The notes under the pieces: generated by a model
Database searches by the model: none
Told to the model about the DNA's origin: nothing
What the model saw: the letters and a program-made list of their open reading frames with translations, nothing else
Shown: piece after piece, positions 1 through 64,000 of the stretch
Layout: each line of letters starts with the position of its first letter
How positions within the stretch are numbered: position 1 is the stretch's first letter
Virus record (IMG/VR): IMGVR_UViG_3300022074_000021
Coordinates: 12,333 to 76,332 of that record
DNA from: a virus
Length of the DNA stretch: 64,000 nucleotides
Reading direction: 5' to 3' (one strand)
Position numbers and translations under genes: made by a program

Positions 1-1788
1 AGAAAGTGTAACAGATGGTGTAACAGATGGTGTAACAGATGGTGTAGGTGTTGTAGACGTAGTAACAGATGGTGTAGGTGTTGTAGACGTAGTAACAGAT
101 GGTGTAGGTGTTGTAGACGTAGTAACAGATGGTGTAGGTGTTGTAGACGTAGTAACAGATGGTGTAATTGACGAGGATACTGATGGAGATGCAAACGGTG
201 TAAGTGTAACACTAGGTGTAGGTGTTATAGACGGGGTAATTGTTATAGATGGTGTTACAGAAGGAGTAACACTGGCTGTATGTGTTATAGACGGGGTAAT
301 TGTTATAGATGGTGTTACAGAAGGAGTAACACTGGCAGCGGGGGTGGTAGTAGGGGTAGGAGTAGGTGTAGCAAACGGTGTAGGTGTTATAGACGGGGTA
401 ATTGTTATAGATGGTGTTACAGAAGGAGTAACAGCTATAGAGCATTCAGGGAATGGGTTAATAGGGCTAAGTATAACTCGTCGAAGTTGTTCAAATCTAC
501 GAGAAACATCACATAAATATTCATCAGTTATTCCACATGATAGCGTATAAAACGGACATCCAACAAATACTTCCCAGTCAGTTGTGGATAAGGGTGAGTA
601 TACAGTAGCTAGAAGTCGTGATGTATCTGTGTCTTTATAGATAGAGCTTGTCCCCGTGGTCAAAGTACTAACCACGTATGGATATCCATCTGGTGCGAGA
701 TTAATTAACGGGTAATTTGCATATTTTAAAGAATCTTGTAGTCCGGAAGTAAAGCGGCTTCTTAAAGCACCACCGTAATTCCAAGTTTCATTACCCACAA
801 AGCCAGTATCTAATCGAATAATATCATCATATGTATAAACAAACCGGTATGGGTATAAAGGAGTGCTCCATTTTAGATCGATATCCCCAATATAGGCGGA
901 CATTCCGTATAAAATAGAAGTTTCAAATATTCCAGGGTAGCTAGTACCCAGAGTTGATAAATCACAAGTATTATCAGGGCATCCGAGATTTGGCTCCATT
1001 CCTAAAAACGGTAATCTAGGTCTATCTTCTGAAATTGGTAGTTCTTGAGGTACTGATCCAGATGTTACGTTATTAATAGCAAATGCTGTTAATGGAGTAA
1101 ACGCAAAGTTACCTTCTACCGTTTCTTTTTGATTACCTTCAACGTGAAACCCAGTTGTAACGATTGTACCATTAGTATTCGAACCGGTAAGAGGCTTAAC
1201 AAAGGATATCCCTGGGCGATATCGTGAATTAGAATAGACATCAATACTGGAAAGTTCTTGCGTAAGTAAATGAGTGTAGAAGGTATCAGACTCAGACTTG
1301 TAGTCAACAACAACCTTACGACCATAGTTACCAAGCCGTGCACGTACAGTTTTCTTACCTGGACTAATTAATTCAAAAGCACTAATCGCTTGAGTTGCAA
1401 TTATATCGAGATTTTGATCTCTTATCGTAATACTATTAGGTTCATAACTTCTACCTGACCGCGTAGCGCCGTCTATATATGTAAGTTCTGATGCAAAAAC
1501 TCCTAGACTATCAAATCCAATACCTAGTATAGGTTTGTTTAAAGGCTGAGAAGATAAAGATGCACTAAGGAGAGTATTTCCAGAGAACCCAAGATCAGGT
1601 CCAACACCTCCACCACTTAACGGAAAACTTGCATCTTGCAAAAACATGCAATATCCAATTTCATCACCAGACGAGAAGTTACTTAGTTCATAAGTGAATG
1701 ACCAAGTAATATCATATTGAGGTGACATGCCTTCCTCGAATATCTGCACTGCAACAGCTGAGAGTGGAAGGTCTGTAGGATAATCCAT
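1..1788 (-). CDS. Virion/fibre protein, N-terminal lectin-like (ConA/L-type) region and C-terminal Pro/Thr/Ser mucin-like repeats; runs off the window edge
   Basis: Not in the ORF track because it has no stop within the window. Manual translation from ATG 1788 (MDYPTDLPLSAVAVQIFEEG...LGIGFDSLGVF...VRARLGNYGRKVVVDY...) is open to position 1 and ends in TPSVTTSTTP repeats; TTAAATA late motif 6 nt upstream. Confidence 0.8.
   Translation of the reverse strand, partial: MDYPTDLPLSAVAVQIFEEGMSPQYDITWSFTYELSNFSSGDEIGYCMFLQDASFPLSGGGVGPDLGFSGNTLLSASLSSQPLNKPILGIGFDSLGVFASELTYIDGATRSGRSYEPNSITIRDQNLDIIATQAISAFELISPGKKTVRARLGNYGRKVVVDYKSESDTFYTHLLTQELSSIDVYSNSRYRPGISFVKPLTGSNTNGTIVTTGFHVEGNQKETVEGNFAFTPLTAFAINNVTSGSVPQELPISEDRPRLPFLGMEPNLGCPDNTCDLSTLGTSYPGIFETSILYGMSAYIGDIDLKWSTPLYPYRFVYTYDDIIRLDTGFVGNETWNYGGALRSRFTSGLQDSLKYANYPLINLAPDGYPYVVSTLTTGTSSIYKDTDTSRLLATVYSPLSTTDWEVFVGCPFYTLSCGITDEYLCDVSRRFEQLRRVILSPINPFPECSIAVTPSVTPSITITPSITPTPFATPTPTPTTTPAASVTPSVTPSITITPSITHTASVTPSVTPSITITPSITPTPSVTLTPFASPSVSSSITPSVTTSTTPTPSVTTSTTPTPSVTTSTTPTPSVTTSTTPTPSVTPSVTPSVTLS
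8..433 (-). repeat. Coding tandem repeats (12-, 30- and about 60-bp units) encoding TPSV / TPSVTTSTTP / SVTPSVTPSITITPSIT
   Basis: gtaacagatggtgtaggtgttgtagacgta repeated in tandem at about 32-160; gttatagacggggtaattgttatagatggtgttacagaaggagtaaca three times at about 224-432. Confidence 0.95.
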
Positions 1789-1843
1789 ACAGATATTTAA
1801 TCTGATAATCTAAATTTCAAGTAAGTATAAATATAATTAACTA

Positions 1844-3439
1844 TTACATCCCCCATTCAAACTTGACTATACCAGGTGCAGTGGCCTCATATGATCCACC
1901 AACACTATGATTTGAAGCCCCAGGAGATCCGGCACCTCCCCAAAATGACGGATTACCATTTACTTCTTCATCACCAGAACTAGTATCCATACCACCCCAA
2001 GCTCCAGAAAGAATATGCACAGAAACAACATGAGGATCATTAGGTAAGAATGAACCATTATTAGCGGTAAGTCCATCAGCCCAAGAGTCTTGTGCGGGAG
2101 CAATAGCGCCAATTGAACGGGCTAGCTCAGTACCACCAATAGAAATATATGAAGGTTGCCCATTTGTTCTAGCAGTAGTACGACCAGCTCCAACCGTGTA
2201 ACTAATAGAAGTACCTATAGGAGCAGAAAGGATACCATATATAGTTGCAGCGGCTCCACCAGCAACAGAACCACCAGTTGCACCGGATCCAGTTACCCAA
2301 AACTTTGTATAAGTGGCTTTTGTGGTATAAGTGCCGGAACCAGCAGTGTCATAAGCTACTAGACCAGGCATAGGTAATCCTATTTCAATATCATTATTAA
2401 GAAGAGAGAAAGCTGTACTAGTAACGTTAGATCCATTAGAAGAAGCAGTTAATCCATTTGTAACAGTAACATTGGATGTTGATACTACATCAGGCAATGC
2501 TTTAATAAAGAAGTTAACAGCTTTAGCGCTAACGCTACTTGTACCGGTACCTAAATGATATACGGTACCACCTGCTGGATTACTATTTGCACCGTATAAC
2601 ACAGTACTTGCATAATTAGGTAAATTAAAATTAGTATCATTACCACCATATTGTGCACCAATTACACCAGAAAGAACTCTATAATCTGTACCAGCTAGTT
2701 GTTGACCATTACATAGCAACCAACCAGTAGGCATACTTGTTCCCGTAACAGTTTGAACGACTGTACCGACCGGTACCGCGGAAGATGAAGAATTAAAAAA
2801 TACAGTAGTAGAAGACTGTGGCGATGCCCATTTAAGATTTCCGAGACTATCGACGTTAAGAAAGCTATTTGCTCCTCCTAATCCACCAGTTGGAAACGAA
2901 TAGTCAACATTATTAATATTAAGTTTCTGTGGTAAATGTAGGTGACTAGTATTAAATGCTGTAATCCTATTCGATTTTATTTGTGTACTACTTAAGGAAA
3001 TCTGACCACTTACAAGCTCAATTGAATTACCTGTAAGTTCGTTTGAACCACTTAAATGTTGAGATGATAGAGTACCTACTGAAATAGTTCCTAATGTATC
3101 ATTTACGATAATTGAATCATTAGCCGCTACAAAAATTTGAGCAATCTTATTCCAACCTGTAGCTGTTTTAACATATAATATATTGTTTGTTGTATTATAA
3201 GCTATATCTCCTACAGCTCCTTCAACCAAGGCTGTATGATCAGCAACAGATCCTAAAAACTTATTACCTGTAATAAGACCACCTTGTGTTGAACCATCAC
3301 CGATATACAACCGTTTACTATCTGTTGTATATCCTAATTCACCTTGATCAAGGGTTATATTTTGACGATCAGCATTATCTCCACGACGAACGAGAAGTTT
3401 AAGAAGAGTATTTTCGAGAATTTCGATTTTTTTAGCCAT
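1844..3439 (-). CDS. Tail fibre protein with tail-collar domain
   Basis: N-terminal RRG...LDQGELGYTTDSKRLYIGDG fibre-anchor motif; collar motif VPVGTV...PTGWLLCNGQ...FNLPNY; Gly-rich C-terminus. Confidence 0.8.
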   Translation of the reverse strand: MAKKIEILENTLLKLLVRRGDNADRQNITLDQGELGYTTDSKRLYIGDGSTQGGLITGNKFLGSVADHTALVEGAVGDIAYNTTNNILYVKTATGWNKIAQIFVAANDSIIVNDTLGTISVGTLSSQHLSGSNELTGNSIELVSGQISLSSTQIKSNRITAFNTSHLHLPQKLNINNVDYSFPTGGLGGANSFLNVDSLGNLKWASPQSSTTVFFNSSSSAVPVGTVVQTVTGTSMPTGWLLCNGQQLAGTDYRVLSGVIGAQYGGNDTNFNLPNYASTVLYGANSNPAGGTVYHLGTGTSSVSAKAVNFFIKALPDVVSTSNVTVTNGLTASSNGSNVTSTAFSLLNNDIEIGLPMPGLVAYDTAGSGTYTTKATYTKFWVTGSGATGGSVAGGAAATIYGILSAPIGTSISYTVGAGRTTARTNGQPSYISIGGTELARSIGAIAPAQDSWADGLTANNGSFLPNDPHVVSVHILSGAWGGMDTSSGDEEVNGNPSFWGGAGSPGASNHSVGGSYEATAPGIVKFEWGM

Positions 3440-3444
3440 GATTT

Positions 3445-4458
3445 TTAGAATTTAAATACTGGGATTGCGAAGTTACCATCTGCACCGGATGCAATTTGAA
3501 TGAAACCTGCGGAAGATAGAGCAATGGCCACGGCGGATGTTTGATTACTATTAGCTGATAAAGCATTAATAACTGTTTCCCCTGTAGCCCCTGGTCTTGC
3601 TGCATTTAGCGATCCAAAGAAGATTTGCTCGTTACCGGTTCCGTCAGTTCCAGAAAGATTTTGTTGAACTGCATTAGTTGATGAAGTAATACGACCAGTT
3701 GAATCAAATACAGAAGTAAAAAGCGGTTGAGCCGTGCCACCGCCTATAGTTTCAAGAGCAATTGTAGAACCGCTTTTTTCAAGACCTGTTCCAAGTGCAG
3801 CTGATTGAATAGCATTACCATCAACGGTATTTGTACCTGCAGCAGCAAAGTCAAGCTTACCACCCGTAAAAGTAAATGCATTAGTAACATCAACACCAAT
3901 TGCATCACCCGCACCCCCACTAAGGCCTAATCCAATATCCCCAGCACTAATATTAACATGAGATGTTTCAAGCTCACCGTTCGCATTAATCGTAATAGAG
4001 GAATTATCAATTCTTGCTGATAATCCGGTTGATCCATAGGCAAGGCCTCCGCTAAGATCAACAACATTACTACTTAATTGAGCAATACCAACACCATTGT
4101 TAGAAATATGAAGATTATTGCCAGCAGTATATTCTAAAGTTAGATCATCTGGTCTTGTTCCTATAAACGCCCATGATGTTAAATTAGCAGCATATGTGCC
4201 GGATAGTTGATATAATAAGTTATCCTCATAAACTAGATCTCCATTAACAGCCTCAGTAAGGTCAGTTCTGGTACCAACATACATCGGAGTATGTATAACA
4301 TTACTTATATTATTACCTCCTACAGTAAACCCATCACCAACCCAAACGCGTTTAGCATCAGTTGTATACCCGAGTTCACCTTGTTCGAGAGTTACTGCCT
4401 TGCGTTGAGCATCAGTACCTCTTCTTAGTTTTAATTTTACTATTTCAATATCTGGCAT
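3445..4458 (-). CDS. Tail fibre-like protein (same N-terminal anchor motif as neighbour)
   Basis: LRRGTDAQR...LEQGELGYTTDAKRVWVGDG; Gly/Ser/Thr-rich body. Confidence 0.7.
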   Translation of the reverse strand: MPDIEIVKLKLRRGTDAQRKAVTLEQGELGYTTDAKRVWVGDGFTVGGNNISNVIHTPMYVGTRTDLTEAVNGDLVYEDNLLYQLSGTYAANLTSWAFIGTRPDDLTLEYTAGNNLHISNNGVGIAQLSSNVVDLSGGLAYGSTGLSARIDNSSITINANGELETSHVNISAGDIGLGLSGGAGDAIGVDVTNAFTFTGGKLDFAAAGTNTVDGNAIQSAALGTGLEKSGSTIALETIGGGTAQPLFTSVFDSTGRITSSTNAVQQNLSGTDGTGNEQIFFGSLNAARPGATGETVINALSANSNQTSAVAIALSSAGFIQIASGADGNFAIPVFKF

Positions 4459-4470
4459 TATTTTAAAATG

Positions 4471-5082
4471 TTAAGCTGTTCTTTGCCATACATACATACC
4501 GAATGTTGGCGGAATATTATTATGTGATTGATTACCACCTGTATTATCCGGTAGTAGGGGAGTTGCTTGTGGTCTAGATGGATTACCATGATCGGCATAG
4601 TAGCCTACGTTAGGATCATTTCCTAACCTCGAGGAGTTCTTAATAGGGTGAGTATGTTCTGGTAGTTCGGTAACTGTTAGTTGATGCTTATACTCCCCAG
4701 TTGTATCAACATCACCAGCTGCAACTGTATGGGTATCGCTACTATTATCAGTACCTTGACCAACTCCTGCTATGAACTTTCCTTTAGATACTTGTAGCCA
4801 AGTTGTACCGGTAAATCGATCACCTGGATTAGTATTGTCAATAGAAAAAATAACTGAACCAACTGGGTAAATTGTATCAGCAATCGCGGCTTTAAAATTG
4901 CTACCAAGTGCACCATCTACATCAATTCCTTGACCTGCTCTTCCTAAACTAAGTGCACTTTTATTACCAAATCCGTCATAAATATCTTCTTGCCCGGACG
5001 CTGGTAGAGCCTCACCTTTAGCATGAAGCACACCGACATATGTTTCGGAAATGTTGGTGTTTGTTAATGATTCACTTGCCAT
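4471..5082 (-). CDS. Baseplate/short-fibre protein with T4 gp10 C-terminal-like domain
   Basis: YPVGSVIFS..NPG..F.GTTW...GEYKHQLTVTELPEHTH...GGNQSHNNIPP...YVWQRTA; start moved to 5082 (MASESL), 6 nt after ATAAATA. Confidence 0.75.
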   Translation of the reverse strand: MASESLTNTNISETYVGVLHAKGEALPASGQEDIYDGFGNKSALSLGRAGQGIDVDGALGSNFKAAIADTIYPVGSVIFSIDNTNPGDRFTGTTWLQVSKGKFIAGVGQGTDNSSDTHTVAAGDVDTTGEYKHQLTVTELPEHTHPIKNSSRLGNDPNVGYYADHGNPSRPQATPLLPDNTGGNQSHNNIPPTFGMYVWQRTA

Positions 5083-5115
5083 ACATATATTTATGGTAGT
5101 GGCAGTATTAAGCAA

Positions 5116-7080
5116 TCAAATTTCTATAATACTGCCTATAGTATATGATGGTTGTACATCAGAACTTATATCAGGCTCAACCAAATTAACTAATTTTTCT
5201 TGTACCTCATGTACCAGTTTAAAACATCTATTTAAAACTCCGTTAAGATTTTCTTCATTACCATGAATATAGAAATTTTCAAGTTCATTAGTTATAAACT
5301 TACTAAAATCAACATTATAATTATAATTATCAAGCTCTAATATATCATTATTAAAAGAACCGGTAAATCTACCTATAATATTATTCTTAAGAAGTAACAC
5401 ATCCTCAACTAGTTTAAATATTTCTGTATTAACTATAGATTGCTGTATAAAACTATCACTATTCAACGAAAATCCTTGACTACCATAATTAGTGTAATTA
5501 GGATCCTTTAGAACTCGCTGATAAGAACTCATAATAGGTTCATCGAAAAAGTATAATCTACCGGTAGTTAGCATAATTGTCCTATCATAGCTACTAGTAG
5601 ATTGAAAAATTGAAAAACTATTGATCCGTGAATCTAGAAGACCACTTACTTGCTCAGTCTCAATTGCTTCACCAACTTGTGTACCTAGATTCCAAATAAA
5701 CTCTGCTTGTGAAAAATTAATATCATTAAAATTCCACCGATTATTTATAGATACTGGATTATTAGATATTTCCACAGTTTCATCAGTAAAATCCAAAAGA
5801 TAAAGTCGCTCAGTTCTGTACCTGCCAACAATTTTTGAAGGACGAGTTTTAAACTTTTTATATACTGTCTTATTAGTTGCAAAATACCAGTAATTACTAT
5901 CTGTGCCTGAAAATGTAATATCTATTATTTCTTCTGTTTGAGCAAGTCTATCATCTAGAACTATCTCTTCTTTAAACCTAAAGTTTTCACCACTAAAACG
6001 GTATAAATATGGTATCCGAGATGTAATGTTATTTATAACTACATCTTTATAGGTTAAAATATATAGAGAATTAAAATCTGGGTCAAACCCCATTGCACCC
6101 AATGTCTCTGTATTAAAATTAATAGATGTAATACGAGTTATATAATTAAATTCCTCATCGAAAATTTTAACTACTTTGTTTCCAGAATCAAAAACCGCAA
6201 CTGCATTATTAGTAACAGCTAATTTAGTGGGTCTAACAAATTTAGTCTGGCGTCTTGAGTCACCATAACCACCTACTAACTCAATATAGTTACGTTTATT
6301 TCTAAGAGAACTATCATTATTAACATAACCAGCAATATCATAACGTAAAACAACATTATTACCAGTATCAGAAAGATATAAATATTTTTTTGTAGAGGCA
6401 ATTCCACCTAACTCTTTAAATGTTAGATTATTTTCATCTGTAGTTTCATATCCAGTAGTATCTTCTATAACAGTTAAATCTGTGTTAGATCCAGTTAAGC
6501 ATATAAGATCGGAAGAAGTACACGCAAATAACGAGAAATGATCTTCAAAATCTAAATTAGCTTGCACAGTTGCATCAACAATATAACCAAAGGCACTTAG
6601 ATAATGATTATTTTCAAATCTTACATTTTCAACAAATTGAGGATTTTCAGTATTTGATGTATTAATCTGAAATGCAGATAATGTATTAGAAGAAAGAGAA
6701 GCATATCGTATAGATTCAGTATATGGTAACTTATTAGATGCTATAAAAAGTCTAGAATAAACATATGTATTATTTTCACGTAAATTATCTAATTTAAGTT
6801 TAAATAAATCGTAATTAAAATTATCATTAAGACTGAAGGTACAGTTATCAACGGAGTTTGGTAAAGTAATATCAGTATCACTAATAACTCGATCGGTAAA
6901 ATTATTTGTAAAAAATAAATCTGTAGCAAAAGTGTTTTTAGATGTAAGTGTTTTATTGGTTATTACTTCTTTAGCAACATTATCTTTAGTTTCAACAAAA
7001 CCATAAAAATCTGACCCGGTAAGAGTAAACATATTACCGGAAGTATAAACTTTTTTATATGAGGAATAATCAATAATCAT
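5116..7080 (-). CDS. Virion structural protein with NHL/beta-propeller repeats
   Basis: LYLSDTGNNVV, FVRPTKLAV, VAVFDSGNKVVKIFD motifs; lies in the baseplate operon. Confidence 0.6.
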   Translation of the reverse strand: MIIDYSSYKKVYTSGNMFTLTGSDFYGFVETKDNVAKEVITNKTLTSKNTFATDLFFTNNFTDRVISDTDITLPNSVDNCTFSLNDNFNYDLFKLKLDNLRENNTYVYSRLFIASNKLPYTESIRYASLSSNTLSAFQINTSNTENPQFVENVRFENNHYLSAFGYIVDATVQANLDFEDHFSLFACTSSDLICLTGSNTDLTVIEDTTGYETTDENNLTFKELGGIASTKKYLYLSDTGNNVVLRYDIAGYVNNDSSLRNKRNYIELVGGYGDSRRQTKFVRPTKLAVTNNAVAVFDSGNKVVKIFDEEFNYITRITSINFNTETLGAMGFDPDFNSLYILTYKDVVINNITSRIPYLYRFSGENFRFKEEIVLDDRLAQTEEIIDITFSGTDSNYWYFATNKTVYKKFKTRPSKIVGRYRTERLYLLDFTDETVEISNNPVSINNRWNFNDINFSQAEFIWNLGTQVGEAIETEQVSGLLDSRINSFSIFQSTSSYDRTIMLTTGRLYFFDEPIMSSYQRVLKDPNYTNYGSQGFSLNSDSFIQQSIVNTEIFKLVEDVLLLKNNIIGRFTGSFNNDILELDNYNYNVDFSKFITNELENFYIHGNEENLNGVLNRCFKLVHEVQEKLVNLVEPDISSDVQPSYTIGSIIEI

Positions 7081-7083
7081 TTT

Positions 7084-10000
7084 TTAATAATCTTTAAATA
7101 CTACATCGTTAATTGTTACCCCGACTGGTGTAAAATCTTTAGCCTCTGCTAAAATAGATGCTTTAATTTGTTCTCGTATAGTAATATCAGTAATGTTAAG
7201 ATTTCTTACAACAATATCAATCTGGTTTGAAGAATTATTTCTATTAAATTTAAAGAACTGTTGTATTTCAGTTTTAGATGTACGCTGACCAGCTGGTAAC
7301 GAAAGAACTATATTATCTAGCTTCTGTTGCACTAAATATAAAGCATACACTAATTCAGTATCAATAGCTCTATCGTATATAAAAGGATTTCTTATAGTAA
7401 GATCTTTAGTATAATAATAACCTGGTTGTTTAAGATAAGTTGAGAGGTCCATGTTACTCTGGAATCCTGTAGATCCAATAAAAAACTCATCGCTAAATAT
7501 ATCTTGAATCATATACTTACCAGGAGAGAATGTTTGATTTTCATATAGTTCAGCATTTATATATAAAGTTGAGTTACCTTGTATAGTATCTAACCTATAA
7601 GTAAAATTATAGAATCCTGGTTCGAAATTTGTAGGGTCAAAAGAAATTGTTTTCGTAAGAATATCTTCTGTATCCAGATAATTTGTTAATGTTAATTTAA
7701 AATCTATGGATGAAGAATCATATAAATGATTAATAACATTATAATTTGTTAATTTAGTAGCAGGAGTATTATGACCGAACGAAACCCCTGATAAAGCAGC
7801 TGCTGTTAATGACGGCATAGTACCTTTGGAAAGATAAAGCTTTTCGTCGTTACCTTCAGCTAATAATACCGGATATTGAAAATTTATACCATTTCGGTAT
7901 TCATTAACCCAATCCATCGAAATAAACGTTCCGCCAGAAAGGGCAACGGTTGTCTCAGTCGCAGGGGTAGGTATAGTAATACTACCAATTGAGCCTGATA
8001 GCTCTAAAATACCACTTGTATTAAAGACAAAATATTCCGTAGGCTTAAGTATGTAAATTTTATCTTGCGCTACTAAAAAATCTTTAATATTAGTTTTAAG
8101 AAAAGCTTCTGGGGCATCGTCTAAGTTATGTTTAACAATAAAATCACTAACTTGGTAAAAAACTGTAGAATCGTTTTCCCAATTAGTATTAGTTCCTGGT
8201 AATTTATATATAGCGTCGTTATATTCTAAAACATTATCATATAGGCAAAATTCTTTTTCGTATACATCAAATTCAGCTGCAGAAAGAGTGGAAACAGCAA
8301 ATGTATTGGTATTAATTCTTCGAACGTTTTGATCACTAGAAATAAAATCAATGTTGTTATGCATTTGATAATAACCAATATATTCTAAAATATCACTACC
8401 ACAATCTAATTTAATCTTATTGCCTTGTGTATTGACTTTATAAAAAAGATTACCAGAAGTAGTAACAATGTAATCATCTAATGCACTTCTCTTGAATACC
8501 TGTTTAATTTTTGTTTTAAATTCTATCTTATTTCTTAATTCAAAATCTGTGTTAAATATGTATAAAGTTTGATCACTTACAACATGAATAAACGGAGTAA
8601 CTGTTTGATCTTGGAAAATGCCGAAACCTCTATTTGTATTATTACCTAATAATTCAAATCCGTATTGATTGGACGGATCTAAATACATATCAAAATTTAA
8701 CGTAAAGTTTTTAGTTTTATCTATATCGTCGGATACGTTAAAAACAGTATAAGTACTACCATCAAACGTTAATTCTCGTGTATCGACATCTGTGCAATAA
8801 TTTTCTGTTTCCCCTCTAACAATTCTAGAGGTATTGTACATATCGAATGCTGAAACTAATGGGGCCGAGCTATCAACAATATCTTTAATATCTGAATTAC
8901 CAATTCTTTGATATTTAATAGCTATATTTGGCTCAATTGCTGCATCACTCTGCTTGTCAAAGAATTTTTCCTTATTAATAATAGCATCAGATACTTTAAT
9001 ATTAATAGTATCTACACTATCCTGAAAAGAAGGTGCATAAACAGGAGTTGATGAAAGAGCAGCTTTTTTAGAAATTTTATCTGGATAGTAGTACCTGTCG
9101 ACCCATAAACCTTCCTCACCTAAATTGTTACCAGATAACCATGTACATAAATAACGGCCATTATCATATTGAGTTGTATTTTGTCTCCTAATAAAAATTT
9201 TGTCAGATAATATAGGTGAAGGCCCGGCGAAAGAGCCGTTATATACAAATTGTGTATCGTTTATATTAAGTTTTTCATATGGATATATTGATGAAGGCGC
9301 TACAAAAAATGTGTCAGAACCATTTTCAATAAAAATATCTTTATCATAAAAAGTGTAATTAAGATTAATCTTATCTATACCTTGCTCTTGGTTATTACCT
9401 GAATTTAAATTATAATATTCTCGTGGATCATGCCCGAGACCGTTAGGACTGTCTATCATATTAGAACCACGTTTAACAAAATTAAATTCTGACCTGTTAG
9501 TGTCTAATGTTAAGTAATTTAATTGAAAACTATCAGCAGATATTGTATTGTATGCTGTTGTAAGCATGTATTGACCGTCTTCATTTAAACTGCTATTTAC
9601 AGTATCTAAAATTAAGTTAGAAGCTTTTCGTACATTATAGTTAGCAAAACTTTTATTTATAAACTGCTTGTTTTGATCTCGCGAGTAATCAATATGTAGT
9701 AGATTACTAATACCACGGTTAAGGCTTCCTGATAATAAAGGTGTAAGTGTAAGCTGATCTCCACTTAGTGCAACTATATTGAGCACATCATTATAAAATT
9801 TAAATAGTTGCAAATATCCATCGTCGTCTAAAACATATCTAAATACATCACTTTGCTCACGGACAATACTTTTATAATCATCGGTATTTCGATAAAACAC
9901 GAATTTATTTATCCGTTCGCCTGACGTCGGATCTACGTTGGTATTATAGTTTAGATAAAAATCAAATAATCCATCATTATGCTTAATACGACATAAATTA

Positions 10001-10422
10001 TTATTTAACGCTTCAATTTCAAAAAAGTAATTATTTTGAAATAATCCAGTCTTATTGAGTGGTTGTATACCTAGAGCTTTTTGATCTGTTGTTACACTTT
10101 CATTACTCTTAAAAATATAAAAATATTTAGATGGTTGATTATCAGGTATCTCAAATCCAATTTTTGTAACTAAAGATACAGCAGTATCTTGAGCAAGGGA
10201 AGATACAGATATAAAGTTAGATAGTTTATTTTTATCAGTTAAATAAAATGACGAGTAATTATTAATTTTACTATCACGCGCTCCGGAAAGAGCATCAATA
10301 AGATTAACATTTAACCCTTGCTCTAATGTCGATTTAGTTTGCTCAAATGATATAAATTTATCATTATAATCCGCGGAAGGAAAAGAAACTGAACTAACAG
10401 AGTATGTATTGGTTGTCGCCAT
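7084..10422 (-). CDS. Large virion structural protein (baseplate region; LamG-like segments)
   Basis: 1112 aa, beta-rich; FDGSTY...NFTLNFDMY and GNSTLYINAEL segments; late motif upstream. Confidence 0.5.
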   Translation of the reverse strand: MATTNTYSVSSVSFPSADYNDKFISFEQTKSTLEQGLNVNLIDALSGARDSKINNYSSFYLTDKNKLSNFISVSSLAQDTAVSLVTKIGFEIPDNQPSKYFYIFKSNESVTTDQKALGIQPLNKTGLFQNNYFFEIEALNNNLCRIKHNDGLFDFYLNYNTNVDPTSGERINKFVFYRNTDDYKSIVREQSDVFRYVLDDDGYLQLFKFYNDVLNIVALSGDQLTLTPLLSGSLNRGISNLLHIDYSRDQNKQFINKSFANYNVRKASNLILDTVNSSLNEDGQYMLTTAYNTISADSFQLNYLTLDTNRSEFNFVKRGSNMIDSPNGLGHDPREYYNLNSGNNQEQGIDKINLNYTFYDKDIFIENGSDTFFVAPSSIYPYEKLNINDTQFVYNGSFAGPSPILSDKIFIRRQNTTQYDNGRYLCTWLSGNNLGEEGLWVDRYYYPDKISKKAALSSTPVYAPSFQDSVDTINIKVSDAIINKEKFFDKQSDAAIEPNIAIKYQRIGNSDIKDIVDSSAPLVSAFDMYNTSRIVRGETENYCTDVDTRELTFDGSTYTVFNVSDDIDKTKNFTLNFDMYLDPSNQYGFELLGNNTNRGFGIFQDQTVTPFIHVVSDQTLYIFNTDFELRNKIEFKTKIKQVFKRSALDDYIVTTSGNLFYKVNTQGNKIKLDCGSDILEYIGYYQMHNNIDFISSDQNVRRINTNTFAVSTLSAAEFDVYEKEFCLYDNVLEYNDAIYKLPGTNTNWENDSTVFYQVSDFIVKHNLDDAPEAFLKTNIKDFLVAQDKIYILKPTEYFVFNTSGILELSGSIGSITIPTPATETTVALSGGTFISMDWVNEYRNGINFQYPVLLAEGNDEKLYLSKGTMPSLTAAALSGVSFGHNTPATKLTNYNVINHLYDSSSIDFKLTLTNYLDTEDILTKTISFDPTNFEPGFYNFTYRLDTIQGNSTLYINAELYENQTFSPGKYMIQDIFSDEFFIGSTGFQSNMDLSTYLKQPGYYYTKDLTIRNPFIYDRAIDTELVYALYLVQQKLDNIVLSLPAGQRTSKTEIQQFFKFNRNNSSNQIDIVVRNLNITDITIREQIKASILAEAKDFTPVGVTINDVVFKDY

Positions 10423-10459
10423 TTACATACATATTTAATGGTACAATCATGAGACGCAA

Positions 10460-10981
10460 TCAATTATTCAAGAAAGTGATATAGGTAGCGTTATTAAATT
10501 TAGATTGCAAATTTGCTATAGTATTACTAGCCGAGGCTCCTATCATTTGAGTTGATGTAATTCCAAGCTTTTGTATATTATCATAATAGCTTTCACGAAT
10601 TAATTTTATAGGTTGATTTATATTAGCGTAAAAGCCGTTATTATAATATATTAAAAACTGAGCAGTTAAATTAGTAAAAAATGAACTAACCGCAGGTACA
10701 TAAGTATGTTCGTATTGATTCAAAATAGTTCCACCTACTTTACCGTATAAAACTTCATCAAAAATAGATTTAGTTTTATAGTTAAATACAATATCTTTTT
10801 GTGCGTATTGTATATTACTTGAATCTCCCCAATTAATATCTAATGTAAGAGCTGAACTAGATGTTTCAGAGATTCCGGTAAGCACGAAATTTATTGTAGG
10901 TACTCCTTTAAACAATATCTCATCTCCAAAAACATTTATGTTTTGAGTTACTGATGACAGGTTAATAAAAATCGTGCTCAT
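10460..10981 (-). CDS. Hypothetical structural protein (PKD-like INWGD motif)
   Basis: ORF track; position within the structural operon. Confidence 0.5.
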   Translation of the reverse strand: MSTIFINLSSVTQNINVFGDEILFKGVPTINFVLTGISETSSSALTLDINWGDSSNIQYAQKDIVFNYKTKSIFDEVLYGKVGGTILNQYEHTYVPAVSSFFTNLTAQFLIYYNNGFYANINQPIKLIRESYYDNIQKLGITSTQMIGASASNTIANLQSKFNNATYITFLNN

Positions 10982-13899
10982 TATACATTAAAGGTAAAGT
11001 TTTTAGGATCTCTTGTAAAAGAACCGTTGCTTGCAGAAATTGAGTTAAAGTTAGTAGTATCTCCAAATGTGGATGTTCTTGTAATATTATTTAGTGGTTC
11101 ATATCTATTTGAATTTACAACGGAAAGTTTATTATCTGACATTTTAAAAGATACATCAACTATATGAGAAAAATCGTTTTTATCATTTACTATATACGTT
11201 AACTTAAACAAATCATTCAAACTATTATATGCAATGGTTGGTGTATGAACTGAATCTGGGGTATAGTTTCTAGCAGATAGTGATGGTATATTTAATTTGA
11301 AAGCACTAAGTGTTATATCAGTAGCTCCTTCTGGATATATCTTTCTTGATGTATTTTGTTGAATATTGTACTCATAAATTTCTGGATAAACAGCTTTATA
11401 GTTACTCGCTATTAGTCCGCAGGTATCATTTATATCATTACGAAAACGTGCAAAATAAACCATATTTGTATCCTCTACGTAGAAACGATTTGTAAATGCC
11501 TCTACTGTATTACCACTATTGACTGAATATAACGTATTAGTAGTGGCTGGTTGAGTAAATTTACCATTCTTATAACCTATTTTATCAATAATAAGAGTAG
11601 ATTTGGTTTGAAGGAAAATAGTATTTTGGATAATATCAAAATCTATAAGATCTTGACTAATTTGATTTTGAACTGCAGTTGAATATTTTGTGATCGTTTT
11701 AGCTAGAGCAGATGATAGTGGCTCTGATGTTGAATAGCTACCATTCTTAACATATAGTTTTCCTTCAAAAGATTTTTGTTCTTCTTTAGTAAGTGAGACA
11801 CCTGATGAGGTAAGATTAGAAACTACTGTTAATCCTCTAGAATCTCTACTATCTATATATCGATAATTATCAGAATAAATAAAGTCATTAGGTAGAACAA
11901 TTTCATCTGTAAAAAATCCACCTTCATATCTCTTATATTGACCTCCTGCCGAGAGGTAATATCTTACATCAACGTCAAAAGTAAGTTCGGAGTTTTCTGT
12001 AATAATATTAAAAGCTGCTTCCGTGGTAATATCTGATAATGGTGTTTGATTGGTTTGTAGATCTACTGGAGTAGGAAATGTACCTTCTGCAAGAACTGTA
12101 TAGTAATAATTAGTAGATGCGGGGTAACCTGGACCTAGCCCTGTAAGTGGGTTAGGAAGCTCTGAGCCGTCTAAAAAGGTAAAAGCGCCACCGTCTCGCC
12201 AATATGGTTTAATGTTCCTAGTATCCTGAATAAGTTCTTGATATGGATAGAATTCTCTCATATATAGAGTCAGCGGAGTACTTAAAGCTGTAAGGCCGTT
12301 TGTATATGTGCTAAGTCCAGACTTAATAGTAGTACCGGAAACACCGGTTGATGAGTAATTAAAATTATAACCGTCATTTATATCAAAAAACAAGTGACCA
12401 TTTAGCAATAAATTTTTAACTTGTGTAGATGCGCTTGTATCTATAGAATTTAAAGGTTCTTTTTTAAATAGAGCATATTCATTACCATATATGTCGGTTT
12501 GATATTTATTAATTATTCCTTGATTATATAAATCAGTAAAATTTAACTTATAGCTAAGATCATTACGATCTTTTAACTGGGTATCGTTACGCTCTTTTGT
12601 AGTATACGATTCAAAAGTAGTAGCTTTATTTGTAATTCTGGGGTCCCCAGCCGCTAGCCCACTGGATACGTTTCTTGTATTGAACCTATAATCAAATTTG
12701 TAATATACTGGGTATACAGGCTGTGGGTTAATTGAAACATTACCGTACTGTGCTGGATCTGGAAAAATATATACATTTCCTGTGTCTAACGAAGTAGTAT
12801 CTATTTCATACAAAAACGTTTCTGCTTGAAGTTTAAAAAGTCCGATATCATCTTCTTTAAAATTGAGACCAACATCTCTCAAAAGTTTGGTTTGATTACT
12901 TTCAACTGTCGCTGTATCAACTCCTTGCAAATTGAGAGAATTAGCAGCAGGATTATCCGCCCCTACCAATAACCCAGATGTTGCAGGGGTAGTAGTAGTA
13001 TCAATATAGTATATATCAGTACCAATATATTTAGAAATTAATGATCTTTTTAAAGAATAAAATTGAGCAATTGATAAGCCACCTGTTTCATATTGATTGT
13101 ATATTTGAACTAACTCGTTATCAGGATTACAAATAGCATCAAACTCGTCAGGAGTTAAAGAAGGTGGGTTAATTTTAAATGAGCGTAAATTAGTTAAAAA
13201 GTTATCACCAGAGGAAATAGCATTAATACCTGACGGATCTAAGTAATATTTGGTTTCAATTTCATTAATATTATTACTATTCCCTGTATCCGGAAGATCG
13301 AAATAATCTCCGTATACATCAATAAACTCTTCAATCTCTATACCTAAATTTTCTACTGCTGCAAAAACAGATTCATTTTCTGTATCAAGAGAGTCTTCTG
13401 TATTAAAGATAAAATTATAAATATTATCGAAAATTGCTTTCTCTAACCCCGAGGTACTACCTTTAATTTTATTTCTATCAATTACATATTTACCTTCATC
13501 ACGTTTTTTCTTATAAAATAGCGCAATATCCTTAAGACGGTTAGCGAAAAATGGTATAGCTACATCTAAATCAGCAGGGTCGTTAAAATTTATTTTTTCA
13601 AGGAAACGTTTTTCTGTTTCCGTAGTGTAGTTAATAACAATTTCTTTAATAAACTGCCTATAATAATCTTTAAATAGAGTTTTTTGCTCTTCTTTTGAAG
13701 AACCTTGGGTGGAATACCAACTTTGCAGATAAGCACTATAGTATGAGCTGTACTCTTCCGGTGAATAGTCAGCCTGTGTATTATTAATAAAATCTAGAAA
13801 GGAAAACGGGGCAACAGTATCTCTATATACACCATCTGTTATATCAGGATTAGTGATAGAATACTTAACTAGAACTGTTCTTATAGATTGGTCAGGCAT
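10981..13899 (-). CDS. Large virion structural protein (baseplate region)
   Basis: 972 aa ORF tightly packed with neighbours in the baseplate operon. Confidence 0.5.
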   Translation of the reverse strand: MPDQSIRTVLVKYSITNPDITDGVYRDTVAPFSFLDFINNTQADYSPEEYSSYYSAYLQSWYSTQGSSKEEQKTLFKDYYRQFIKEIVINYTTETEKRFLEKINFNDPADLDVAIPFFANRLKDIALFYKKKRDEGKYVIDRNKIKGSTSGLEKAIFDNIYNFIFNTEDSLDTENESVFAAVENLGIEIEEFIDVYGDYFDLPDTGNSNNINEIETKYYLDPSGINAISSGDNFLTNLRSFKINPPSLTPDEFDAICNPDNELVQIYNQYETGGLSIAQFYSLKRSLISKYIGTDIYYIDTTTTPATSGLLVGADNPAANSLNLQGVDTATVESNQTKLLRDVGLNFKEDDIGLFKLQAETFLYEIDTTSLDTGNVYIFPDPAQYGNVSINPQPVYPVYYKFDYRFNTRNVSSGLAAGDPRITNKATTFESYTTKERNDTQLKDRNDLSYKLNFTDLYNQGIINKYQTDIYGNEYALFKKEPLNSIDTSASTQVKNLLLNGHLFFDINDGYNFNYSSTGVSGTTIKSGLSTYTNGLTALSTPLTLYMREFYPYQELIQDTRNIKPYWRDGGAFTFLDGSELPNPLTGLGPGYPASTNYYYTVLAEGTFPTPVDLQTNQTPLSDITTEAAFNIITENSELTFDVDVRYYLSAGGQYKRYEGGFFTDEIVLPNDFIYSDNYRYIDSRDSRGLTVVSNLTSSGVSLTKEEQKSFEGKLYVKNGSYSTSEPLSSALAKTITKYSTAVQNQISQDLIDFDIIQNTIFLQTKSTLIIDKIGYKNGKFTQPATTNTLYSVNSGNTVEAFTNRFYVEDTNMVYFARFRNDINDTCGLIASNYKAVYPEIYEYNIQQNTSRKIYPEGATDITLSAFKLNIPSLSARNYTPDSVHTPTIAYNSLNDLFKLTYIVNDKNDFSHIVDVSFKMSDNKLSVVNSNRYEPLNNITRTSTFGDTTNFNSISASNGSFTRDPKNFTFNV

Positions 13900-13904
13900 A
13901 ATTA

Positions 13905-16133
13905 TTAATCTTCAAAAAGTTTGAGGCCTTCATACAAGGATTGTGAAAAAATATTTGACATAGTACCGTTATTTTTTGACCAATCGTTATAAGAAGTTAA
14001 AGTGTAAGAAATAGTATTATTAGGATCTGTAAAGTCAATTATAGAGTCTTCAATATCTGTAGTTACGTCTTTCTGATAATAAAAATTATAAATATCAAAA
14101 AGATCGCGACCCCCGCCTGTTATTAGCGGCCATCCCCATGTTGAATTGTAATCACTTAATCTGTAAAATGTTGAGCTAGCAGAGAGAGGTTGAGTAAAGA
14201 TCTCAACATCATTTTCCGTAGCTATTGCACATTGATTAAATTGCTCTATAGTAATAAATGTACCAGTGTCAAGCTGATCGGATGTTGCTGATATTAACTG
14301 ACCGGTGGAAGTGCCATATACAAATCCGGTTGTAGTAGCAATGGTAGGAGTAGTTCTAGCACTTAATGGTAAAGTAGTGTTTAGAGTAATAAACTTCCCA
14401 CTATACTTTTCTGCTGCCACTATTGATTGTCCAGCCACTATAGTACTACCTGCTGTTAGTTTATTACCTAAATTATAACCGTAAAACTCACTATCACTAT
14501 AGCCGTAAGATTGATAATGGGTTTGATTTCTATTGCGCTTACCAAATAATTGTGATTTACTAATAGAAAGTAAGTCAATAAGTCTATTTAATTTAGCTGG
14601 AAAAGAATACTTATTTAATTCCGGTAAATTAAGCATTTGCAAAATACTATCTAACTCATCAACATTACTTTCATCTATTGAAGAGTTGTTACTAAAGAAA
14701 TTTTGAATCTTTTCATATGTTGCTTTACCAATAGCATCTTGAGTTGAGCTTAAATCACCAAAGATAGATCCTAAAAAATCACTCATTAAAATTTTAGAAT
14801 CGGTAAATAACGGTTGGATTGCAATATCTTTAAAGGTTTGTTTAAAGTCAATATTTTCCCCTTCTTTAGCAATAGTATAAAAACTACTTGGATATATCGT
14901 AAAAGTATTACTAGCTCCAGATATTACATTACCTAGATAAGTAGTATGACCGGAAAGATAAACATTCTCTAATGTTGAAGCATTATTACTTACAAAATAA
15001 CCCTTGTAAAAACCACCTGTATCTAATGTAGATAGAGTCAGAAAATTAGAGGTAAATTCAACATTATAATTAGTAGTACCGTTAGTTAAAACAAGATTTA
15101 ACACTTGACCACTATTAGCACTTAACAATGGCATATTTTTTTGAGTAAAATTATTCGTATCTTTAACTTTAGTAACAAATGCAATTTTTGTAGTTGCAAA
15201 CTTTGTTGTACTAATATCAAAAGTTGAAAGGGTATTACCTACACCTTCACCGTCTATACCATTAGAAGTAAACGATAATCTATCATATGTATTGTTGGAC
15301 TCGATAGTAGCAGATACACCATAATTTGTTGTATTAGCATATTTAAAAATATCACCATGCTTATAACCAAAAGTAAGATTATAGGTACCTGGAAAATCAC
15401 TTTTAAAATATACATCAGCTGTACCAGTTAAACCAGCATAAAATGCTTCAGGATCTGTTTTATCAACTGATACAATTTCAGTACTACTTAATTTAATATA
15501 GATAGGGGTATTATCAGTTATTATATTGTTAACATCTATATTTTCAACAACCCCAGATGTAGTTAATGTTTGAACAAATGATGAATATGGTTTAAGATGG
15601 CCATACGTCTCGTCATTATAGCTATTACGAAAGTAATCATTATCTGACCCGGCTGAAGAGTATGCTACTATAGACGGTAAATTATTTTTAACAGACCTAT
15701 AGGAATTGTATCTATTAATAGTGATAGGAGCTTGTAACTGACCAGTATTGGCTGATAATATAGAACTAGCGCTAATTGTTAACGTATCCTCAATATAGTC
15801 CTTAATATTTACTTTTGATGAAAAGGTATCTAAATAACCGGTACCATTTTCATCATATAAATAACATGTAACTTTATATCTACCGGGAGTTTCATAAGAA
15901 TGTGAAGCAGTAACACTTTCTACCGTTGTACCATCTCCAAAATCCCATACTACTCTTTTATTAGATACAAAATCTTCTATACCATCAGTTAAGTTTGGTA
16001 TAAATGAAAGAGGTGTAAATGGTAATGCATAGCTCTCGTATGTCTCCACGTTTTTATAATCACGCACGTGGAAAAAATTATATAGCAAATCGAATTCACC
16101 GGAGGAATCGAGTTGTAAAGAACTTAGCGACAT
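13905..16133 (-). CDS. PKD-domain baseplate protein (positionally gp7-like)
   Basis: VWDFGDGTT...SHSYETPGRYKVT PKD motif; directly downstream of gp6. Confidence 0.6.
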   Translation of the reverse strand: MSLSSLQLDSSGEFDLLYNFFHVRDYKNVETYESYALPFTPLSFIPNLTDGIEDFVSNKRVVWDFGDGTTVESVTASHSYETPGRYKVTCYLYDENGTGYLDTFSSKVNIKDYIEDTLTISASSILSANTGQLQAPITINRYNSYRSVKNNLPSIVAYSSAGSDNDYFRNSYNDETYGHLKPYSSFVQTLTTSGVVENIDVNNIITDNTPIYIKLSSTEIVSVDKTDPEAFYAGLTGTADVYFKSDFPGTYNLTFGYKHGDIFKYANTTNYGVSATIESNNTYDRLSFTSNGIDGEGVGNTLSTFDISTTKFATTKIAFVTKVKDTNNFTQKNMPLLSANSGQVLNLVLTNGTTNYNVEFTSNFLTLSTLDTGGFYKGYFVSNNASTLENVYLSGHTTYLGNVISGASNTFTIYPSSFYTIAKEGENIDFKQTFKDIAIQPLFTDSKILMSDFLGSIFGDLSSTQDAIGKATYEKIQNFFSNNSSIDESNVDELDSILQMLNLPELNKYSFPAKLNRLIDLLSISKSQLFGKRNRNQTHYQSYGYSDSEFYGYNLGNKLTAGSTIVAGQSIVAAEKYSGKFITLNTTLPLSARTTPTIATTTGFVYGTSTGQLISATSDQLDTGTFITIEQFNQCAIATENDVEIFTQPLSASSTFYRLSDYNSTWGWPLITGGGRDLFDIYNFYYQKDVTTDIEDSIIDFTDPNNTISYTLTSYNDWSKNNGTMSNIFSQSLYEGLKLFED

Positions 16134-16148
16134 ATAACATATTTAATC

Positions 16149-17975
16149 TTACAATCGTCGTATAGCAATCTTATTCGTGATATTCTGAGGATTGTAAAAG
16201 TACGCAAATTGGAAATCTTCTAATTGATAATTTAATGACTGTAAAACATTATCTTCTTCTTTATAATCAGGATTCCATATGATAAAATTTAAATTAGGAA
16301 CTACACTATCACCATTAATAGTGTCGATAGCTGTAACACCCGGTATATTAAGAATATCCGTTGTAAGATTAGCAACTGATACTATACTACCTAATTGAAC
16401 ATTATTAAAATAATTGTTAATGATATTATAAATCGAAGATCTAACTGCACCATCATTAATAGCTTGATTTTTATCTAAAGTTACTCGTAGAGATGAGTTA
16501 TTAACAGTATCATCAACTGAATCATCATTAGAATTTGGTGCACCAAAAGCAAATGCTTTAAAAATCGCATCAGAAATAACTACATTTTGTGTTACATCTT
16601 TTTTACTATTGCAGAATTCTGTAATAAGTTGCTTTTGTGCTGGATTCAAATAGTTCGGAGTTAGTCCGTTTAATGTAGGATTACTGTCAGGAACTGTATA
16701 TACGTATACATTATTAAAGGAAGTAGAAGAAGAAAAAAGCACTTGCGAATATAAAACACGAGCATCATCATTACCATTTGCTAATCCTATTTCATTGTAA
16801 TAGGATAATACTTTTGATGTGTAATCTAAATTAGATAAAATTTTAACATCGCGTGTTATATTATTAAAGTTTCTATTAATTTGGTACTCATAATCATTCT
16901 TTGTAACTAAACGATTTTGAGAAGCAAAAACTTTTGGTGCGTTACGTCTTATTTCTGCAACAGTTTCAGCTACCTTAGTTGGGGATGAAGCAAATTGATT
17001 ATTAACAAGAATATCACCAAGCTGGGAAGGCACTATCAGTGTTTGATCAGTAGAATATATAATATTTTTAATAGCATTAAAGTTTGGAGATCCATATAAA
17101 TTAAATGAACTATTTGTAAGGGCATTAGGGTTTATTATACCAGCTTCGTTATCAGAGGTAACATAATAGATAATTACTGTATCATTAGCTTCTAATTGCT
17201 TACCGTTCAAATTATTACCAAATTTAAACTCATAATTACCACTACCATTAAGACGCTTTTCATATTTTTTAGCATCAGACTCTTCTAAAAACAACGAAGG
17301 AGTTTCAGTATATTCTGACCAAGATCCTGTTGTGTTATTTTGTACAAATATGTTAAAAGTATTATCACTAACAAAATTTGTATTACTAACATTAGATACA
17401 CTCTGTTTAAATTGTTTAGATGTAAACGTATCAACTAAAATAATATTTTCATAAGGCTCACCAGTTGCATTAAACGTTGTTTCTGTTACAGCTCCTTGAT
17501 AGAGAGTACTATTGGAAGTAGGTACAATTTCTAACGTATTATCGGTCGTTTTCTCAAATGTAATATCGTCTGTGGCAACATACGTGCTACCATTTGTGGC
17601 TATAGAACTAAATCTAGGAATTGTATATACGTTTGAAGTTAAATTTACTGCGGAAAGAGATATGTTAACTAAAGATGTTTGATCACCCAGTGGGTTATAT
17701 CCTATATTAGATACCAACTTATTCATGTTTTCATAAATAGTCGCAGTATTAAAAGCAGATTCATTTGAAGTTGTGTTTAACTGAAACAATAACACGTGAT
17801 ACATATAAGCTACTACATCAATAAACGCACTAAAATTTGATCCCTCAAAGTTTTGATCTGTAAATATTTCGTTCTCATTAAGCCTATCAATTATTAACCC
17901 CTTTAAAGAGTTGGCGTCAAAAGTGAGATAAGCATTCTTTGGAAGGCTGTAGTCTGTAAAATCTTGAAGGCTCAT
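16149..17975 (-). CDS. gp6: Baseplate wedge subunit gp6
   Basis: FTDQNFEGSNFSAFIDVVAY, YEFKFGN, ETVAEIRRNAPKVFASQNRLVTKNDY are T4 gp6 signatures. Confidence 0.9.
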   Translation of the reverse strand: MSLQDFTDYSLPKNAYLTFDANSLKGLIIDRLNENEIFTDQNFEGSNFSAFIDVVAYMYHVLLFQLNTTSNESAFNTATIYENMNKLVSNIGYNPLGDQTSLVNISLSAVNLTSNVYTIPRFSSIATNGSTYVATDDITFEKTTDNTLEIVPTSNSTLYQGAVTETTFNATGEPYENIILVDTFTSKQFKQSVSNVSNTNFVSDNTFNIFVQNNTTGSWSEYTETPSLFLEESDAKKYEKRLNGSGNYEFKFGNNLNGKQLEANDTVIIYYVTSDNEAGIINPNALTNSSFNLYGSPNFNAIKNIIYSTDQTLIVPSQLGDILVNNQFASSPTKVAETVAEIRRNAPKVFASQNRLVTKNDYEYQINRNFNNITRDVKILSNLDYTSKVLSYYNEIGLANGNDDARVLYSQVLFSSSTSFNNVYVYTVPDSNPTLNGLTPNYLNPAQKQLITEFCNSKKDVTQNVVISDAIFKAFAFGAPNSNDDSVDDTVNNSSLRVTLDKNQAINDGAVRSSIYNIINNYFNNVQLGSIVSVANLTTDILNIPGVTAIDTINGDSVVPNLNFIIWNPDYKEEDNVLQSLNYQLEDFQFAYFYNPQNITNKIAIRRL

Positions 17976-18001
17976 TGTATATATTTAATCTAGCGGCTTT
18001 A

Positions 18002-18487
18002 TTATACTATAACGTAGCCATCTTTATTAAGAGTGGCATTTAAAGAAAGCTCGTTAATATCAAGTTTTGGAATACTAAACCCAATTTCAATATCATATTG
18101 ATTATTATCCGGGTTACTAGTAATACGAACTTCATTAAGAGATATACGCGGTTCTTGTACCCCTAGATTTAAATAAATAAATTGCCCTAAAAAGTATGAA
18201 GTAGTCGTATTAATAGGTTCGAAAAGATAGCTTCTAAAATCTAAACCTAGTAAAGGATTTAGTAGTTTTTGACCGGGGGTTGTGGTTAATATATTTTTAA
18301 CTGAGTTAATAACAGCTCGACCATCTTGTAATTCAGCAAGATCTTTTGGCCCGGATGTAGAGTATAACTCAGGCTTAACGAAGCGCGAGAATTCTAAATC
18401 AAATTTTATATCTTTATATAAGTAGCCCTCCTCTAGAGATTTTTGCTCAAGAGGCGTTCTTTCTAAATTATCTAATCTTACTACCAT
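18002..18487 (-). CDS. gp25: Baseplate wedge subunit gp25
   Basis: AVINSVKNILTTTPGQKLLNPLLGLDFRSYLFEP...QEPRI (GPW/gp25 family). Confidence 0.9.
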   Translation of the reverse strand: MVVRLDNLERTPLEQKSLEEGYLYKDIKFDLEFSRFVKPELYSTSGPKDLAELQDGRAVINSVKNILTTTPGQKLLNPLLGLDFRSYLFEPINTTTSYFLGQFIYLNLGVQEPRISLNEVRITSNPDNNQYDIEIGFSIPKLDINELSLNATLNKDGYVIV

Positions 18488-18527
18488 AAATTTGTATAAT
18501 TATTTATCTAAAGGACTAAATAATAGT

Positions 18528-19031
18528 ATGGCTAAAGACAAAAAATTTCTCCATCTATTTGAGTATTATATGGCAAAATATCCTGCTCGTGGGATCCAAA
18601 GTGGATTTCAGCAGAATGACGTTTTTAAGTTCAATGATAATTTTAAAAGTGATGAAGTTTACGGAGATCTTCCAACTAACGTAAAAGAAATTATTGACGA
18701 TTTTATCGATACTGGTTTACATCTACGGGTAAGAGGTATTAGCCCGGAAGGTGATAAATTAACGTTATCTGTTGATCATGGTGGTGGACGATATGTCGGA
18801 ACAGTTGATGTTCCTTGTCATCTAGGTGAACCTGTTGATTTCGGTGTTAACTTACCATCTATACCCGATACTCAAAAGCGTAAGGATGATGTTAATATTA
18901 CTCCTAAAGAAGTTGAGCAAGATGACGAAAACTTATCTAATAAAACAGATAAAGGAGATGGTAAACTTACAGAAACAGAGATTACTTTAAAGAAAGAAAG
19001 TTATGTAGCTGACCTGTACTTACCTGAATGA
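18528..19031 (+). CDS. Hypothetical late protein
   Basis: Start moved to 18528 (MAKDKKF), 6 nt after CTAAATA. Confidence 0.6.
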   Translation: MAKDKKFLHLFEYYMAKYPARGIQSGFQQNDVFKFNDNFKSDEVYGDLPTNVKEIIDDFIDTGLHLRVRGISPEGDKLTLSVDHGGGRYVGTVDVPCHLGEPVDFGVNLPSIPDTQKRKDDVNITPKEVEQDDENLSNKTDKGDGKLTETEITLKKESYVADLYLPE

Positions 19032-19106
19032 TATGTAAAGGAGCAAAAACAACGTAGTGAGCTCCTATACGCATACGGTCAGTATTGGTAACATATAAGC
19101 GAAATT

Positions 19107-19799
19107 ATGACTCAGCAATTTGATGAAGGTTATAAAGAGATACTTATGGGGCTACTATCTTTAGGCGCTACCGCTTATGAAACTGACTACATTCTCAAAG
19201 CTCTTAAAGAAAGACCGGAGCCTATAGAGCAAAAGATAGATGCTGTTGAAAAAGCTGATGAATTAATAGCTTCTCCTAAATTTGATAAAGTAGCATCTGA
19301 ATTACTACAACAGCTTAAAATCGAAAAACCACCAACGGAGATTACTTCTAAGCTTGATAATATTCCAGACAAAGGCTCGACAGAATATATTCTTAATCGA
19401 TTGACTGATGGTGGGTTAACAAAAACTGCTGCTATAGGGGTAGTGGCAAATTTGAAAGCAGAATCTAATTTAAATCCAGCTATCAAACAACTTGATGGTG
19501 GTCCGGGCCGCGGGCTAGCACAATGGGAAAAAGGTGGTAGGTATGATACTGATCCCATTAACTTAACAAAATTTGCTAAAAGTAGAGGCACAGATTGGAA
19601 TAATCTCGATACACAAATAGATTTCATTTTATATGAAATGGAAAAACATCCAGAATATAAAAAGGTGAAGCAGATGTTAAATCAAACAGACAATGTTAAG
19701 GATGCTACTATGATTTTCTTAAAACGGTATGAAAAAGCCGGTACACCACATACTAAAAAGCGGTTGAAATATGCTACAGAACTAGAGGATATTATATAG
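19107..19799 (+). CDS. Phage tail lysozyme-family (Phage_lysozyme2) peptidoglycan hydrolase
   Basis: AAIGVVANLKAESNLNP...GRGLAQW...LDTQIDFILYEM...FLKRYEK. Confidence 0.85.
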   Translation: MTQQFDEGYKEILMGLLSLGATAYETDYILKALKERPEPIEQKIDAVEKADELIASPKFDKVASELLQQLKIEKPPTEITSKLDNIPDKGSTEYILNRLTDGGLTKTAAIGVVANLKAESNLNPAIKQLDGGPGRGLAQWEKGGRYDTDPINLTKFAKSRGTDWNNLDTQIDFILYEMEKHPEYKKVKQMLNQTDNVKDATMIFLKRYEKAGTPHTKKRLKYATELEDII

Positions 19800-19804
19800 T
19801 TTGT

Positions 19805-19812
19805 GTATAAAT
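19805..19812 (+). promoter_or_regulatory. T4-type late promoter TATAAATA (representative; TAAATA precedes most structural genes)
   Basis: Also about 6 nt before starts at 1788, 5082, 16133, 17975, 18528, 22803, 24766, 27481, 28917, 34324, 35073, 37158, 39588, 40213, 42009, 43082, 46174 and 56625. Confidence 0.85.
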
Positions 19813-19818
19813 ATATGT

Positions 19819-21561
19819 ATGGTTAAATTTATTTCTCTATATTTAGCTTTTTCTATAAGCATATTTTCTGCTGAGATAAATCATAGTTTAAAAATTGATG
19901 AAATTATTTCGGCAGATTTAAAGTATAAAAAACTATTAATGCCTAAGAAATCATCAGATGATGTATTTGTTAGAAGGGCTTTTTTAGATATAGTTGGAAG
20001 AATACCAACATATGAAGAAAGTATCGGGTTTAAAAAGTATAATGATAGAGAGAAGTTAGTTGAATATCTTATAAACTCTCAGGGCTATAATGAGTCGATG
20101 TTCAATTTCTATGCTGATACTCTTAGATTGAAGAAAAAACTTAACGGTAACGTCTCCGGTGAGACTTATATAACTTGGGTTAGAGAGCAAATTAAAAATA
20201 ATACTCCTTACAATAAATTAGTTAAAGATATTTTAACAGCCCAAGGTACAATATATACTAATCCAGCCGTTGGATATTTTCTAAGAGATGAAGGTATGTT
20301 ACTTGATAATGTATCAAATACCTTTCAAGCATTTGCCGGTATGGATGTCTCTTGTGCTCAATGCCATGATCATCCATTTGATGATTGGTCACAGATGGAG
20401 TATTATGAAATGAGTGCTTTCTTCACCACTGTTAATACCAGAAGTGATAAAGGTATGCGTAAGGAATATCAAAGACTTCGTAAGGAGGCAGAAGCAACAG
20501 ATAAAGCCAAAGAAACAAAAGGAGCTCTTAATGAGATTGGTCAATTCTGGCAACAAGGAGGATATCGTAATAAAGTAGATAGTGATCTTAAGAAGGTACT
20601 CTCTCTACCACACGACTATAAGTATAAAGATGGTGACCCTGGTGAAGTAGTTAAGGCTGCTACACCGGTTGGTGATAGAGTTAAAGAAACTCGCAAGAGA
20701 AATAAATTACAGCCAAGCTTTGCACAATGGATGGTAAGTGAAGAACACCCTACATTTACTGCTAATATTGTTAATAGACTTTGGCATAAAGCATTTGGCT
20801 TTGCCTTAATAGATAATCTTAACAATATAGCAGAATATGATGAGCTTCGTGAGAGTCGTAATGATAAGTTATTATTATATCTGGTTGATGTAATGAAGGA
20901 AGTTAATTATGATCTTAAGAAGTTTAACTCTATTTTATATAATACAAAGTTTTATGGGTGTGAAACAGACCCAGAAGATAATTTTCAAGGTCCTATTATG
21001 AGACGTATGACCGCTGCTCAACTTTGGGATAGCCTTATTACTCTATATACGGGAGACATAGATAAATGGCAGCCAGAGAATAGAATAGAAAAGTTCCGTT
21101 ATATGTTTCCGGAAGATCTAGCCACACTTAACTCTATACAAGCGTTAAAAGTATATAAAGATTTTAAAAGAATTGAGAAAGAATATTATAAAGGAGCCCC
21201 TAAAGCAGGTAAGGTCTTTGCAATTAGATCCTCTCATATCTTTGACGGTAGGGCTCGAAACTTTATGTTAGAGTTTGGAGGATCGGATAGAGAGCTAATT
21301 GAAAATGGTAATCAAGAAGCCAATATTATGCAAATTTTGACTCTTATGAACTCTGGTATGACCAAAGAGTTAATGTCAGTTAAGAGTAGACTTGGTCAGA
21401 AACTTTTAGATCTAAAAAGAAAAGAAGCAGTTAATTATGTCTTTCGTTCTTATATTGGTAGATCACCCTCAAAAGATGAGCAGCAAGCATTTAAAGGAGT
21501 TGGATTTTCTGATATTGTTTGGGTGCTTATTAACTCTCACGAATTCAAACTAATTATTTAA
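19819..21561 (+). CDS. DUF1549/DUF1553 (PSCyt2/PSD1) protein with signal peptide
   Basis: DDVFVRRAFLDIVGRIPT, CAQCHDHPFDDW, FTANIVNRLWHKAFG, RRMTAAQLWDSL, DIVWVLINSHEF; perfect TATAAATA 6 nt before ATG. Confidence 0.9.
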   Translation: MVKFISLYLAFSISIFSAEINHSLKIDEIISADLKYKKLLMPKKSSDDVFVRRAFLDIVGRIPTYEESIGFKKYNDREKLVEYLINSQGYNESMFNFYADTLRLKKKLNGNVSGETYITWVREQIKNNTPYNKLVKDILTAQGTIYTNPAVGYFLRDEGMLLDNVSNTFQAFAGMDVSCAQCHDHPFDDWSQMEYYEMSAFFTTVNTRSDKGMRKEYQRLRKEAEATDKAKETKGALNEIGQFWQQGGYRNKVDSDLKKVLSLPHDYKYKDGDPGEVVKAATPVGDRVKETRKRNKLQPSFAQWMVSEEHPTFTANIVNRLWHKAFGFALIDNLNNIAEYDELRESRNDKLLLYLVDVMKEVNYDLKKFNSILYNTKFYGCETDPEDNFQGPIMRRMTAAQLWDSLITLYTGDIDKWQPENRIEKFRYMFPEDLATLNSIQALKVYKDFKRIEKEYYKGAPKAGKVFAIRSSHIFDGRARNFMLEFGGSDRELIENGNQEANIMQILTLMNSGMTKELMSVKSRLGQKLLDLKRKEAVNYVFRSYIGRSPSKDEQQAFKGVGFSDIVWVLINSHEFKLII

Positions 21562-21562
21562 T

Positions 21563-22762
21563 ATGGAAAGAAGAACATTTATACAAGCATTAGCAACCAG
21601 TACTTACGGAGTTAAAGCATATGCAAACGCACCGGTGCCCGAAAAAGTAAAAGCAAAAAACATTATCTATATTTACCTTGATGGTGGTATGAGTCATATT
21701 GATACTTTTGATCCGAAAGATGATAAAGAGGTAATGGGTGACACGGAAAAAATTATTACACGAGGAGATTTCCAGATAGGAAATAGACTTCCTAAATTAG
21801 CAGAAGTAATGAATAAAGCCGTTGTAATACGCTCAACAACGTCTAAGACAGGTGCTCATCAGCAAGCTCAATATCTCAGCAGAACTTCATATAAACAACT
21901 TGGTACTATTACTCACCCATCGTTAGGATCATGGGTGTCGCATATATCGGATAGGGATAAAGCTATTCCGGATTTTGTTCTTGTTAATGGTATAAGCACC
22001 CACCCGGGTTCGGGGTTTCTTCCAAAGAGACAATCACCCTTACCTATTATAGATCCTAAAGATGGTCTTAAGAACTCCAAGGTTGATGATAAGCTTCAAG
22101 AAAGAATGGCTTTACTTAAAGTTATTAATAAAAAGATTAACGCACCTATAGCTGATACTTATAACGAATTCTATGATGATACAGTTCGGTTTCTTAAATC
22201 TAAAGACTTAGAGTTATTTGATATTAGTAAAGAGCCATCTGCTAAGAGAGAGCGTTATGGTACTTCTCGGTTAGGTCAAGGATTACTTCTTGCTAAAAGA
22301 TTAGTTAAAGGAGATATTAAATTTATTGAAGTATCATCTGGTGGTTGGGATACCCATACAGATAACTTTACAAAGCTTGATGACAGAGTTAAAGAGCTTG
22401 ATGATGGTGTAAGCGCTCTTGTTGAAGATTTAGAAAGTGAAGGCTTACTTGATTCTACTCTTATTGTTATCGCCACAGAGTTTGGACGAACACCAAAGAT
22501 TAATGTTAATACAGGTCGCGATCACTACCCTAAAGCATACTCAACTGTTTTAATAGGAGCTGGTATTAAGAGTGGTATGGCTTATGGCGAGACTGATGAC
22601 ACAGCTTCAAAGGTTATAAAAGATGCTGTAACGATATCTGACATTAATGCTACTGTCGCACATTTAGCCGGACTAGATGTTACTAAAGAATATTCATCTC
22701 CGTCTGGACGTCCATTTGAATTAGCTGATAAAGGAAAGGTAATTAAAGATGTGTTGGGGTAG
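21563..22762 (+). CDS. DUF1501 protein (Tat-type signal, alkaline phosphatase/sulfatase-like fold)
   Basis: MERRTFIQ Tat motif; LDGGMSHIDTFDPK, GGWDTH, TEFGRTPKIN...GRDHYP. Confidence 0.9.
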   Translation: MERRTFIQALATSTYGVKAYANAPVPEKVKAKNIIYIYLDGGMSHIDTFDPKDDKEVMGDTEKIITRGDFQIGNRLPKLAEVMNKAVVIRSTTSKTGAHQQAQYLSRTSYKQLGTITHPSLGSWVSHISDRDKAIPDFVLVNGISTHPGSGFLPKRQSPLPIIDPKDGLKNSKVDDKLQERMALLKVINKKINAPIADTYNEFYDDTVRFLKSKDLELFDISKEPSAKRERYGTSRLGQGLLLAKRLVKGDIKFIEVSSGGWDTHTDNFTKLDDRVKELDDGVSALVEDLESEGLLDSTLIVIATEFGRTPKINVNTGRDHYPKAYSTVLIGAGIKSGMAYGETDDTASKVIKDAVTISDINATVAHLAGLDVTKEYSSPSGRPFELADKGKVIKDVLG

Positions 22763-22802
22763 TCAATACTTGCTTAAAGTGCTAAGAGCTATAAATAAAG
22801 GT

Positions 22803-24230
22803 ATGAGCACTAACCCTGAGGCAAGTTGGCCTAAGTTTAAATATTTAGAAGGTGAAATAAGCGGTAACCTTACTAAAACCCGTACTATGGGAGTTGATGA
22901 TACTGGTATTATTCATTCATTAGGTTATAAATCTGATATGCATATTAAAACTGATATTGCAGCAGGTACAATAGAGAAGCAAGCAGAAGGATTAAAAGGT
23001 TTTATCGGTACTGTTGAAGCATCAGATGGTAATACTTATTACATGCCGGCCTATTCAAGCTCTATTGGTATTCTCAACAAAAAAACAGGTGAGATAACTA
23101 CTGTCAAAAAATTTAATATGACTCCGCAGGTACGTTCAGGAGCAGAAGGTGCTAATGGTATTATTTATATGCCATCATATACAAGTACATTAAAAATATA
23201 TACATATGATACAAAAACTGGGGAAGTAGATTCTTTTACACCCACAAAGAAAGGATCACACGGTCACATATGGGGAGCAGCAGCTGATAAGAAAGGTGAA
23301 GTATATATGCCCCCAGCGCTTAACAATTACGTAGCTAAAATAGATAAGAATGGTGAATTTAAATATTTAGATGGTCCTAGAGTTACATCTGGAGTGTCTG
23401 GGTTTAATGTAAAATATGTTGGTGCTACCTATGTAGAGTCTGTCGACAAAGTATTTTGCTTACCTCGTAAAGGTAGTAAAATTTTAATTATAAATTGTGC
23501 AGATGATACATATGAAGAAATTGATTTACCGGCTGATTACCTCGCAGTTTCAAATGTTAACAGAAACTTTCATGGCTACTTAGCTCCTGATGGATGGCTG
23601 TATAGTGCTTTTTGGGCTGATACATACTGTTTTAGAATCAACCCAGCAACATATGAAATTCAATGGAATAATTATGAAAAGGAATTTGAAGATAGTGGTA
23701 TTCAGAACAGAGGTACAGGATATTCAACAGCTGCTATTACAATAGGGGATGATGTTTATCTTGGATTAGCAGGAACAACTAAAGCAGTTAAGCTTGAGTT
23801 TGAAAAGCAGTTAGTTATTTCTAATGAAGATGTAGCTCCATCACCTTCAACTACTGCTTGTGGCAGTTGTCCTTCTTCTTCTGCTACTATATGTGGTAGT
23901 TCTCCATCACCAACGCCAACAGCTACTGCATGCGGCAGTTGTCCTTCTTCTTCTGCTACTATATGTGGTAGTTGCCCATCGTCATCTGCTACTATATGTG
24001 GTAGTTGTCCTTCTTCTTCTGCTACTATATGTGGTAGTTGTCCTTCTTCTTCAGCTACTATATGTGGTAGTTGCCCATCGTCATCTGCTACTATATGTGG
24101 TAGTTGCCCATCATCTTCAGCTACTATATGTGGTAGTTGTCCTTCCTCTTCAGCTACTATATGTGGTAGTTGCCCATCATCTTCAGCTACTATATGTTGC
24201 AGCTATAGTTGTTGTAATACTTGTTGCTAA
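22803..24230 (+). CDS. Beta-propeller protein with C-terminal Cys-rich (CGSCPSSSATI)n tail
   Basis: Repeated G.IY.P blades (DGNTYYMP, NGIIYMP, KGEVYMP, DGWLYSA); start at 22803, 6 nt after TATAAATA. Confidence 0.75.
   Translation: MSTNPEASWPKFKYLEGEISGNLTKTRTMGVDDTGIIHSLGYKSDMHIKTDIAAGTIEKQAEGLKGFIGTVEASDGNTYYMPAYSSSIGILNKKTGEITTVKKFNMTPQVRSGAEGANGIIYMPSYTSTLKIYTYDTKTGEVDSFTPTKKGSHGHIWGAAADKKGEVYMPPALNNYVAKIDKNGEFKYLDGPRVTSGVSGFNVKYVGATYVESVDKVFCLPRKGSKILIINCADDTYEEIDLPADYLAVSNVNRNFHGYLAPDGWLYSAFWADTYCFRINPATYEIQWNNYEKEFEDSGIQNRGTGYSTAAITIGDDVYLGLAGTTKAVKLEFEKQLVISNEDVAPSPSTTACGSCPSSSATICGSSPSPTPTATACGSCPSSSATICGSCPSSSATICGSCPSSSATICGSCPSSSATICGSCPSSSATICGSCPSSSATICGSCPSSSATICGSCPSSSATICCSYSCCNTCC
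23860..24194 (+). repeat. 33-bp coding tandem repeat (8 tandem units at 23931-24194 plus 1 upstream copy)
   Basis: Units vary at synonymous positions of the CGSCPSSSATI frame (tgt cct tct vs tgc cca tcg). Confidence 0.95.
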
Positions 24231-24239
24231 ACAAAGAAT

Positions 24240-24271
24240 AAAAAACCGGAGATATATCTCCGGTTTTTTTT
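24240..24271. terminator. Bidirectional intrinsic terminator
   Basis: aaaaaaccggagatatatctccggtttttttt palindrome between convergent genes. Confidence 0.85.
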
Positions 24272-24286
24272 GGTTAAAAATTTAAA

Positions 24287-24766
24287 TTACTTAAGAAGTG
24301 GTATGCCTTGAAGCTTAGGTTTTACACCATGGGCAGGACTAGCACCTCCGAAGACAACTTCCTCATCTTCTTCTTTGTGATCTTCATCATCCTTTTCATC
24401 CTCATCATCTGCCTCTTCTTCATCGGATTTTTTACCATGCAATTCATACAGAGTAATTTGAACATCTTCAGCTAGTACCGCTGCTAATTTACCGTTATGC
24501 TCTACATAATACTCTTCAATAATACCTTCACCGTTTAAGCTGTGATGGAGAATTTTCTTAACGCCCTCAAACTGAGGACCTTCAATATGAGATGCTCAGT
24601 CGTGTTCGATATTACCACCCTTGAAAGCAGCTTCTCCATTATCTTCAACCGGATTCGGAGCATCAGCTGATTCAACGACAACTTTCTCTGCCTGTTGATT
24701 CATGGACCCGTACGCTTCAGCAAGCATATCCATATCCTTTTTAAAATTATTATGTTGTTTAGCCAT
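24287..24766 (-). CDS. Candidate selenoprotein, 159 aa, in-frame TGA at codon 57 (24596-24598), motif IEHD-U-ASHI
   Basis: ATG 24766 is 6 nt after CTAAATA. MAKQHNNFKKDMDMLAEAYG...GGNIEHD*ASHIEGPQFEGVKKILHHSLNGEGIIEEYYVEHNGKLAAVLAEDVQITLYELHG..acidic tail..LK-TAA. 102 sense codons follow the TGA, and the gene fills the gap between two terminators. Confidence 0.75.
24558..24585 (-). promoter_or_regulatory. Bacterial SECIS-like hairpin downstream of the in-frame UGA
   Basis: GUCCUCA-GUU-UGAGGGC stem-loop (24579-24563) starts 16 nt after the UGA; the loop G is 23 nt after the UGA; extendable lower stem UUGA/UUAA. Confidence 0.6.
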
Positions 24767-24797
24767 ATTATTATTTAGTCTAGATATATAGAAAACA

Positions 24798-24835
24798 ATA
24801 GGAAACCCTGAGAATTAATTCTCAGGGCTCCTGTT
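24798..24835 (-). terminator. Probable terminator hairpin after porin gene
   Basis: ccctgagaattaattctcaggg inverted repeat with flanking agga/tcct. Confidence 0.6.
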
Positions 24836-24859
24836 ATGTATAGTATTATTTATTTATTA

Positions 24860-25561
24860 TTAGAACGAGCGTGAAAGACCAATTCCACCAACTAGTTCAA
24901 ATCCATCGTTAGTCCAAATACCCTCACGACCATTAAAAGTATATACACCTTTAACGAACGGTGAAATAGTAGTATCAAGAATTCGTACTGGGAAATCAGG
25001 CAACGTGACTACTGCTTCTACATGAGTAGCTTTAAGGTCCTCAAGAAGATATCCTAGCGTACCGGTTACATATACCCCTTGATATACTTCACCAAAGTCT
25101 GCTCCGATTTCACCATATGAATCGTTATCACCATCAAGTGCTACAAACTGAGTAACAGAATAATTAACAAAGCTCAGGCCAAGACCAAGCTCTGACTTAA
25201 CATCACCAACTAGATCAGTACCTTCAGAATAGTAGTTAAAAACTGCATTACCGGTTACATCACCAATAACTGGAAGACTTAACCCATGTGCAGCTCCTAA
25301 GCTAAGCTCAACTTCGTTCTGATCATCATTCTCACTCCATGCAAGATTCGCAAAGGACGGTACTCCGAGAAAGTCCAAATCAGTTGTTAAATCAAGACGG
25401 AAATCATCATCTCCTTGATTTTGACCACGCCAGATATCTTTTGTACTAAATGTGCCGATAGCACCAAAAGATAGTCCGGTCGCAACACTATTTGCTGAAG
25501 CGCTTCCTGCTGAGGCAATACCTACAGCAGCTATCATTGTCAATACGATTGTTTTCATCAT
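24860..25561 (-). CDS. Outer-membrane beta-barrel protein (TorF/TIGR02001-like putative porin)
   Basis: Signal peptide MKTIVLTMIAAVGIASA; FSTKDIWRGQNQ; alternating beta-strands; C-terminal GGIGLSRSF with terminal Phe. Confidence 0.7.
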   Translation of the reverse strand: MMKTIVLTMIAAVGIASAGSASANSVATGLSFGAIGTFSTKDIWRGQNQGDDDFRLDLTTDLDFLGVPSFANLAWSENDDQNEVELSLGAAHGLSLPVIGDVTGNAVFNYYSEGTDLVGDVKSELGLGLSFVNYSVTQFVALDGDNDSYGEIGADFGEVYQGVYVTGTLGYLLEDLKATHVEAVVTLPDFPVRILDTTISPFVKGVYTFNGREGIWTNDGFELVGGIGLSRSF

Positions 25562-25617
25562 TACCACATATTATATGATATACATTCTTAGAATCAAGTA
25601 TATCTACAAGAAAAATT

Positions 25618-25878
25618 CTACTTTCTCTTTTTCTTCCAACTTTTCCTTGCAGGTCCGCGCTTTTTGTACTTTTTATTTTTAATTTTTTTACAAGCTGCAT
25701 GAGTAGGGCGACATGCTGGATAGGATGCTCCTTTTTTTCCAGCTTTTTTACGACCACAAGGCCCGCCAGTTTTACAGTTAATCCATCCCTTAAACTTTTT
25801 TCCTGTGCGCTTGTCAGTACGCGTTTTGAACCAATCGCGTAAGTTTTCACTTAACAATATTGCTTCTTTACAAGTCAT
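25618..25878 (-). CDS. Small basic Cys-containing phage protein (probable internal head protein)
   Basis: LRDWFK...GWINCKTGGPCGRK...YPACRP, a module type recalled from T4-like aquatic phages. Confidence 0.6.
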   Translation of the reverse strand: MTCKEAILLSENLRDWFKTRTDKRTGKKFKGWINCKTGGPCGRKKAGKKGASYPACRPTHAACKKIKNKKYKKRGPARKSWKKKRK

Positions 25879-26328
25879 TTATTTAATATTTCCTCCACGA
25901 TTTACACACTTCTGAACGTATCCTGATGCATAAGCTGAAGGCCATACATCATACTTACGCTTAGCTTTGGCTTGACATTTAGCACGAGTCTTAGATACTT
26001 TCTTTTCAGCGTCCTCCTCAGATTTCTTTTTACCACTCTTCATATTAGCACACCAGTGATACATCTTACCTTTCTCACCACCATACTTCTTAGCCCTCTT
26101 ACGAAGCTCAGTTACAGTGCCTTTGCAACTAGCACCTGCACGCTTAACACGACCCGGGCTGCTCTCTGCATCCTCTTCATTTTCCTTACTAGCTCTAAGT
26201 TTATCTCCTGCACTTTTAGCTGCTTTATAAGCTTTACTACCTTTACGAGCACTCTTGGCACCACGCTTTTTCTTAGCGTTAATATTGGCCCATAACCCTT
26301 CAGTATAAAATTCCTTAAATGTCTTCAT
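25879..26328 (-). CDS. Modular basic internal head protein with capsid-targeting-like N-terminus
   Basis: MKTFKEFYTE resembles the T4 internal-protein targeting sequence MKTYQEFIAE; modules separated by EEDAE. Confidence 0.65.
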   Translation of the reverse strand: MKTFKEFYTEGLWANINAKKKRGAKSARKGSKAYKAAKSAGDKLRASKENEEDAESSPGRVKRAGASCKGTVTELRKRAKKYGGEKGKMYHWCANMKSGKKKSEEDAEKKVSKTRAKCQAKAKRKYDVWPSAYASGYVQKCVNRGGNIK

Positions 26329-26329
26329 C

Positions 26330-27481
26330 TTACCACTTCTTGCAACTCCAATAACCTGCAGAAAACTTATCTTTTTTCTGGTCGCACTTATGACGTGCTC
26401 TGAATGACTTACGACGCTTAGGATTGCTCTTCTTAATCTTCATGTTTGGATCACCATAGCGAACAATTTTCTCCTTACCATCCTTACATGCCTTAACAAC
26501 AAACTTCTTAGAGCCCCCAGACGTTCTACGAGGTGAGTTACACTTCATACGATCTTTGTCAACTCTCTCTGCATCTTCTTCAGCATCTTCACCATGTGTC
26601 TTTCTTGATCTACCTGGCTTATTAGGGCGTGTACGTCTATACCGACCTCCTGCACCATCTCTCTTAGCATCTACATTACTAGGTTTCCAGTTATTTTGTG
26701 AATCATAAGACTTACCTTTTGGAGATTTTGAAGTACTTTCTTCACTCTCTTCTCCCATTGTTACATATCGATTATATAGTTGATCGAATGTCTCTTCGGA
26801 TTCTTCTCTACTAAGAGCTTCTAGTCTCTCATCTAAAGCATTAAGTTCAATTCTTAGTTCATCGATATCAACATCCCTACCTTGCTCTGCTGCAGATACT
26901 TTAGAAGCAAAACGCATGAAGTGATCAGCAAGAGATTCTGACGCCTCAGCATCTTCACCACTATAAGCATCTTTAACAAAGTCGATACCTTTACTCACAT
27001 CACCACCGGTCATGAAATCGGCAAAAGCCAAAGCAGACTTACCGGCTAACTTAGCAGTACCCTTAATAGCTTTCTTAGCTACTTTCTTAGCTGTTTCACT
27101 ATCCTCATCACGAAGACGTTTAATCATTCTGACATCGTCTTTATCAATATCCCCTTTATCATATGCAGCGTCTACTTTATCTTCTTCTTTTGAGTCGGGA
27201 CCCATAGCTCTACCGGCTCGGTCAACTTTTTCTCCCCGCTCTGCTGCACCAAGTATAGCAGCTACACTTTTAGGTTTACCTTTTGGAAAAAGAGTGAATT
27301 CACCATCCTCATTAGGATTCACATAAGTGGGGTCGGAACGATACTTAGGCCCTCCACGACCGTCAGCATCAGCATCTCCAGACTGAAGTCTACCTGCCTT
27401 ATCATAATGCTTACCTTTCGGAGCTTCTTTAGCTTCCGTATAAATATCTTGTATGTCTTTAAAGAGCTCGTCAAACTTCAT
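26330..27481 (-). CDS. Modular internal head protein; C-terminal KIVRYGDPNMKIKK...SFRARHKC...YWSCKKW module
   Basis: Multiple EDxE/EESEE spacers; late TAAATA 6 nt upstream. Confidence 0.6.
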   Translation of the reverse strand: MKFDELFKDIQDIYTEAKEAPKGKHYDKAGRLQSGDADADGRGGPKYRSDPTYVNPNEDGEFTLFPKGKPKSVAAILGAAERGEKVDRAGRAMGPDSKEEDKVDAAYDKGDIDKDDVRMIKRLRDEDSETAKKVAKKAIKGTAKLAGKSALAFADFMTGGDVSKGIDFVKDAYSGEDAEASESLADHFMRFASKVSAAEQGRDVDIDELRIELNALDERLEALSREESEETFDQLYNRYVTMGEESEESTSKSPKGKSYDSQNNWKPSNVDAKRDGAGGRYRRTRPNKPGRSRKTHGEDAEEDAERVDKDRMKCNSPRRTSGGSKKFVVKACKDGKEKIVRYGDPNMKIKKSNPKRRKSFRARHKCDQKKDKFSAGYWSCKKW

Positions 27482-27489
27482 ACGTATAT

Positions 27490-28416
27490 TTATGCTTTAA
27501 GAGCCATTTCTAAAGCAACTAGGCACGCAAAGCAGTTAATTTCTTTATCAACTATAAATGCAGTCTTATACAAATGATCAGCAATAATAGTAATCATTTG
27601 CTTTTTCTTAAACTCATCAATCGGTTGGCTATAAATATAATCTAACAAATTAGCAAGTAATGTATCATAGTCTCCTTGAAAGCGATCTTCATTCTCGATA
27701 AGATATTTTCGTACTTTTAACGAGTCTTTTTTGATACCTTCGAAGATGCTGTTAAGTAGCTCACTGTCACTCCCACTGCTATCAATGCAAAGCTCGCCAT
27801 CAATAACTGACTTTTGGATTTCGTTGATAGTTTTTCGGAGATCAGGAAAGAGTCTCTTAACCAGTACGACAAATTTTTTCTTTTGCTCATCACTTACTTT
27901 TACGTTTTCTTTTTTTAATATATTAAAGCAACGTTTAGCTGCTTGTTCGACGACAGGTTTTAAATCGAGAGATTGACATCTAGATTGTAATGCGGGGATA
28001 ATCTTATGCTTATAGTTAGCAGTAAGAATAAACCTACAGTACTTAGCGTACGTCTCCATAGTATTACGAAGCGCAGCCTGTGCCTGAGAGGTTAGCCCAT
28101 CAGCTTCATCTAATACTACTACCTTTACACCACCATCAAATGATTTAGTTTGTGCAAAGTTTGTAATATTATGGCGAATAGTATCAATACCAGATTCGTC
28201 AGAAGCATTAATATAAAGATAATTACATCCAAGAATGTCATTAACAATAATTCTTGCAAGAGTAGTTTTACCAGTACCAGGGCTACCAACAAATAATAAA
28301 TTAGGAATCTCATCCTTAAATTGTGATACTATTCTAAGGGACTTATCATCGAGTATAAGATCATCTAACTTAACCGGTCTATACTTCTCCACCCATATCT
28401 TATCAAACTCAATCAT
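27490..28416 (-). CDS. gp44: Sliding-clamp loader AAA+ subunit (T4 gp44/RFC-like)
   Basis: WVEKYRP, GSPGTGKTT, INASDESGID, LDEADGL, ALQSRC. Confidence 0.92.
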   Translation of the reverse strand: MIEFDKIWVEKYRPVKLDDLILDDKSLRIVSQFKDEIPNLLFVGSPGTGKTTLARIIVNDILGCNYLYINASDESGIDTIRHNITNFAQTKSFDGGVKVVVLDEADGLTSQAQAALRNTMETYAKYCRFILTANYKHKIIPALQSRCQSLDLKPVVEQAAKRCFNILKKENVKVSDEQKKKFVVLVKRLFPDLRKTINEIQKSVIDGELCIDSSGSDSELLNSIFEGIKKDSLKVRKYLIENEDRFQGDYDTLLANLLDYIYSQPIDEFKKKQMITIIADHLYKTAFIVDKEINCFACLVALEMALKA

Positions 28417-28419
28417 AAC

Positions 28420-28842
28420 TTATTTACCTGAACTACCGAAGCCCTTATCTCCACGAATAGATTCTTCAACAGAACCTTCTGATACTTCCACTGGGTAGTT
28501 AGCATATACTACGAACTGGGCAACACGTTCTCCAGCTTTTACTTCGTAATTTTTATCAGTTAGGTTATAAAGTTTAACTCCAGCATCACCACGATAGCCT
28601 TCGTCGATAATACCTGGATGTGGCATAATGCCATGCTTAAAACCTAAACCAGAACGCCCTTCAACTTTAACCCAAAAACCTTCTTCAATATAAGCAAACT
28701 TGAGACCAACACCAACAACCGCCGAACCTCGAGCTGGAATTGTTACACTTTCAACTGAAGTAACATCCATACCCGTATCATTATCATGATTTTTTACTGG
28801 TAACACCGCATCAACATGCGTCTTTTCAAACTTTAACTTCAT
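28420..28842 (-). CDS. dut: dUTPase (trimeric)
   Basis: GMDV, GRSGLG, GIIDEGYRG, ERVAQ, RGDKGFGSSG motifs. Confidence 0.95.
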   Translation of the reverse strand: MKLKFEKTHVDAVLPVKNHDNDTGMDVTSVESVTIPARGSAVVGVGLKFAYIEEGFWVKVEGRSGLGFKHGIMPHPGIIDEGYRGDAGVKLYNLTDKNYEVKAGERVAQFVVYANYPVEVSEGSVEESIRGDKGFGSSGK

Positions 28843-28916
28843 ACATATATGATATACTACGAATAAAAATATTCAACTACGTAGTGGATTATATTAAATG
28901 TAGATTAAATATAGTA

Positions 28917-29393
28917 GTGGAAGGTAATAATGCATCTTTTGACCCTACTAATGACGTTGACAATGCTGTTGATGATATCATTACACAACTGAGTACTCAG
29001 AATCATTCAGAGACAAAAGCAAAACAATCTGCTGAAGTACCTGAAACTGATGAACTAGAAGAGTATCTTGTTAAAACTACAGCAAGACTTATTGATACAA
29101 CGTTAGATGCTGTTGATAATGTTAAAGATTATATATCATCGGCCCCTGAGAACAGAGATGTAGCTTCTCTAGCCGAGCTTATGCGTTCCGCAAACGGGGC
29201 TATTGAAACTATGCAGAAGATCCATGCTAATAAAGAGAACATTCAATCACGTAAGGATGTTAAGCAGATGGATATTGACTCAAAGAAAGAACTTAATATG
29301 ATAGACAATACAACTAAGTTAGTAATGTCGAGAGAAGATGTTCTTAAAGCTCTTACTAATGGGGAGCAGGAAGAAGAAGTAATAGATATTTAG
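28917..29393 (+). CDS. Probable terminase small subunit (gp16-like)
   Basis: Helical pattern LIDTTLDAVDNVKDYISSAPENRDVASLAELMR and C-terminal SREDVLKAL resemble gp16; GTG start 6 nt after TTAAATA. Confidence 0.45.
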   Translation: MEGNNASFDPTNDVDNAVDDIITQLSTQNHSETKAKQSAEVPETDELEEYLVKTTARLIDTTLDAVDNVKDYISSAPENRDVASLAELMRSANGAIETMQKIHANKENIQSRKDVKQMDIDSKKELNMIDNTTKLVMSREDVLKALTNGEQEEEVIDI

Positions 29394-31258
29394 TTTAAAG
29401 GTGGCAGCGTAGTGTTCTCAATAATGACTTCCGAATCAGGATATTCCAAACTATCTATTACATTACCATTAGCTTCTTTAGATATTCCGTTATTAAGAAT
29501 GTTTTTAATTTTATCAAGTTCACCTATACATACTTTAATCTCTAGAATATTTGTAATTTCCTCTTGAGATATTTTAGGAATTTCACTCCAGCCAGTATCA
29601 CTAATTTTCTTAGAATTATCCATACTCATGCTCTTGTTATTAAATGATTCATTCGCCGGCGATCTTAATAGATATTGCCACGCCCCTAAAGTAAAATCAG
29701 TAATAATATCTGATTGCGAATTGACATCAATAATTTTAAAATATAGCCAGTCGCTAGTACCAGCTGGTCTAACAGCAACAAACGCTTGATTGGCTCTTTG
29801 ATATTTAGCAATACTCGTATCTCTAATAAATTGCTTACGTTTCTTGCTAGTACTTCCTGCTGTATCTCGACCGAAAAAGGCAGCTAATAATCCTGCACTA
29901 ACTGCAACACCATCATTGTAGATTTTTTCAGTTTGTGGTTTTAGTTGCTCCATACTTGATTCAGTCAACTCATGATCCCATCCGCTTGTAACTAATTGAG
30001 CAGCCGTTCCAGTCTCATTACCATCCGGATCATTTAAAACTCCAGTTCGTAATGCTTCCCGTCCAGCGTCTGTTCTTGCTATCTTTGAAGGAGCGTATAT
30101 ATAATTTTCACCTATGTTACCTACACCGCCAATAGTTTTAAGATCATCAGGGGTTTTATCGTATGTATCTATAAAAGCAATCTTGTGTTCCTTATCAATA
30201 TAGGCTGCAAAAATAGTGTATCGTGGATTACCATTTGGTTTATGCTCTATAATATCTGATATTTTAGTCTCACCATCTACGTATGTATTTACATTCTCAC
30301 CTTTAATCCGGGTTTGACTATCAAGTAATGAATTATTATCTTTATAACGTTTAGTCTGTCCTATAGGGTTTTCATCTGTAGAAATTCCATTAACACTACC
30401 TACTCTAGTACCAATACTCCTCTTTTTATTATCTCTTGGGCTGTAAGGATTATATCGAAAGCTTTGCTCAAATCGTCTAAAACACCCACCCATCTCTTGC
30501 CTAACTTTTGCTAAGACGTTACTACTAGCAGCGGAGTAATCATAGTAAGATTGAACATCTGGAGTATATCTAAATACACTTGCTGGGTTTCTTAAAGATT
30601 TACCGCTATTAATTTTATTATCAATCTCGGATAAATTTTCTTCACCAGCCAATACTTTTTGCACACTCTTAAATGCTTGTGTAGATGTCTGAATAATTTC
30701 GGTATAAGCTTTACTGAATACTAATGGTATTTTTGTTCTAATTGTTTCATCTATACTATTAGTCATATTACCAAATGATTCTGATAGCTGACCTACACCA
30801 AAGGTATTAGAATTATTTTTATTAGATGCTACTTGCGCTATTCTAGCTACGCTGTCTGATGTTCGAGCAAATAAATTACAAGGAGAGTTTAAACAATCCA
30901 GTAAAGCTTTTTCAAAAAGAGATTGAAAATCATCAGAGAACAAATTTGGAGTGCTCCAACGTGCGCGCATCTCTTGTATTGCAGATCCAAATATTGGGTT
31001 ATGTGTTATTTTAAGTAAATAATACTCAATAGTAGATCCATCCAGTACTGAGCTATTAAGTGTAAGATCTTGTACTAGCTTAGTAGCTGAATCTAAATTA
31101 CCATTAATAGCGCTGTTGTAGTTTAAAGCTAAGTTAATATCTAGCTCCCAATCTGGGTTATCTACCAAATCACAAAATGGGGTGTTATACTTTAAGTAAT
31201 CTTTACTTATAGCCAACCCTTGCAATTTTTCATGAAGATTGTTTCCATATATAATCAT
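29390..31258 (-). CDS. Hypothetical tail/baseplate-associated protein
   Basis: 622 aa; last gene of the tail-tube/baseplate operon. Confidence 0.45.
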   Translation of the reverse strand: MIIYGNNLHEKLQGLAISKDYLKYNTPFCDLVDNPDWELDINLALNYNSAINGNLDSATKLVQDLTLNSSVLDGSTIEYYLLKITHNPIFGSAIQEMRARWSTPNLFSDDFQSLFEKALLDCLNSPCNLFARTSDSVARIAQVASNKNNSNTFGVGQLSESFGNMTNSIDETIRTKIPLVFSKAYTEIIQTSTQAFKSVQKVLAGEENLSEIDNKINSGKSLRNPASVFRYTPDVQSYYDYSAASSNVLAKVRQEMGGCFRRFEQSFRYNPYSPRDNKKRSIGTRVGSVNGISTDENPIGQTKRYKDNNSLLDSQTRIKGENVNTYVDGETKISDIIEHKPNGNPRYTIFAAYIDKEHKIAFIDTYDKTPDDLKTIGGVGNIGENYIYAPSKIARTDAGREALRTGVLNDPDGNETGTAAQLVTSGWDHELTESSMEQLKPQTEKIYNDGVAVSAGLLAAFFGRDTAGSTSKKRKQFIRDTSIAKYQRANQAFVAVRPAGTSDWLYFKIIDVNSQSDIITDFTLGAWQYLLRSPANESFNNKSMSMDNSKKISDTGWSEIPKISQEEITNILEIKVCIGELDKIKNILNNGISKEANGNVIDSLEYPDSEVIIENTTLPPLN

Positions 31259-31635
31259 GATTGATTAGATTTAAGTTGTTCTAAAACTCTATAAAGGGCA
31301 CCTGGTTTAATATATTTGTATGTCCTGTTAGCTTGCGCTTGAAATATATAGTCTGGTTTGTTTAAAAGGTAAACTGACCACCATAGTTGAATTGTACTAT
31401 ATAGCTCATACGATAGAGTTGTCCATGGCTTATCACTTATTAAAGTAATTTCATCAATAAAATCATCACTGATATCATCTGGAAATGATACTTTATTTAA
31501 CAGATTATAAAAATAAAAATTGTTATCACCGTTATCAACCAAATTTACATTGAAGATATTTTCATACAATTCACTCGAGAGATTATTAAGATCTTCAACT
31601 TGATTTTGTTTTGTACCGTTAATTATTGTGCTCAT
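31255..31635 (-). CDS. Baseplate wedge gp53-like (LysM-like) protein
   Basis: WTTLSYELYSTIQLWWSVYLLN. Confidence 0.65.
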   Translation of the reverse strand: MSTIINGTKQNQVEDLNNLSSELYENIFNVNLVDNGDNNFYFYNLLNKVSFPDDISDDFIDEITLISDKPWTTLSYELYSTIQLWWSVYLLNKPDYIFQAQANRTYKYIKPGALYRVLEQLKSNQS

Positions 31636-32789
31636 TAGTTACCAAATATTACTGTGTTACCATCTAAAGATGTGTTAAAATTATCTCCTAACATTGTGTT
31701 ACCATAATCTTTAATTAAGGAAGAAAATGTAATAGACACTTGATACGCATCAGGTACAGGAGTTTCAATTAACTTACTATTAATTGTACCACTACCATTA
31801 CCAGTGGGGACGTATACTTTTGACTTTCTTATTGTACCTTGAAAATCTACTGACATATTAGAAATATACGCATATGGCATAGAAAATTGACCTGGTACTG
31901 ACACAGAGTATATTTTAGGAGGAGGCGTTCTACCAAATGATGTCTTGTAAGGCTTATTCTGAAAAGCCAAAAGCCATAGCAATTCATAATTTTGCTGGAT
32001 AGGGCTAACAGTCCCCCGTCTTATAGTATTAGCAAGTGGGAAGGTAACAGTCTCTGAGCGAGGGGAAGGTTCTTGAAAGTACATAGGCTTTTCGATATAT
32101 ACTCCTGGCTGCGCAATATTAACTACATCGGAAATAGTATTGACAGTTTTCATACCTTTGTCAATAAACTTAGAAATGAGATTATCACCACCTGTTTCGC
32201 CCCATTCTCCTGTTGTTATAGTTGGACTTTCATAAATTGGTAATCTATATTGGAATCCAGTAGGACGTGTAAAATAAATACCTTCTAACGATTTAAGATT
32301 ATTTTGTCTAAGTAGAGCCCTATCTGTATCAGTACCGCTTGTACGGGCTTGAAATCCATCTAAAAAACTACCAGCCCCTTCGAAGGCTTTTTTGGTTGCT
32401 TCTGATGCTTGAATTTTTTTAAGAGTACTTTGAATAAAATTGCTTTTTAACGATGCATCAATAACATTTGCTGAAGCGTTGAGATAATATAGAGCTCCAC
32501 TTATTAATGAGCTTAATAATTGCTCTCGCTCGGTAAGAAAAATACATGGTACTTTATTAAGAGCTGCTTCAGAAGATGTTGGTCCTGCATACCAACTAAA
32601 GTCATTTACAACATCAATTATCTTTCTATTCGGCTTAAGTATAGGTTTATTATCCGTATCAGTAAGCTGTACGCTAAACTTCTTTAATATGTTTTGAACA
32701 TCTTTACCTAGTTGTGTGCGATTACTAGCAAGATCTGTTCCTTCTTCGAAACGTGAAAGTCCTTGGGTGTTAATTAAAACTGTACTCAT
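31635..32789 (-). CDS. Baseplate tail-tube cap gp48-like protein
   Basis: PPPKIYSVSVPG...AYISNMSVDF...YQVSITFSSL tube-fold C-terminus. Confidence 0.55.
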   Translation of the reverse strand: MSTVLINTQGLSRFEEGTDLASNRTQLGKDVQNILKKFSVQLTDTDNKPILKPNRKIIDVVNDFSWYAGPTSSEAALNKVPCIFLTEREQLLSSLISGALYYLNASANVIDASLKSNFIQSTLKKIQASEATKKAFEGAGSFLDGFQARTSGTDTDRALLRQNNLKSLEGIYFTRPTGFQYRLPIYESPTITTGEWGETGGDNLISKFIDKGMKTVNTISDVVNIAQPGVYIEKPMYFQEPSPRSETVTFPLANTIRRGTVSPIQQNYELLWLLAFQNKPYKTSFGRTPPPKIYSVSVPGQFSMPYAYISNMSVDFQGTIRKSKVYVPTGNGSGTINSKLIETPVPDAYQVSITFSSLIKDYGNTMLGDNFNTSLDGNTVIFGN

Positions 32790-34324
32790 TATGCGTAGAA
32801 TTCTGTTGTTAGTTTGTTAGAGGGAAATTGTATATCTGTAGGGCCAGTTTTTCCAGATTGTGATACTAATGCATTAATACCATTACGAATAGATATCAAT
32901 ACTGATAGCTGATTTTTATTAATATCACTTATTGTAGACATTGTTTTAGAGTTACCATCAAGCATCTTATCGATAGGACCACCAGTCTTAGCAGCAAGTA
33001 TAGAATCTTCATCATCAAATGCTGTTACATTACCGTTTTTAGAAATATAACCATCTTTAATGTCACTAGGTAACTTATTTGTCGCTTGAAATGCTTTCTG
33101 CTCAGCTGGTGTCAAATGAAGAATTTCTTCTGCTCTTTGCTGCTCCGGAGTCATTCTAGCATCTCTTTCTTGCTTACGCCTCATCTGTTGTGCGTTCCAA
33201 GCTGCCTGTCTTATCTCAGCTTCAGACATGGCATCAGGATCTTCTATTCTATCAATATCAATACCAGGAATTTTATTAGCTATATCAATTATCTTATTCT
33301 GACCCGCACGAACCATGTCCTTAAAAATAGCTATAGCACCTTCAAAGACTGACCTTAGAGAACTACCAATTTGATCAAAGACACCCACTATCCATCCCCA
33401 TGAGTCAGTTGCAATCTCTTTACCTTTTTGATATACGTCGTTAAGTTCGTTACCAGCTAAAGTTGTAAAAGCATCGAACGCCATTAAAAAATTTTCATTG
33501 GCACCTTGTCCGAGCATTGCTGGTATTATCTTTCCCCACGCTTTAAAACCTTCTGCAAAATCTAATTTAGCCATATGCCCAATACCAACTCCAAATTGAT
33601 ACAAGCCACTTAACAATGGTATTTTACCATCTTTAATATTTTGCCAAACTACTGCTCCTAGCTCACTTGCCTTTGTATTTAGCCAGGTCCCAAAATCTAC
33701 ATCTCTTTCGCCAGTATTCTCATTCTTAGGGTTATTATATTCATACATGAATTTAATCATGTCCATACCAACAGACACTGCAGTACCAATACCAGGAAAT
33801 AGACCAGCAATACCAGAAGTAAGTTCATATAGACCCTCAAATGGCTTATCCCTCTGAAATGCGTCGTATGCATATCCAAAGTTAATAAGCGAACCTACTA
33901 GAGGTAAAACTTTTAGCATTTTGATAGGTACGAGTTTCGCTAGCTTTAAAGCCATTGTAGCCAAGTGACCAGTATCTGTAACTATTGCAAGAGCAGTTCC
34001 GAGAAGACCTGCTCCAAGAAGACCCATGAGGTTTACCCCTCCACCGCCATTACCACCAGCTTGAATCGCAGCCATCTGACTAGCAGTATCACCTCCTGCC
34101 GCGATAGTCCCTCTGCTAATTTTTTGAGCCTCAGGATCAGGATCAATAACATCTTTCATAATCCCGAATATTTTAGTATATCTAGATATCTCTTGGGTTG
34201 TAAGATTAGGATTGACTTCACCAGGTCTATTATCTTTTCTCACACCACGTTCACTTTCTGGTGCGCTCTTATTAGTAAGAGCGCCCATTATTGCTGCGAA
34301 TGGATTGGTAACGTCTTCTGCCAC
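32789..34324 (-). CDS. Tape-measure/gp29-like protein
   Basis: LKVLPLVGSLI, GLFPGIGTAVSVG amphipathic repeats; position after hub genes. Confidence 0.55.
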   Translation of the reverse strand: MAEDVTNPFAAIMGALTNKSAPESERGVRKDNRPGEVNPNLTTQEISRYTKIFGIMKDVIDPDPEAQKISRGTIAAGGDTASQMAAIQAGGNGGGGVNLMGLLGAGLLGTALAIVTDTGHLATMALKLAKLVPIKMLKVLPLVGSLINFGYAYDAFQRDKPFEGLYELTSGIAGLFPGIGTAVSVGMDMIKFMYEYNNPKNENTGERDVDFGTWLNTKASELGAVVWQNIKDGKIPLLSGLYQFGVGIGHMAKLDFAEGFKAWGKIIPAMLGQGANENFLMAFDAFTTLAGNELNDVYQKGKEIATDSWGWIVGVFDQIGSSLRSVFEGAIAIFKDMVRAGQNKIIDIANKIPGIDIDRIEDPDAMSEAEIRQAAWNAQQMRRKQERDARMTPEQQRAEEILHLTPAEQKAFQATNKLPSDIKDGYISKNGNVTAFDDEDSILAAKTGGPIDKMLDGNSKTMSTISDINKNQLSVLISIRNGINALVSQSGKTGPTDIQFPSNKLTTEFYA

Positions 34325-34332
34325 CTAATTAT

Positions 34333-35073
34333 TTAATCAGTGGATAGGAAGCTTGCGTTAATTTCTATCATAACTTCTTGATCAAATGTAACTGCTCTGT
34401 CTGTTACTTTTTTTATACTACTAATATAATCAAGAATTTTATTGCTAAGCTTAAGAGGTAAATTATTTACAATTTCTTTACGTTCGAATGAGCTAATATC
34501 GCTAAATACAACAGTATTTTCACCAATTTTAATACTATCAATATACTTGCTCGTCTCGTATGATACAACCATACCAACACTCTGCTTAAGTTTTTCGCTA
34601 GGGTCTGTGATTTTAGCTAGCTCTGCAATGAGTTTGTTATTAATAGCACTATCTATCGATAAGGTTGGTACACTTAAATCTACAGCAATTTCGTCATGTG
34701 ATACTGTAGATTTAAGCTTAACATCAGATTTTTTGATAGATGGTAAGTCGTCAATATCATATTCAGCATCATTAATTGTAATCTTAGATCCAACAGACTC
34801 TCTACGTAAACCTAATAGAATAGCAGGCTTATCAATAATAAGATACTCCTGATCCTCTACACTATTATCTGTAATTAAATCGTTAAAAATATTAACTCGT
34901 TTAACAACACCATCAATTCCGTCAAATGCTGAGCTGATTAGCTTCTTCTGCTGACTAACACTTGCAAGTTTGAAAGATGCCTTCTTGGCTATTGATGGAA
35001 TCTTAACTGTTACTGTATTAGCATTATTAAGCTCTTGAAGACTATTCAAAAAACTTTTAACATCAGAACTCAT
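34333..35073 (-). CDS. Baseplate hub assembly protein gp26-like
   Basis: VKIPSIAKKASFKLASVSQQKKLI...LIIDKPAILLGLRRESVG pattern. Confidence 0.6.
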   Translation of the reverse strand: MSSDVKSFLNSLQELNNANTVTVKIPSIAKKASFKLASVSQQKKLISSAFDGIDGVVKRVNIFNDLITDNSVEDQEYLIIDKPAILLGLRRESVGSKITINDAEYDIDDLPSIKKSDVKLKSTVSHDEIAVDLSVPTLSIDSAINNKLIAELAKITDPSEKLKQSVGMVVSYETSKYIDSIKIGENTVVFSDISSFERKEIVNNLPLKLSNKILDYISSIKKVTDRAVTFDQEVMIEINASFLSTD

Positions 35074-35081
35074 ACTAATAT

Positions 35082-35897
35082 TTATCTCTCATTTTGATTT
35101 TGCAACTTTTTGTTTTCTGTTGCAACTCTTTCACTGTGTATATTCATTAATATTCTAGATTCTACTGGTGATAACTTAAAGAATAAATCTGAACCTGGTG
35201 TGATTGTATTTTGGAATACATATATTAAAGAGTAAAATGATTTAAGATTAGTTGAAAACAGGTTAGATATAAATTGCATAACACCGTTGCCTAATATATT
35301 AATTTTAAGCTCTTCTACTCCAATAGCTTTATTCTGTTCAATTAATGATATGTCTAAGAGATTATTTTGAATCGTTTCAATGAACTTATTAATACGTTTA
35401 AAAAGAAATGCTGGTAGATTGTCCATTACCTGTGATTGTTCCTGCTTACTCAAAGTGCTAAACTCTAAAACGTTGTCGGCTACCTTAATTGTTTTAATTG
35501 TAGATATATATAAATCATCAATATGTTCGTAATATGATATACATGGAAGATCTAATGCTATTTCTATACCTCCCTCTTCGAACTTAGTTTCTAAATCCAC
35601 ATAGTTAGTCTCGAGCTTTTCGAGTATAGAGTTTAAATTAACATCAATGTTTTTATTTTCTACATTAAGAGTTATCGAATCTTCGATGTATATCATTCTT
35701 ATAAAAATAAGAAGATAAAACCTATCAAAAATGTTCATATCAGGCTCGATAAAGAGCTCTTCAAATAATCTACTTAACCCTATTAAGTCATTATTCTGCG
35801 TATACTTAATAATAATGAGATAATCTTTATTATTTAACTCTTTGACTCTATACTTCTTACCTGATGGTAAGACTATTTCTACATTAAATTGCCGCAT
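35082..35897 (-). CDS. Second gp26-like protein with gp51-like C-terminus
   Basis: IVLPSGKKYRVKEL...FDRFYLLIFIR; C-terminal LSPVESRILM. Confidence 0.5.
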   Translation of the reverse strand: MRQFNVEIVLPSGKKYRVKELNNKDYLIIIKYTQNNDLIGLSRLFEELFIEPDMNIFDRFYLLIFIRMIYIEDSITLNVENKNIDVNLNSILEKLETNYVDLETKFEEGGIEIALDLPCISYYEHIDDLYISTIKTIKVADNVLEFSTLSKQEQSQVMDNLPAFLFKRINKFIETIQNNLLDISLIEQNKAIGVEELKINILGNGVMQFISNLFSTNLKSFYSLIYVFQNTITPGSDLFFKLSPVESRILMNIHSERVATENKKLQNQNER

Positions 35898-36615
35898 CTA
35901 ATACCCCTCTAGGAGTATTTAGTTGATAATGTTGAAAAGTAAAGCCTACTCCACGAGATAATACATCACTTGCATTAAAAGTGTCGTAGCTTATTTTATC
36001 ACCTTGAACAGTATTGGGAATACAGTCATAAAAAGTATGCATTTTACGAATACCAAATTCTACTTCTTCATTCTCCCTTCGTCGCTTATTTGATTCCGCT
36101 ACTTTATCTGGATATCGTATTGCAGTACGGGTATACTGTATAACATCAATATTACATTTAATATCAGGCTCAAAATCATCTTCTATTAAACCTGCATAAG
36201 AAGCAGCGACAGCCCATGGTTGAAAGAAAAAAGAAAATACATCTCTATTAGTTTCTAAAAAAGTAACATCTAAATTATTGTTTTCCATTCTATTACCTCC
36301 AACTAACGCAGAGCGAAATCCACCTGCTTGTGATATACTAGCTGTGCTGATATCAAATCCCTCTTGTGGAAATAATACGTTTTGGGCTAATAAAAAACCA
36401 ACTTCAGTATCAGATACTCGATCAATTAATCCAGTATCAACTCTAAACGTATTTGGTCTATAAGAATTTAAATAATACTCGATTGCATCCCCAACATTGG
36501 ACATCGCACCACTGCCTGTTCGTGCGGAAAAATTAATACCCCAAATACTTTTAATTGGAATATCATTTGTCCAGTCTTGATGAAGCCGGAGACGCTTTCG
36601 AATATGATTAGGCAT
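35884..36615 (-). CDS. Tail-tube initiator gp54-like
   Basis: LDVTFLET...FFQPW...FYDCIP...VGFTFQHY tube fold; adjacent to gp19. Confidence 0.6.
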   Translation of the reverse strand: MPNHIRKRLRLHQDWTNDIPIKSIWGINFSARTGSGAMSNVGDAIEYYLNSYRPNTFRVDTGLIDRVSDTEVGFLLAQNVLFPQEGFDISTASISQAGGFRSALVGGNRMENNNLDVTFLETNRDVFSFFFQPWAVAASYAGLIEDDFEPDIKCNIDVIQYTRTAIRYPDKVAESNKRRRENEEVEFGIRKMHTFYDCIPNTVQGDKISYDTFNASDVLSRGVGFTFQHYQLNTPRGVLDAAI

Positions 36616-36618
36616 CTT

Positions 36619-37158
36619 TTATCGTTCTTTTGTATAGAAGTGATAAGAGATGGTAGCGTCAATATTAACAGTTGTACCAGTACCACCGGCAATATCATAG
36701 TTAATACTATTAACATTACGTAGAGAGGCACCTATTAGCTTATACTCAGCAATTGGTTCGAGTTCTTTATCGAGCTGTGCCAGTTGAATAAAGAAATCAT
36801 CATCAGGAGTACCATATTCTCCGGTCGATGTCTGATCATCAAAGAGAGAGCGAGATGCTTGTTCAAAGTAATTACGAAGAGAGCTCTCAGCGTCAAGATA
36901 GAACTGCAGGGAGTAATCACCAGATCCTGGGTATGTTACTGCGCCAGGAACGTTCAATTGAAGACCCATATAAGGTACAGCAACGTTTCCAATATTACGA
37001 CCTGGTAAAGATGCTGTCTTGACATAAATAAGGTCACCTTCCTCGAGAGCAGGTACCCCTTGAAGCTGCATCTGAGTTACACGGAAAAGAAAATCACGTG
37101 AAAAGTCTTTATCAGCAGCTGTGCGATAAAAGTTTTGAATATTCTGATTTACAGGCAT
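36619..37158 (-). CDS. gp19: Tail tube protein gp19
   Basis: KTASLPGRNIGNVAVPYMGLQLNVPG...LAQLD; directly downstream of the sheath. Confidence 0.85.
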   Translation of the reverse strand: MPVNQNIQNFYRTAADKDFSRDFLFRVTQMQLQGVPALEEGDLIYVKTASLPGRNIGNVAVPYMGLQLNVPGAVTYPGSGDYSLQFYLDAESSLRNYFEQASRSLFDDQTSTGEYGTPDDDFFIQLAQLDKELEPIAEYKLIGASLRNVNSINYDIAGGTGTTVNIDATISYHFYTKER

Positions 37159-37189
37159 ACTAATATTTATGCTTCCAACAGTTAGATTA

Positions 37190-37221
37190 TAAAAAAAGAG
37201 GAGGTCTTTCGACCTCCTCCT
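37190..37221 (-). terminator. Intrinsic terminator after gp18
   Basis: On the minus strand, GGAGGAGGTCGAAAGACCTCCTC followed by a T-run. Confidence 0.85.
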
Positions 37222-37245
37222 GTAAATTTATTTAAGTTTATTAAT

Positions 37246-39588
37246 TTAAGCTCCGATAAGCTCTTCAAAGCTAGCATCTGTACGCGTAGCATAGAAGTTT
37301 ACCAAGATAAACTCTGCAGTACGTACTGGCTTTAGGTAAATATCAACCACCAGCTCATTTTGATCAATAACTTCAGCTGTATTATTACGCTCGTCGCAAA
37401 CAATCATAAAGTCATATAGACCGTCATCCGCTTTAACTCGCTCAAAGAACGGTGTTAACGTATTAACAACTCGAGTTCTTGTAAACAATGTATTGTTCTC
37501 AAAGAGGAAGAACTGCATTGTCTTCTTAGTAATCTTCTCAAGATATAAGAATGTACGACGTACGTTGATACGATCAAATGCACTAGGCTTTCTTAGTAAG
37601 GTCTTTTGTCCAAAGAATACATTACCTTGATCGGCAAAGTTAGCAATTGGGTTGAGGTTAGCTGTATAAAGATCATCTCGTTGACGTTGGTTTGGTGTAA
37701 CAGCGATGTCTGAAGCATCTGTAACTATGCCACGATTAAATCCAGCAGGTGCACCCCATGGGCCAACTGCAGCATCTGTAGCAGCCATCTTAGCAGCAGC
37801 AAATCCAGACGATGGAACCCATACATTTAAACCTGTATAGTTATCATAAACACTCATCCAGTTAGCATAGACTGTAGCATATGATGTATTAGCTAATTCA
37901 AACTGATGTCTAATTGCCCAGTAAATATCTACGTAGAAGTTTTTAGTAGGATCCTTCTGAACTTTGCTATTTGTACCAGTTACAACTAACTGACGAATTG
38001 GATCAGCAATGAATAAAATATCACCTCGACCACCCTCTTTGGCAGGTCCTGCAAATGTAGCAAACTTATTGAAGACGTTCATGTAAGAACTTCTTGCAAA
38101 CGTAGTACTTAAATCACCAGATGTTCTTAACGCTTCAATTTCAGTTGTTGTTTTTGTATCATCAAACTTTGCATCACTTGCTGATACGGTCTCCATATAA
38201 GTATTGATAGTACCAAGACCAGCTTCAGCAATCATACTAATATCATACTTACGATCATTACGAACTCGATCAAGAGCACGGTCAAGCTTACCTGGAATAT
38301 TACCGATTACTTTCGTTGTAAGATCGACATCCCCGTAACTACCGAGCGGGGCGAGATTATCAGCTTTTGAAATTAACATGTCGGGTGAAAATTTTCCCAC
38401 TGCTGTAGAGAGAGCAAAGAAGGTTGATGGTAATCCTGACACAGTTTGGCTAATTTCCCCCGTTTGAACAGCTGCAGATAGGGCATTTGAAAAGACACGA
38501 ATCTTAAACTTTGGTGTACCATCATCTTTAAGCTGTACTCCAGTATTAGCATTTGATACAAAAGGATTAACTATTACATCAATATTACGTGATTTTTCTT
38601 CAACCGTATCTAAACTGAAATTAACCGGTGCGCCACCATTTTCTGAATTGCGTTGACGGTATTTACCAATTGAAGCATTATAACCTTCCTCAAGAAGATA
38701 ATCAAGTTTATTGGCCTCTTTTGAAAACACTGACTGTCGAAGTTTAAATACACCAACATTTAGAGCATCATCAAACTCACGCGTCCCGATATCATATCCT
38801 TCAATACGATCTTCCATTACCTGTGAAATCGATCCGTTAGAAGGATTATCACCAAATTCAGGTGTAGCGGTAAGAGAGAATTCGAATCGCGATGCTGGTA
38901 CTTCTGTAAATGTTGATATACCACCTGTTTGAGCACCTGTAGTAACTGAAAATACACTCTGTATAGACTCAAAACTTGATGCTGGGTTTAAAAGAGTATT
39001 GTCAGTTAAACCAACATAATATCCATTGAATTGATTATCAATCACTGTTTGTCCTTTGTTAACAACGAGCACTGCAGCACCAGATAACCCATTGATATCA
39101 TTAAATGATGTGATTATATTATTAGTAAAATTAAACAATTGTCCATTCTTGAGCTGTATGTATTGCTCATTAGTAATTTCAAACTGAGTTGGTCGACCTA
39201 ATACATATGTACCACTATTAACTGAATACGTTGTTGAGATAGCATTCGCTGCGTCATCATAAACCACGGCTGGGTAAGCAAGAACACTTACTTTAGAGCC
39301 AAAACCTTGACCAGAACCAGCTCCATATGGGAGACGGTTAACGAGCAAAGAGCCAGAAGAGTTTAAAGCAGCGCGCGCCGAGTGATAAAAATATCTTTCT
39401 GCTGGAGTCTTTGGAGCACCGTAAATTTGTTCAAACTCAGAAATATTTCCAAGTCCGATAACTTCATCGGTAGGTCCTTCGGAAGCGAATCCAGCAATAT
39501 ACGTTGTGGTGCCTGTTTGAGCTGTGCGTAGTGATAAATCACTCTCACGAATCTCGACACCAGGAGATTGAATTGTCCTATTAGCCAT
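37246..39588 (-). CDS. gp18: Tail sheath protein gp18
   Basis: SPGVEIRESDLS, PWGAPAGFNRG, FGQKTL...AFDRINVRR, FENNTLFTR, VCDERNNT, YLKPVRTAEFI. Confidence 0.95.
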   Translation of the reverse strand: MANRTIQSPGVEIRESDLSLRTAQTGTTTYIAGFASEGPTDEVIGLGNISEFEQIYGAPKTPAERYFYHSARAALNSSGSLLVNRLPYGAGSGQGFGSKVSVLAYPAVVYDDAANAISTTYSVNSGTYVLGRPTQFEITNEQYIQLKNGQLFNFTNNIITSFNDINGLSGAAVLVVNKGQTVIDNQFNGYYVGLTDNTLLNPASSFESIQSVFSVTTGAQTGGISTFTEVPASRFEFSLTATPEFGDNPSNGSISQVMEDRIEGYDIGTREFDDALNVGVFKLRQSVFSKEANKLDYLLEEGYNASIGKYRQRNSENGGAPVNFSLDTVEEKSRNIDVIVNPFVSNANTGVQLKDDGTPKFKIRVFSNALSAAVQTGEISQTVSGLPSTFFALSTAVGKFSPDMLISKADNLAPLGSYGDVDLTTKVIGNIPGKLDRALDRVRNDRKYDISMIAEAGLGTINTYMETVSASDAKFDDTKTTTEIEALRTSGDLSTTFARSSYMNVFNKFATFAGPAKEGGRGDILFIADPIRQLVVTGTNSKVQKDPTKNFYVDIYWAIRHQFELANTSYATVYANWMSVYDNYTGLNVWVPSSGFAAAKMAATDAAVGPWGAPAGFNRGIVTDASDIAVTPNQRQRDDLYTANLNPIANFADQGNVFFGQKTLLRKPSAFDRINVRRTFLYLEKITKKTMQFFLFENNTLFTRTRVVNTLTPFFERVKADDGLYDFMIVCDERNNTAEVIDQNELVVDIYLKPVRTAEFILVNFYATRTDASFEELIGA

Positions 39589-39634
39589 ATCATTATTTAT
39601 GCTTTTCCGGACAAAAATCTGTAACTATTTTAAT

Positions 39635-40213
39635 TTAGTAGTTAATAAGTTTGGAGTGAATTTGTGAATAGACAAAAGTCATCGATGAAGTAATTTCATC
39701 AGCATTTCTATAGTTATATTGTATTTCTCCTAAAGTTACTGGAAAAGCTTTTGTGTATGTAAATTCAATACGTTTATTATTAAACTCATCTAAACCGAAT
39801 AATGTCATATCAGTCTGATAACTTTTAAAATCTTCATCTGTGACTAAATCAGCAGCATCGTATAGTCCTTCCTTTTGATCGTGCATCAAATTGAGCCATT
39901 TATAAAGCACCCAATAGTTATTGAACCCATTATCAATAGTAAATTCTACAGTTACTGGTGGGAAAGGCTCTCTTGCATGAGTTGAGTTATACAAGTTTGA
40001 ACCTGCATAAGGTATCTGTAAGGCCGGGACATCTATTGTAGGTACAACAGCACCATAAACGGAAAACTGAAAAGCATCTTCATTAACATTGTATGTCTGT
40101 CTATCAGTTTTGGAATCAATCTTACGTAAGGCCGGAGGTAAAGAGAAAACAAGAGTAAACTTATCAGCTCTACTCTTATTAAGAAATGATTGATTATTTT
40201 GGTTTACAGCCAT
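39635..40213 (-). CDS. Tail tube terminator gp3-like
   Basis: VTVEFTIDNGFNNYWVLYKW...FTYTKAFPVTLGEIQY. Confidence 0.65.
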   Translation of the reverse strand: MAVNQNNQSFLNKSRADKFTLVFSLPPALRKIDSKTDRQTYNVNEDAFQFSVYGAVVPTIDVPALQIPYAGSNLYNSTHAREPFPPVTVEFTIDNGFNNYWVLYKWLNLMHDQKEGLYDAADLVTDEDFKSYQTDMTLFGLDEFNNKRIEFTYTKAFPVTLGEIQYNYRNADEITSSMTFVYSQIHSKLINY

Positions 40214-40226
40214 ACTGTTATTTAAT

Positions 40227-41930
40227 CTAGAGTTGCGTAAATCCTTGGTCTAATAGATCATAATAATCATCACCCATATCATTATCATCACTATTTGTCA
40301 TGCCCCAATAAACTGGATTGAGATCAGGACTACCTCCTGTAACTTCATTGTCAGTATAGATTGAAGTAGGATCTTCAAATAAAGATACTCCAAAGTCTAA
40401 CGGCTCAATAGTCTTTGGCCGGCCAGTATCATCCTTTTCTATAATTTCAAAGTATTGTTCACATATCTCGTTATCTAAAACATAGTATCCATACATTAAA
40501 GCCATAACTAAGTCATCATGACACCCATGTCTGGCTTTCCAAGTACCATTAGGATAACGTACAAAATTTCGAAGCTCATTTAAAGTTTCTCCATCCCGCA
40601 TAACAATTGACTTAAGATCATTCATCCAATAACGCATGTTAATAATACCACGATGCTTTGTATTGGTGTGGGCAATCATACCTTGCATGCGTTTCTTTCT
40701 ATGAGCGACCTTGTTACCATATGAAACTAGCTTTGGATAGCTCATATCATATGCAAGGCGATCAACAACTTGAGCACCACAATTGTTACGCTCAACTAAT
40801 GCTAATGGTGAGCCATAGTTACGAAGAATCTTATAAACTTTGTTACTAAACTCCATAGGAGAGATTTTATTATTACGATATACTGCTACTTGTCTTACTT
40901 CTGCCGGATCAGTAATATCTAGCATCTGTATAATTGAGCTATCCTTTCCAACACCCTCAGCTGTGTCGACACCGGCGGCATATATTCTACCCTCTTGTGC
41001 TTCTTCCCAAACTCTATAGCAACCATCATCTAGTACAACTTTAGGATCACATATTTGACGCTCCATCATTTCATATAAAGCATCATCAATCGAAGCTTCG
41101 CCAGAATTAATCCACTCACAACAAAACTCTTGACGCCATGCTTCATCAGATCCAATCGTTTGTTTAGTAGTAGTCGCCCATTTATTATCCCGACCAGGTA
41201 CTTCATCCCACATTATTTTTCCATATGCCCAGCCGTTCTCTTTTGTTTCAGCTCCATTATAGAGTCTATAAAATAAATTCTGTGTACCATTAGCTGTCGA
41301 GCATACGAATGCTTTTGATTTTTTCGAAGAAGATATAATAGGGAAGACAGATTTCCAAAACTCATCTACTAAATGAGGCTCAATAAATGCCATCTCGTCA
41401 ACTACTAAGCAATTAACAGATTGTCCTCGAGCAGCTGTACCAGTTGTAGTCGTAATACCAATACGAGAACCATTCTCAAGAGTCATAGATGTCTTAGCAT
41501 ATTCTTTAACAGGAGGTTTAAGCCAGTTGGGTAACTCTTCATAAGCCATTCTAACACGAGAGAAAATTTCAATAGCAGTTGCTTCTTTGTTTGCAACAAG
41601 AAGGATGCGTTGATCTTTTTGAAAGCATGCCTGCCATAATAGGTAGATTGTCATAAGAGTTGACTTACCAATCTGACGTGAGGCTAAAAGAATATAAAAT
41701 CGATTATCTCTCATAGCTCTTAATGCCTTTTTTTGAGCTGGGTATAGCTTTATTTTTTCTCTACCTGCATCTAAATTAACTATATAAAAAAAGTTTTCAG
41801 CAAAGTAAAGAATATTTTTCTGAGCTCTTTTGAGAGATTTAATTTTATCTGGAGTATATTCTCCTTGCCAGTTACGATTGGGTAAATTATCATTACCCAT
41901 ATAGAACATACCAGTATCTTTTTTTGACAT
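40227..41930 (-). CDS. gp17: Terminase large subunit gp17
   Basis: ASRQIGKST Walker A, VVDEMAF, STANG, QEFCCE, GVDTAEGVGKD, HDDLVMA. Confidence 0.95.
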   Translation of the reverse strand: MSKKDTGMFYMGNDNLPNRNWQGEYTPDKIKSLKRAQKNILYFAENFFYIVNLDAGREKIKLYPAQKKALRAMRDNRFYILLASRQIGKSTLMTIYLLWQACFQKDQRILLVANKEATAIEIFSRVRMAYEELPNWLKPPVKEYAKTSMTLENGSRIGITTTTGTAARGQSVNCLVVDEMAFIEPHLVDEFWKSVFPIISSSKKSKAFVCSTANGTQNLFYRLYNGAETKENGWAYGKIMWDEVPGRDNKWATTTKQTIGSDEAWRQEFCCEWINSGEASIDDALYEMMERQICDPKVVLDDGCYRVWEEAQEGRIYAAGVDTAEGVGKDSSIIQMLDITDPAEVRQVAVYRNNKISPMEFSNKVYKILRNYGSPLALVERNNCGAQVVDRLAYDMSYPKLVSYGNKVAHRKKRMQGMIAHTNTKHRGIINMRYWMNDLKSIVMRDGETLNELRNFVRYPNGTWKARHGCHDDLVMALMYGYYVLDNEICEQYFEIIEKDDTGRPKTIEPLDFGVSLFEDPTSIYTDNEVTGGSPDLNPVYWGMTNSDDNDMGDDYYDLLDQGFTQL

Positions 41931-42008
41931 AGACTATGCTTATTTAATCTTATATTTTTATTTTACAACTATTCCTGGTTTTTACTATCAGCTGACATAA
42001 ATATTAGC

Positions 42009-42998
42009 ATGGCTAAAACAAAAGACCTTAAAGATCTCGGTGAGGTTTATGGTAACCTTGGTAAAGAGGCTACTGTTGTTGCTGAGAATTTAGAAGCGCA
42101 AACAGTTGGTGATAAGAATGCCAATGTTGGTGATGCAGATATCCAACCTGGTGGACCAACAGCAGAGGGTGGATTTGAAGAATCGGAAGTTGATATTAAA
42201 AAGGTAGGGGATGACAATCCTTATAATATTAAAGGACTTTCATACGGGGATGATAACTGCCCTACTCTTGAGACAGAGCAACCGGAAGAGCAAGAAGCTG
42301 GAGAAAAGAAAGATGATCCAGAAAGTTCGACTGAAGAAGAAGACGAAGAAGAATTTTCCGAAGAAGTACTTGAAATTGCACGGGAGGGACTAAATAAATA
42401 TATGGCCAATAAATCTATTTTTGATGAACTCTATGCCAAAGTCATTAACGAAGACTTCGGTATGGAAGAAGTTGACGACCTTGATGCTCTCGGTATTGAA
42501 GATGCAACTCCAGATGAGGAGCTTGCTGACGATGAAGGTGACGACATTGAAGGTGAAGTAACAATTACACTTGACAAAGAACTCGCAAAAGCTCTCCATG
42601 ATATCCTTATGGCAGCCATGGAGGAAGATGATGATGATTCAGACGACGATGCTGATGCTGATGATGAAGCTGAAGATGGTGAAATGCATGGACACGAGGA
42701 TGGCGAAATGCATGGACACGAAGAAGACAACGAGGGAGAGCCAACAGCTTTTAACACCCATTATAATGATGGTAAAAGCAATAAAGTTGGTAACACTGGA
42801 GACGGCTTCGGTCAACCTAAAGTTCAGCCAATGAATAAAGTACATCACAAACCAGTAGCTGGTGCTTCTGATACAGGTGGTACTCCACAAGCTCTTAACC
42901 ATTCTGTGAATGATGGTAAGAATAATAAAGTTGGTAACCAAGGAGATGGCTTCGGTCAACCTAAAGTTGAGCCAATGAATAAAGCTGTTAAAGCATAA
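42009..42998 (+). CDS. Highly acidic late protein (scaffold/internal-protein-like) with possible internal start at 42402
   Basis: ATAAATA 6 nt upstream; duplicated NDGKxNKVGNxGDGFGQPKVxPMNK and EDGEMHGH repeats. Confidence 0.65.
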   Translation: MAKTKDLKDLGEVYGNLGKEATVVAENLEAQTVGDKNANVGDADIQPGGPTAEGGFEESEVDIKKVGDDNPYNIKGLSYGDDNCPTLETEQPEEQEAGEKKDDPESSTEEEDEEEFSEEVLEIAREGLNKYMANKSIFDELYAKVINEDFGMEEVDDLDALGIEDATPDEELADDEGDDIEGEVTITLDKELAKALHDILMAAMEEDDDDSDDDADADDEAEDGEMHGHEDGEMHGHEEDNEGEPTAFNTHYNDGKSNKVGNTGDGFGQPKVQPMNKVHHKPVAGASDTGGTPQALNHSVNDGKNNKVGNQGDGFGQPKVEPMNKAVKA

Positions 42999-43019
42999 TT
43001 AACTTAAACATATAACAGA

Positions 43020-43050
43020 AGAGACTCGTGCAAAGCACGAGTCTTTTTTT
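43020..43050 (+). terminator. Intrinsic terminator
   Basis: agactcgtgc aaa gcacgagtct ttttttt. Confidence 0.85.
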
Positions 43051-43081
43051 GTATATTGATATAACTAGCATAAATATATAC

Positions 43082-43423
43082 ATGCAGACATTTAAGGAGT
43101 ACTACCAGGGTAATCATATGATGCATGCTAATGCTACATCTGCACGCAAAGGTGGTAAAAGTATTATGCGCTCTGGTCGTAAACATGAGAACTTAACTAG
43201 AAAAGAGTATAAGCATAAATGCCCTCATGTTAAAAACCTTGTAAACGGTGGCGCAGGTTCAATTAATTTATTAGGTCAACCGCTTATGAATTCTTTACAA
43301 CTGTATGGTATGGAGTTCGAACCAGGTACAGTAAAAGGTATAGGTAACTCTGATGTAGAAATCGAAATGTTTGAAAATGAAGAAGGTCAGCCGCAAGCTA
43401 TCCTTCGTAGAAAAAATAAATAA
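43082..43423 (+). CDS. Hypothetical late protein (MQTFKEY N-terminus)
   Basis: Start moved to 43082, 6 nt after ATAAATA. Confidence 0.6.
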   Translation: MQTFKEYYQGNHMMHANATSARKGGKSIMRSGRKHENLTRKEYKHKCPHVKNLVNGGAGSINLLGQPLMNSLQLYGMEFEPGTVKGIGNSDVEIEMFENEEGQPQAILRRKNK

Positions 43424-44193
43424 TGGCTTGTAATACTAACAGATTAAATTGTACTCCTGAAGAGGTTATGATGGCTGCAAGCACTCCTTGTGGTGAATTA
43501 GTGAATGCAGATAAATTACAAGCTGAGCAACTAGTATATGATTTAGCCTATCGAGATCTAATTAACAATCATGGTATCAATATAGATTATTATATTAAGC
43601 CATTTAGTTTATCTGCTGCAAATATGCTGTATGGCGAAGATCCTACAGCTATATTCGAAGCTGCATCAGGTATGCAAATGTATGTAGAGTTATCTCAAGA
43701 TGCATTAGCACTTACTCAGTTTGGATTTGATCCGGGTGATGAATTTACTGGCTTTATTCATATTGAAACTTTTCGTAATGTAATGAGCGCTAGCGTCTCG
43801 TATGATAATTTAGAAGATGTTGAGCCTAAATCAGGTGACCTGGTTGAAATAACTGGACTAGGTTGCGACAGACCAGGTGGCCGATCAGCAAACATTTATG
43901 AAATTACAGAACGTCGAGATGAAGATATTTCATCTATTAATCCTATATTAGGTCATTACGTATACCGTATAAGAGCTAAGCGGTATGAATACTCATTTGA
44001 ACCTAATGCGCCAAAAGAGTCTAAAAACGAGCAGGTATATGATGACTCACAATTTGGCACACTTAGTACTAATCTTAGTGCAGATAGTGTATCAGATGCT
44101 AAGACATATGATTGGAACATTGATGATGATTCCCAGCAAAATGTCTATGATATGGATGTAAATGATAATAGCATTTACGGAGATTATTATTAA
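43423..44193 (+). CDS. gp14: Neck protein gp14-like
   Basis: INNHGINIDYY...LYGEDP...MYVE...LTQFG...PKSGDLV...YEITE...KRYEYS. Confidence 0.75.
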   Translation: MACNTNRLNCTPEEVMMAASTPCGELVNADKLQAEQLVYDLAYRDLINNHGINIDYYIKPFSLSAANMLYGEDPTAIFEAASGMQMYVELSQDALALTQFGFDPGDEFTGFIHIETFRNVMSASVSYDNLEDVEPKSGDLVEITGLGCDRPGGRSANIYEITERRDEDISSINPILGHYVYRIRAKRYEYSFEPNAPKESKNEQVYDDSQFGTLSTNLSADSVSDAKTYDWNIDDDSQQNVYDMDVNDNSIYGDYY

Positions 44194-44227
44194 AAAAAAG
44201 CCGGTGGATCATATGATCCACCGGCTT
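44192..44227. terminator. Terminator between convergent genes
   Basis: aaaaaaaagccggtggatcatatgatccaccggctt palindrome; the T-run is on the minus strand. Confidence 0.8.
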
Positions 44228-44239
44228 GTTCGAGTTGGG

Positions 44240-44431
44240 TTATTCTTCAACTGTTTCTGTTTCTTCCTCTTCAGGATCGGACCATTGGTCCTTGGCTTGC
44301 TCTTGAATCTTATTAAAAATAACAGTAGCGGCTTCAGCAACCTGAAGGCCTTGTGATTTTACTGCTACATCAATAAGTTTGAAAAGCGCGCCTGTTTCGT
44401 TTTCAGTCAATGTTAGTTTAATTTCATTCAT
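44240..44431 (-). CDS. Small hypothetical protein
   Basis: ORF track; LIDVAVKSQGLQVAEAA. Confidence 0.6.
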   Translation of the reverse strand: MNEIKLTLTENETGALFKLIDVAVKSQGLQVAEAATVIFNKIQEQAKDQWSDPEEEETETVEE

Positions 44432-44439
44432 GGGATTAT

Positions 44440-45462
44440 TTATTTTTTACGATTTTTTTTATTTGTTGCTCGTTTAGCCGCACTTGGTGTAGTTTCTACC
44501 ACTTGCTGTGCTTTAGATTGTGGAGCCGCGGCCATAGTTGTTTTGGTCGGCTGTAAGAGTGATTTCAGTATACCGTCTATATCAAACATCTGATTTACGT
44601 CATCATAGGGGCATTCATGCAGAGAGCCTGTAAACGTATAATCATATAAATAAGAATCGATAGTACCTTCTGGAAATTGGACTGGTGCTTTAATATTCGT
44701 ATGTAAATCATAACCAAATAGTTCTGGTTGCGTGCCTACCCAAACAACTGTTGATGATTTGTTCATAGCCGCTGCAGCATGTTGGAATGACGAATCAACA
44801 AATAAACAACGATCAGCAATACGAATCATATTAAAAAGAGTTTTCTTTGGTACAACTTTTTCATACCTAATAACATTATTAAGTTTATGATGAAAGTCAT
44901 AACAAACATGAATAATCTGATAATGCTCCTTCAACTTATCAACAAGATGTTGAGCTACTTCCGGGTGAATATCACGAGTCCAAGAATATGAGTCTGCTTG
45001 ATGCTCTTTGCCAGGTCCGCCAAACGGTTGGAATAAAAGTATCGGTTTAGTTTTCTGTATTGCAGATAACTCCGGATCAACATAATTAGCCTCGCGCATA
45101 TTCATAGGTAGTTTTGGAGCTTCTCCTTTATAGTCAATACCAATCATATTACACCAGGTAAGAATAAGATGTTTTTGTTTCTTAATATGACTTGTCTCTT
45201 TATAAGGTTCTTGCGAAAACACAACTGTATCTTTAGCATATATATAATCCTCGTAAAAATAAGGTACATTACCTAATCTATATACACGTTCTATATCTTT
45301 ATTACCTAGAAAGATTTCGGGCCAAGCACATACTACAATAATTTTTGTAGATGGATGGTTGTTTTTGTATGCCTTTACTACCGCTGTAGAACAAATATGT
45401 TTACCAATACCTCCTTCAATATTAAAAACTGCAAATTCAGGACTTTGTTCGCTCATATACAT
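44440..45462 (-). CDS. Glycosyltransferase, GT9 (heptosyltransferase)-like
   Basis: GGIGKHICSTAVV, LFQPFGG, VDSSFQHAAAAM..STVVW..PELFGY. Confidence 0.75.
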   Translation of the reverse strand: MYMSEQSPEFAVFNIEGGIGKHICSTAVVKAYKNNHPSTKIIVVCAWPEIFLGNKDIERVYRLGNVPYFYEDYIYAKDTVVFSQEPYKETSHIKKQKHLILTWCNMIGIDYKGEAPKLPMNMREANYVDPELSAIQKTKPILLFQPFGGPGKEHQADSYSWTRDIHPEVAQHLVDKLKEHYQIIHVCYDFHHKLNNVIRYEKVVPKKTLFNMIRIADRCLFVDSSFQHAAAAMNKSSTVVWVGTQPELFGYDLHTNIKAPVQFPEGTIDSYLYDYTFTGSLHECPYDDVNQMFDIDGILKSLLQPTKTTMAAAPQSKAQQVVETTPSAAKRATNKKNRKK

Positions 45463-45499
45463 AATAATTTATATTATGTCGAGCGAAAATCAACTACAT

Positions 45500-46174
45500 T
45501 TAAGTAGAGACTTTCAAAGTACCGCTAGAATTCCATACAACACCAACTACTCCTGGATCGGATGTTGGTAACGTCTTAAGGAATAGGCTCTGCGCGTGAA
45601 GCATTTCCGAACTTACAGATGCAACACTAGTCCCTCCCGCTATCGCAGCTCTGCAATGACGGAGATTATTAGCATTACCACCAACTATAGCGCCTTCAGC
45701 ACCTACTGAAGTAATAAGATTATCATCACCTCCTCCTACAAATGAAAAGTTAGCGCAGGTATCATTATTATTACCTCCTGCTACGGCTGAACCACCACCA
45801 GAAGCATCGTTGTAGTATCCTCCTACTACACTAGCAAAAGGTCCACAGGCTGTTGTATTAAACCCGGACTTAAGTTTGTTAAATGTCTGTGTACCAACAA
45901 AAGTATTATTTTGATCTATTTGAGCGAAGTCGGCAGATGTTGTTTGGTAAGAAGAATAAACACCGTCCCAAGTAGCACTTGAAGATTGCACTGTAGTATA
46001 AACTCCTGAAGTGGAAGCATATATGGTTTTAGCAACGAACGAATTACTTAAAACATCACCAATATTAGTTACTGTTGCTACTTTTGTACTGGAGCTTTGA
46101 ACTAATGCAAACTGTTCTGTTCCAGCTAATGGTGTAGTTGCTGCTGGGAGATCACTAATTTTAATACCGGCCAT
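45500..46174 (-). CDS. Fibre/adhesin-like structural protein
   Basis: IKISDLPAAT N-terminus; SVVGGYYN/AVAGGNNN/SFVGGGDDN repeats; LPTSDP.V.G.VWN.SG.LKVS C-terminus. Confidence 0.6.
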   Translation of the reverse strand: MAGIKISDLPAATTPLAGTEQFALVQSSSTKVATVTNIGDVLSNSFVAKTIYASTSGVYTTVQSSSATWDGVYSSYQTTSADFAQIDQNNTFVGTQTFNKLKSGFNTTACGPFASVVGGYYNDASGGGSAVAGGNNNDTCANFSFVGGGDDNLITSVGAEGAIVGGNANNLRHCRAAIAGGTSVASVSSEMLHAQSLFLKTLPTSDPGVVGVVWNSSGTLKVST

Positions 46175-46235
46175 ATCATTATTTATGTCAAAGGTAGTTG
46201 ATTAATAGGAACTTCATTATAATATATTTGTAATA

Positions 46236-46934
46236 ATGAACGCTCCCATAACATTTAGAGAAAAAGATCATACTTATACTCACAATGAAACTGGTGAGAG
46301 GTTTACATCTGTCACAACATTACTAGGTAAATATAAAAAGCCTTTTGATTCTGACGGTGCTGCAACACGAGTAGCAAAACGAGAAGGCGTTACGAAAGAA
46401 ATGATTCTCGAAATGTGGGAGAAAGAAAAGAATAGAGCCTGTGATAGAGGTACAGAAATTCATAAGCTTTTAGAAGATTATATTACGTTTGGAGATGAAG
46501 CAGATAATTGGGGCTGGTTATATAAAAGTTATGACAAGTCGCGGGAATGGAATATAGATAAATTTGATAGAGTATTGTGTGAGCAGTTAGTATGGAGTGA
46601 AGATTTTAAAGTATCTGGGCTTGCTGATCTAATCTATGAACATAAAGATGGTACGTTTACGGTTGGGGATTTCAAGACTAATAAGAGGTATAGATTTGGA
46701 TCAGATTTTGGAGAGTGGATGCTTGAACCTTTAGATCATTTATCAGTATGTGAACATTCTACGTATACTATGCAACTATCACTATATGCATATCTATACG
46801 AACAAATGACGGGTAAAAAATGTCGTAAGCTTGTTATATATTATTTAAACAAAGATAAGTTTGTAGCCTATCATGGTAATTATATGAAAGCTGAAGTAAA
46901 AGAATTGCTAAAACACTTTTTTTACAATGGTTAA
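46236..46934 (+). CDS. PD-(D/E)XK exonuclease
   Basis: HTY...SVTTLL...RGTEIH...SGLADLI...GDFKT...YTMQLSLY. Confidence 0.8.
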   Translation: MNAPITFREKDHTYTHNETGERFTSVTTLLGKYKKPFDSDGAATRVAKREGVTKEMILEMWEKEKNRACDRGTEIHKLLEDYITFGDEADNWGWLYKSYDKSREWNIDKFDRVLCEQLVWSEDFKVSGLADLIYEHKDGTFTVGDFKTNKRYRFGSDFGEWMLEPLDHLSVCEHSTYTMQLSLYAYLYEQMTGKKCRKLVIYYLNKDKFVAYHGNYMKAEVKELLKHFFYNG

Positions 46935-46967
46935 TTAAAAGTTATTAAATAAATAGCTTTTATACCC

Positions 46968-47171
46968 ATGAAGAAGACGACAATCATTTTTAAACTAGAA
47001 AAATGTATAGATAGATCTTTAGAAGCATTGTATGATGCACGTGATCTTTTAGAAGAGGCAGAAGATATAGAACTAGATCAATTAATAAACGACGTTGTTG
47101 AAGAGTTAGAATGTGATATTGCTGATAAGATTGAAACTATCCGTGAAAGAATAGATAAAATATTTGAATAA
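46968..47171 (+). CDS. Small acidic hypothetical protein
   Basis: ORF track. Confidence 0.55.
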   Translation: MKKTTIIFKLEKCIDRSLEALYDARDLLEEAEDIELDQLINDVVEELECDIADKIETIRERIDKIFE

Positions 47172-48025
47172 TGAGAAAAAAAGTACTTATATTAGGTAGA
47201 GGTTATGTGGGTGACTATATATTAGCTAATATGGCAAAAAATCCTGTAATTGATATTGATGTCTATTCTAAGGCAGAATATGATTACACAGATGAATATT
47301 ACCTACGTGATCTAATCCAAGAGCATCGTTATAATTATCTAATTAATGCTCAAGGCTTTACAGGTCGACCAAACGTCGATCAAGCTGAAGCTATGAAAGA
47401 GGATTGTTGGAAGTATAATGTACAAGTACCTTTGATGTTTAGTAGAGTATGTAAAGATTTGAACGTTCAACCTATCCATATTACATCAGGTTGTATATTT
47501 ACGGGTTACGATAAAGCGTGGAGTGAAGCTGATGAGCCAAACTTTGGTGTATTTAACTCTGATGCGTCGTTTTACTCTACTTGTAAACATGCATTCGAAT
47601 CAGTAAACGACTTCGGCATTACTATACGTATTCGTATGCCATTTTGTAATATTCTCCATGATAGATCATACCTAACTAAGATTCATAAGTATGATAATCT
47701 TATTCAAGCAGTTAATTCTAAAACATATATTCCAGAATTAGTAGACTTTATTGAAACTCTTGTAGAAGACGGTCGTACAGGTACCGATACAATTCACTTC
47801 TGTAACCCGGAGCCTCTCTCTACATCAGATGTTGTTGATATTATGAGAGGGTTTGAATTAGAAAATCTAAATTGGTCATGGGTAGATATTGAAGATCTTA
47901 ACCTTGCAGCTGGTCGTTCAAACTGCACTCTCGATACAACAAAAGTTAAGGAAGAATATGGATATACTTTATCAACAGAACGAGAAGCGTTACAAAAGAG
48001 CTTAGCTGCTATTACAGCTGCTTGA
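47171..48025 (+). CDS. NDP-4-keto-6-deoxy-sugar epimerase/reductase (RmlD-like, NRS/ER type)
   Basis: LILGRGYVG, GFTGRPNVD, SGCIF, FYSTCK, IRIRMP, RSNCTLD. Confidence 0.8.
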   Translation: MRKKVLILGRGYVGDYILANMAKNPVIDIDVYSKAEYDYTDEYYLRDLIQEHRYNYLINAQGFTGRPNVDQAEAMKEDCWKYNVQVPLMFSRVCKDLNVQPIHITSGCIFTGYDKAWSEADEPNFGVFNSDASFYSTCKHAFESVNDFGITIRIRMPFCNILHDRSYLTKIHKYDNLIQAVNSKTYIPELVDFIETLVEDGRTGTDTIHFCNPEPLSTSDVVDIMRGFELENLNWSWVDIEDLNLAAGRSNCTLDTTKVKEEYGYTLSTEREALQKSLAAITAA

Positions 48026-48041
48026 TTAAATAAGTATGTAG

Positions 48042-49565
48042 ATGAGCTTTAATATTTTCGAGAATACTAATCTTGATTTCGATGTGTCGTTAATCAAGAT
48101 GTCACGTACCCGAGATGAAAATAAAACTCTTAAAGATGTAATTGAGAGTACTACACCTATTGAACCTGCTGCAGTACTTAGTTTGGATTTACGTGAATCA
48201 TCTTTGGGGATGGGATTTGTCGGTAGCATTACTATAAATAATAAATTTAAAATATTAGATAATTTAGATATTACTACTAATAGTCCTCATGAGGTTTACA
48301 TTGCAATTAAAATAACAGATCTTGATTTGCAACAGATTGCTGATATACCAGCAGAAGATAAGTGTATCACATTGATCGGATTTATTAATAATACATCGTC
48401 TGGAGCAATTAATATTATTGATACGGTAGTTGTATTTGAATTTGAAGAAGCTTTTATAGCTGCTTTAAAACAAACACAAACCTTGCGTAATTTTTTTAAT
48501 GAAGACAATATTGATGTTATATCTCTTGCAAATAAATTTAATCGACAACTATTTAAATTAGGAAACGAAGATGAAGATATAGTTACGGCCGACTCTGTTA
48601 CACCTAATATAAAGCATAATATTAAAACTGCTTTCAATAATCATGACGGTAATGATCCTAGCGTGTATGATGCAATGCAAGAAATGCTGAAAGAAACAAC
48701 AGCCGGCGAGGTTGTATACGATAAACCAGGCCGGGTCTCCTTTTTTAGGTTTGTTAATCGTCTTTCTGATTTTGAAGATGATAATAGTGAGGTTATTAGA
48801 CAATTGCAGTTTGGACCATTTCTATCAGATAGACATTTACAATTTGTTAGATCAGTTTTAGAAAACAATCTTGATGGTGATTATAGTGATGTATATACAG
48901 AAAAATTTACACTAGGTCCTTTAGCCGAAGCATCCGATGATCCTAGTACAAATTTATACAATAACATTGAATCCTATAATATTAGCCGTGCTAACACTGG
49001 TGAACTAAAAGAGACAATATGGGGAGATTATCGTTTAGATAAAATTATTCCTGGTCAGGACCTATCTATCCCTTCTCCCACTACAAAACGTTTTTCAAAA
49101 ATACAAAAAGACTTTATTAAAATTAATTTACCGGATTTGCCAGTAGGGTTAAATTTACCAGTTTTTATAGATGGAGAGTTAAAAGATTTTCATATAGACT
49201 TTAATGCTACTTCCAGTAATGATGATGTAGACCGGTCTAGAATTCAAAATCAAAACAAAATAGCCAACTTAGTACATAAAAGCTTTTTAACTATAGTAGA
49301 GACAATTACATTTAAGGTCAAAGGTAGTGTAATTAGACGTCCTAATACATTTATTTGGATTGAAAATGGTAAAGAAGAAGAACCATATAAAAAGCTGTGG
49401 TATGTAAATAGTGTCGAACATGTTTTTGCTAGTGGAAAATATACTACAAGCATAGTAGCAACTAAAATATTTGGAAATGTTACGCTAAACGATTTTGGAG
49501 TTAGTCTTGGTGAGATACCATTAGGAGGGACTGATGGTCGACCCGACCGCACCGGTGAGGCTTAA
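48042..49565 (+). CDS. Baseplate hub gp27-like protein
   Basis: C-terminal ITFKVKG...RRP..FI...WYVNSVEHVF..GKYTTSIVATK; TTAAATA upstream. Confidence 0.55.
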   Translation: MSFNIFENTNLDFDVSLIKMSRTRDENKTLKDVIESTTPIEPAAVLSLDLRESSLGMGFVGSITINNKFKILDNLDITTNSPHEVYIAIKITDLDLQQIADIPAEDKCITLIGFINNTSSGAINIIDTVVVFEFEEAFIAALKQTQTLRNFFNEDNIDVISLANKFNRQLFKLGNEDEDIVTADSVTPNIKHNIKTAFNNHDGNDPSVYDAMQEMLKETTAGEVVYDKPGRVSFFRFVNRLSDFEDDNSEVIRQLQFGPFLSDRHLQFVRSVLENNLDGDYSDVYTEKFTLGPLAEASDDPSTNLYNNIESYNISRANTGELKETIWGDYRLDKIIPGQDLSIPSPTTKRFSKIQKDFIKINLPDLPVGLNLPVFIDGELKDFHIDFNATSSNDDVDRSRIQNQNKIANLVHKSFLTIVETITFKVKGSVIRRPNTFIWIENGKEEEPYKKLWYVNSVEHVFASGKYTTSIVATKIFGNVTLNDFGVSLGEIPLGGTDGRPDRTGEA

Positions 49566-49603
49566 TAGTTGATTATTTTATATACCTACATTAATATAAA
49601 CGT

Positions 49604-50173
49604 ATGCATAACCAAGTAGTAGACTCCCATAAGAGTACTGTCTATAAGAAGCTTAAGGCACAAAGTCCTTTAGATGTAGTCGCTTTTACTGCAGGTAACT
49701 TTGATATTATTCACCCTGGTTATACAGCTACGTTTGAAGAGGCTAAAAGACATTGTGATAAGTTCATAGTATTCTTGCATGGTGATCCTTCTGCTACTCG
49801 TAATACAAAATATAGGCCAGTAGTACCATACTACGACCGTTATAAGATGCTCATGTCTATTAAGCATATTGATGAAGTCTATATGTACCAGACAGAAAAA
49901 GAACTTTTAGAGCTTATGAAGACTTTTGATCTTGATGTCCGTATTTTAGGAGAAGATTATCTTGGTAAACCTTTTACTGGTGATGACTTAGACCATGAAG
50001 TTATATATACAACGAGATCACATGAATGGTCTACAACTAAGTTTAAGAATCGTATTGCAGCTATGACTATGATTCAGAATGAGAAGCTACGCAATAGGGT
50101 GTTAGCTCTACTTAACGATGAGGATGCATCAGATGATATACTTAAAGGTGACTTTACAGAATTAGAGAAATGA
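49604..50173 (+). CDS. Cytidylyltransferase-like protein (TagD family)
   Basis: AGNFDIIHPGY, ILGEDY.GKPFTG, RSHEWSTT. Confidence 0.85.
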   Translation: MHNQVVDSHKSTVYKKLKAQSPLDVVAFTAGNFDIIHPGYTATFEEAKRHCDKFIVFLHGDPSATRNTKYRPVVPYYDRYKMLMSIKHIDEVYMYQTEKELLELMKTFDLDVRILGEDYLGKPFTGDDLDHEVIYTTRSHEWSTTKFKNRIAAMTMIQNEKLRNRVLALLNDEDASDDILKGDFTELEK

Positions 50174-51114
50174 AAGAACAATATAATTACCTCGTAACTG
50201 GAGGTGCAGGATTTATTGGCTCACATGTAATCGATGAGCTGCTTAAGCGAGATGACATTTATAGGATATATGTTATTGATAAGCTAGGTATGGGTTCTGA
50301 TATGGATAACGTGGCCGATGATAACCGCGTTAAGTTTATTTTTGAAGATATTGCAAGTGAAATAGCATATGAATATCTTCCCCGGGTTGATTATATTTTA
50401 CATCTAGCTGCTGAGTCACATGTTGATCGATCTATTACCGATCCTCTTGCATGTATAACTAGTAACGTAATGGGTACTGCAAAAGTCTTAGATTTAGCCA
50501 GTACAGATCAGGCAAGACTAGTTCATGTATCTACAGATGAAGTTTATGGTCATCTTCAAATAGATGAACCTCCGTTTACAGAAGAGACTGCATTAGCTCC
50601 TCGTAGCCCTTATTCTGCTACCAAGGCCGGATCGGATCTATTAGTACAGTCATACATTACAACCTATGGTATCAATGCATCAATTACCCGTTGCTGTAAC
50701 AACTATGGTCCAAGGCAAGCTTGTGAGAAGCTTATACCTACAGTAATTGATAAGCTAGTTAAAGATGAGCCTATTCCTATCTATGGTAATGGCCAGAATA
50801 TTCGGGAGTGGATTCATGTTACTGATCATGCTAAAGCTATCATTGAGGTGTTGCATACTGGTCATACTGATACTGTATACAATATTCCGGGTAGCCTCCA
50901 TTTAACTAATCTCGAGATGGTCGATAAGATCATTGAAAAAGTTCTCGAGTTTAAATCAGAGATCAACCCATCAATTGAGTTTGTAGAAGATCGTGCAGGT
51001 CATGATTTTAAATACTCTATAAGTACAAAACACTCTTTAAACTCAGTTAGAGAGCAAAGAGACTTTGATTTAACTGATACAATAGAATATTATTTAAAAA
51101 AACTAGTTGATTAA
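50170..51114 (+). CDS. rmlB: dTDP-glucose 4,6-dehydratase
   Basis: VTGGAGFIGS, HLAAESHVDRSI, VSTDEVYG, PYSATKA, NNYGPRQ..EKLIP, DRAGHD. Confidence 0.92.
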   Translation: MKEQYNYLVTGGAGFIGSHVIDELLKRDDIYRIYVIDKLGMGSDMDNVADDNRVKFIFEDIASEIAYEYLPRVDYILHLAAESHVDRSITDPLACITSNVMGTAKVLDLASTDQARLVHVSTDEVYGHLQIDEPPFTEETALAPRSPYSATKAGSDLLVQSYITTYGINASITRCCNNYGPRQACEKLIPTVIDKLVKDEPIPIYGNGQNIREWIHVTDHAKAIIEVLHTGHTDTVYNIPGSLHLTNLEMVDKIIEKVLEFKSEINPSIEFVEDRAGHDFKYSISTKHSLNSVREQRDFDLTDTIEYYLKKLVD

Positions 51115-51144
51115 AAAATAAACGTAGATAAAATATAATATATT

Positions 51145-51333
51145 ATGGGTAAGAAGACATTTCCACGTAAACCTTTTAGGTTCGGTAAATTTATTATCGA
51201 ATATAAAGAGTGTCCAAAGAGCCCGGTTCATTTCTTGAAGGAAGAAATAAATACAGCGGCAGAAGCAGAGAGTGTAGCCAACCGGTTAAAACAGCAAGGA
51301 TACGATAAGGTATTAATTAAGCAGGTAGGTTAA
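51145..51333 (+). CDS. Hypothetical protein
   Basis: ORF track; TTGATT...TAAAAT sigma70-like promoter upstream. Confidence 0.55.
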   Translation: MGKKTFPRKPFRFGKFIIEYKECPKSPVHFLKEEINTAAEAESVANRLKQQGYDKVLIKQVG

Positions 51334-51617
51334 TGATTAATGGCAGTGATTTAGAAAATATGACCTGTATACACCGGAAGCATTTTAGCGATATCGGTCT
51401 ACCAAAAGAAGGTACAATAGTTAGTATATACTACAAATATGATAAGAGTTATAATCAGTTGCTTATAAATGATTATTCAATACAATTAGTAGTAGATGGA
51501 AGAGTTGGTAATAATGTAGCAGATAAAAATAATATTATATCTAGTGAAGTTTACGATTTTTTTTTTAAAACAACTTATATGGAATTACTTAAACACGTTT
51601 TAACACAAATAAAATAA
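51333..51617 (+). CDS. Hypothetical protein
   Basis: ORF track; TAATG coupling. Confidence 0.5.
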   Translation: MINGSDLENMTCIHRKHFSDIGLPKEGTIVSIYYKYDKSYNQLLINDYSIQLVVDGRVGNNVADKNNIISSEVYDFFFKTTYMELLKHVLTQIK

Positions 51618-51620
51618 ATA

Positions 51621-51800
51621 ATGGAAGCAAATATTAATAACTTTCTATTTAAATTAGATAGAAAAAATAATACTATTGAAATATACTTTGGTTCTGAAGC
51701 TGAAAGATTATATGGCTTTATTAAAGTCAAACCAAATATATCTGAAAAGGAGTTTCATTTTGAAATCTCTGATTGGTTTATTAATAATGCAAATGGTTAA
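51621..51800 (+). CDS. Hypothetical protein (59 aa, MEANINNFLFK...)
   Basis: Manual translation; fills the intergenic gap. Confidence 0.5.
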   Translation: MEANINNFLFKLDRKNNTIEIYFGSEAERLYGFIKVKPNISEKEFHFEISDWFINNANG

Positions 51801-51834
51801 TTGCATTTAACCGTTTAGCGTATAAAATATACAT

Positions 51835-52299
51835 ATGAAACCAATATGCCTTATTATTGCATTAGCCGTAGTGTCCATTGTAGTATCATTAGTAGTTAAA
51901 AAAGAGCCAGTTTTTACTGGTAAAGAATATAATGGAGAATTAATTAATGCTAATTTATTTGAAAATCCGGTTACATTTACTGATCATGATGGTAATTTGG
52001 TAGATGGTTATGCAGTAAGATATTATCCAGGTACAGAGCAGGTATATTCCAAAGCTAGTTTTAAAGATGGATTTATGCATGGCCCGTTTCTTTCTTTTTG
52101 GGATAATGGTCAAGTACAGATGACGATGGTTTGGGAAAACGGTACACATTACAAAAAAATGAGCTCCTGGGATCGGAATGGTAAGCGTTTGAAAGGCTCT
52201 GCTGATGACCAAATTAAACAGATTAGAAATATGGATAAAGATTTAGGAGAGAAAATGGATGAATTGGAAAAGACTAAATTAGAACTTAGTATCTATTAA
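51835..52299 (+). CDS. Membrane-anchored MORN-variant repeat protein
   Basis: N-terminal TM segment; YYPG...FKDGFMHGPFLSFWDNGQ. Confidence 0.65.
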   Translation: MKPICLIIALAVVSIVVSLVVKKEPVFTGKEYNGELINANLFENPVTFTDHDGNLVDGYAVRYYPGTEQVYSKASFKDGFMHGPFLSFWDNGQVQMTMVWENGTHYKKMSSWDRNGKRLKGSADDQIKQIRNMDKDLGEKMDELEKTKLELSIY

Positions 52300-52340
52300 T
52301 TAGTTTACTCTAATAGGAACTCTGATATAATAATGGAGTA

Positions 52341-52592
52341 ATGAAGATAGTATATTGTGAATGTGGAAGTCTGGTTAGACCTGCGCGGGTAGAAGCTGGC
52401 TTTACTAACTGTATTAGGTGCGCTAATGAGAATCCTGTTGAACCTCCGAAAGGTCGTATGGTATATACTGGTAAGGTCGGGGCTGAGATAGAGATTATGT
52501 CTGCTGAGACTTGGCGTGAGAATAAAGGTTACTTTATACCTAAAGGTGGTCGTAGCTGTGTTAAAAACTTTAGTAAAAATGTCTGCGCGTAA
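52341..52592 (+). CDS. DksA/TraR-like C4 zinc-finger protein
   Basis: CECG.....ARVEAG...CIRCA. Confidence 0.55.
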   Translation: MKIVYCECGSLVRPARVEAGFTNCIRCANENPVEPPKGRMVYTGKVGAEIEIMSAETWRENKGYFIPKGGRSCVKNFSKNVCA

Positions 52593-52839
52593 ACATAAAC
52601 AAAACCAGGCTCGTAGAATGGCGCAAGGTCATTATACGAAAGATGCATTTTTCTTTATTCAAGACTTGCATGAATGTTTAATGATGAATAAAGTTGAAGA
52701 GTTTTCTCAGACCGATGCGCGATATGCTCAACGTTTATTAGAAGAGTTAGATGAAATAAGACCAGCTCTTCAAAAGCTAGCTAATAATCATTCAGCTAAT
52801 ATGCCTGAAGAATTTATTACTAACTGGAAAGATCTTTAA
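52579..52839 (+). CDS. Hypothetical protein
   Basis: ORF track (likely start MSARKHK). Confidence 0.5.
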   Translation: MSARKHKQNQARRMAQGHYTKDAFFFIQDLHECLMMNKVEEFSQTDARYAQRLLEELDEIRPALQKLANNHSANMPEEFITNWKDL

Positions 52840-52861
52840 GGAACTCCGATATAATAATAGT

Positions 52862-53131
52862 ATGAACCCAACAAGAGAAGATCTAATTGAGCTTGGCTAT
52901 CTTAAACCTGGTGATAAGTACTGTAAGATTCCTAAACGTATACGTAAGATCTTTCTTACAGAGAGTGATCTAGAGTATGCTAAGCGTCATGGACTTACTC
53001 GTCAAGAGATGAAAGATTTTAAAGAAGAAATGATGATTGAAGATGAAATTATTCAAGATCATCATATGCTAGCAGCTAAAGACAAAGAAGATAACTTTAA
53101 TTCACCTCAAGCGCATTACTTTGCATGGTAA
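52862..53131 (+). CDS. Hypothetical early protein
   Basis: Preceded by the AGGAACT-N4-TATAAT promoter. Confidence 0.6.
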   Translation: MNPTREDLIELGYLKPGDKYCKIPKRIRKIFLTESDLEYAKRHGLTRQEMKDFKEEMMIEDEIIQDHHMLAAKDKEDNFNSPQAHYFAW

Positions 53132-53472
53132 TAAAATCCTTTAATAAAAAAACAGGTAAGCGTTATGGTGATTGCGCGCCTAGGTATAGTAAATCTTGGG
53201 AGCTTCATCAAGACGGAGAGGTATTTATTTTAAAAGTAGATGGAGAGCCAGAAGAAATACTAGAATTAACTGAACGCTCATTGTATTATTTTATTACAAA
53301 GAAAGGTAAGAAAACGATGCAGTTGCTTGAAAGTAAACAGTTTAGGAATTGGCAATATACTTTATGGCATTCGGGTGATGTATGGGACTATGCACCCTAT
53401 CTAACTAAGTTAGAGCGAGATATGCTGACATATGGAAATGCTCAATGGAGCTTATTAGATAATTTAGATTAA
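53125..53472 (+). CDS. Hypothetical protein
   Basis: ORF track. Confidence 0.55.
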   Translation: MVIKSFNKKTGKRYGDCAPRYSKSWELHQDGEVFILKVDGEPEEILELTERSLYYFITKKGKKTMQLLESKQFRNWQYTLWHSGDVWDYAPYLTKLERDMLTYGNAQWSLLDNLD

Positions 53473-53787
53473 ATGAGTACAAAATGGCACGGTGGTAAAG
53501 GTGATAAAAGTAGAATCACAAAATACGAGAGATACGCAGATAATTACGATAATATTTTTATCAATAAGGCAGTAGCTACACATGATATATGGGGTATAAT
53601 CGGTCATGTTGATATTATAGAAGGGGATACAGTTTCCTTTAAATGTATTGATACAGAGGTAAGAGTTGAAGTAATTGCAGAGGCTCCCGATAAGTACGGT
53701 GAAGCTAGCGGTAACGCAGGAAACCCTTTTCATGTATCGCGTGATATATTTGAAAAAAAATATAAACCTTATTTAAAAACTCTTTAA
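53473..53787 (+). CDS. Hypothetical protein (WHGGKGDKSR...Y.DNYDNIF N-terminus)
   Basis: ORF track. Confidence 0.55.
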   Translation: MSTKWHGGKGDKSRITKYERYADNYDNIFINKAVATHDIWGIIGHVDIIEGDTVSFKCIDTEVRVEVIAEAPDKYGEASGNAGNPFHVSRDIFEKKYKPYLKTL

Positions 53788-53799
53788 TGTACAACAAAT

Positions 53800-54054
53800 A
53801 TGGAGATGATGGTTATAGGATTTGCTATTGCAATTATATTAGTAACTGCAATACCATATATATTATGGAAGATTATATCTATACTACCTAATCTACTATG
53901 GGTATGTTCAAAAGTTGCAACGTTTATAATTATATTTGGAGCTATTGTATTTTGTATTAGTTGGTTAAGCTATATAGAGGGTACAAAACTTAATAATAAA
54001 ACTGAATATGCTCCTAAAAAACCTATTATTGAAAACATAAATGAAAAAAAATAA
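53800..54054 (+). CDS. Small membrane protein
   Basis: Two hydrophobic segments. Confidence 0.5.
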   Translation: MEMMVIGFAIAIILVTAIPYILWKIISILPNLLWVCSKVATFIIIFGAIVFCISWLSYIEGTKLNNKTEYAPKKPIIENINEKK

Positions 54055-54204
54055 AACAACAAACGCATCTTTGGGTCGTGATTATTTCTTAAATGCATTA
54101 CCTAATGATTTGGATAAAAAGCAAGCAGTACGTAAAGATGTAACTGTAGATGAAAATACACTAAAAGAGCTTCAAGCTCTAGGATTAATTAACAAACCTA
54201 AATA

Positions 54205-54456
54205 ATGTTTAAACATATTAAAGAAATGCTAGAAAGTGGGCAAGTGATACATGTAGAATTCACTAAAAAGAATGGCGAAACACGTAAAATGAACTGCACG
54301 ACTAATCTCAATCTAATTCCAGAGTGTATGCACCCATCTGAAGATCGAATGAGCTACATAAAAGAAGATGTAATTAGAGCATATGATATTGATGTTCACG
54401 GGTGGCGATCATTTAGAGTAGATTCTGTAAATATTCTTGAGTCAAAGGAACTCTGA
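54205..54456 (+). CDS. WYL_2/SH3-like phage protein
   Basis: VEFTKKNGETRKMNCT...YDIDVHGWRSFRVDSV. Confidence 0.75.
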   Translation: MFKHIKEMLESGQVIHVEFTKKNGETRKMNCTTNLNLIPECMHPSEDRMSYIKEDVIRAYDIDVHGWRSFRVDSVNILESKEL

Positions 54457-54467
54457 TATAATTAGGT

Positions 54468-54726
54468 ATGCAAAAGAAAGAAGAAATTCCAGAAGAGGTT
54501 ATCAACTACTGTATTGAAAATAAGGTAAGTATTGTAGAAGGTCTCCAAGTAATTGCTGAACGTAAAATACAAAGTTTGGAAGATGATATCGCTACTCTTA
54601 AAAAGAATGCGCTTGATAATATTTTCTCGTTGAAGAAAGCTATTTCCTCAGTAGATAAGCTTAGTAAAGAAGATATGGATGATGTTGAGTCGTTTCTTGA
54701 TTTTTTAGATAAAAATGTTCAGACTA

Positions 54727-54734
<8 letters not shown>
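54468..54734 (+). CDS. Hypothetical early protein
   Basis: AGGAACT-N4-TATAAT promoter upstream. Confidence 0.55.
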
Positions 54735-55361
<627 letters not shown>

Positions 55362-55381
<20 letters not shown>

Positions 55382-55736
55382 GACAGCAATTATGATTGCT
55401 GCACTGACACTCACTGCTAACGCAAGTGACCATCACGATGAGAAAAAAGGTCCTAAAGGTAAACCTGCAAAGGTTGACGGTAAGCGCAAGCTTCCGCCTG
55501 ATATGGCCAAGTTCGATAAGAATAAAGATGGAAAACTATGTGAAGTTGAACGTAAAGCTGCACGGGATGCTTTTATAAAGAGGTTCGATAAGAACAAAGA
55601 TGGTAAGCTTGACGAGAAGGAGCGTAACGCTGCTAGAGCTGAACGTCGCAAGAGTTTAAAAAAACCTAAAGGTAAAGGTAAACAACCTAAAGGACCTAAA
55701 GGTAAAGGTAAGCCTGAGCAGAAGAAAGGTAAGTAA
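55362..55736 (+). CDS. Secreted EF-hand protein, Lys-rich tail
   Basis: Signal peptide; two KFDKNKDGKL..ERxAAR EF-hand-like repeats. Confidence 0.75.
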
Positions 55737-55997
55737 ATGAACAAAGACCTGAGTACGTCTAAAAACTACTCCTTTTTTAATACTGTGAAAGGATTCAATC
55801 AGATCCACGTGATAGCAAAAGATAGAGGGTTCAAATATGAGAAGATAGCCGATACACCTGATTTTAATGGTGAGAGTGCTGCCTTAAAATATTGGGAAGC
55901 TAATAAAGAACGACTTATTGATACAAATTTTTATAATGATAAGATCGTTATTGTTAGAAAAGAAATACATAATACATGCATAAAGAGGTTAAATTAG
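55737..55997 (+). CDS. Hypothetical protein
   Basis: ORF track. Confidence 0.5.
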   Translation: MNKDLSTSKNYSFFNTVKGFNQIHVIAKDRGFKYEKIADTPDFNGESAALKYWEANKERLIDTNFYNDKIVIVRKEIHNTCIKRLN

Positions 55998-56139
55998 ATA
56001 AACTCGATAGAGTTATCTATACTAAAACTGTTGAAGAAGGATTTATTTGTGAGCATTGGTATGAGTATACCGATACTGGTGAACAAATTCTTGTAAAAGT
56101 ATTTGAAGAATCAATACCTATAGATTATATCGAGCATAT

Positions 56140-56625
56140 TTAAAATAAGTATTTAAGAATAAGTTCTTCTTCTGTGAGAATTTTTTCACCTTCATCTTCC
56201 TGTACAGAGTCAAAACCTTCTTCATACTCTTCATAATAAGAATAAATATCATCCGCATCTGCCTCATAACTAAATGAGGATGATCCCTTTGAGGTTTGTA
56301 TAACTTCATACTTATCTTTAATACCTGCTACTATTAATTGTTTAAGCAATTTTGGACCAGTTTCTTTATCAGCCCGAGCTATAAAATCTTTAACTTGATT
56401 ACTAGTAAATTTACCTTTAAGAGTTAAAATAGGGTCATCATAAAGCCCCCAAACATGTATAGCCAGATATTGTCTTGTAATATCTGCACAATCTCTTATA
56501 ACATAATATGCAGATTTTTTCTTTACTTCTATACCAGTATCAGGTTTTTTATGAGCTCTTTCTGCAGGACCGTAAAGCTTAGCTATTTGCTCCTTGCTAT
56601 TATCTAAGATTACATCTTCAAACAT
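56140..56625 (-). CDS. Hypothetical late protein
   Basis: CTAAATA 6 nt upstream; the only clear minus-strand gene in the early array. Confidence 0.6.
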   Translation of the reverse strand: MFEDVILDNSKEQIAKLYGPAERAHKKPDTGIEVKKKSAYYVIRDCADITRQYLAIHVWGLYDDPILTLKGKFTSNQVKDFIARADKETGPKLLKQLIVAGIKDKYEVIQTSKGSSSFSYEADADDIYSYYEEYEEGFDSVQEDEGEKILTEEELILKYLF

Positions 56626-56691
56626 ACATATATTTAGTCTCTCCCGTAAAATTAATGGATATCCATAAGGAACTTCAATATAATTAGGTTG

Positions 56692-57144
56692 ATGATATTA
56701 TTAGACCCGTCTCCTAGCATCAAAAAGCATACGAAGATTGACTTTAATCTTCTTAGTCAACTACTTACTACTTTACTTGAATCCAATCATAAACGAGATA
56801 TCAATATTGTAGCGAAGATTCATAAGAGTAGAATCGCCGGTACATCGCTATGTACTCATGTAGATGGCTGTAGATTCTTGATTAACTTAGACGTCTCAAA
56901 TATTAAGAGACGCTACATATTCAGTTCTATTTTGCATGAGTTGCGACATTGTGTACAGAAGAATCTATTCGGGTATTGGCCTGATACTCACGCTATGAAG
57001 ACTTGGAAGGATTACTGGTATTCAAAAGAAGAGATAGATGCTCGTAAGATGGAGAAGCTTACAACACAGATGATTAAAGCATATGACTCGATGATTAACA
57101 TGGGTGTTCAGTTCAAGAAGTATAATCTAAACAAGATCGGATAA
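56692..57144 (+). CDS. Putative zinc metallopeptidase
   Basis: ILHELRHCVQ plus downstream EIDAR. Confidence 0.65.
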   Translation: MILLDPSPSIKKHTKIDFNLLSQLLTTLLESNHKRDINIVAKIHKSRIAGTSLCTHVDGCRFLINLDVSNIKRRYIFSSILHELRHCVQKNLFGYWPDTHAMKTWKDYWYSKEEIDARKMEKLTTQMIKAYDSMINMGVQFKKYNLNKIG

Positions 57145-57461
57145 GGAACCTCAGTATAATAAGAGTATGAAACAAGAAGATAGACAGTTTTTCGAAAATG
57201 TAGTTTTTGGATGTGTAATTATCCTCATACTAGTTCTAGTAGCTATATCAATTTTACCTAAATAAACAAATGCCTGAACCAGTTGAATCAAAAAGCAATA
57301 AACATTTCCGAATATCGTTAGTTAAATCATTCTTACGAATAGTTGGATGTGCTGCAGCATTAACTCCATTAGGAACTAACGAATCAATCATAGCTCTAGC
57401 CGTATCATTCCTCGCAGCTGAGATATTAGGAATTTTTGAGGAACTCTAATATAATATAAAT

Positions 57462-57665
57462 ATGAAGTACGACATTGTATTCAAGACAAAAGAAGCATTC
57501 AACGCAGCTAAAACCCTTCTCACTCATCATTATGCTTGCCGTTTCAATGATCTTAATGATTATAGAATTGAATTTTATCTAGAGGGTAGGCGTGAGACGG
57601 CTAAAAAAATGCTACAAGATGTAAATGCTGTTGAAGAAGTTAACATGAAGTTTGTAACTACTTAA
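57462..57665 (+). CDS. Hypothetical early protein
   Basis: AGGAACT-N4-TATAAT promoter upstream. Confidence 0.55.
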   Translation: MKYDIVFKTKEAFNAAKTLLTHHYACRFNDLNDYRIEFYLEGRRETAKKMLQDVNAVEEVNMKFVTT

Positions 57666-57684
57666 GGAATTTTAGTATAATAAT

Positions 57685-58095
57685 ATGAACAATACCATTA
57701 AACATTTAGACAACGGTGATTTCGAAGTGATAAAAAACACTCCATCTGCTGAAACTCTTGAATCAGGGAAGCCTAGATTCAATAAAGATGATAAGGCGGC
57801 AAAGAAGTTGTTTACGGATGTTCAGCTAGCCTACGAAACTCTTATCTTAGCTAAAGTGGAAGCTGCTCCTGCATTTGGGTTATCTACTCCTCAAGCAATT
57901 CAGAAAGCTGATGCCGCTTATGAAGAGTATGATGAGTTAGTTGACATTGTGGTTAAGGCTACAGGCGGAAATGCTCCAGCCTTTTTTACTGACCCACAAA
58001 CAGTTGATCTATTTGAGATTGCAGGTACTGATTGTCGAGGCATGACATATAATGAGATGGCTGAACTAGAAGGCTCTATTGCTTTTGGAAATTAA
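57685..58095 (+). CDS. Hypothetical early protein
   Basis: Variant AGGAATT-N4-TATAAT promoter upstream. Confidence 0.6.
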   Translation: MNNTIKHLDNGDFEVIKNTPSAETLESGKPRFNKDDKAAKKLFTDVQLAYETLILAKVEAAPAFGLSTPQAIQKADAAYEEYDELVDIVVKATGGNAPAFFTDPQTVDLFEIAGTDCRGMTYNEMAELEGSIAFGN

Positions 58096-58221
58096 ATTAA
58101 TATGAAACTAAATATAATACTACCACTAATAATTATTGCAATAGTGTTAATCTTAACCGGTTGCACATGAAGTACATGTTAGATCCTCAGTGGGGATAAG
58201 GAACTCTGATATAATTAAAGT

Positions 58222-58407
58222 ATGAAAAGGGATAAGTACTTAGTAATCGTAAGCTTTAAAGGACGTGTTGAGCGTATTGTTGTAGAAGCTACCTCTAGAC
58301 CAGATGCTGAGAATGTTGTTTATGAGAAGAAAAAGCATTTGTTTGATCATGATGTTATTCACGGTACTAGCACGATTAGTATTATGTCTTCTCGTAGAAT
58401 GTCTTAA
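58222..58407 (+). CDS. Hypothetical early protein
   Basis: Promoter motif upstream. Confidence 0.55.
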   Translation: MKRDKYLVIVSFKGRVERIVVEATSRPDAENVVYEKKKHLFDHDVIHGTSTISIMSSRRMS

Positions 58408-58551
58408 TTGCTTGATACTTAAAGGAACTAATATATAATATAATTATGAACATCGAAAAGCTAAAGGATAAATTAATTGTACTATGGATTATAACAGTTT
58501 CTCTATATATAGGGGTAGATTTACTTCAAAAATTTAACTAAAATTAACATT

Positions 58552-58612
58552 GGGGGTGACATTGGGTTCGACGTAAAAAATACGGATGAGGGTTCAAATC
58601 CCTCCACCTCCA
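58552..58612 (+). ncRNA. Minimal tmRNA-like RNA (tRNA-like domain only)
   Basis: GGGGGUG/CACCUCC-A acceptor with G3:U70 and A73; unpaired D-like ACAUUGGGUUCGAC; CGUA-AAAAA-UACG hairpin; GGAU linker; T-arm GAGGG-UUCAAAU-CCCUC. Confidence 0.75.
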
Positions 58613-58974
58613 TTAATAAATACTAATATGGCATTTGAACATTTACATCTTGATAATTTAGGTAGAATTATCTACAAAATCGCTAGATCATTCGGTTATA
58701 CAGAAGAGTGGTGGTTTTCCTACGATGGCCAGAGCAACAGAACAATCGAAAAATATATTAAAGAGAAAAAGCCATTTTAAAGTGAAAAAACTATTAAAAG
58801 CTTTTAAAAATAAAAAGAATCGTAAAATAGATTACGATCAAGAGCTGGATAGTTTTAGACAAATGGTAATAGATCTTCACCTTAAAATAACTAGGCTAGA
58901 GAAAGAAAATCGTAGATTGAAACGGATTATTAAAAAACTCTCGGAAATATAAGGAACTTCATTATAATAAATAT

Positions 58975-59259
58975 ATGAAAAAAGATATTTACAGAGTTCA
59001 AATTAAGCCTAGCTATTCTGTATATACCAAAAATGGTTCTAATCATAGAATACATGGGCCGGCCTTAACAATTGGTACTGATGAGTATTTTTACATTAAC
59101 GGTAAACGATTAACTTTATCCGGTCACGAGGATTACGTAAGAAGTTATTTTGTTCACCATGAGTGCTTTAGTTTGGAAAAAGAATGTTTTCAAAAAGCTT
59201 TAAATTCTCCTGATGGTATATTTGTTCATAATTTAGAGTTAACTGAAAATGCAAAATGA
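58975..59259 (+). CDS. Hypothetical protein (HRIHGPA...YFYING motif)
   Basis: Promoter motif upstream. Confidence 0.55.
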   Translation: MKKDIYRVQIKPSYSVYTKNGSNHRIHGPALTIGTDEYFYINGKRLTLSGHEDYVRSYFVHHECFSLEKECFQKALNSPDGIFVHNLELTENAK

Positions 59260-59443
59260 TGATCCTTTTGCCCTAGGTTGGTATTTAGAAATTGTGCATT
59301 TAGGAGAAAATTTAATTTCTGAAAGTAAGCACATAGAAGGTCCTTTTTTAACTCAAGCCGATGCTGAACATCGTAAGGAAACAATTCTTACTAAAAATGA
59401 AAATATACACGCAAAGTTAACTATTAATCTTATAATGTTGTAA
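59249..59443 (+). CDS. Hypothetical protein
   Basis: ORF track. Confidence 0.5.
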   Translation: MQNDDPFALGWYLEIVHLGENLISESKHIEGPFLTQADAEHRKETILTKNENIHAKLTINLIML

Positions 59444-59447
59444 TATT

Positions 59448-59756
59448 ATGCTAAAATATAAAAAGAATAGTAAAGTTAGTTGGGTAGATAAATCAGATCG
59501 TATTGCAGAGATAGCCAATCTAGCGGAGTTAATTAAAGATGGTGAAGAAGAGCATCTAGATCATTACAATGATTTAGTACTTAGTTATGCTAAAGACACT
59601 AACATGCAAGCTTCAGCCTCTGAGACTGATCCTATTGCTTGGGATTTATTTTGTGAGTTGGCTGGTGGTGATCCAGGTAAGATAGTTTATGCTGGTGGTA
59701 GGAGAGGTTTAAACTATCTAGAAATGGTTAAATTTAATCGAGGCTATTGGCGATAA
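59448..59756 (+). CDS. Hypothetical protein
   Basis: ORF track. Confidence 0.55.
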   Translation: MLKYKKNSKVSWVDKSDRIAEIANLAELIKDGEEEHLDHYNDLVLSYAKDTNMQASASETDPIAWDLFCELAGGDPGKIVYAGGRRGLNYLEMVKFNRGYWR

Positions 59757-59850
59757 ATAAAAATGGACCCTATACCCACTATCACTCTAGCTGTTGTAAT
59801 TATTGAGCTTGTTATATTGGTATTACTCTTTAGGTCTAATAAATAATTAC

Positions 59851-60087
59851 ATGAAGACCTTACTTATACTATTAGCTTGTTGCTTAATTAGTTGCGAGGG
59901 AGGATATAGCTCATATACGTACCAATCCGTTCCATCAACTACTGTACGCACTTATAGAAGCTACACACCTGCTTATTATTATGCTCCTAGGAGAGTAATT
60001 TATTCTCCACCAATAGTTAGATATCAATATAGAGCACCTCGATATTACAGTGTTACAACAAGAAGTTATAGAAGAAAGTGTCCGTAA
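59851..60087 (+). CDS. Small lipoprotein-like Tyr/Arg/Pro-rich protein
   Basis: MKTLLILLACCLISC lipobox-like sequence; ATAAATA 6 nt upstream. Confidence 0.5.
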   Translation: MKTLLILLACCLISCEGGYSSYTYQSVPSTTVRTYRSYTPAYYYAPRRVIYSPPIVRYQYRAPRYYSVTTRSYRRKCP

Positions 60088-60171
60088 AGATAAGTTTGTA
60101 GTTACACGAGAATACAACCAGATTATTGTTTCCTTAACAACAAACATAAGGAACTTACATATAATAAGAGT

Positions 60172-60369
60172 ATGAAAGAAAAGCTTAAAAAGTTTGTTGA
60201 GACTGGTGAGCATGTGTTTCTCGATATCTGCCCTCGACGAGATAGTGAAATATGGTCAGAAGAAGGAGTTATCAAGAATCTCGATGCTAATGGTTGGTTT
60301 CAGATTGAGTTTATGGGATCTACTAACGGATGGCATGTTAATCAGATCGTAAACATATTAACAGATTGA
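60172..60369 (+). CDS. Hypothetical early protein
   Basis: Promoter motif upstream. Confidence 0.55.
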   Translation: MKEKLKKFVETGEHVFLDICPRRDSEIWSEEGVIKNLDANGWFQIEFMGSTNGWHVNQIVNILTD

Positions 60370-60635
60370 AGTTTTCACCAAATTATGGTGCGTCAAGTGA
60401 GTATATCAAACACGGTTAAGCGATAGAATAAGACGTTAAATAATGAACTATCGTGGGAGTAAGGGTGCCCTCAGAGAAAGACCCTAAATTTTAAGGAACT
60501 TAGATATAATTAGATATGCCCGAAGAACAAGAGATTAGAGATATTGTCGAAGAAATGCTTGATACAGTAGAACGTGAGATTGAGTTTGATGGACGAGGAC
60601 TTTAGGAACTACATTATAATATAGAAACAAAATAT

Positions 60636-60745
60636 GGCCCGGTCATCTAACTGGGAAGACCCACCCGGTAGCAATGCTAGCAAGGCTACAACAAGGCGAC
60701 GGCTAAGTATGGGAGGTAATGCAGGTTCAATACCTGCTCGGGCCT
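60636..60745 (+). ncRNA. tRNA-like RNA with 44-nt insert in place of the anticodon loop
   Basis: Acceptor GGCCCGG/UCGGGCC-U; D-arm AUCU-AACUGGGA-AGAC; stem CACCC/GGGAG; T-arm GCAGG-UUCAAUA-CCUGC; own promoter at 60604-60620. Confidence 0.65.
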
Positions 60746-60855
60746 GCTCTTGGATAGGTTAACACCGAACAACGAGTGCGCCAAAAACTTCGCGCCTACA
60801 AGCCTTTTACGAGGTGGAGTCCAAGTGGGAGTAAAGAACTACGATATAATAAGGT

Positions 60856-61125
60856 ATGAAAGAGAGTAAGTATGTTGTTGTAGCTTATACTAAGACAAAG
60901 ACTAATGTACTCAAAGCTCTTAACCTCTGCATTCATGAAGTAAAGGATGAAGTACAGAACGTATGGGTAGAAAAGGTAGTACCAGTCAATAGAGAGCGTA
61001 AGAATGAGATGGTTAATGGATGGACGCCTGGAACAGTAGAGTTTGATAGTGCATGGCGAGATACAGACCCAAGTGATAGGCCGATAAAATGCATTGTACA
61101 TACAGTAAAAGGAACTCGAATATAA
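60856..61125 (+). CDS. Hypothetical early protein
   Basis: Variant AAGAACT-N4-TATAAT promoter upstream. Confidence 0.55.
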   Translation: MKESKYVVVAYTKTKTNVLKALNLCIHEVKDEVQNVWVEKVVPVNRERKNEMVNGWTPGTVEFDSAWRDTDPSDRPIKCIVHTVKGTRI

Positions 61126-61132
61126 TAATAGT

Positions 61133-61627
61133 ATGAACGATACCGTTGGAAAGAACTATATTGCTGTTAAAGGAAGAGATACTCTTAGAAAGATTGTTGT
61201 TGTATCGCCACGCGTGGTGCTCACAGAATGTGAATACAAAGAGCTGGGCTGGAGATACGAGCTCTGGCCATCTGAGCCATCTGAGACCTGGCTTAACTTC
61301 AGCTATTCTGATGAGCGGTTGAAGGATGTTAATAGCAAGATGCTCTTGATGTCTAACCTTCTACGAGTTCAACTCGAGACAGAGAAGCAAGAGAATGAGA
61401 TGAGACTCAAGGAGATCAATAAGACTCTAGAGCTGATTGCATTAGGTATGGAAGCAGAACAAAACAAATTACTAGGAGTTAGCGAGAACGGCAAGGATCT
61501 CTGTATTAGTTGTGGAGAAGAATCCGATTACAGTTATGATACTCATATAGACTATAGAGTAGGTTATGTTGAGGGTGCAGGACAGTTATGTAAAGCATGT
61601 TACGCTAATGTGGATAAGGAACTCTAA
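61133..61627 (+). CDS. Hypothetical protein with C-terminal C4 zinc-ribbon
   Basis: CISCG...THIDYRVGYVEGAGQLCKAC. Confidence 0.6.
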   Translation: MNDTVGKNYIAVKGRDTLRKIVVVSPRVVLTECEYKELGWRYELWPSEPSETWLNFSYSDERLKDVNSKMLLMSNLLRVQLETEKQENEMRLKEINKTLELIALGMEAEQNKLLGVSENGKDLCISCGEESDYSYDTHIDYRVGYVEGAGQLCKACYANVDKEL

Positions 61628-61638
61628 TATAATTAGGT

Positions 61639-61908
61639 ATGAAAGAGATTGAGAATGATGTTAAGCAGCTAGAAGAAGAAGTAAGCTCTCTTGTTGATAA
61701 GGTTATTGCTCTTAGAGCAGAGCTAGAGTCTCATGAGAGTCTCATTGTTAAGAAAGACCAGCTCATTGCTGAAATTCAGGAAGTGCGTTGGGCTCAAGAC
61801 CAGACCATTGCTGAACTTCATGCATGGAGTAAGAAACTTGAAGAGGATCAAGTTAAGAAGGATAAGACCATTGCAGATCTCCACGGAGTATTAGTAGCAT
61901 CTAAGTAG
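61639..61908 (+). CDS. Coiled-coil hypothetical protein
   Basis: Heptad pattern; promoter motif upstream. Confidence 0.55.
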   Translation: MKEIENDVKQLEEEVSSLVDKVIALRAELESHESLIVKKDQLIAEIQEVRWAQDQTIAELHAWSKKLEEDQVKKDKTIADLHGVLVASK

Positions 61909-62211
61909 AAATAGTATATAATAATACAATGAACGCGCACTTAAAAGCAATTAAGAAAAAACATGAAGCACTTGGAGATATCGCTAGAGCGGATCTAGAA
62001 ACATATCTAAATAATCAAGTAGCTATCGGAGAGCATCCTGATCTGGGAGTAGAAATCGAAAAGAAAGTAGAAACTATTGCCCACCATAATGAAGTTGTTG
62101 AAACGATTGATGACCTTATTGCGGGTCATTAACTTAAGGTAGATTGAAGATAAAGTGAGATTACCTGTTGCAGATCTCCACGGATTATTAGTAGCAGCTA
62201 AGTAGAAATAG
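61871..62211 (+). repeat. 44-bp direct repeats (61871-61914 and 62168-62211) flanking ORF 61929-62132
   Basis: ttgcagatctccacgga(g/t)tattagtagca(t/g)ctaagtagaaatag, 2 mismatches. Confidence 0.9.
61929..62132 (+). CDS. Conserved-type small phage protein (YLNNQVAIGEHPD)
   Basis: ORF track; flanked by 44-bp direct repeats. Confidence 0.6.
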   Translation: MNAHLKAIKKKHEALGDIARADLETYLNNQVAIGEHPDLGVEIEKKVETIAHHNEVVETIDDLIAGH

Positions 62212-62215
62212 AATT

Positions 62216-62476
62216 ATGATTAAGACATATACAAATGAAGCCACTCTATTCGGTGTTATTGCACTTGTAGTAGTATCGTGGCAAGCATGGCTGATTCACT
62301 CACTTACCAGTGTATCGACCATTAGAACACAAGTAGAAGTACAGGAAGAACAAAATTATCATGTTATCGACGCATCATATATCGACCATACAGGTAAGTA
62401 TGATGATTGTGTTGAATATGCAGATAGTTACAAGAATCATCACGAGTATATCGTAGTATCTAGTAAGGAACTTTAA
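62216..62476 (+). CDS. Membrane-anchored hypothetical protein
   Basis: N-terminal TM segment. Confidence 0.5.
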   Translation: MIKTYTNEATLFGVIALVVVSWQAWLIHSLTSVSTIRTQVEVQEEQNYHVIDASYIDHTGKYDDCVEYADSYKNHHEYIVVSSKEL

Positions 62477-62487
62477 TATAATTAGGT

Positions 62488-62700
62488 ATGAAAGAAAGTA
62501 AATGCTACAAGTTGATTAAGCACTATGGCGTGGATCATAATGAAAGCGTAGTAGCGGTATCACATGATACAGAGAAGCTTCATCAGGCTCTAAAGGTAGT
62601 TAATGTTAAAGGGTGGGAGGTCTTATCTGAAAATCAACTCGAATGGGCGCATCAGAAAGAAGGGAACTACTTTGCAATTGCTCCAATCACTTACCTTTAG
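62488..62700 (+). CDS. Hypothetical early protein
   Basis: Promoter motif upstream. Confidence 0.55.
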   Translation: MKESKCYKLIKHYGVDHNESVVAVSHDTEKLHQALKVVNVKGWEVLSENQLEWAHQKEGNYFAIAPITYL

Positions 62701-62721
62701 GAACTCCGATATAATAATAGT

Positions 62722-62943
62722 ATGGAAGATAAGAACTACTTAAAGATGAGACACGGCGGACCATGGGATAGAGGCAGTGCAGATGCTTACTACAAGCGCC
62801 CTTTCAATCCTCATTACTTCACCGGTGATACTTACAGCTCAGATCTTATTAAAGAGAAGGATATGACTGAGAAGCAGGTCGAGGACTATAAGGTAGGATA
62901 CGGTAAGTATTCATGGATTCCAGTATCACACGTAACTGCTTAA
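62722..62943 (+). CDS. Small phage protein (RHGGPWDRGSADAYY motif)
   Basis: Promoter motif upstream. Confidence 0.6.
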   Translation: MEDKNYLKMRHGGPWDRGSADAYYKRPFNPHYFTGDTYSSDLIKEKDMTEKQVEDYKVGYGKYSWIPVSHVTA

Positions 62944-62947
62944 TCGA

Positions 62948-63151
62948 ATGAACTACAACGACGTTACCAAATACATTCATAATCTAATCGAGACTCACTC
63001 AGAGAAGAATAAAATAAGGTATGAAAAGTCGATGTTCGAAGTGTTCGACAAGCTTGCAGAGGATATAGAATGCCACTGGGAGCCCGACGGAGACGGCGTT
63101 AATATAGTGAGGGAACATATTGCGGTTAATGTTAAAGACTGGCTAGAATGA
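62948..63151 (+). CDS. Hypothetical protein
   Basis: ORF track. Confidence 0.5.
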   Translation: MNYNDVTKYIHNLIETHSEKNKIRYEKSMFEVFDKLAEDIECHWEPDGDGVNIVREHIAVNVKDWLE

Positions 63152-63289
63152 GAAACAGATGGATCCACTGTAACAACAGGGCATTAAACAAAAAAGAACG
63201 TAACGTAGTGAAAGCTATCGTGGCAGGATGTGTAATATTTTGGGGAACTATATTTGCATATCTTATTTACATCACTAATTAATTTATCC

Positions 63290-63952
63290 ATGAAAGCAAT
63301 AATAGTAGCATGCATTGTAGGAATAGGCGCCGGATATATCATAAAAGATGTAACAACCCTAACAGTTGAGGTATCAGTTCCGGTAGTAGAACGTATCATA
63401 ACGAATGAAGTAGAAGTCATTAAGGTACCAGAAGTACAACCCGTGTTTGTAAGGCCTTTCCTAGTACCGATGCTTACTAATCCTAATGAAAAGCATGAAG
63501 TTCCCTCGGTCGATTGGGAGTTAGAACTACTAACGGGCGTAAAGTACTTTGAAGGCTATAATCCTAATACGTATAAATGCTCAGGCGGTAAACGCACGAT
63601 TGGCTATGGCTGCACCGATAAACAAGTAGTAGCTATGGGCACAATTACTGAAAAACGCGCTGAAGAAGAACTACAACGAGAATTAAATGAAGCTAAAATA
63701 CACGTTGATAACATCGTAACCGTGGATCTTACCGATTATCAACGCAATGCCCTCATATCATTTACCTTTAACTGCGGTCCATCTAACCTTAAACAACTTG
63801 TAGATGGCAGCAATAGATTAAACGCCGGCTATTACCATAGTGTAGAACGTCTACTCCCACAATATAGAAGAGCGGGCGGTAAAATAAGAAAAGGCCTTGA
63901 ACGCAGAAGACAATGGGAAGTTAGTCTATGGAGAGGTAACCCTATGATATAA
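63290..63952 (+). CDS. GH24 lysozyme/endolysin with N-terminal membrane anchor
   Basis: VKYFEG...YKCSGGKRTIGYG...QRNALISFTFNCG...GLERRRQWE; MKAIIVACIVGIGAGYII anchor. Confidence 0.85.
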   Translation: MKAIIVACIVGIGAGYIIKDVTTLTVEVSVPVVERIITNEVEVIKVPEVQPVFVRPFLVPMLTNPNEKHEVPSVDWELELLTGVKYFEGYNPNTYKCSGGKRTIGYGCTDKQVVAMGTITEKRAEEELQRELNEAKIHVDNIVTVDLTDYQRNALISFTFNCGPSNLKQLVDGSNRLNAGYYHSVERLLPQYRRAGGKIRKGLERRRQWEVSLWRGNPMI

Positions 63953-64000
63953 AAACATACGGATAATAACAAAAACTATAAAGATAATAACAAAAATGCC

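What the first reader, a model, noticed from the sequence alone, without database searches (positions are those of the whole stretch)
24287..24766. Candidate phage-encoded selenoprotein with its own SECIS-like hairpin
Seen: a late-promoter-driven minus-strand gene missed by the ORF caller, with one in-frame TGA (codon 57) in H-D-[UGA]-A-S-H. 102 more sense codons follow up to TAA and a bidirectional terminator. A GUCCUCA/UGAGGGC stem with a GU-starting loop lies 16-32 nt downstream. Established: bacterial SECIS elements are hairpins just 3' of the UGA with a G near the start of the apical loop, bound by SelB. TGA is a real stop elsewhere here (e.g. 5116, 10460, 34333, 50173), so this is not genome-wide recoding. 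Inference: from memory, T4-like aquatic phage proteins carry an HDCAxH...H motif, so Sec would replace Cys in a His/Cys metal or redox site. The N-terminus (MLAEAY...VVVE, EDNGE) resembles the processed internal head proteins nearby, so this may be a virion-packaged selenoprotein that borrows host SelA/B/C/D. No tRNA-Sec or sel gene is visible in the window.
Basis: partly seen in the sequence, partly recalled or inferred. Interest (0 to 1): 0.92.

Follow-up and report, generated by a model that had tools for sequence, protein, structure and literature searches.

The report
Phage gene encoding selenocysteine via SECIS
A small late gene of this uncultured marine T4-like phage reads through an internal UGA "stop" that every related phage sequence keeps, at the spot where cyanophage relatives have cysteine, and a co-varying RNA hairpin always follows, so it most likely encodes a selenium-containing protein, which no paper I could search reports for a virus of bacteria.

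Summary
Gene 24287-24766 (-) has one in-frame TGA (24596-24598, codon 57), a TAAATA-N5-ATG late-promoter motif and a terminator.

- **TGA conservation:** TGA stands at this codon in all about 120 related loci examined, from viral and metagenome contigs (59 distinct site sequences, down to about 30% protein identity). No TGG or TGY occurs in this clade.
- **The "Trp" in databases is an artefact:** database proteins showing Trp here are table-4 translations.
- **Selection:** both halves of the gene are under purifying selection.
- **Cys relatives:** the Sec-forms are one clade inside a large phage-only family whose other members, including T4-like cyanophages, have Cys at this column (71 copies).
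- **Invariant residues:** H55, U/C57, A58, H75, Y86 and H110, on a small SH3-like barrel.
- **Hairpin:** one that fits the published bacterial SECIS model follows every UGA, 17-23 nt downstream. It comes in six stem versions with compensatory changes, and it is absent from the Cys-forms.
- **Genetic code:** TGA is an ordinary stop elsewhere, and the phages carry no suppressor tRNA and no sel genes.

Best reading (about 0.8): a phage selenoprotein made with the host's SelB machinery, probably a head-internal protein. Host and function are unknown.

This scan has reported phage selenoprotein candidates before, on other DNA. I found none in the literature.

The parts
24764..24777 (-). Late-promoter-type motif TAAATA (24777-24772), 5-nt spacer, and the start codon ATG (24766-24764)
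   Evidence: the DNA search with TAAATANNNNNATG gave 21 matches against 2.7 expected, and this is one of them. It lies just after the upstream gene's terminator at 24831-24802.
24287..24766 (-). Whole recoded gene: 159 codons with UGA at codon 57, plus the TAA stop
   Evidence: Translation. Relatives are colinear over residues 1-159. dN/dS is well below 1 on both sides of the UGA.
24599..24766 (-). Codons 1-56: predicted N-terminal helix (residues 8-27) and a low-confidence linker. This is all that table 11 would translate.
   Evidence: the ORF listing shows a 56-aa ORF ending at the TGA. AF2 secondary structure. Upstream dN/dS is 0.02-0.35.
24596..24598 (-). In-frame UGA (codon 57), the proposed selenocysteine codon
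   Evidence: TGA in all 22 distinct viral-contig sequences and in 80 of 80 metagenome loci. It aligns with the invariant Cys of the Cys-forms. Contigs from independent runs keep it.
24563..24579 (-). SECIS-like hairpin GUCCUCA-GUU-UGAGGGC: 7 bp, loop GUU, loop starting 23 nt after the UGA
   Evidence: -8.0 kcal/mol. It meets the bSECIS model constraints quoted from PMC13188914. Covariation across six stem versions. Absent from the Cys-forms (3 of 57, at other positions).
24437..24604 (-). Core domain, residues 55-110: a five-strand small barrel carrying the invariant H55, U57, A58, H75, Y86 and H110
   Evidence: Alignment A2. AF2 pLDDT is 70-80 in this stretch. SH3/KOW/Tudor-like matches, best Z 4.4. 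Cyanophage 'possible cytitidyltransferase' models in BFVD.
24341..24436 (-). Acidic low-complexity linker, residues 111-142
   Evidence: Translation. pLDDT is below 50. Length and content vary among relatives, some with insertions.
24290..24340 (-). Conserved C-terminal motif S-x-x-H-G-x-[KR]-P-K-L-x-G-[VI]-P, residues 143-159
   Evidence: Nearly invariant columns S143, H146, G147, P150, K151, L152, G154 and V155 in A1.
24240..24269 (-). Intrinsic-terminator-like hairpin flanked by A and T runs, shared with the convergent gene 22749-24230 (+)
   Evidence: scan_promoters_terminators found 13 pairs followed by a T run.

Best explanation
The gene encodes a 159-residue selenoprotein. Ribosomes reaching UGA-57 do not terminate. 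The hairpin 17-33 nt downstream acts as a bacterial-type SECIS: it recruits the host's SelB-GTP-Sec-tRNA(Sec) complex, and selenocysteine is inserted. The phage supplies only the codon and the hairpin; selA, selB, selC and selD must come from the host.

Sec sits at the start of the first strand of a small SH3-like barrel. It is next to H55 and, by inference, close to H75 and H110. That would give a Sec/Cys-His3 site for metal binding or redox chemistry, shared with a large phage-only family that uses Cys.

The gene has a late-type promoter motif. It lies among genes whose products start with the T4 internal-protein targeting motif, and one Sec-form clade carries that motif itself. The product is therefore probably packed into the head and delivered with the DNA.

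Shown: the conserved UGA, the Cys/Sec pairing, the co-varying hairpin, purifying selection on both halves, and ordinary use of TGA as a stop elsewhere. Inferred: actual Sec insertion, a host with Sec machinery, the metal/redox site, and packaging into the virion.
For: 1. **UGA conservation.** TGA stands at the same codon in all 22 distinct sequences from viral contigs, in six clades down to about 30% protein identity. It also stands in 80 of 80 metagenome loci, 37 of them distinct. No TGG or TGY occurs in the clade, although synonymous sites are near saturation (dS about 1-2.5).
2. **Reading frame.** No start codon lies downstream that could give the conserved KKILHH...EEYYVEHNGK part. dN/dS is 0.02-0.35 upstream and 0.07-0.29 downstream.
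3. **Cys/Sec pair.** A profile search found the Cys-forms P0064, P0067 and P0073. There are 71 domain copies in viral contigs, all TGT or TGC. In the 52-sequence alignment the column is invariant U/C, with H55, A58, H75, Y86 and H110 also invariant. The Sec-forms are one clade (support 96/86), and a Cys-form is its sister.
4. **SECIS.** All 22 distinct sequences have a hairpin whose loop starts 17-23 nt after the UGA. The loops are GUU, CGUUU, AGUU or GGUC. Twenty of 22 pass the filter of at least 5 bp, dG of -4 or lower, and G in the first two loop positions, against 3 of 57 Cys-forms (Mann-Whitney p = 3e-10). Pair positions 2-5 are 99% paired, compensatory double changes occur at positions 1, 3, 5, 6 and 7, and 0 of 2000 shuffles reach the observed pairing. 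The window's hairpin meets all four constraints of the published bSECIS model.
5. **No genome-wide recoding.** TGA ends 7 of 58 large ORFs here and ends the gene itself in clade L060-L065. No other credible in-frame TGA lies in the window. There is no suppressor tRNA; the 93%-complete relative G001 has only tRNA-Leu, Met and Arg.
6. **Not an assembly error.** The stretch occurs in runs of 14 studies, and independent contigs keep the TGA.
7. **Host hint, weak.** The phage's DUF1549/DUF1553 + DUF1501 operon is nearest to Planctomycetota and Verrucomicrobiota MAGs. Four of the five MAGs tested carry selB above the curated cut-off.
Against: - No host is known, so the presence of selA/B/C/D and tRNA-Sec in the infected cell is untested.
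- The PVC host hint rests on about 30% identity.
- There is no protein-level evidence: no 75Se labelling and no mass spectrometry.
- The hairpins are short (4-7 bp). Four of the 22 fold weaker than the model's -7.5 kcal/mol over 48 nt.
- I derived the structure from these same sequences, so the slid-partner control is biased.
- The sequences are related, so the p-values overstate independence.
- The Sec-forms have no second Cys, so a classical CxxU redox pair is absent.
- A Sec-His3 metal site has no well-known natural precedent (from my own knowledge).
- The AF2 model is only moderately confident (mean pLDDT 59.5, core 70-80), and its coordinates could not be inspected.
Confidence: 0.8

Rival explanations
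1. Programmed read-through without SelB. The hairpin or the codon context makes the ribosome insert a standard residue at UGA through a near-cognate tRNA (Trp, Cys or Arg). This would give a short 56-residue product and a longer 159-residue product in a set ratio.
For: UGA is the leakiest stop codon, and read-through extension products are known in phages, for example the Q-beta A1 protein (from my own knowledge). Table 11 gives a 56-aa ORF with a conserved N-terminal part that could work on its own. No host Sec machinery has been shown.
Against: If a standard residue were inserted, a one-base change to TGG or TGY would give the same long protein. Yet none of 59 distinct sequences has one, despite saturated synonymous change. 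The column is an invariant Cys in 71 relatives, which is the diagnostic Cys/Sec pattern. The hairpin's position and its G-[G/U] loop fit the SelB-type model. I know of no bacterial read-through stimulator of this form.
Confidence: 0.1
2. The UGA is a true stop. The real product is the 56-residue peptide, and the downstream 102 codons are either translated separately or are a decaying remnant.
For: Gene callers using table 11 stop here. Database representatives P0042, P0050, P0057 and P0062 end exactly at ...EHD.
Against: The only in-frame start downstream is a TTG 51 codons before the end, past the conserved core. The downstream core has dN/dS of 0.07-0.29 and invariant residues across six clades. 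The frame is continuous in every relative.
Confidence: 0.04
3. TGA is reassigned to Trp in these phages, either genome-wide or late in infection (a table-4-like code, as in stop-codon-recoded phages).
For: Public protein collections translate the family with W at the site.
Against: TGA ends 7 of 58 large ORFs in the window, and it ends this very gene in clade L060-L065. Only this gene has a credible in-frame TGA. No tRNA with anticodon UCA lies in the window or in a 93%-complete relative. P0041's W-containing tail runs past real stops, which shows the W is a calling artefact.
Confidence: 0.02
4. Sequencing or assembly error, or a recent nonsense mutation making a pseudogene.
For: The window comes from a metagenome-assembled fragment (CheckV 36%).
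Against: The same TGA is present in about 120 loci from many samples and assemblers, and in independent runs.
Confidence: 0.01

Closest known systems
Bacterial selenoprotein genes with an in-ORF SECIS read by SelB (prototype E. coli fdhF; bSECIS consensus model as summarised in PMC13188914)
   Same: An in-frame UGA at a position where homologues have Cys. A hairpin lies inside the coding sequence, with a 3-5 nt apical loop, G followed by G or U at its start, 17-23 nt after the UGA. The distant clades even have a GGUC loop; from my own memory, fdhF has the same loop. TGA remains a stop elsewhere.
   Different: The gene belongs to a lytic-type T4-like phage that carries none of selA, selB, selC or selD. 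The protein family is phage-only and of unknown function. There is no partner Cys, and the conserved neighbours of Sec are histidines. No biochemical proof exists.
Cyanomyovirus small proteins annotated 'possible cytitidyltransferase' or hypothetical (P-SSM7 PSSM7_192, T4-GC 715; phrog_22379, phrog_11470, phrog_764)
   Same: The same domain: H-x-C-A-x-H ... G-E-G ... H ... Y-D-V ... H-x-H on a small barrel, often with a Lys-rich tail. The columns H, C/U, A, H, Y and H are invariant.
   Different: These use Cys (TGT/TGC) and lack the hairpin. Identity to the window protein is 19-30%. They often come as tandem repeats or are fused to or next to a nucleotidyltransferase. Their function has not been tested either.
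T4 internal head proteins IPI and IPIII with the N-terminal capsid targeting sequence (PMC3012670)
   Same: Small, fast-evolving late proteins. The neighbour 25879-26328 starts MKTFKEF, as T4 IPI does. Sec-form clade L060-L065 starts MKTFREF or MKTYNEF, like IPI and IPIII. The gene lies in the same variable island in all relatives.
   Different: The window protein starts MAKQHNNFKKDMDMLAEAY, not the T4 motif. There is no sequence homology to the T4 IPs beyond the tag. Virion presence and cleavage are untested.
Eukaryotic-virus selenoproteins (poxvirus glutathione peroxidase homologues; recoding review PMC8310308)
   Same: A virus-encoded gene whose UGA is redefined as Sec by the host machinery.
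   Different: Those are captured host GPx genes with eukaryotic 3'-UTR SECIS elements. Here the family is virus-specific and uses a bacterial in-ORF hairpin.

Membership tests
Bacterial-type selenoprotein gene (Sec-UGA + bSECIS) | In-frame UGA conserved among orthologues, with coding continuity across it | tested here: met
   TGA in 22 of 22 distinct viral-contig sequences and in 80 of 80 metagenome loci. dN/dS is well below 1 on both sides.
Bacterial-type selenoprotein gene (Sec-UGA + bSECIS) | Cys-containing homologues align with the UGA (Cys/Sec pair) | tested here: met
   71 TGT/TGC domain copies. The U/C column is invariant in A2. The Cys-form P0073 is sister to the Sec clade.
Bacterial-type selenoprotein gene (Sec-UGA + bSECIS) | bSECIS model: apical loop 3-9 nt, stem 4-16 bp, G in the first two loop positions, 16-37 nt from UGA to loop, MFE of -7.5 kcal/mol or lower (PMC13188914, Fig. 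2) | tested here: met
   Window: loop GUU, 7 bp, spacing 23 nt, -8.0 for the hairpin and -11.6 over 48 nt. All 22 meet the first three constraints; 18 of 22 meet the energy limit.
Bacterial-type selenoprotein gene (Sec-UGA + bSECIS) | The hairpin is maintained by compensatory change and is specific to the UGA-forms | tested here: met
   Six stem versions, double changes at 5 of 7 pair positions, 0 of 2000 shuffles reach the observed pairing. Hairpin found in 3 of 57 Cys-forms only. Caveat: I derived the structure from these same sequences.
Bacterial-type selenoprotein gene (Sec-UGA + bSECIS) | selA, selB, selC and selD available in the translating cell | not testable with these tools
   The host is unknown. 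The phage records, one of them 93% complete, have none of these genes. A weak hint: 4 of 5 PVC MAGs nearest to the phage's DUF1501 gene have selB.
Bacterial-type selenoprotein gene (Sec-UGA + bSECIS) | Selenium actually incorporated at the UGA | not testable with these tools
   Needs 75Se labelling or mass spectrometry.
Phage HxCAxH small-barrel domain (cyanophage 'possible cytitidyltransferase', phrog_22379/11470/764) | Sequence and fold homology over the domain, with the family's invariant residues | tested here: met
   The profile of A1 hits P0064, P0067 and P0073 at E = 8e-5 to 7e-4. Those three hit the PHROGs. H, C/U, A, H, Y and H are invariant. BFVD matches to E3SNV6, M4QDN5 and others at E = 3e-4 to 3e-3. 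P0001 alone hits no PHROG or Pfam family.
T4-type internal head protein | N-terminal capsid targeting sequence of the MKT[FY]xEF type | tested here: not met
   The window protein starts MAKQHNNFKKD. The motif is present in Sec-form clade L060-L065 and in the neighbour 25879-26328, and T4 IPI and IPIII were checked.
T4-type internal head protein | Late expression and presence in the virion, with processing by the prohead protease | tested here: inconclusive
   The late-type TAAATA-N5-ATG motif is present, and the gene lies in the island of IP-like genes. Virion content and cleavage cannot be tested here.
Stop-codon-recoded phage (TGA = Trp, table 4-like) | Many in-frame TGAs in late genes, TGA not used as a stop, suppressor tRNA present | tested here: not met
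   One credible in-frame TGA; 7 of 58 ORFs end in TGA; no tRNA(UCA).

The most novel reading that the evidence does not exclude
A whole clade of marine T4-like phages packs a selenoprotein into the capsid and injects it with the DNA. Its Sec-His3 centre, on a DNA-compatible SH3-like barrel, does chemistry that Cys cannot do as well, such as metal capture or a redox reaction at the moment of infection. Because the phage brings no sel genes, making infectious particles would depend on the host's selenium status and Sec machinery. That would be a new link between a trace element and phage-host range in the sea.
Probability: 0.3. Interest if true: 0.9.

Novelty: new variant of a known kind. Interest (0 to 1): 0.82.

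Why it matters
Selenocysteine decoding is known from cells and from a few eukaryotic viruses that captured host peroxidase genes. Two recent surveys of prokaryotic and marine selenoproteomes were checked. One does not mention phages at all. The other says the protein families it examined, selenoprotein families among them, have no or very few viral sequences apart from three metalloprotein families (PMC13188914, PMC9402790).

A phage-specific selenoprotein family would show four things:
- Lytic phages exploit the host's SelB pathway with nothing but a codon and a 17-nt hairpin.
- Standard gene calling hides such genes, either by truncating them or by silently switching to table 4 and writing Trp.
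- Selenium supply could bear on phage production in the ocean.
- It offers a natural Sec/Cys pair in a His-rich site of unknown chemistry.

The claim is directly testable by metaproteomics, 75Se labelling and reporter assays.

Tried and rejected
**Searches that gave nothing**
- The read-through protein has no match in GenBank phages by tblastn, none in Pfam and none in PHROGs.
- The family profile has no PDB relative by sequence.
- Fold search gave only generic SH3/KOW/Tudor barrels, best Z 4.4. That names a fold, not a function.
- The ESM Atlas returned only viral hypothetical clusters for a Cys-form.

The W-forms were checked through viral and metagenome loci instead.
I did not pursue it.

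**Trp at the site:** first suggested by alignment A1, then rejected once the DNA showed TGA everywhere.

**tRNA-Sec or a suppressor tRNA in the phage**
- The weak RF01852 and RF00005 hits are ordinary tRNAs or the mini-tmRNA-like RNA.
- The tRNA-like RNA at 60636-60745 has no UCA anticodon loop.

**A second recoded gene**
- 4471-7080 is two genes; the second has its own TAAATA-N5-ATG.
- 42390-42902 is antisense to a longer ORF.

**Host assignment:** the DUF1501 gene gave only about 30% identity to PVC MAGs, too distant to name a host.

**Alignment:** MAFFT on the 57-nt region gave an ungapped alignment that puts the distant clades' hairpins out of register. I made the structural alignment by script instead.

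**RNA library X12:** a contig spans the UGA and the hairpin, but this does not show transcription.

**Literature:** searches for phage selenoproteins and for 'cytitidyltransferase' found nothing relevant.

Full report
**What is there**

On the minus strand, an ATG at 24766 opens a frame that runs 56 codons to a TGA (24598-24596). It continues for 102 more codons to a TAA at 24289-24287. The ATG sits in TAAATA-N5-ATG, a motif found 21 times in the window against 2.7 expected and mostly placed at gene starts. A terminator-like hairpin closes the upstream gene at 24831-24802, and another follows this gene at 24269-24240. The gene is therefore its own small late-type unit.

The window is part of a 76-kb IMG/VR record with 36% estimated completeness. 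It is an uncultured marine T4-like phage. Its clamp loader is only about 40% identical to that of any isolate.

**The Trp trap**

The read-through protein (P0001) has no Pfam, PHROG or GenBank-phage match. It does have dozens of metagenome relatives, and all of them show Trp at codon 57 (HDWASH).

The DNA says otherwise. All 32 related viral-contig loci carry TGA at that codon. So do three distant relatives (L056-L058) and a further clade (L060-L065).

The database protein P0041 carries W where its near-identical locus L060 has the gene's true TGA stop and one more TGA beyond it. These W-forms are therefore table-4 translations of short contigs, not Trp codons. Other database entries stop exactly at ...EHD, or begin after the site, as table 11 would make them.

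A later scan of metagenome contigs gave 80 loci, and all 80 have TGA (37 distinct sequences).

**It is one gene under selection**

The only start codon downstream is a TTG 51 codons before the end, beyond the conserved core. Between pairs of relatives, dS is about 0.5-2.6. dN/dS is 0.02-0.35 upstream of the UGA and 0.07-0.29 in the 54 codons after it.

Contigs from independent samples, one of them from an RNA library, keep the TGA with no variant letter. That rules out an assembly error.

**Cys relatives**

A profile search of 1.8 billion representatives found proteins with Cys at the site: P0064, P0067 and P0073, with motifs HMCASHV, HNCATHV and HDCATHV. Using P0067 as bait gave 94 viral loci. 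I extracted 71 domain copies from the viral loci fetched with the Cys-form baits, and all are TGT or TGC.

The same domain is in cultured T4-like cyanophages (P-SSM7, P-HM1/2, MED4-213, S-ShM2, S-RIM14 and others). There it is annotated 'possible cytitidyltransferase' or hypothetical.

In a 52-sequence alignment of Sec-forms and Cys-forms, the invariant columns are H55, U/C57, A58, H75, Y86 and H110. In a maximum-likelihood tree the 19 Sec-forms are one clade (96/86), and the Cys-form P0073 is its sister (98/88). This means one Cys/Sec switch, followed by long retention.

**The hairpin**

Every one of the 22 distinct Sec-form sequences from viral contigs has a hairpin whose loop starts 17-23 nt after the UGA. 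There are six stem versions:

| Stem-loop | Where |
|---|---|
| GUCCUCA-GUU-UGAGGGC | this window |
| GCUCCUC-CGUUU-GGGGAGU | related clade |
| UCCUCA-GUU-UGGGGA | related clade |
| CAUCCA-AGUU-UGGGUG | related clade |
| CAUCCA-GGUC-UGGGUG | distant relative L058 |
| GCRCC-GGUC-GGUGC | distant relatives L056 and L057 |

These are listed.

- **Specific to the UGA-forms.** Twenty of 22 pass a filter of at least 5 bp, dG of -4 or lower, and G in the first two loop positions. Only 3 of 57 Cys-forms pass, and those hairpins lie elsewhere (Mann-Whitney p = 3e-10).
- **Covariation.** In a loop-anchored structural alignment, pair positions 2-5 are 99% paired. Five of seven positions show double (compensatory) changes. 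Slid partners pair at 52-62% against 86% observed, and no shuffle out of 2000 reaches the observed value. Two caveats apply: the sequences are related, and I read the structure off these same sequences.
- **A codon-level sign.** The Pro codon (CCN) that pairs with the conserved Gly codon (GGN) is present in Sec-forms, while Cys-forms mostly have Glu there. The RNA constraint is thus tied to the UGA.
- **Fit to the published model.** The review PMC13188914 gives these constraints: loop 3-9 nt, stem 4-16 bp, G in the first two loop positions (usually followed by G or U), 16-37 nt spacing, and MFE of -7.5 or lower. The window's hairpin meets all four. Eighteen of 22 meet the energy limit.
- **Background rate.** Such a hairpin follows only 0.9% of TGA triplets in the window.

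**Not another genetic code**

TGA ends 7 of 58 large ORFs here, and in clade L060-L065 it ends this very gene. Only two other frames in the window have a single internal TGA. One (4471-7080) is two genes, the second with its own promoter motif. The other is antisense to a longer ORF.

ARAGORN finds no tRNA in the window. A 93%-complete relative of 197 kb has only tRNA-Leu(UAA), Met and Arg(UCU). No tRNA-Sec, selA, selB or selD is present in five phage records. The machinery must therefore be the host's.

**What the protein is**

- AlphaFold2 on the mixed alignment gives an N-terminal helix (8-27), a five-strand small barrel (55-110, pLDDT 70-80) and a disordered acidic linker.
- The barrel resembles SH3, KOW, Tudor and integrase C-terminal domains only generically (best Z 4.4). 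It also matches cyanophage family members in BFVD.
- Nothing in the PDB is related by sequence. Atlas clusters of the Cys-form are all viral hypotheticals.
- The invariant H-x-U/C ... H ... H pattern suggests a Cys/Sec-His3 metal or redox site. This is inference, because I could not inspect the model's coordinates.

**Context**

In all relatives the gene lies in the variable island between the baseplate genes and gp44/dUTPase, next to small fast-evolving genes. The neighbour 25879-26328 starts MKTFKEF, identical to the start of T4 IPI. Sec-form clade L060-L065 starts MKTFREF or MKTYNEF, as IPI and IPIII do. The capsid-targeting role of that tag is described in PMC3012670. P0064's N-terminus hits the T4 gp67 prohead-core family (phrog_1064, E = 2.9e-5). 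Packaging into the head is therefore plausible. But this protein's own N-terminus (MAKQHNNFKKD...) lacks the tag, so membership is not shown.

**Host**

The host is unknown. The phage carries a DUF1549/DUF1553 + DUF1501 operon. Its nearest cellular homologues, at about 30% identity, are in Planctomycetota and Verrucomicrobiota MAGs. Four of the five MAGs tested have selB above the curated cut-off, against 2 of 14 control genomes. This is a weak hint only.

**Literature and earlier notes**

Full-text searches found no phage-encoded selenoprotein. The 2026 review of prokaryotic selenoproteomes does not mention phages. A marine survey states that, apart from three metalloprotein families, the metalloprotein and selenoprotein families it examined have no or very few viral sequences (PMC9402790).

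This scan's own notebook holds several earlier AI reports of phage selenoprotein candidates on other DNA. They are not independent evidence, and by word look-up they do not share sequence with this family.

**Verdict**

By the standard in-silico criteria this is a selenoprotein gene: a conserved UGA, a Cys/Sec pair, a co-varying bSECIS, and TGA used as a stop elsewhere. The new points are that it belongs to a phage and that its family is phage-only. Still unproven are Sec insertion itself, the host, the chemistry of the site and virion packaging.

Noticed in passing
window 58552-58615 (+): A 64-nt RNA scores 59.5 bits against Rfam tmRNA (gathering score 47), matching only the two ends of the model. 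It looks like a miniature tRNA-like domain without the mRNA-like part. It also gave the weak tRNA and tRNA-Sec model hits in G000.
   Followed up: partly
window 60636-60745 (+); also L202:1500-1622 (-): A tRNA-shaped RNA with acceptor, D and T arms intact, but with a 40-60 nt insert where the anticodon loop should be. A counterpart with a different insert lies in the related record G003 (RF00005, 35.9 bits). ARAGORN calls neither, and I saw no UCA anticodon loop.
   Followed up: partly
window 19801-22762 (+): A DUF1549 (PSCyt2) / DUF1553 (PSD1) gene and a DUF1501 gene, typical of Planctomycetota and Verrucomicrobiota, sit in the phage. A relative (L039) keeps them at 61-75% identity. The nearest cellular homologues are only about 30% identical.
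   Followed up: partly
window 22749-24230 (+): This 493-aa protein ends in about eight tandem copies of an 11-residue unit, CGSCPSSSATI (a CxxC repeat). It has no Pfam or PHROG match. It converges on the selenoprotein gene and shares its terminator.
   Followed up: no
window 4471-7080 (-): Two ORFs of 654 and 214 codons lie in the same frame, separated only by a TGA. The second has its own TAAATA-N5-ATG at 5093-5080, so they are most likely separate genes rather than a read-through pair.
   Followed up: partly
database proteins P0002-P0036, P0041 (relatives of window 24287-24766): Public protein collections hold this family translated with TGA = Trp (table 4), sometimes running past true stops. 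Other entries are split at the TGA. Such calls hide selenoprotein candidates and create false Trp columns.
   Followed up: yes
L014:3001-3645, L019:2980-3624, L006:2038-2649, L007:2701-3435: Some Sec-forms carry insertions of 50-100 residues in the acidic linker or before the core (for example AHKYTVIENDEE...WTWDEDGE). The termini and the core stay conserved, so the linker tolerates cargo-like inserts.
   Followed up: no
L193:4677-5837 (P-SSM7 PSSM7_191): The cyanophage nucleotidyltransferase-like protein next to the Cys-form gene starts MKKFSAFLTE, which resembles the T4 internal-protein targeting tag.
   Followed up: no
window 50173 (+), the TGA stop of ORF 49604-50173: One of the seven true TGA stops is followed by a 6-bp hairpin with a G-first loop 20 nt downstream (-6.9 kcal/mol), at an overlapping gene junction. 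Probably chance, but it shows that the hairpin filter alone is not specific.
   Followed up: no

Follow-up and report, generated by a model that had tools for sequence, protein, structure and literature searches.

What does a T4-like phage do with a tmRNA from which everything but the tRNA-like domain (TLD) seems to have been removed? The question is raised by 61 nt at positions 58552–58612 of a 64,000-nt stretch of viral DNA, called the window here (positions 12,333 to 76,332 of the IMG/VR virus record IMGVR_UViG_3300022074_000021), in which a sequence-only reading had recognized the two ends of ssrA joined by a short hairpin. Bacteria rescue their ribosomes mainly by trans-translation, which is also a drug target. 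The source record has 76,332 bp and is rated 36% complete by CheckV, from which the whole genome is estimated at ~210 kb. Its tail sheath and large terminase are of T4 type, and among cultured phages the sheath comes closest to that of marine pelagiphages (~44% identity across its C-terminal third); the phage is a marine T4-like myophage with a genome of the lytic T4 type. No tRNA gene, SmpB gene, or integrase gene was found in the 76-kb record, which covers ~36% of the genome, and a megablast search of the region against cultured phages gave no match. Near-identical DNA is present in marine, seawater, and viral metagenome runs from 12 studies, and a contig of a separate study carries the mini-tmRNA unchanged.

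The Rfam tmRNA model RF00023 matched 58552–58615 (+) with 59.5 bits (E 8.9e-21), the curated gathering cut-off being 47 bits. The match spans model positions 1–374, with 5 nt in place of 316 internal positions, which is the picture of two matched ends and a large internal deletion that the sequence-only reading had predicted for this search. A degenerate pattern for both tmRNA ends matched once in the window and in 0 of 100 shuffles. The minimum-energy fold (-20.7 kcal/mol) is the expected tRNA-like domain, while the folding energy of the 61 nt is not exceptional by itself (z -1.48), and the identity of the element rests on the model match together with the comparison with relatives. ARAGORN made no call at 58552–58612 when the window was scanned, a distant blastn search with the element returned T-arm-sized matches only, and Rfam at a permissive threshold found nothing credible besides the mini-tmRNA within 54–64 kb.

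The mini-tmRNA (58552–58612, +) runs for 61 nt from G1 to the discriminator A73. The 5' strand of its acceptor stem (GGGGGUG, 58552–58558, +) forms seven of seven pairs with 58605–58611 and has G3 at 58554; the 3' strand (CACCUCC) and A73 occupy 58605–58612 (+), with U70 at 58609 and A73 at 58612, and the alanine identity elements G3:U70 and A73 are thus intact, as had been read. An unpaired D-loop analogue (58559–58571, +) on the tmRNA pattern GA...GG.UUCGAC, with the conserved GG and UUCGA, matches all of the upper-case Rfam consensus. The absence of a D stem, also pointed out before, is correct, but it is normal in every tmRNA. Next comes a stub of helix P2 (58570–58586, +) with G.A and A.G pairs at its base (58570/58586 and 58571/58585), followed by four Watson–Crick pairs (58572–58575 with 58581–58584) and an AAAAA loop (58576–58580), so that the CGUA/UACG hairpin of the earlier reading is present in the minimum-energy fold. 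Because the Rfam structure places the GAC before and the GGA after this hairpin in helix P2a, as the P2 base of G.A, A.G, and C–G pairs, the hairpin is to be regarded as a capped P2 stub. The two halves are separated by only 13 nt (the 4-bp hairpin and its 5-nt loop). The T arm (58588–58604, +), invariant in the four closest relatives, has a 5-bp stem (GAGGG/CCCUC) and a 7-nt loop (UUCAAAU) that fits the tmRNA loop UUCRANU, and it leads directly into the acceptor 3' strand. Directly after A73 the sequence reads UUA (58613–58615, +) at the CCA position, and CCA is therefore not encoded, in agreement with the first description. The element has no mRNA-like domain, that is, no resume codon, tag reading frame, or stop codon, and it also lacks the pseudoknots PK1–PK4 and the long helices P2/P5.

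Four other IMG/VR contigs (L010, L044, L053, and L076) are collinear with the window at ~80–86% nucleotide identity and carry a mini-tmRNA at the same place. The copies of L010, L044, and L053 have 2 substitutions per 61 nt (~3%), compared with 13–17% in the 1.2-kb flanks, and they share with the window an identical T arm and acceptor 3' strand. The hairpin stem is 4, 5, or 6 bp long among the relatives, through paired indels that keep the closure, and none of the four contigs encodes CCA. The copy in L076 (4772–4833 of contig IMGVR_UViG_3300025120_000744) starts with C, so that position 1 faces C72 in a C1 x C72 mismatch like that of initiator tRNA, and also has U replacing C in UUCGAC and one T-loop change; it scores 49.6 bits, above the Rfam cut-off, and was not picked up by the strict pattern scan. 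This variant may reflect relaxed constraint, a sequencing variant, or a tolerated form. A distant relative, L031, which has 18 proteins in common with the window (29–76% identity), carries a 60-nt mini-tmRNA among other neighbouring genes, with an intrinsic terminator and a GGAACT-N4-TATAAT box of its own immediately upstream. The differences of its acceptor stem (GGGGCGG) and hairpin from those of the window are compensating, and CCA is encoded in this copy, as in both tRNA genes of the same contig.

A scan for the 3' half of the window's element found four close relatives only, all of them short forms. The records of the five relatives each gave one short Rfam tmRNA match above the cut-off (49.6–65.6 bits) and contained neither a full-length nor a fragmentary tmRNA detectable with Rfam. 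Judging from sequence comparison, the mini-tmRNA is a maintained gene and not a scar, because it is kept in the relatives, has fewer substitutions than its flanks, and changes its stems in a compensating manner. The earlier argument for a maintained structure, as opposed to an att-site scar, therefore stands: both halves are conserved in six related phage records, no integrase was found in the 76-kb record, and the five relatives have short forms only, not the full-length tmRNA or decaying fragment that would have spoken against this reading.

Short forms of this kind extend well beyond the window's lineage. A pattern consisting of the 5' half and the T arm with a gap of 8–38 nt found 56 IMG/VR loci, and widening the gap to 39–69 nt added 16 (72 in total); the acceptor 3' strand lay outside the search pattern. 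These 72 loci comprise 54 distinct sequences of 59–107 nt, with peaks at 59–69 and 74–83 nt, among which the 61 nt of the window rank third shortest (only forms of 59 and 60 nt are shorter). Each of the distinct sequences (54/54) forms seven acceptor pairs and has U70 facing G3 as well as A73. C72 is invariant as well, though outside the pattern, and a G and an A on the 3' side of the P2 base occur in 55/55 sequences, though the pattern did not require them. Such invariance of U70, A73, C72, and the P2-base G and A in positions left free by the search argues that alanine charging and the SmpB-side junction are selected, beyond the shape of the molecule. CCA is encoded in 16/54 distinct sequences.

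Because some 5' ends were wrongly placed when nine short forms were aligned with MAFFT (A2), this alignment was replaced by a seed of six short forms (A3), from which the covariance model R1 was built, and by the model-based alignment (A4). R1 matches all 72 loci and the window (77.2 bits for the latter). In A4, an alignment that is itself fitted to the model, 99.5% of 960 stem cells are standard pairs, compared with 44–57% when the partners are slid by 1–3 columns, and 273 stem cells are changed on both sides, with a covariation score of 0.641 versus 0.05–0.10, figures to which the same caveat applies. Covariation is seen across the family at acceptor positions 5 and 6 and in three of the five T-stem pairs. 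A conserved short form with covariation, for which the sequence-only reading had proposed to look in related phages, was thus found, and in those relatives its stems change only in compensating ways.

Outside the lineage of the window the short forms occur in unrelated phage contexts, and the extreme reduction therefore probably arose more than once. About one-third of the family loci have nearby tRNA genes, and mini-tmRNAs lie inside or adjoin same-strand tRNA arrays in L016 (800–876, with a 1-nt gap to the neighbouring tRNA-Ile gene), L045 (340–417), L028 (3456–3534), L054 (5376–5455), L062, and L064. The same pattern gave 10 hits in 185,579 bacterial and archaeal species (one genome each), mostly on short contigs of metagenome-assembled genomes; set against 56 viral loci, this indicates that the form is mainly viral. 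In seven unrelated loci (L019, L032, L037, L046, L051, L055, and L073) the mini-tmRNA was observed within a few kb of a large terminase gene, assigned by weak similarity (23–32% identity) to the TerL of the window, and the family is therefore not confined to early regions. ARAGORN, run on 53 family loci, called tRNAs but no mini-tmRNA. It also reported a 343-nt 'tmRNA' with an implausible 30-residue tag in L058 (2976–3318), around the 3' end of an 82-nt mini-tmRNA (3234–3315); the longer call is probably a false gene model. The members of the 74–83-nt class (L003, L006, L013, L021, L047, L068, and the element of phage DS6A, L092:28478–28557) have a common connector design, in which the P2 stem is followed by a purine-rich run (AAAGCC, AAGACC) and then by a small inner hairpin, and which is missing in the window's form. 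This connector has the appearance of an additional conserved element, perhaps left over from pseudoknot 1 or serving as a second SmpB contact.

The kind of RNA described here is already published, with one phage example in the literature that we searched. Mycobacteriophage DS6A is listed with a 'TLD only' tmRNA, 'little more than the TLD' (Hudson, Lau and Williams, 2014, PMC4131195), which has the tmRNA Website identifier tmID 11587. R1 locates the DS6A element end to end (JN698994, 28478–28557, 80 nt, 38.4 bits), between gp33 and gp34, where it is unannotated in the GenBank record. Like the DS6A element, the RNA of the window is phage-encoded and TLD-only, with a G3:U70 acceptor stem, A73, a T arm, no tag frame, and no encoded CCA. 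Unlike it (80 nt, with a longer P2 stem around an inner hairpin), the window's RNA has 61 nt with a capped stub of 4 bp, and the sequence similarity between the two is confined to the conserved core; DS6A is a temperate siphovirus of an actinobacterium and has an integrase, whereas the window belongs to a ~210-kb marine T4-like myophage. A similar TLD-only molecule, whether or not chargeable, strongly inhibits tmRNA, perhaps through SmpB titration, according to PMC4131195 (Mao et al., 2009, cited there), and the 2025 update of the tmRNA database credits the expressed DS6A form with tmRNA inhibition in E. coli (PMC11915505).

Natural and artificial counterparts are also known outside phages. 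CDS-less tmRNAs occur in jakobid mitochondria (PMC11915505; PMC3590771) and, at ~65 bp, in the plastids of Mallomonadaceae (PMC11915505). Like the window's RNA, these organellar forms have lost the mRNA-like domain and have ~65 nt, and they probably still work with SmpB. The CDS-less form is the sole tmRNA of jakobid mitochondria and of some plastids, where it is found alongside SmpB (PMC11915505; PMC3590771), and being the only tmRNA of their compartment such molecules cannot be competitors. They descend vertically from the ancestor of the organelle, and we liken them to the window's RNA by description. Laboratory TLD fragments of ~60 nt bind SmpB in crystal structures (PMC3929946), one of them consisting of the 5' 25 nt and the 3' 34 nt of Thermus thermophilus tmRNA with a UUCG loop (PDB 2CZJ; PMC3929946), and alanine transfer on ribosomes and template-free polyalanine synthesis in vitro by SmpB and a TLD fragment are mentioned in the same article (Shimizu and Ueda, 2006, in PMC3929946). 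The design is almost the same, with both tmRNA ends joined by a short capped P2 stub in ~60 nt; the laboratory fragments are man-made from bacterial tmRNA, whereas the RNA of the window is natural and conserved, with an AAAAA loop and no encoded CCA. Full-length tmRNAs are known from the mycobacteriophage Bxz1 group and Bacillus phage G, a two-piece tmRNA from pelagiphage Mosig and methylophage Melnitz (PMC9004378), and full-length tmRNA genes from related marine myophages (PMC9004378). The window's RNA shares with ssrA (RF00023) the alanine-identity acceptor stem, the D-loop analogue, the G.A junction, and the T arm, but unlike ssrA and the full-length phage tmRNAs it has no resume codon, tag frame, stop codon, or pseudoknots, and so it cannot template a tag. 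Beyond the papers on DS6A, the organellar forms, and the laboratory fragments, no phage-wide family of TLD-only RNAs was found in full-text searches.

The mini-tmRNA sits in a block of small ORFs on the same strand, which looks like an early host-takeover region. A predicted promoter (TTGATA-16-TATAAT, 58412–58439, +) agrees with the sigma-70 consensus at 11/12 positions and contains an AGGAACT box (58423–58429) that ends 4 nt before TATAAT (58434–58439). GGAACT-N4-TATAAT occurs in 17 copies within 46–63 kb (46208–62716), all on the + strand, including the copy at 58424. The extended box, (A/T)AGGAACT-N4-TATAAT, lies 5–8 nt (in one case 13 nt) upstream of the ATG of most small ORFs, for example at 58200, 58424, 58953, and 60605, and most sites are without a -35 TTGACA. 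The box looks like a phage-specific promoter class. At such a spacing there is hardly space, if any, for a leader or a Shine–Dalgarno sequence, so that leaderless mRNAs are a possibility. Between the promoter and the RNA gene lies a hydrophobic small ORF of 31 aa (58446–58541, +), which is conserved in L010, L044, and L053 with mostly third-position changes; in L076 it is cleanly deleted, with the promoter 13 nt before the RNA gene, and the RNA can therefore do without it. A promoter of its own thus stands directly before the mini-tmRNA in two relatives (L031 and L076). Downstream is a 50-aa ORF (58628–58780, +) that has no promoter box of its own, is conserved in the relatives, and matches no Pfam or PHROG family. 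The spacers measure 10 nt from the 31-aa ORF to the RNA gene and 15 nt from the RNA gene to the 50-aa ORF. No terminator-like site was found within 57.0–60.5 kb, and the ten neighbouring ORFs matched no Pfam or PHROG family, save for one sub-threshold match. Public RNA runs, from libraries that may contain DNA, gave three short low-depth contigs (58587–58745, 59106–59308, and 59394–59564), none of which spans the mini-tmRNA or shows its ends.

Our preferred reading, to which we give a probability of about 0.5, is that the mini-tmRNA acts as an early, alanine-charged, SmpB-binding competitor of host tmRNA and suppresses tagging. Sequence, structure, conservation, covariation, and family membership are its observed basis; transcription, processing, charging, SmpB binding, and the effect on the host are what these lead us to expect. 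The enzymes that handle the top half of tRNA, namely RNase P, RNase Z/BN, the CCA-adding enzyme, alanyl-tRNA synthetase (AlaRS), and EF-Tu, should accept such a molecule. The RNA would be transcribed early from the AGGAACT/TATAAT promoter. Host RNase P would mature its 5' end and host RNase Z/BN together with the CCA-adding enzyme its 3' end, and the host AlaRS would charge it through G3:U70 and A73. The charged RNA would then bind host SmpB and EF-Tu and compete with host tmRNA for SmpB and for stalled non-stop ribosomes, where nascent chains would receive alanine but no ssrA degradation tag, there being neither resume codon nor tag frame, and on balance trans-translation and tagging would be suppressed in the infected host. 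That 54 divergent sequences strictly keep A73 and the weaker G:U pair argues that charging matters, and if charging matters the RNA presumably reaches the ribosome with SmpB and does not merely soak it up; it has to compete with the tmRNA that the host itself makes, and since the phage RNA has no tag frame, the outcome would be a loss of ssrA tagging. The element is kept in L076 despite the deletion of the upstream ORF and in L031 with compensating changes, and the family is much commoner in viral than in cellular sequence, with many members beside or inside same-strand tRNA arrays. The reported inhibition of tmRNA by TLD-only RNA (PMC11915505; PMC4131195), the binding of ~60-nt laboratory fragments to SmpB and their activity on ribosomes (PMC3929946), and the maturation of CCA-less precursors by RNase BN/Z and the CCA-adding enzyme (PMC4014445) all agree with a charged competitor. 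Against it, CCA is not encoded in the window's lineage, yet it is encoded in L031 and its two tRNA genes, so that charging would depend on host 3' processing; the C1 x C72 mismatch and the UUCGAC change of L076 could mean relaxed constraint; inhibition was reported 'whether or not chargeable' in PMC4131195, and charging may thus be unneeded for it; and related marine myophages carry full-length tmRNA (PMC9004378), so that phages may want rescue and not inhibition.

Rescue of stalled ribosomes without tagging and a decoy for SmpB and AlaRS had been the two roles proposed in the sequence-only reading, and they are our two leading options as well. In the rescue scheme, which we regard as possible but rather unlikely, the Ala-charged mini-tmRNA, with host SmpB and EF-Tu, would accept the nascent chain on non-stop ribosomes, and the ribosome would come free through peptidyl-RNA drop-off and Pth, through release of the ArfB type, or through more rounds of alanine addition; the phage would gain recycled ribosomes during the destruction of host mRNA, with no proteins tagged. 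The invariance of U70 and A73 in all 54 sequences argues for charging and hence for ribosome entry here too, but we know of no release mechanism in bacteria that follows transfer to such a mini-RNA, and no ArfB- or Pth-like gene is recognizable among the neighbouring ORFs, which match no family. The polyalanine synthesis by SmpB and a TLD fragment (PMC3929946), the organellar CDS-less tmRNAs that serve as sole tmRNA with SmpB (PMC11915505; PMC3590771), and the full tmRNA genes of related marine myophages (PMC9004378) would fit rescue, while TLD-only RNA is reported to inhibit tmRNA and not to replace it (PMC11915505; PMC4131195). Between release of the ribosome and a block, the reports of inhibition favour block. 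A bolder version, which we think a little more doubtful again, would make the 61-nt RNA not a mere inhibitor but a working minimal trans-translation RNA that, charged with alanine, ends non-stop translation with host SmpB in a template-free manner, adding one or several alanines; the short alanine tail might itself be a degradation signal. If this were true, the phage would replace the host tagging system with a cheaper one of its own, and the mRNA-like domain would be shown to be dispensable for ribosome rescue in a bacterial cell.

Whether charging is needed at all is the point on which an uncharged sponge would differ, an RNA that only sequesters host SmpB, perhaps along with RNase R or other partners of tmRNA, with no need of aminoacylation or ribosome entry. 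That CCA is unencoded in the window's lineage though encoded in L031 and its tRNA genes would suit such a sponge, as would the C1 x C72 mismatch of the L076 variant, which should weaken EF-Tu binding. However, G3:U70 and A73 are kept in 54/54 sequences, though G:C would be more stable and these positions are not SmpB contacts, and RNase Z/BN and the CCA-adding enzyme routinely mature the products of tRNA genes that lack CCA (PMC4014445), which leaves the sponge improbable in our opinion. Slightly more improbable still is a tRNA-like role apart from trans-translation, for example as an RNase P/RNase Z signal for cutting an early polycistronic transcript or as a nuclease decoy, for instance for a host nuclease that attacks tRNA or tmRNA. 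The element does lie between two small ORFs of one unit with no terminator nearby, and 2 kb further downstream this early region contains another, different RNA with a tRNA shape; but a processing signal would not need the tmRNA D-loop, the G.A junction, G3:U70, and A73 across 54 sequences, and the copies of L031 and L076 follow immediately on a promoter of their own instead of lying between ORFs. Finally, tmRNA genes are common phage integration sites and ssrA fragments do occur in phage genomes (PMC4131195; PMC9004378), so that the element could conceivably be a piece of a host tmRNA gene of the attP type or a tmRNA pseudogene in decay. An attP-type fragment would show one end of the gene, usually the 3' end, beside an integrase, whereas here both ends are present and perfectly paired, the element is more conserved than its flanks with compensating stem changes, no integrase is found in the 76-kb record of a genome of lytic T4 type, and no relative has a longer or broken copy; this reading is extremely improbable and already close to refuted.

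The natural 61-nt RNA appears to have been pared down to just those elements that alanine charging and SmpB binding require, all of which it retains. It is close to the smallest natural TLD, with only the 59- and 60-nt forms of our collection being shorter. What sets it apart is the extreme reduction, the setting in an abundant marine T4-like phage, and the clear signs of selection. The TLD-only design is now seen in dozens of unrelated uncultured phages, including a cosmopolitan marine T4-like phage, which suggests that interference with, or takeover of, host ribosome rescue is a common phage strategy. Because ARAGORN misses them and the DS6A copy is unannotated in GenBank, mini-tmRNAs can go unlabelled in phage genomes.

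The second small RNA candidate of the region (60636–60746, +) has ~110 nt and a promoter box of its own at 60605. Neither ARAGORN nor Rfam made a call on it. It has 53–56% GC within a region of 33% GC, and a conserved GC-rich stretch continues to ~60830. Its 7-bp acceptor stem (GGCCCGG/UCGGGCC) has no G3:U70, a T arm is present, and a long folded interior replaces the anticodon arm. Across five relatives the candidate shows two substitutions only.

Follow-up and report, generated by a model that had tools for sequence, protein, structure and literature searches.

The usual view of phage-encoded tRNAs is that they help with codon usage or stand in for host tRNAs that have been cleaved. The tRNA shape is also used as a processing signal in eukaryotic or organellar transcripts, as in mascRNA of the MALAT1 3' module and the t-elements of plant mitochondria. 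Phage T4 encodes two non-coding stable RNAs, species 1 (rnaC, 139 nt) and species 2 (rnaD, 119 nt), which lie in its tRNA region directly after a tRNA and whose function has been open for about 50 years. Theta ribozymes, minimal HDV-like ribozymes mostly from gut phages, adjoin the 3' ends of phage tRNAs that lack an encoded CCA (Kienbeck et al. 2024, PMC10879173). Other families are described in a 2023 catalogue of viral structured RNAs (PMC10690425) and in a 2026 preprint on bacterial tRNA mimics. The tRNA-shaped RNA presented here, which we call the mimic, matches no published RNA in the literature searched. It is the 5' half of a bipartite RNA, the other half being a domain fused to its 3' end (the tail), and comparison of homologous sequences establishes this RNA as conserved, with a predicted structure that would neither code nor decode.

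The locus lies in a 64,000-nt stretch of DNA (the window) taken from a 76-kb IMG/VR virus record with an estimated completeness of 36%. Encoded here are a tail sheath, a baseplate wedge and a large terminase, all of T4 type, and the nearest cultured relatives are Pelagibacter and Methylophilales myophages and cyanomyophages, to which identity is 34-44% over the C-terminal third of the sheath. The phage is an uncultured marine T4-like virus, and the mimic is situated in its early region. The features of the locus are as follows.

60604 to 60620, + strand: promoter-like motif AGGAACT-N4-TATAAT (AGGAACTACATTATAAT)
60627 to 60635, + strand: putative 5' leader (ACAAAAUAU), A-rich, U or C at -1
60636 to 60745, + strand: tRNA-shaped RNA of 110 nt (the mimic), delimited by canonical numbering, ARAGORN, MFE fold and covariation
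60636 to 60642 with 60738 to 60744, + strand: acceptor stem, GGCCCGG/UCGGGCC, 7 bp with G7.U66
60645 to 60660, + strand: D-arm, D stem of 3 bp plus an A10.C25 mismatch
60661 to 60716, + strand: extended anticodon-like arm, a 7-pair stem plus a 42-nt insert
60661 to 60667 with 60710 to 60716, + strand: anticodon-like stem, CCACCCG/UGGGAGG, one A.A mismatch
60668 to 60709, + strand: insert replacing the anticodon loop, 42 nt, two hairpins
60668 to 60689, + strand: hairpin 1 of the insert, with the palindrome UGCUAGCA in its loop (60675 to 60682)
60691 to 60708, + strand: hairpin 2 of the insert, GACG tetraloop
60717 to 60720, + strand: variable region, UAAU, 4 nt
60721 to 60737, + strand: T-arm, GCAGG-UUCAAUA-CCUGC
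60745, + strand: discriminator U73
60746 to 60832, + strand: fused 3' domain (the tail), 87 nt, starting at the base after U73
60634 to 60762, + strand: overlapping 42-aa ORF, not a gene, its frame being broken in homologues

A preliminary description of this DNA had reported a tRNA-shaped RNA whose anticodon loop is replaced, and the sequence at 60636-60745 is as claimed. Canonical tRNA numbering fits exactly. The 7-bp acceptor stem, a D-arm with G18G19, U8, A14, A21 and a UUCRA T-loop are all present, a Levitt pair between A15 and U48 is possible, and every tertiary-pair position of the body is filled. What a canonical tRNA has and the mimic lacks is an anticodon stem of 5 bp that closes on a loop of 7 nt containing U33 and the anticodon. 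No CCA is encoded, U73 being the last base. The insert is indeed in the loop position, but its length is 42 nt and not the 44 nt first given, as the earlier count left out a G.U closing pair. Because a structured module occupies the place of the anticodon loop, the mimic would be unable to pair with a codon. Of the annotation scans suggested earlier, Rfam 15 (gathering and E-value thresholds; tRNA model RF00005 included) matches neither mimic nor tail and ARAGORN at default settings makes no call at 60636-60745, whereas at a 90% threshold, and with introns permitted, the same program returns precisely this interval. MFE folding yields a cloverleaf whose anticodon arm is branched (z = -2.5; z = -4.9 for a shorter variant, L003), and model R1 scores the window mimic at 117.8 bits. 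The ends of the mimic pair as an acceptor stem and not as the Ro-binding stem of YrlA-type Y RNAs, and the Rfam Y RNA models do not match it.

Pattern scans for the mimic recovered 7 viral contigs and 21 metagenome contigs, and a scan for the downstream domain alone added 5 viral contigs with a divergent mimic body. With the window included there are 12 distinct mimic sequences, one copy per record, on about 30 contigs. An insert-bearing RNA that recurs to this extent does not fit the case of ordinary tRNA homologues and a unique insertion, and the homologues bear out a non-decoding tRNA shape, as opposed to a group I intron host or a dead gene. Beyond these contigs, none of 50,697 phage records gave a homologue of the mimic by megablast or blastn. 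In the cultured relatives HTVC008M, Mosig and Melnitz, model R1 gave no genuine match, its single hit (11.9 bits) lying inside a baseplate gene, and the exact 24-mer of T-arm plus acceptor is missing from 185,579 bacterial and archaeal genomes.

Among the eight closest sequences the body of the mimic is unchanged. Its changes in five distant copies are compensatory, with G-C replaced by A-U at 2-71, C-G by U-A at 5-68 and A-U by G-C at 51-63, and with G.U, G-C or A-U at 7-66. U73, G18G19 and the UUCRA T-loop are constant in all copies, and unconstrained MFE folding gave the same architecture for the 13 copies folded (12 distinct sequences). In an alignment of the 12 sequences, which was fitted to the model and is hence biased toward the structure, 92.7% of cells pair and both sides have changed in 12 of 29 pairs; changes on both sides are seen for 6 of the 7 pairs of the anticodon-like stem. 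None of 500 shuffles attains these pairing and covariation values, so that the covariation check on phage homologues came out in favour of the structure, and sliding the partner by one column lowers pairing to 51-56%. The first 8 sequences alone were not significant, their covariation score being attained by 63 of 500 shuffles, in an alignment whose L003-type rows are off by one column in the D stem. The genes flanking the mimic differ by about 5% while its body is invariant or compensated. From these comparisons the mimic appears to be under clear selection. The invariance of the body may in part reflect a short divergence time, as the 12 distinct sequences come from closely related phages.

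The insert is the most variable part of the mimic, and five forms of it, of about 33-60 nt, occur among the relatives.

Window, L004, L008 and L025: window-type form, total 110 nt, two hairpins, insert of 42 nt
L003, L019 and L022: L003-type form, total 102 nt, two hairpins, tightly packed junction
L017, L018 and L024: L017-type form, total 97 nt, one hairpin
L153 (with a sequence of its own) and L154, L156 and L157: long forms, total 122-124 nt, two unrelated hairpins

A GACG-capped hairpin is common to the three shorter forms and carries compensatory changes. Many of the apical loops are self-complementary: the loop is UGCUAGCA in the window and GGUACC in L153, and the long forms have UGCA together with AGCU, CCGG or CGCG. 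No such loop is found in the L003 and L017 forms. One contig, from run X17, has 14 nt (UCUUCUAUAGAAGG) in place of 60660-60717 when aligned with window positions 60625-60749, giving a stem of 4-5 bp with a UAUA loop; it is a single contig with a depth of 2.1 and L154-like flanks. This short arm may be a real deletion, or else reverse transcription or the assembly may have skipped from one UAUA repeat to the other. No short-gap, canonical-length or short UAUA version turned up in scans of viral contigs.

The resemblance to a tRNA-Cys acceptor end, as pointed out previously, holds. U73, G1-C72, G2-C71 and C3-G70 of the mimic agree with tRNA-Cys identity as known for the E. coli CysRS. Position 2-71 can be A-U in relatives, and the GCA anticodon is not found at 34-36, the GCA triplets of the inserts lying at non-homologous places. 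When each prokaryote species was represented by one genome, at least 120 tRNA-sized genes combined the seven acceptor pairs of the mimic with U8, U73 and a UUCRA T-loop. Among the 120 matches listed, 67 are canonical tRNA-Cys(GCA), 51 are Cys-like with GCA in an odd loop and 2 are other genes; 118 of these 120 same-stem genes are thus Cys or Cys-like. The matches listed are mostly from Alphaproteobacteria, Pelagibacterales and SAR116 included, and an alphaproteobacterial host is plausible for the phage on the likeness of these acceptor stems. The odd-loop genes (L033, L041, L043, L049, L057, L063 and about 45 others among the matches listed) occur in Bradyrhizobium and other Alphaproteobacteria, have for example a 6-nt GUGCAA loop, and are reported by ARAGORN as tRNA-???. 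These chromosomal genes may be bacterial non-decoding relatives of tRNA-Cys.

The tail, which the preliminary description had not included, is found once per locus and always directly after U73 of the mimic. Its length is 87 nt in the window and 69-70 nt in relatives, and it is near-invariant in 13 other variants. The tail is predicted to fold as a three-way junction, which its two ends close by pairing: a UGGG bulge separates P1a (GCU/AGU) from the six pairs of P1b, CAAANNCUUC forms the loop of hairpin A, and the loop of hairpin B varies freely. Double compensatory changes set the window tail apart, three of them in P1b and a fourth in hairpin A, and the tail of L019 has one such change in hairpin B. 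A contact between the loop bases CUUC and (A/G)GAG of the junction is conceivable. A helix between the tail and the strand CCCACC of the anticodon stem was considered and is not kept in other forms, and an HDV-like fold was discarded as the required strand order is missing. A search with nhmmer for the tail at the 120 bacterial tRNA-Cys loci among the matches listed found nothing.

The motif AGGAACT-N4-TATAAT occurs 19 times in the window, always on the + strand, against 0.33 expected, at sites that span 46207-62715. TATAAT stands 15 nt from G1 of the mimic and 3-7 nt from the ATG of most protein genes. Judged from the latter gap, the early mRNAs of the phage would be leaderless or nearly so. 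The dedicated promoter described earlier is thus borne out for the window as a motif, but not for the whole family, as the motif is degenerate or missing before 5 of the 12 sequence types (L017/18/24, L022, L154/155 and L156). In those types the RNA would therefore have to be cut from a longer transcript. Every variant keeps the A-rich leader, even those that lack the motif. We infer from these features the transcription start and an RNase P cut at G1 of the mimic. The RNA-library data are assembled contigs over the region, and such contigs give no strand, ends or level.

Further upstream, 60420-60493 (+ strand) is a conserved non-coding stretch with a hairpin CGAUAG...CUAUCG, the sequence UGGGAGUAA, which is the same ending as that of the tail, and a hairpin AGGGU...ACCCU. 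Its counterpart lies directly before the promoter motif of the mimic in L003-L009 and directly upstream of the mimic in L154-L156, in which the motif is degenerate or lost. This stretch may represent a further RNA element, the third at the locus, or a tail copy that has decayed. In the window it is followed by a 110-nt cassette (60494-60603, + strand) made up of a promoter motif and a 29-aa ORF, which is also present in L019, L025, L017 and L157, and is missing in L003-L009 and in a contig of run X19 that joins 60493 to 60604. Pfam scans of 20 neighbouring early proteins gave nothing RNA-related, and a six-frame search of five partial phage records, 17-36% complete, gave no match to a CCA-adding enzyme (PF01743) or CysRS (PF01406). 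As to antisense targets, complementary 9-12-mers in the window are at chance level, and a 10-mer that matches the next gene at its start (60875) is no more than expected.

A second tRNA-like element of the early region is a tmRNA tRNA-like domain without the mRNA-like part (58552-58615, + strand). Within 64 nt it covers positions 1-374 of the Rfam tmRNA model, at 59.5 bits, and its G3.U70 is intact; the Rfam mascRNA model matches this domain only, and weakly. It stands about 2 kb upstream of the mimic in the window and in L004, L006, L008 and L009, and was not found in the parts of L003 and L153-L157 examined. What links the domain to the mimic, in the set of tRNA mimics proposed earlier, is their co-location. 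The further copies are as follows.

L004:3069-3133, L006:10530-10597, L008:10115-10181 and L009:8973-9039: tmRNA tRNA-like domain
L025:3370-3432, - strand: a different copy of the tmRNA tRNA-like domain, CCA encoded

The L025 copy is directly upstream of the small-ORF cassette that precedes the mimic. In L003 a tRNA-Met (5844-5917, + strand) has its 5' acceptor strand, GGGGGUG, and much of its T-arm in common with the tmRNA-like domain of the window.

Several readings would bring the mimic back to a known kind of gene. With its insert in the usual place of a tRNA intron, it could be a tRNA gene with a new protein-removed ('enigmatic') intron, splicing of which would restore a decoding tRNA, perhaps tRNA-Cys; consistent with that, the 5' stem strand of two forms is followed by UAGCAA, which differs by a single base from UUGCAA, the Cys anticodon loop. 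We consider this very unlikely. At 42 nt the insert is too short for a group I intron, as was previously noted, and no Rfam intron model matches it. Nor does any excision leave a canonical loop, again in line with the earlier description: in silico, no anticodon is common to the forms, only 3 of 217 constructs from the window form were called, none of them as Cys, and 0 of 217 from the L017 form. In addition, UAGCAA is missing from the L017 and long forms, the covariation describes a continuous 7-pair stem that leaves no 7-nt loop, and no ligase or endonuclease gene was seen near the mimic. A miniature tmRNA-like rescue RNA, or a translated mini-ORF (AUG CUA GCA ... GGC UAA) giving a tag or peptide, is suggested by a 10-codon frame with a stop (UAA or UGA) at the same place in the window and L003 forms and by the tmRNA domain 2 kb away, and its probability seems to us close to nil. 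The AUG...UAA mini-frame pointed out earlier is real in the window copy and fails in the family: its stop has become CAA in L019 and L022, the L017 and long forms have no start, in-frame GCA resume codon or stop there, and the changes between forms fall on first and second codon positions. The invariant C3-G70 excludes the alanine identity conferred by G3.U70, the D-arm is normal, with a stem, where the tmRNA domain has a stemless D-loop, and the Rfam tmRNA models do not match. Since there is no one excision by which every form would yield an identical mature tRNA, the mimic is read as neither an intron-bearing tRNA nor a mini-tmRNA. The overlapping 42-aa ORF was likewise rejected as a gene, its frame being broken by homologue length differences of 8, 13 and 12-14 nt. 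A decaying tRNA-Cys pseudogene broken by a junk insertion would account for the Cys-type acceptor end and for an insert that resembles a tandem duplication (GUAGCAAU then GCUAGCAAG). However, the body is invariant or compensated in about 30 contigs against the roughly 5% difference of the flanking genes, the insert stems are kept by compensatory changes, and the conserved tail is always attached, which leaves decay an extremely improbable explanation. Finally, the earlier proposal of a decoy for anticodon nucleases or T-box sensors is unlikely, because both read the anticodon loop, which is absent in the mimic and replaced by its least conserved module.

As all that a tRNA needs apart from decoding is kept, and kept under clear selection, the tRNA shape is likely used outside decoding. 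The account that we favour, and think rather probable, is of a non-decoding tRNA-Cys mimic that is matured by host tRNA-processing enzymes and has a tail attached. What selection appears to preserve is what RNase P, RNase Z and the CCA-adding enzyme recognise, and with its conserved acceptor, T-arm and elbow the transcript may be a substrate of these host enzymes. RNase P would cut at G1, a step needed in those family members that lack a promoter of their own, and an RNase Z-type 3' endonuclease, proposed because no CCA is encoded, would cut after U73. The latter cut would give the tail its 5' end and free a tRNA-like RNA that is stable and has no anticodon. The freed mimic would meet only readers of the upper half of tRNA, such as the CCA-adding enzyme, CysRS, EF-Tu and acceptor-end enzymes or toxins, and would act as a competitor or carrier instead of a decoder. 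Given the Cys-type end, which also hints at an alphaproteobacterial host, CysRS is the obvious candidate and a concrete one. If the tail were never removed, the 3' end would be blocked and an acceptor-end role would therefore fall.

Much of the same evidence could be read as that of a processing handle and nothing more, similar to a t-element or mascRNA, in which RNase P and RNase Z cut an early polycistronic transcript. The cuts would define where the upstream mRNA ends (3') and where the tail begins (5'), and the tail would itself be the functional RNA. Conservation peaks in the parts read by these two enzymes (acceptor, T-arm and elbow) and leaves the anticodon arm free, the tail is the most conserved piece and begins at +1 after U73, no CCA is encoded, and several members have no promoter of their own. 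However, a plain tRNA or a short hairpin arm would do for a handle, whereas the inserts keep two compensated hairpins and, in many forms, self-complementary apical loops (UGCA, AGCU, CCGG, CGCG, GGUACC and UGCUAGCA), and U73 and the Cys-type stem are kept though RNase P and RNase Z need neither. A handle alone is accordingly a serious possibility, if an unlikely one. The favoured reading of a host-matured mimic, for its part, leaves the structured, self-complementary loops and the near-invariant tail unexplained. A bolder idea, which we regard as doubtful, is that mimic and tail form a new class of phage effector RNA, in which the mimic, matured by RNase P, RNase Z and the CCA-adding enzyme, would be a Cys-specific acceptor-end decoy or carrier. 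It might be bound and perhaps charged by the host CysRS, or soak up a defence toxin aimed at tRNA 3' ends, its insert loops might dimerise or chain, and the tail might be a new small ribozyme or a protein-docking domain that sets or guards the 3' end.

Compared with known systems, neither the mimic nor the tail belongs with the T4 stable RNAs, the tmRNA domain, mascRNA or the theta ribozymes. Like alphaproteobacterial tRNA-Cys(GCA), the mimic has a short variable region, and its 7-bp acceptor stem, U8 and U73 are identical to theirs; unlike them, it has D-arm, anticodon-arm and T-stem sequences that are unrelated and no 7-nt loop. With the tmRNA tRNA-like domain (RF00023) it shares mimicry of the upper half of tRNA and a closed lower stem, and with the window copy of that domain also the lack of an encoded CCA and the same early region. 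However, the mimic differs in having a full D-arm, C3-G70 instead of G3.U70, and U73, and in lacking the GGNUUCGACG loop. Similar to mascRNA and the t-elements, it is a tRNA shape without a working anticodon beside another functional RNA, a shape that in those cases is read by RNase P and RNase Z, but the mimic stands upstream of its partner, has a complete elbow and a large structured insert, and shows no sequence relation to them. The tail, an uncharacterised RNA domain, occupies precisely the place that theta ribozymes take in gut phages: like them it is a conserved small RNA domain that starts with G right after a CCA-less phage tRNA shape, its G1 being within 1 nt of the tRNA 3' end in all copies. 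In contrast to theta ribozymes, its covariation describes a three-way junction and not a nested double pseudoknot (P1, P1.1, P2, P3, P4) with a catalytic C in J4/2, and no Rfam ribozyme model matches it. Beyond the preliminary description, the present analysis adds the tail fused after U73 and the part of the family without its own promoter motif; new as well are the Cys-type acceptor identity, the series of insert forms, and the failure of intron, tmRNA and HDV-like readings for the family as a whole. Of the T4 RNAs, rnaC resembles the mimic in its tRNA-type T-arm (CCGGG-UUCGAAU-CCCGG) and in paired ends around a large internal domain, whereas its fold has no canonical D-arm or 7-bp acceptor stem, no sequence similarity is seen to either rnaC or rnaD, and in the T4 order the tRNA-like RNA comes last. 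For stable RNAs of this kind, the natural insert variants of the mimic family provide a comparative handle.
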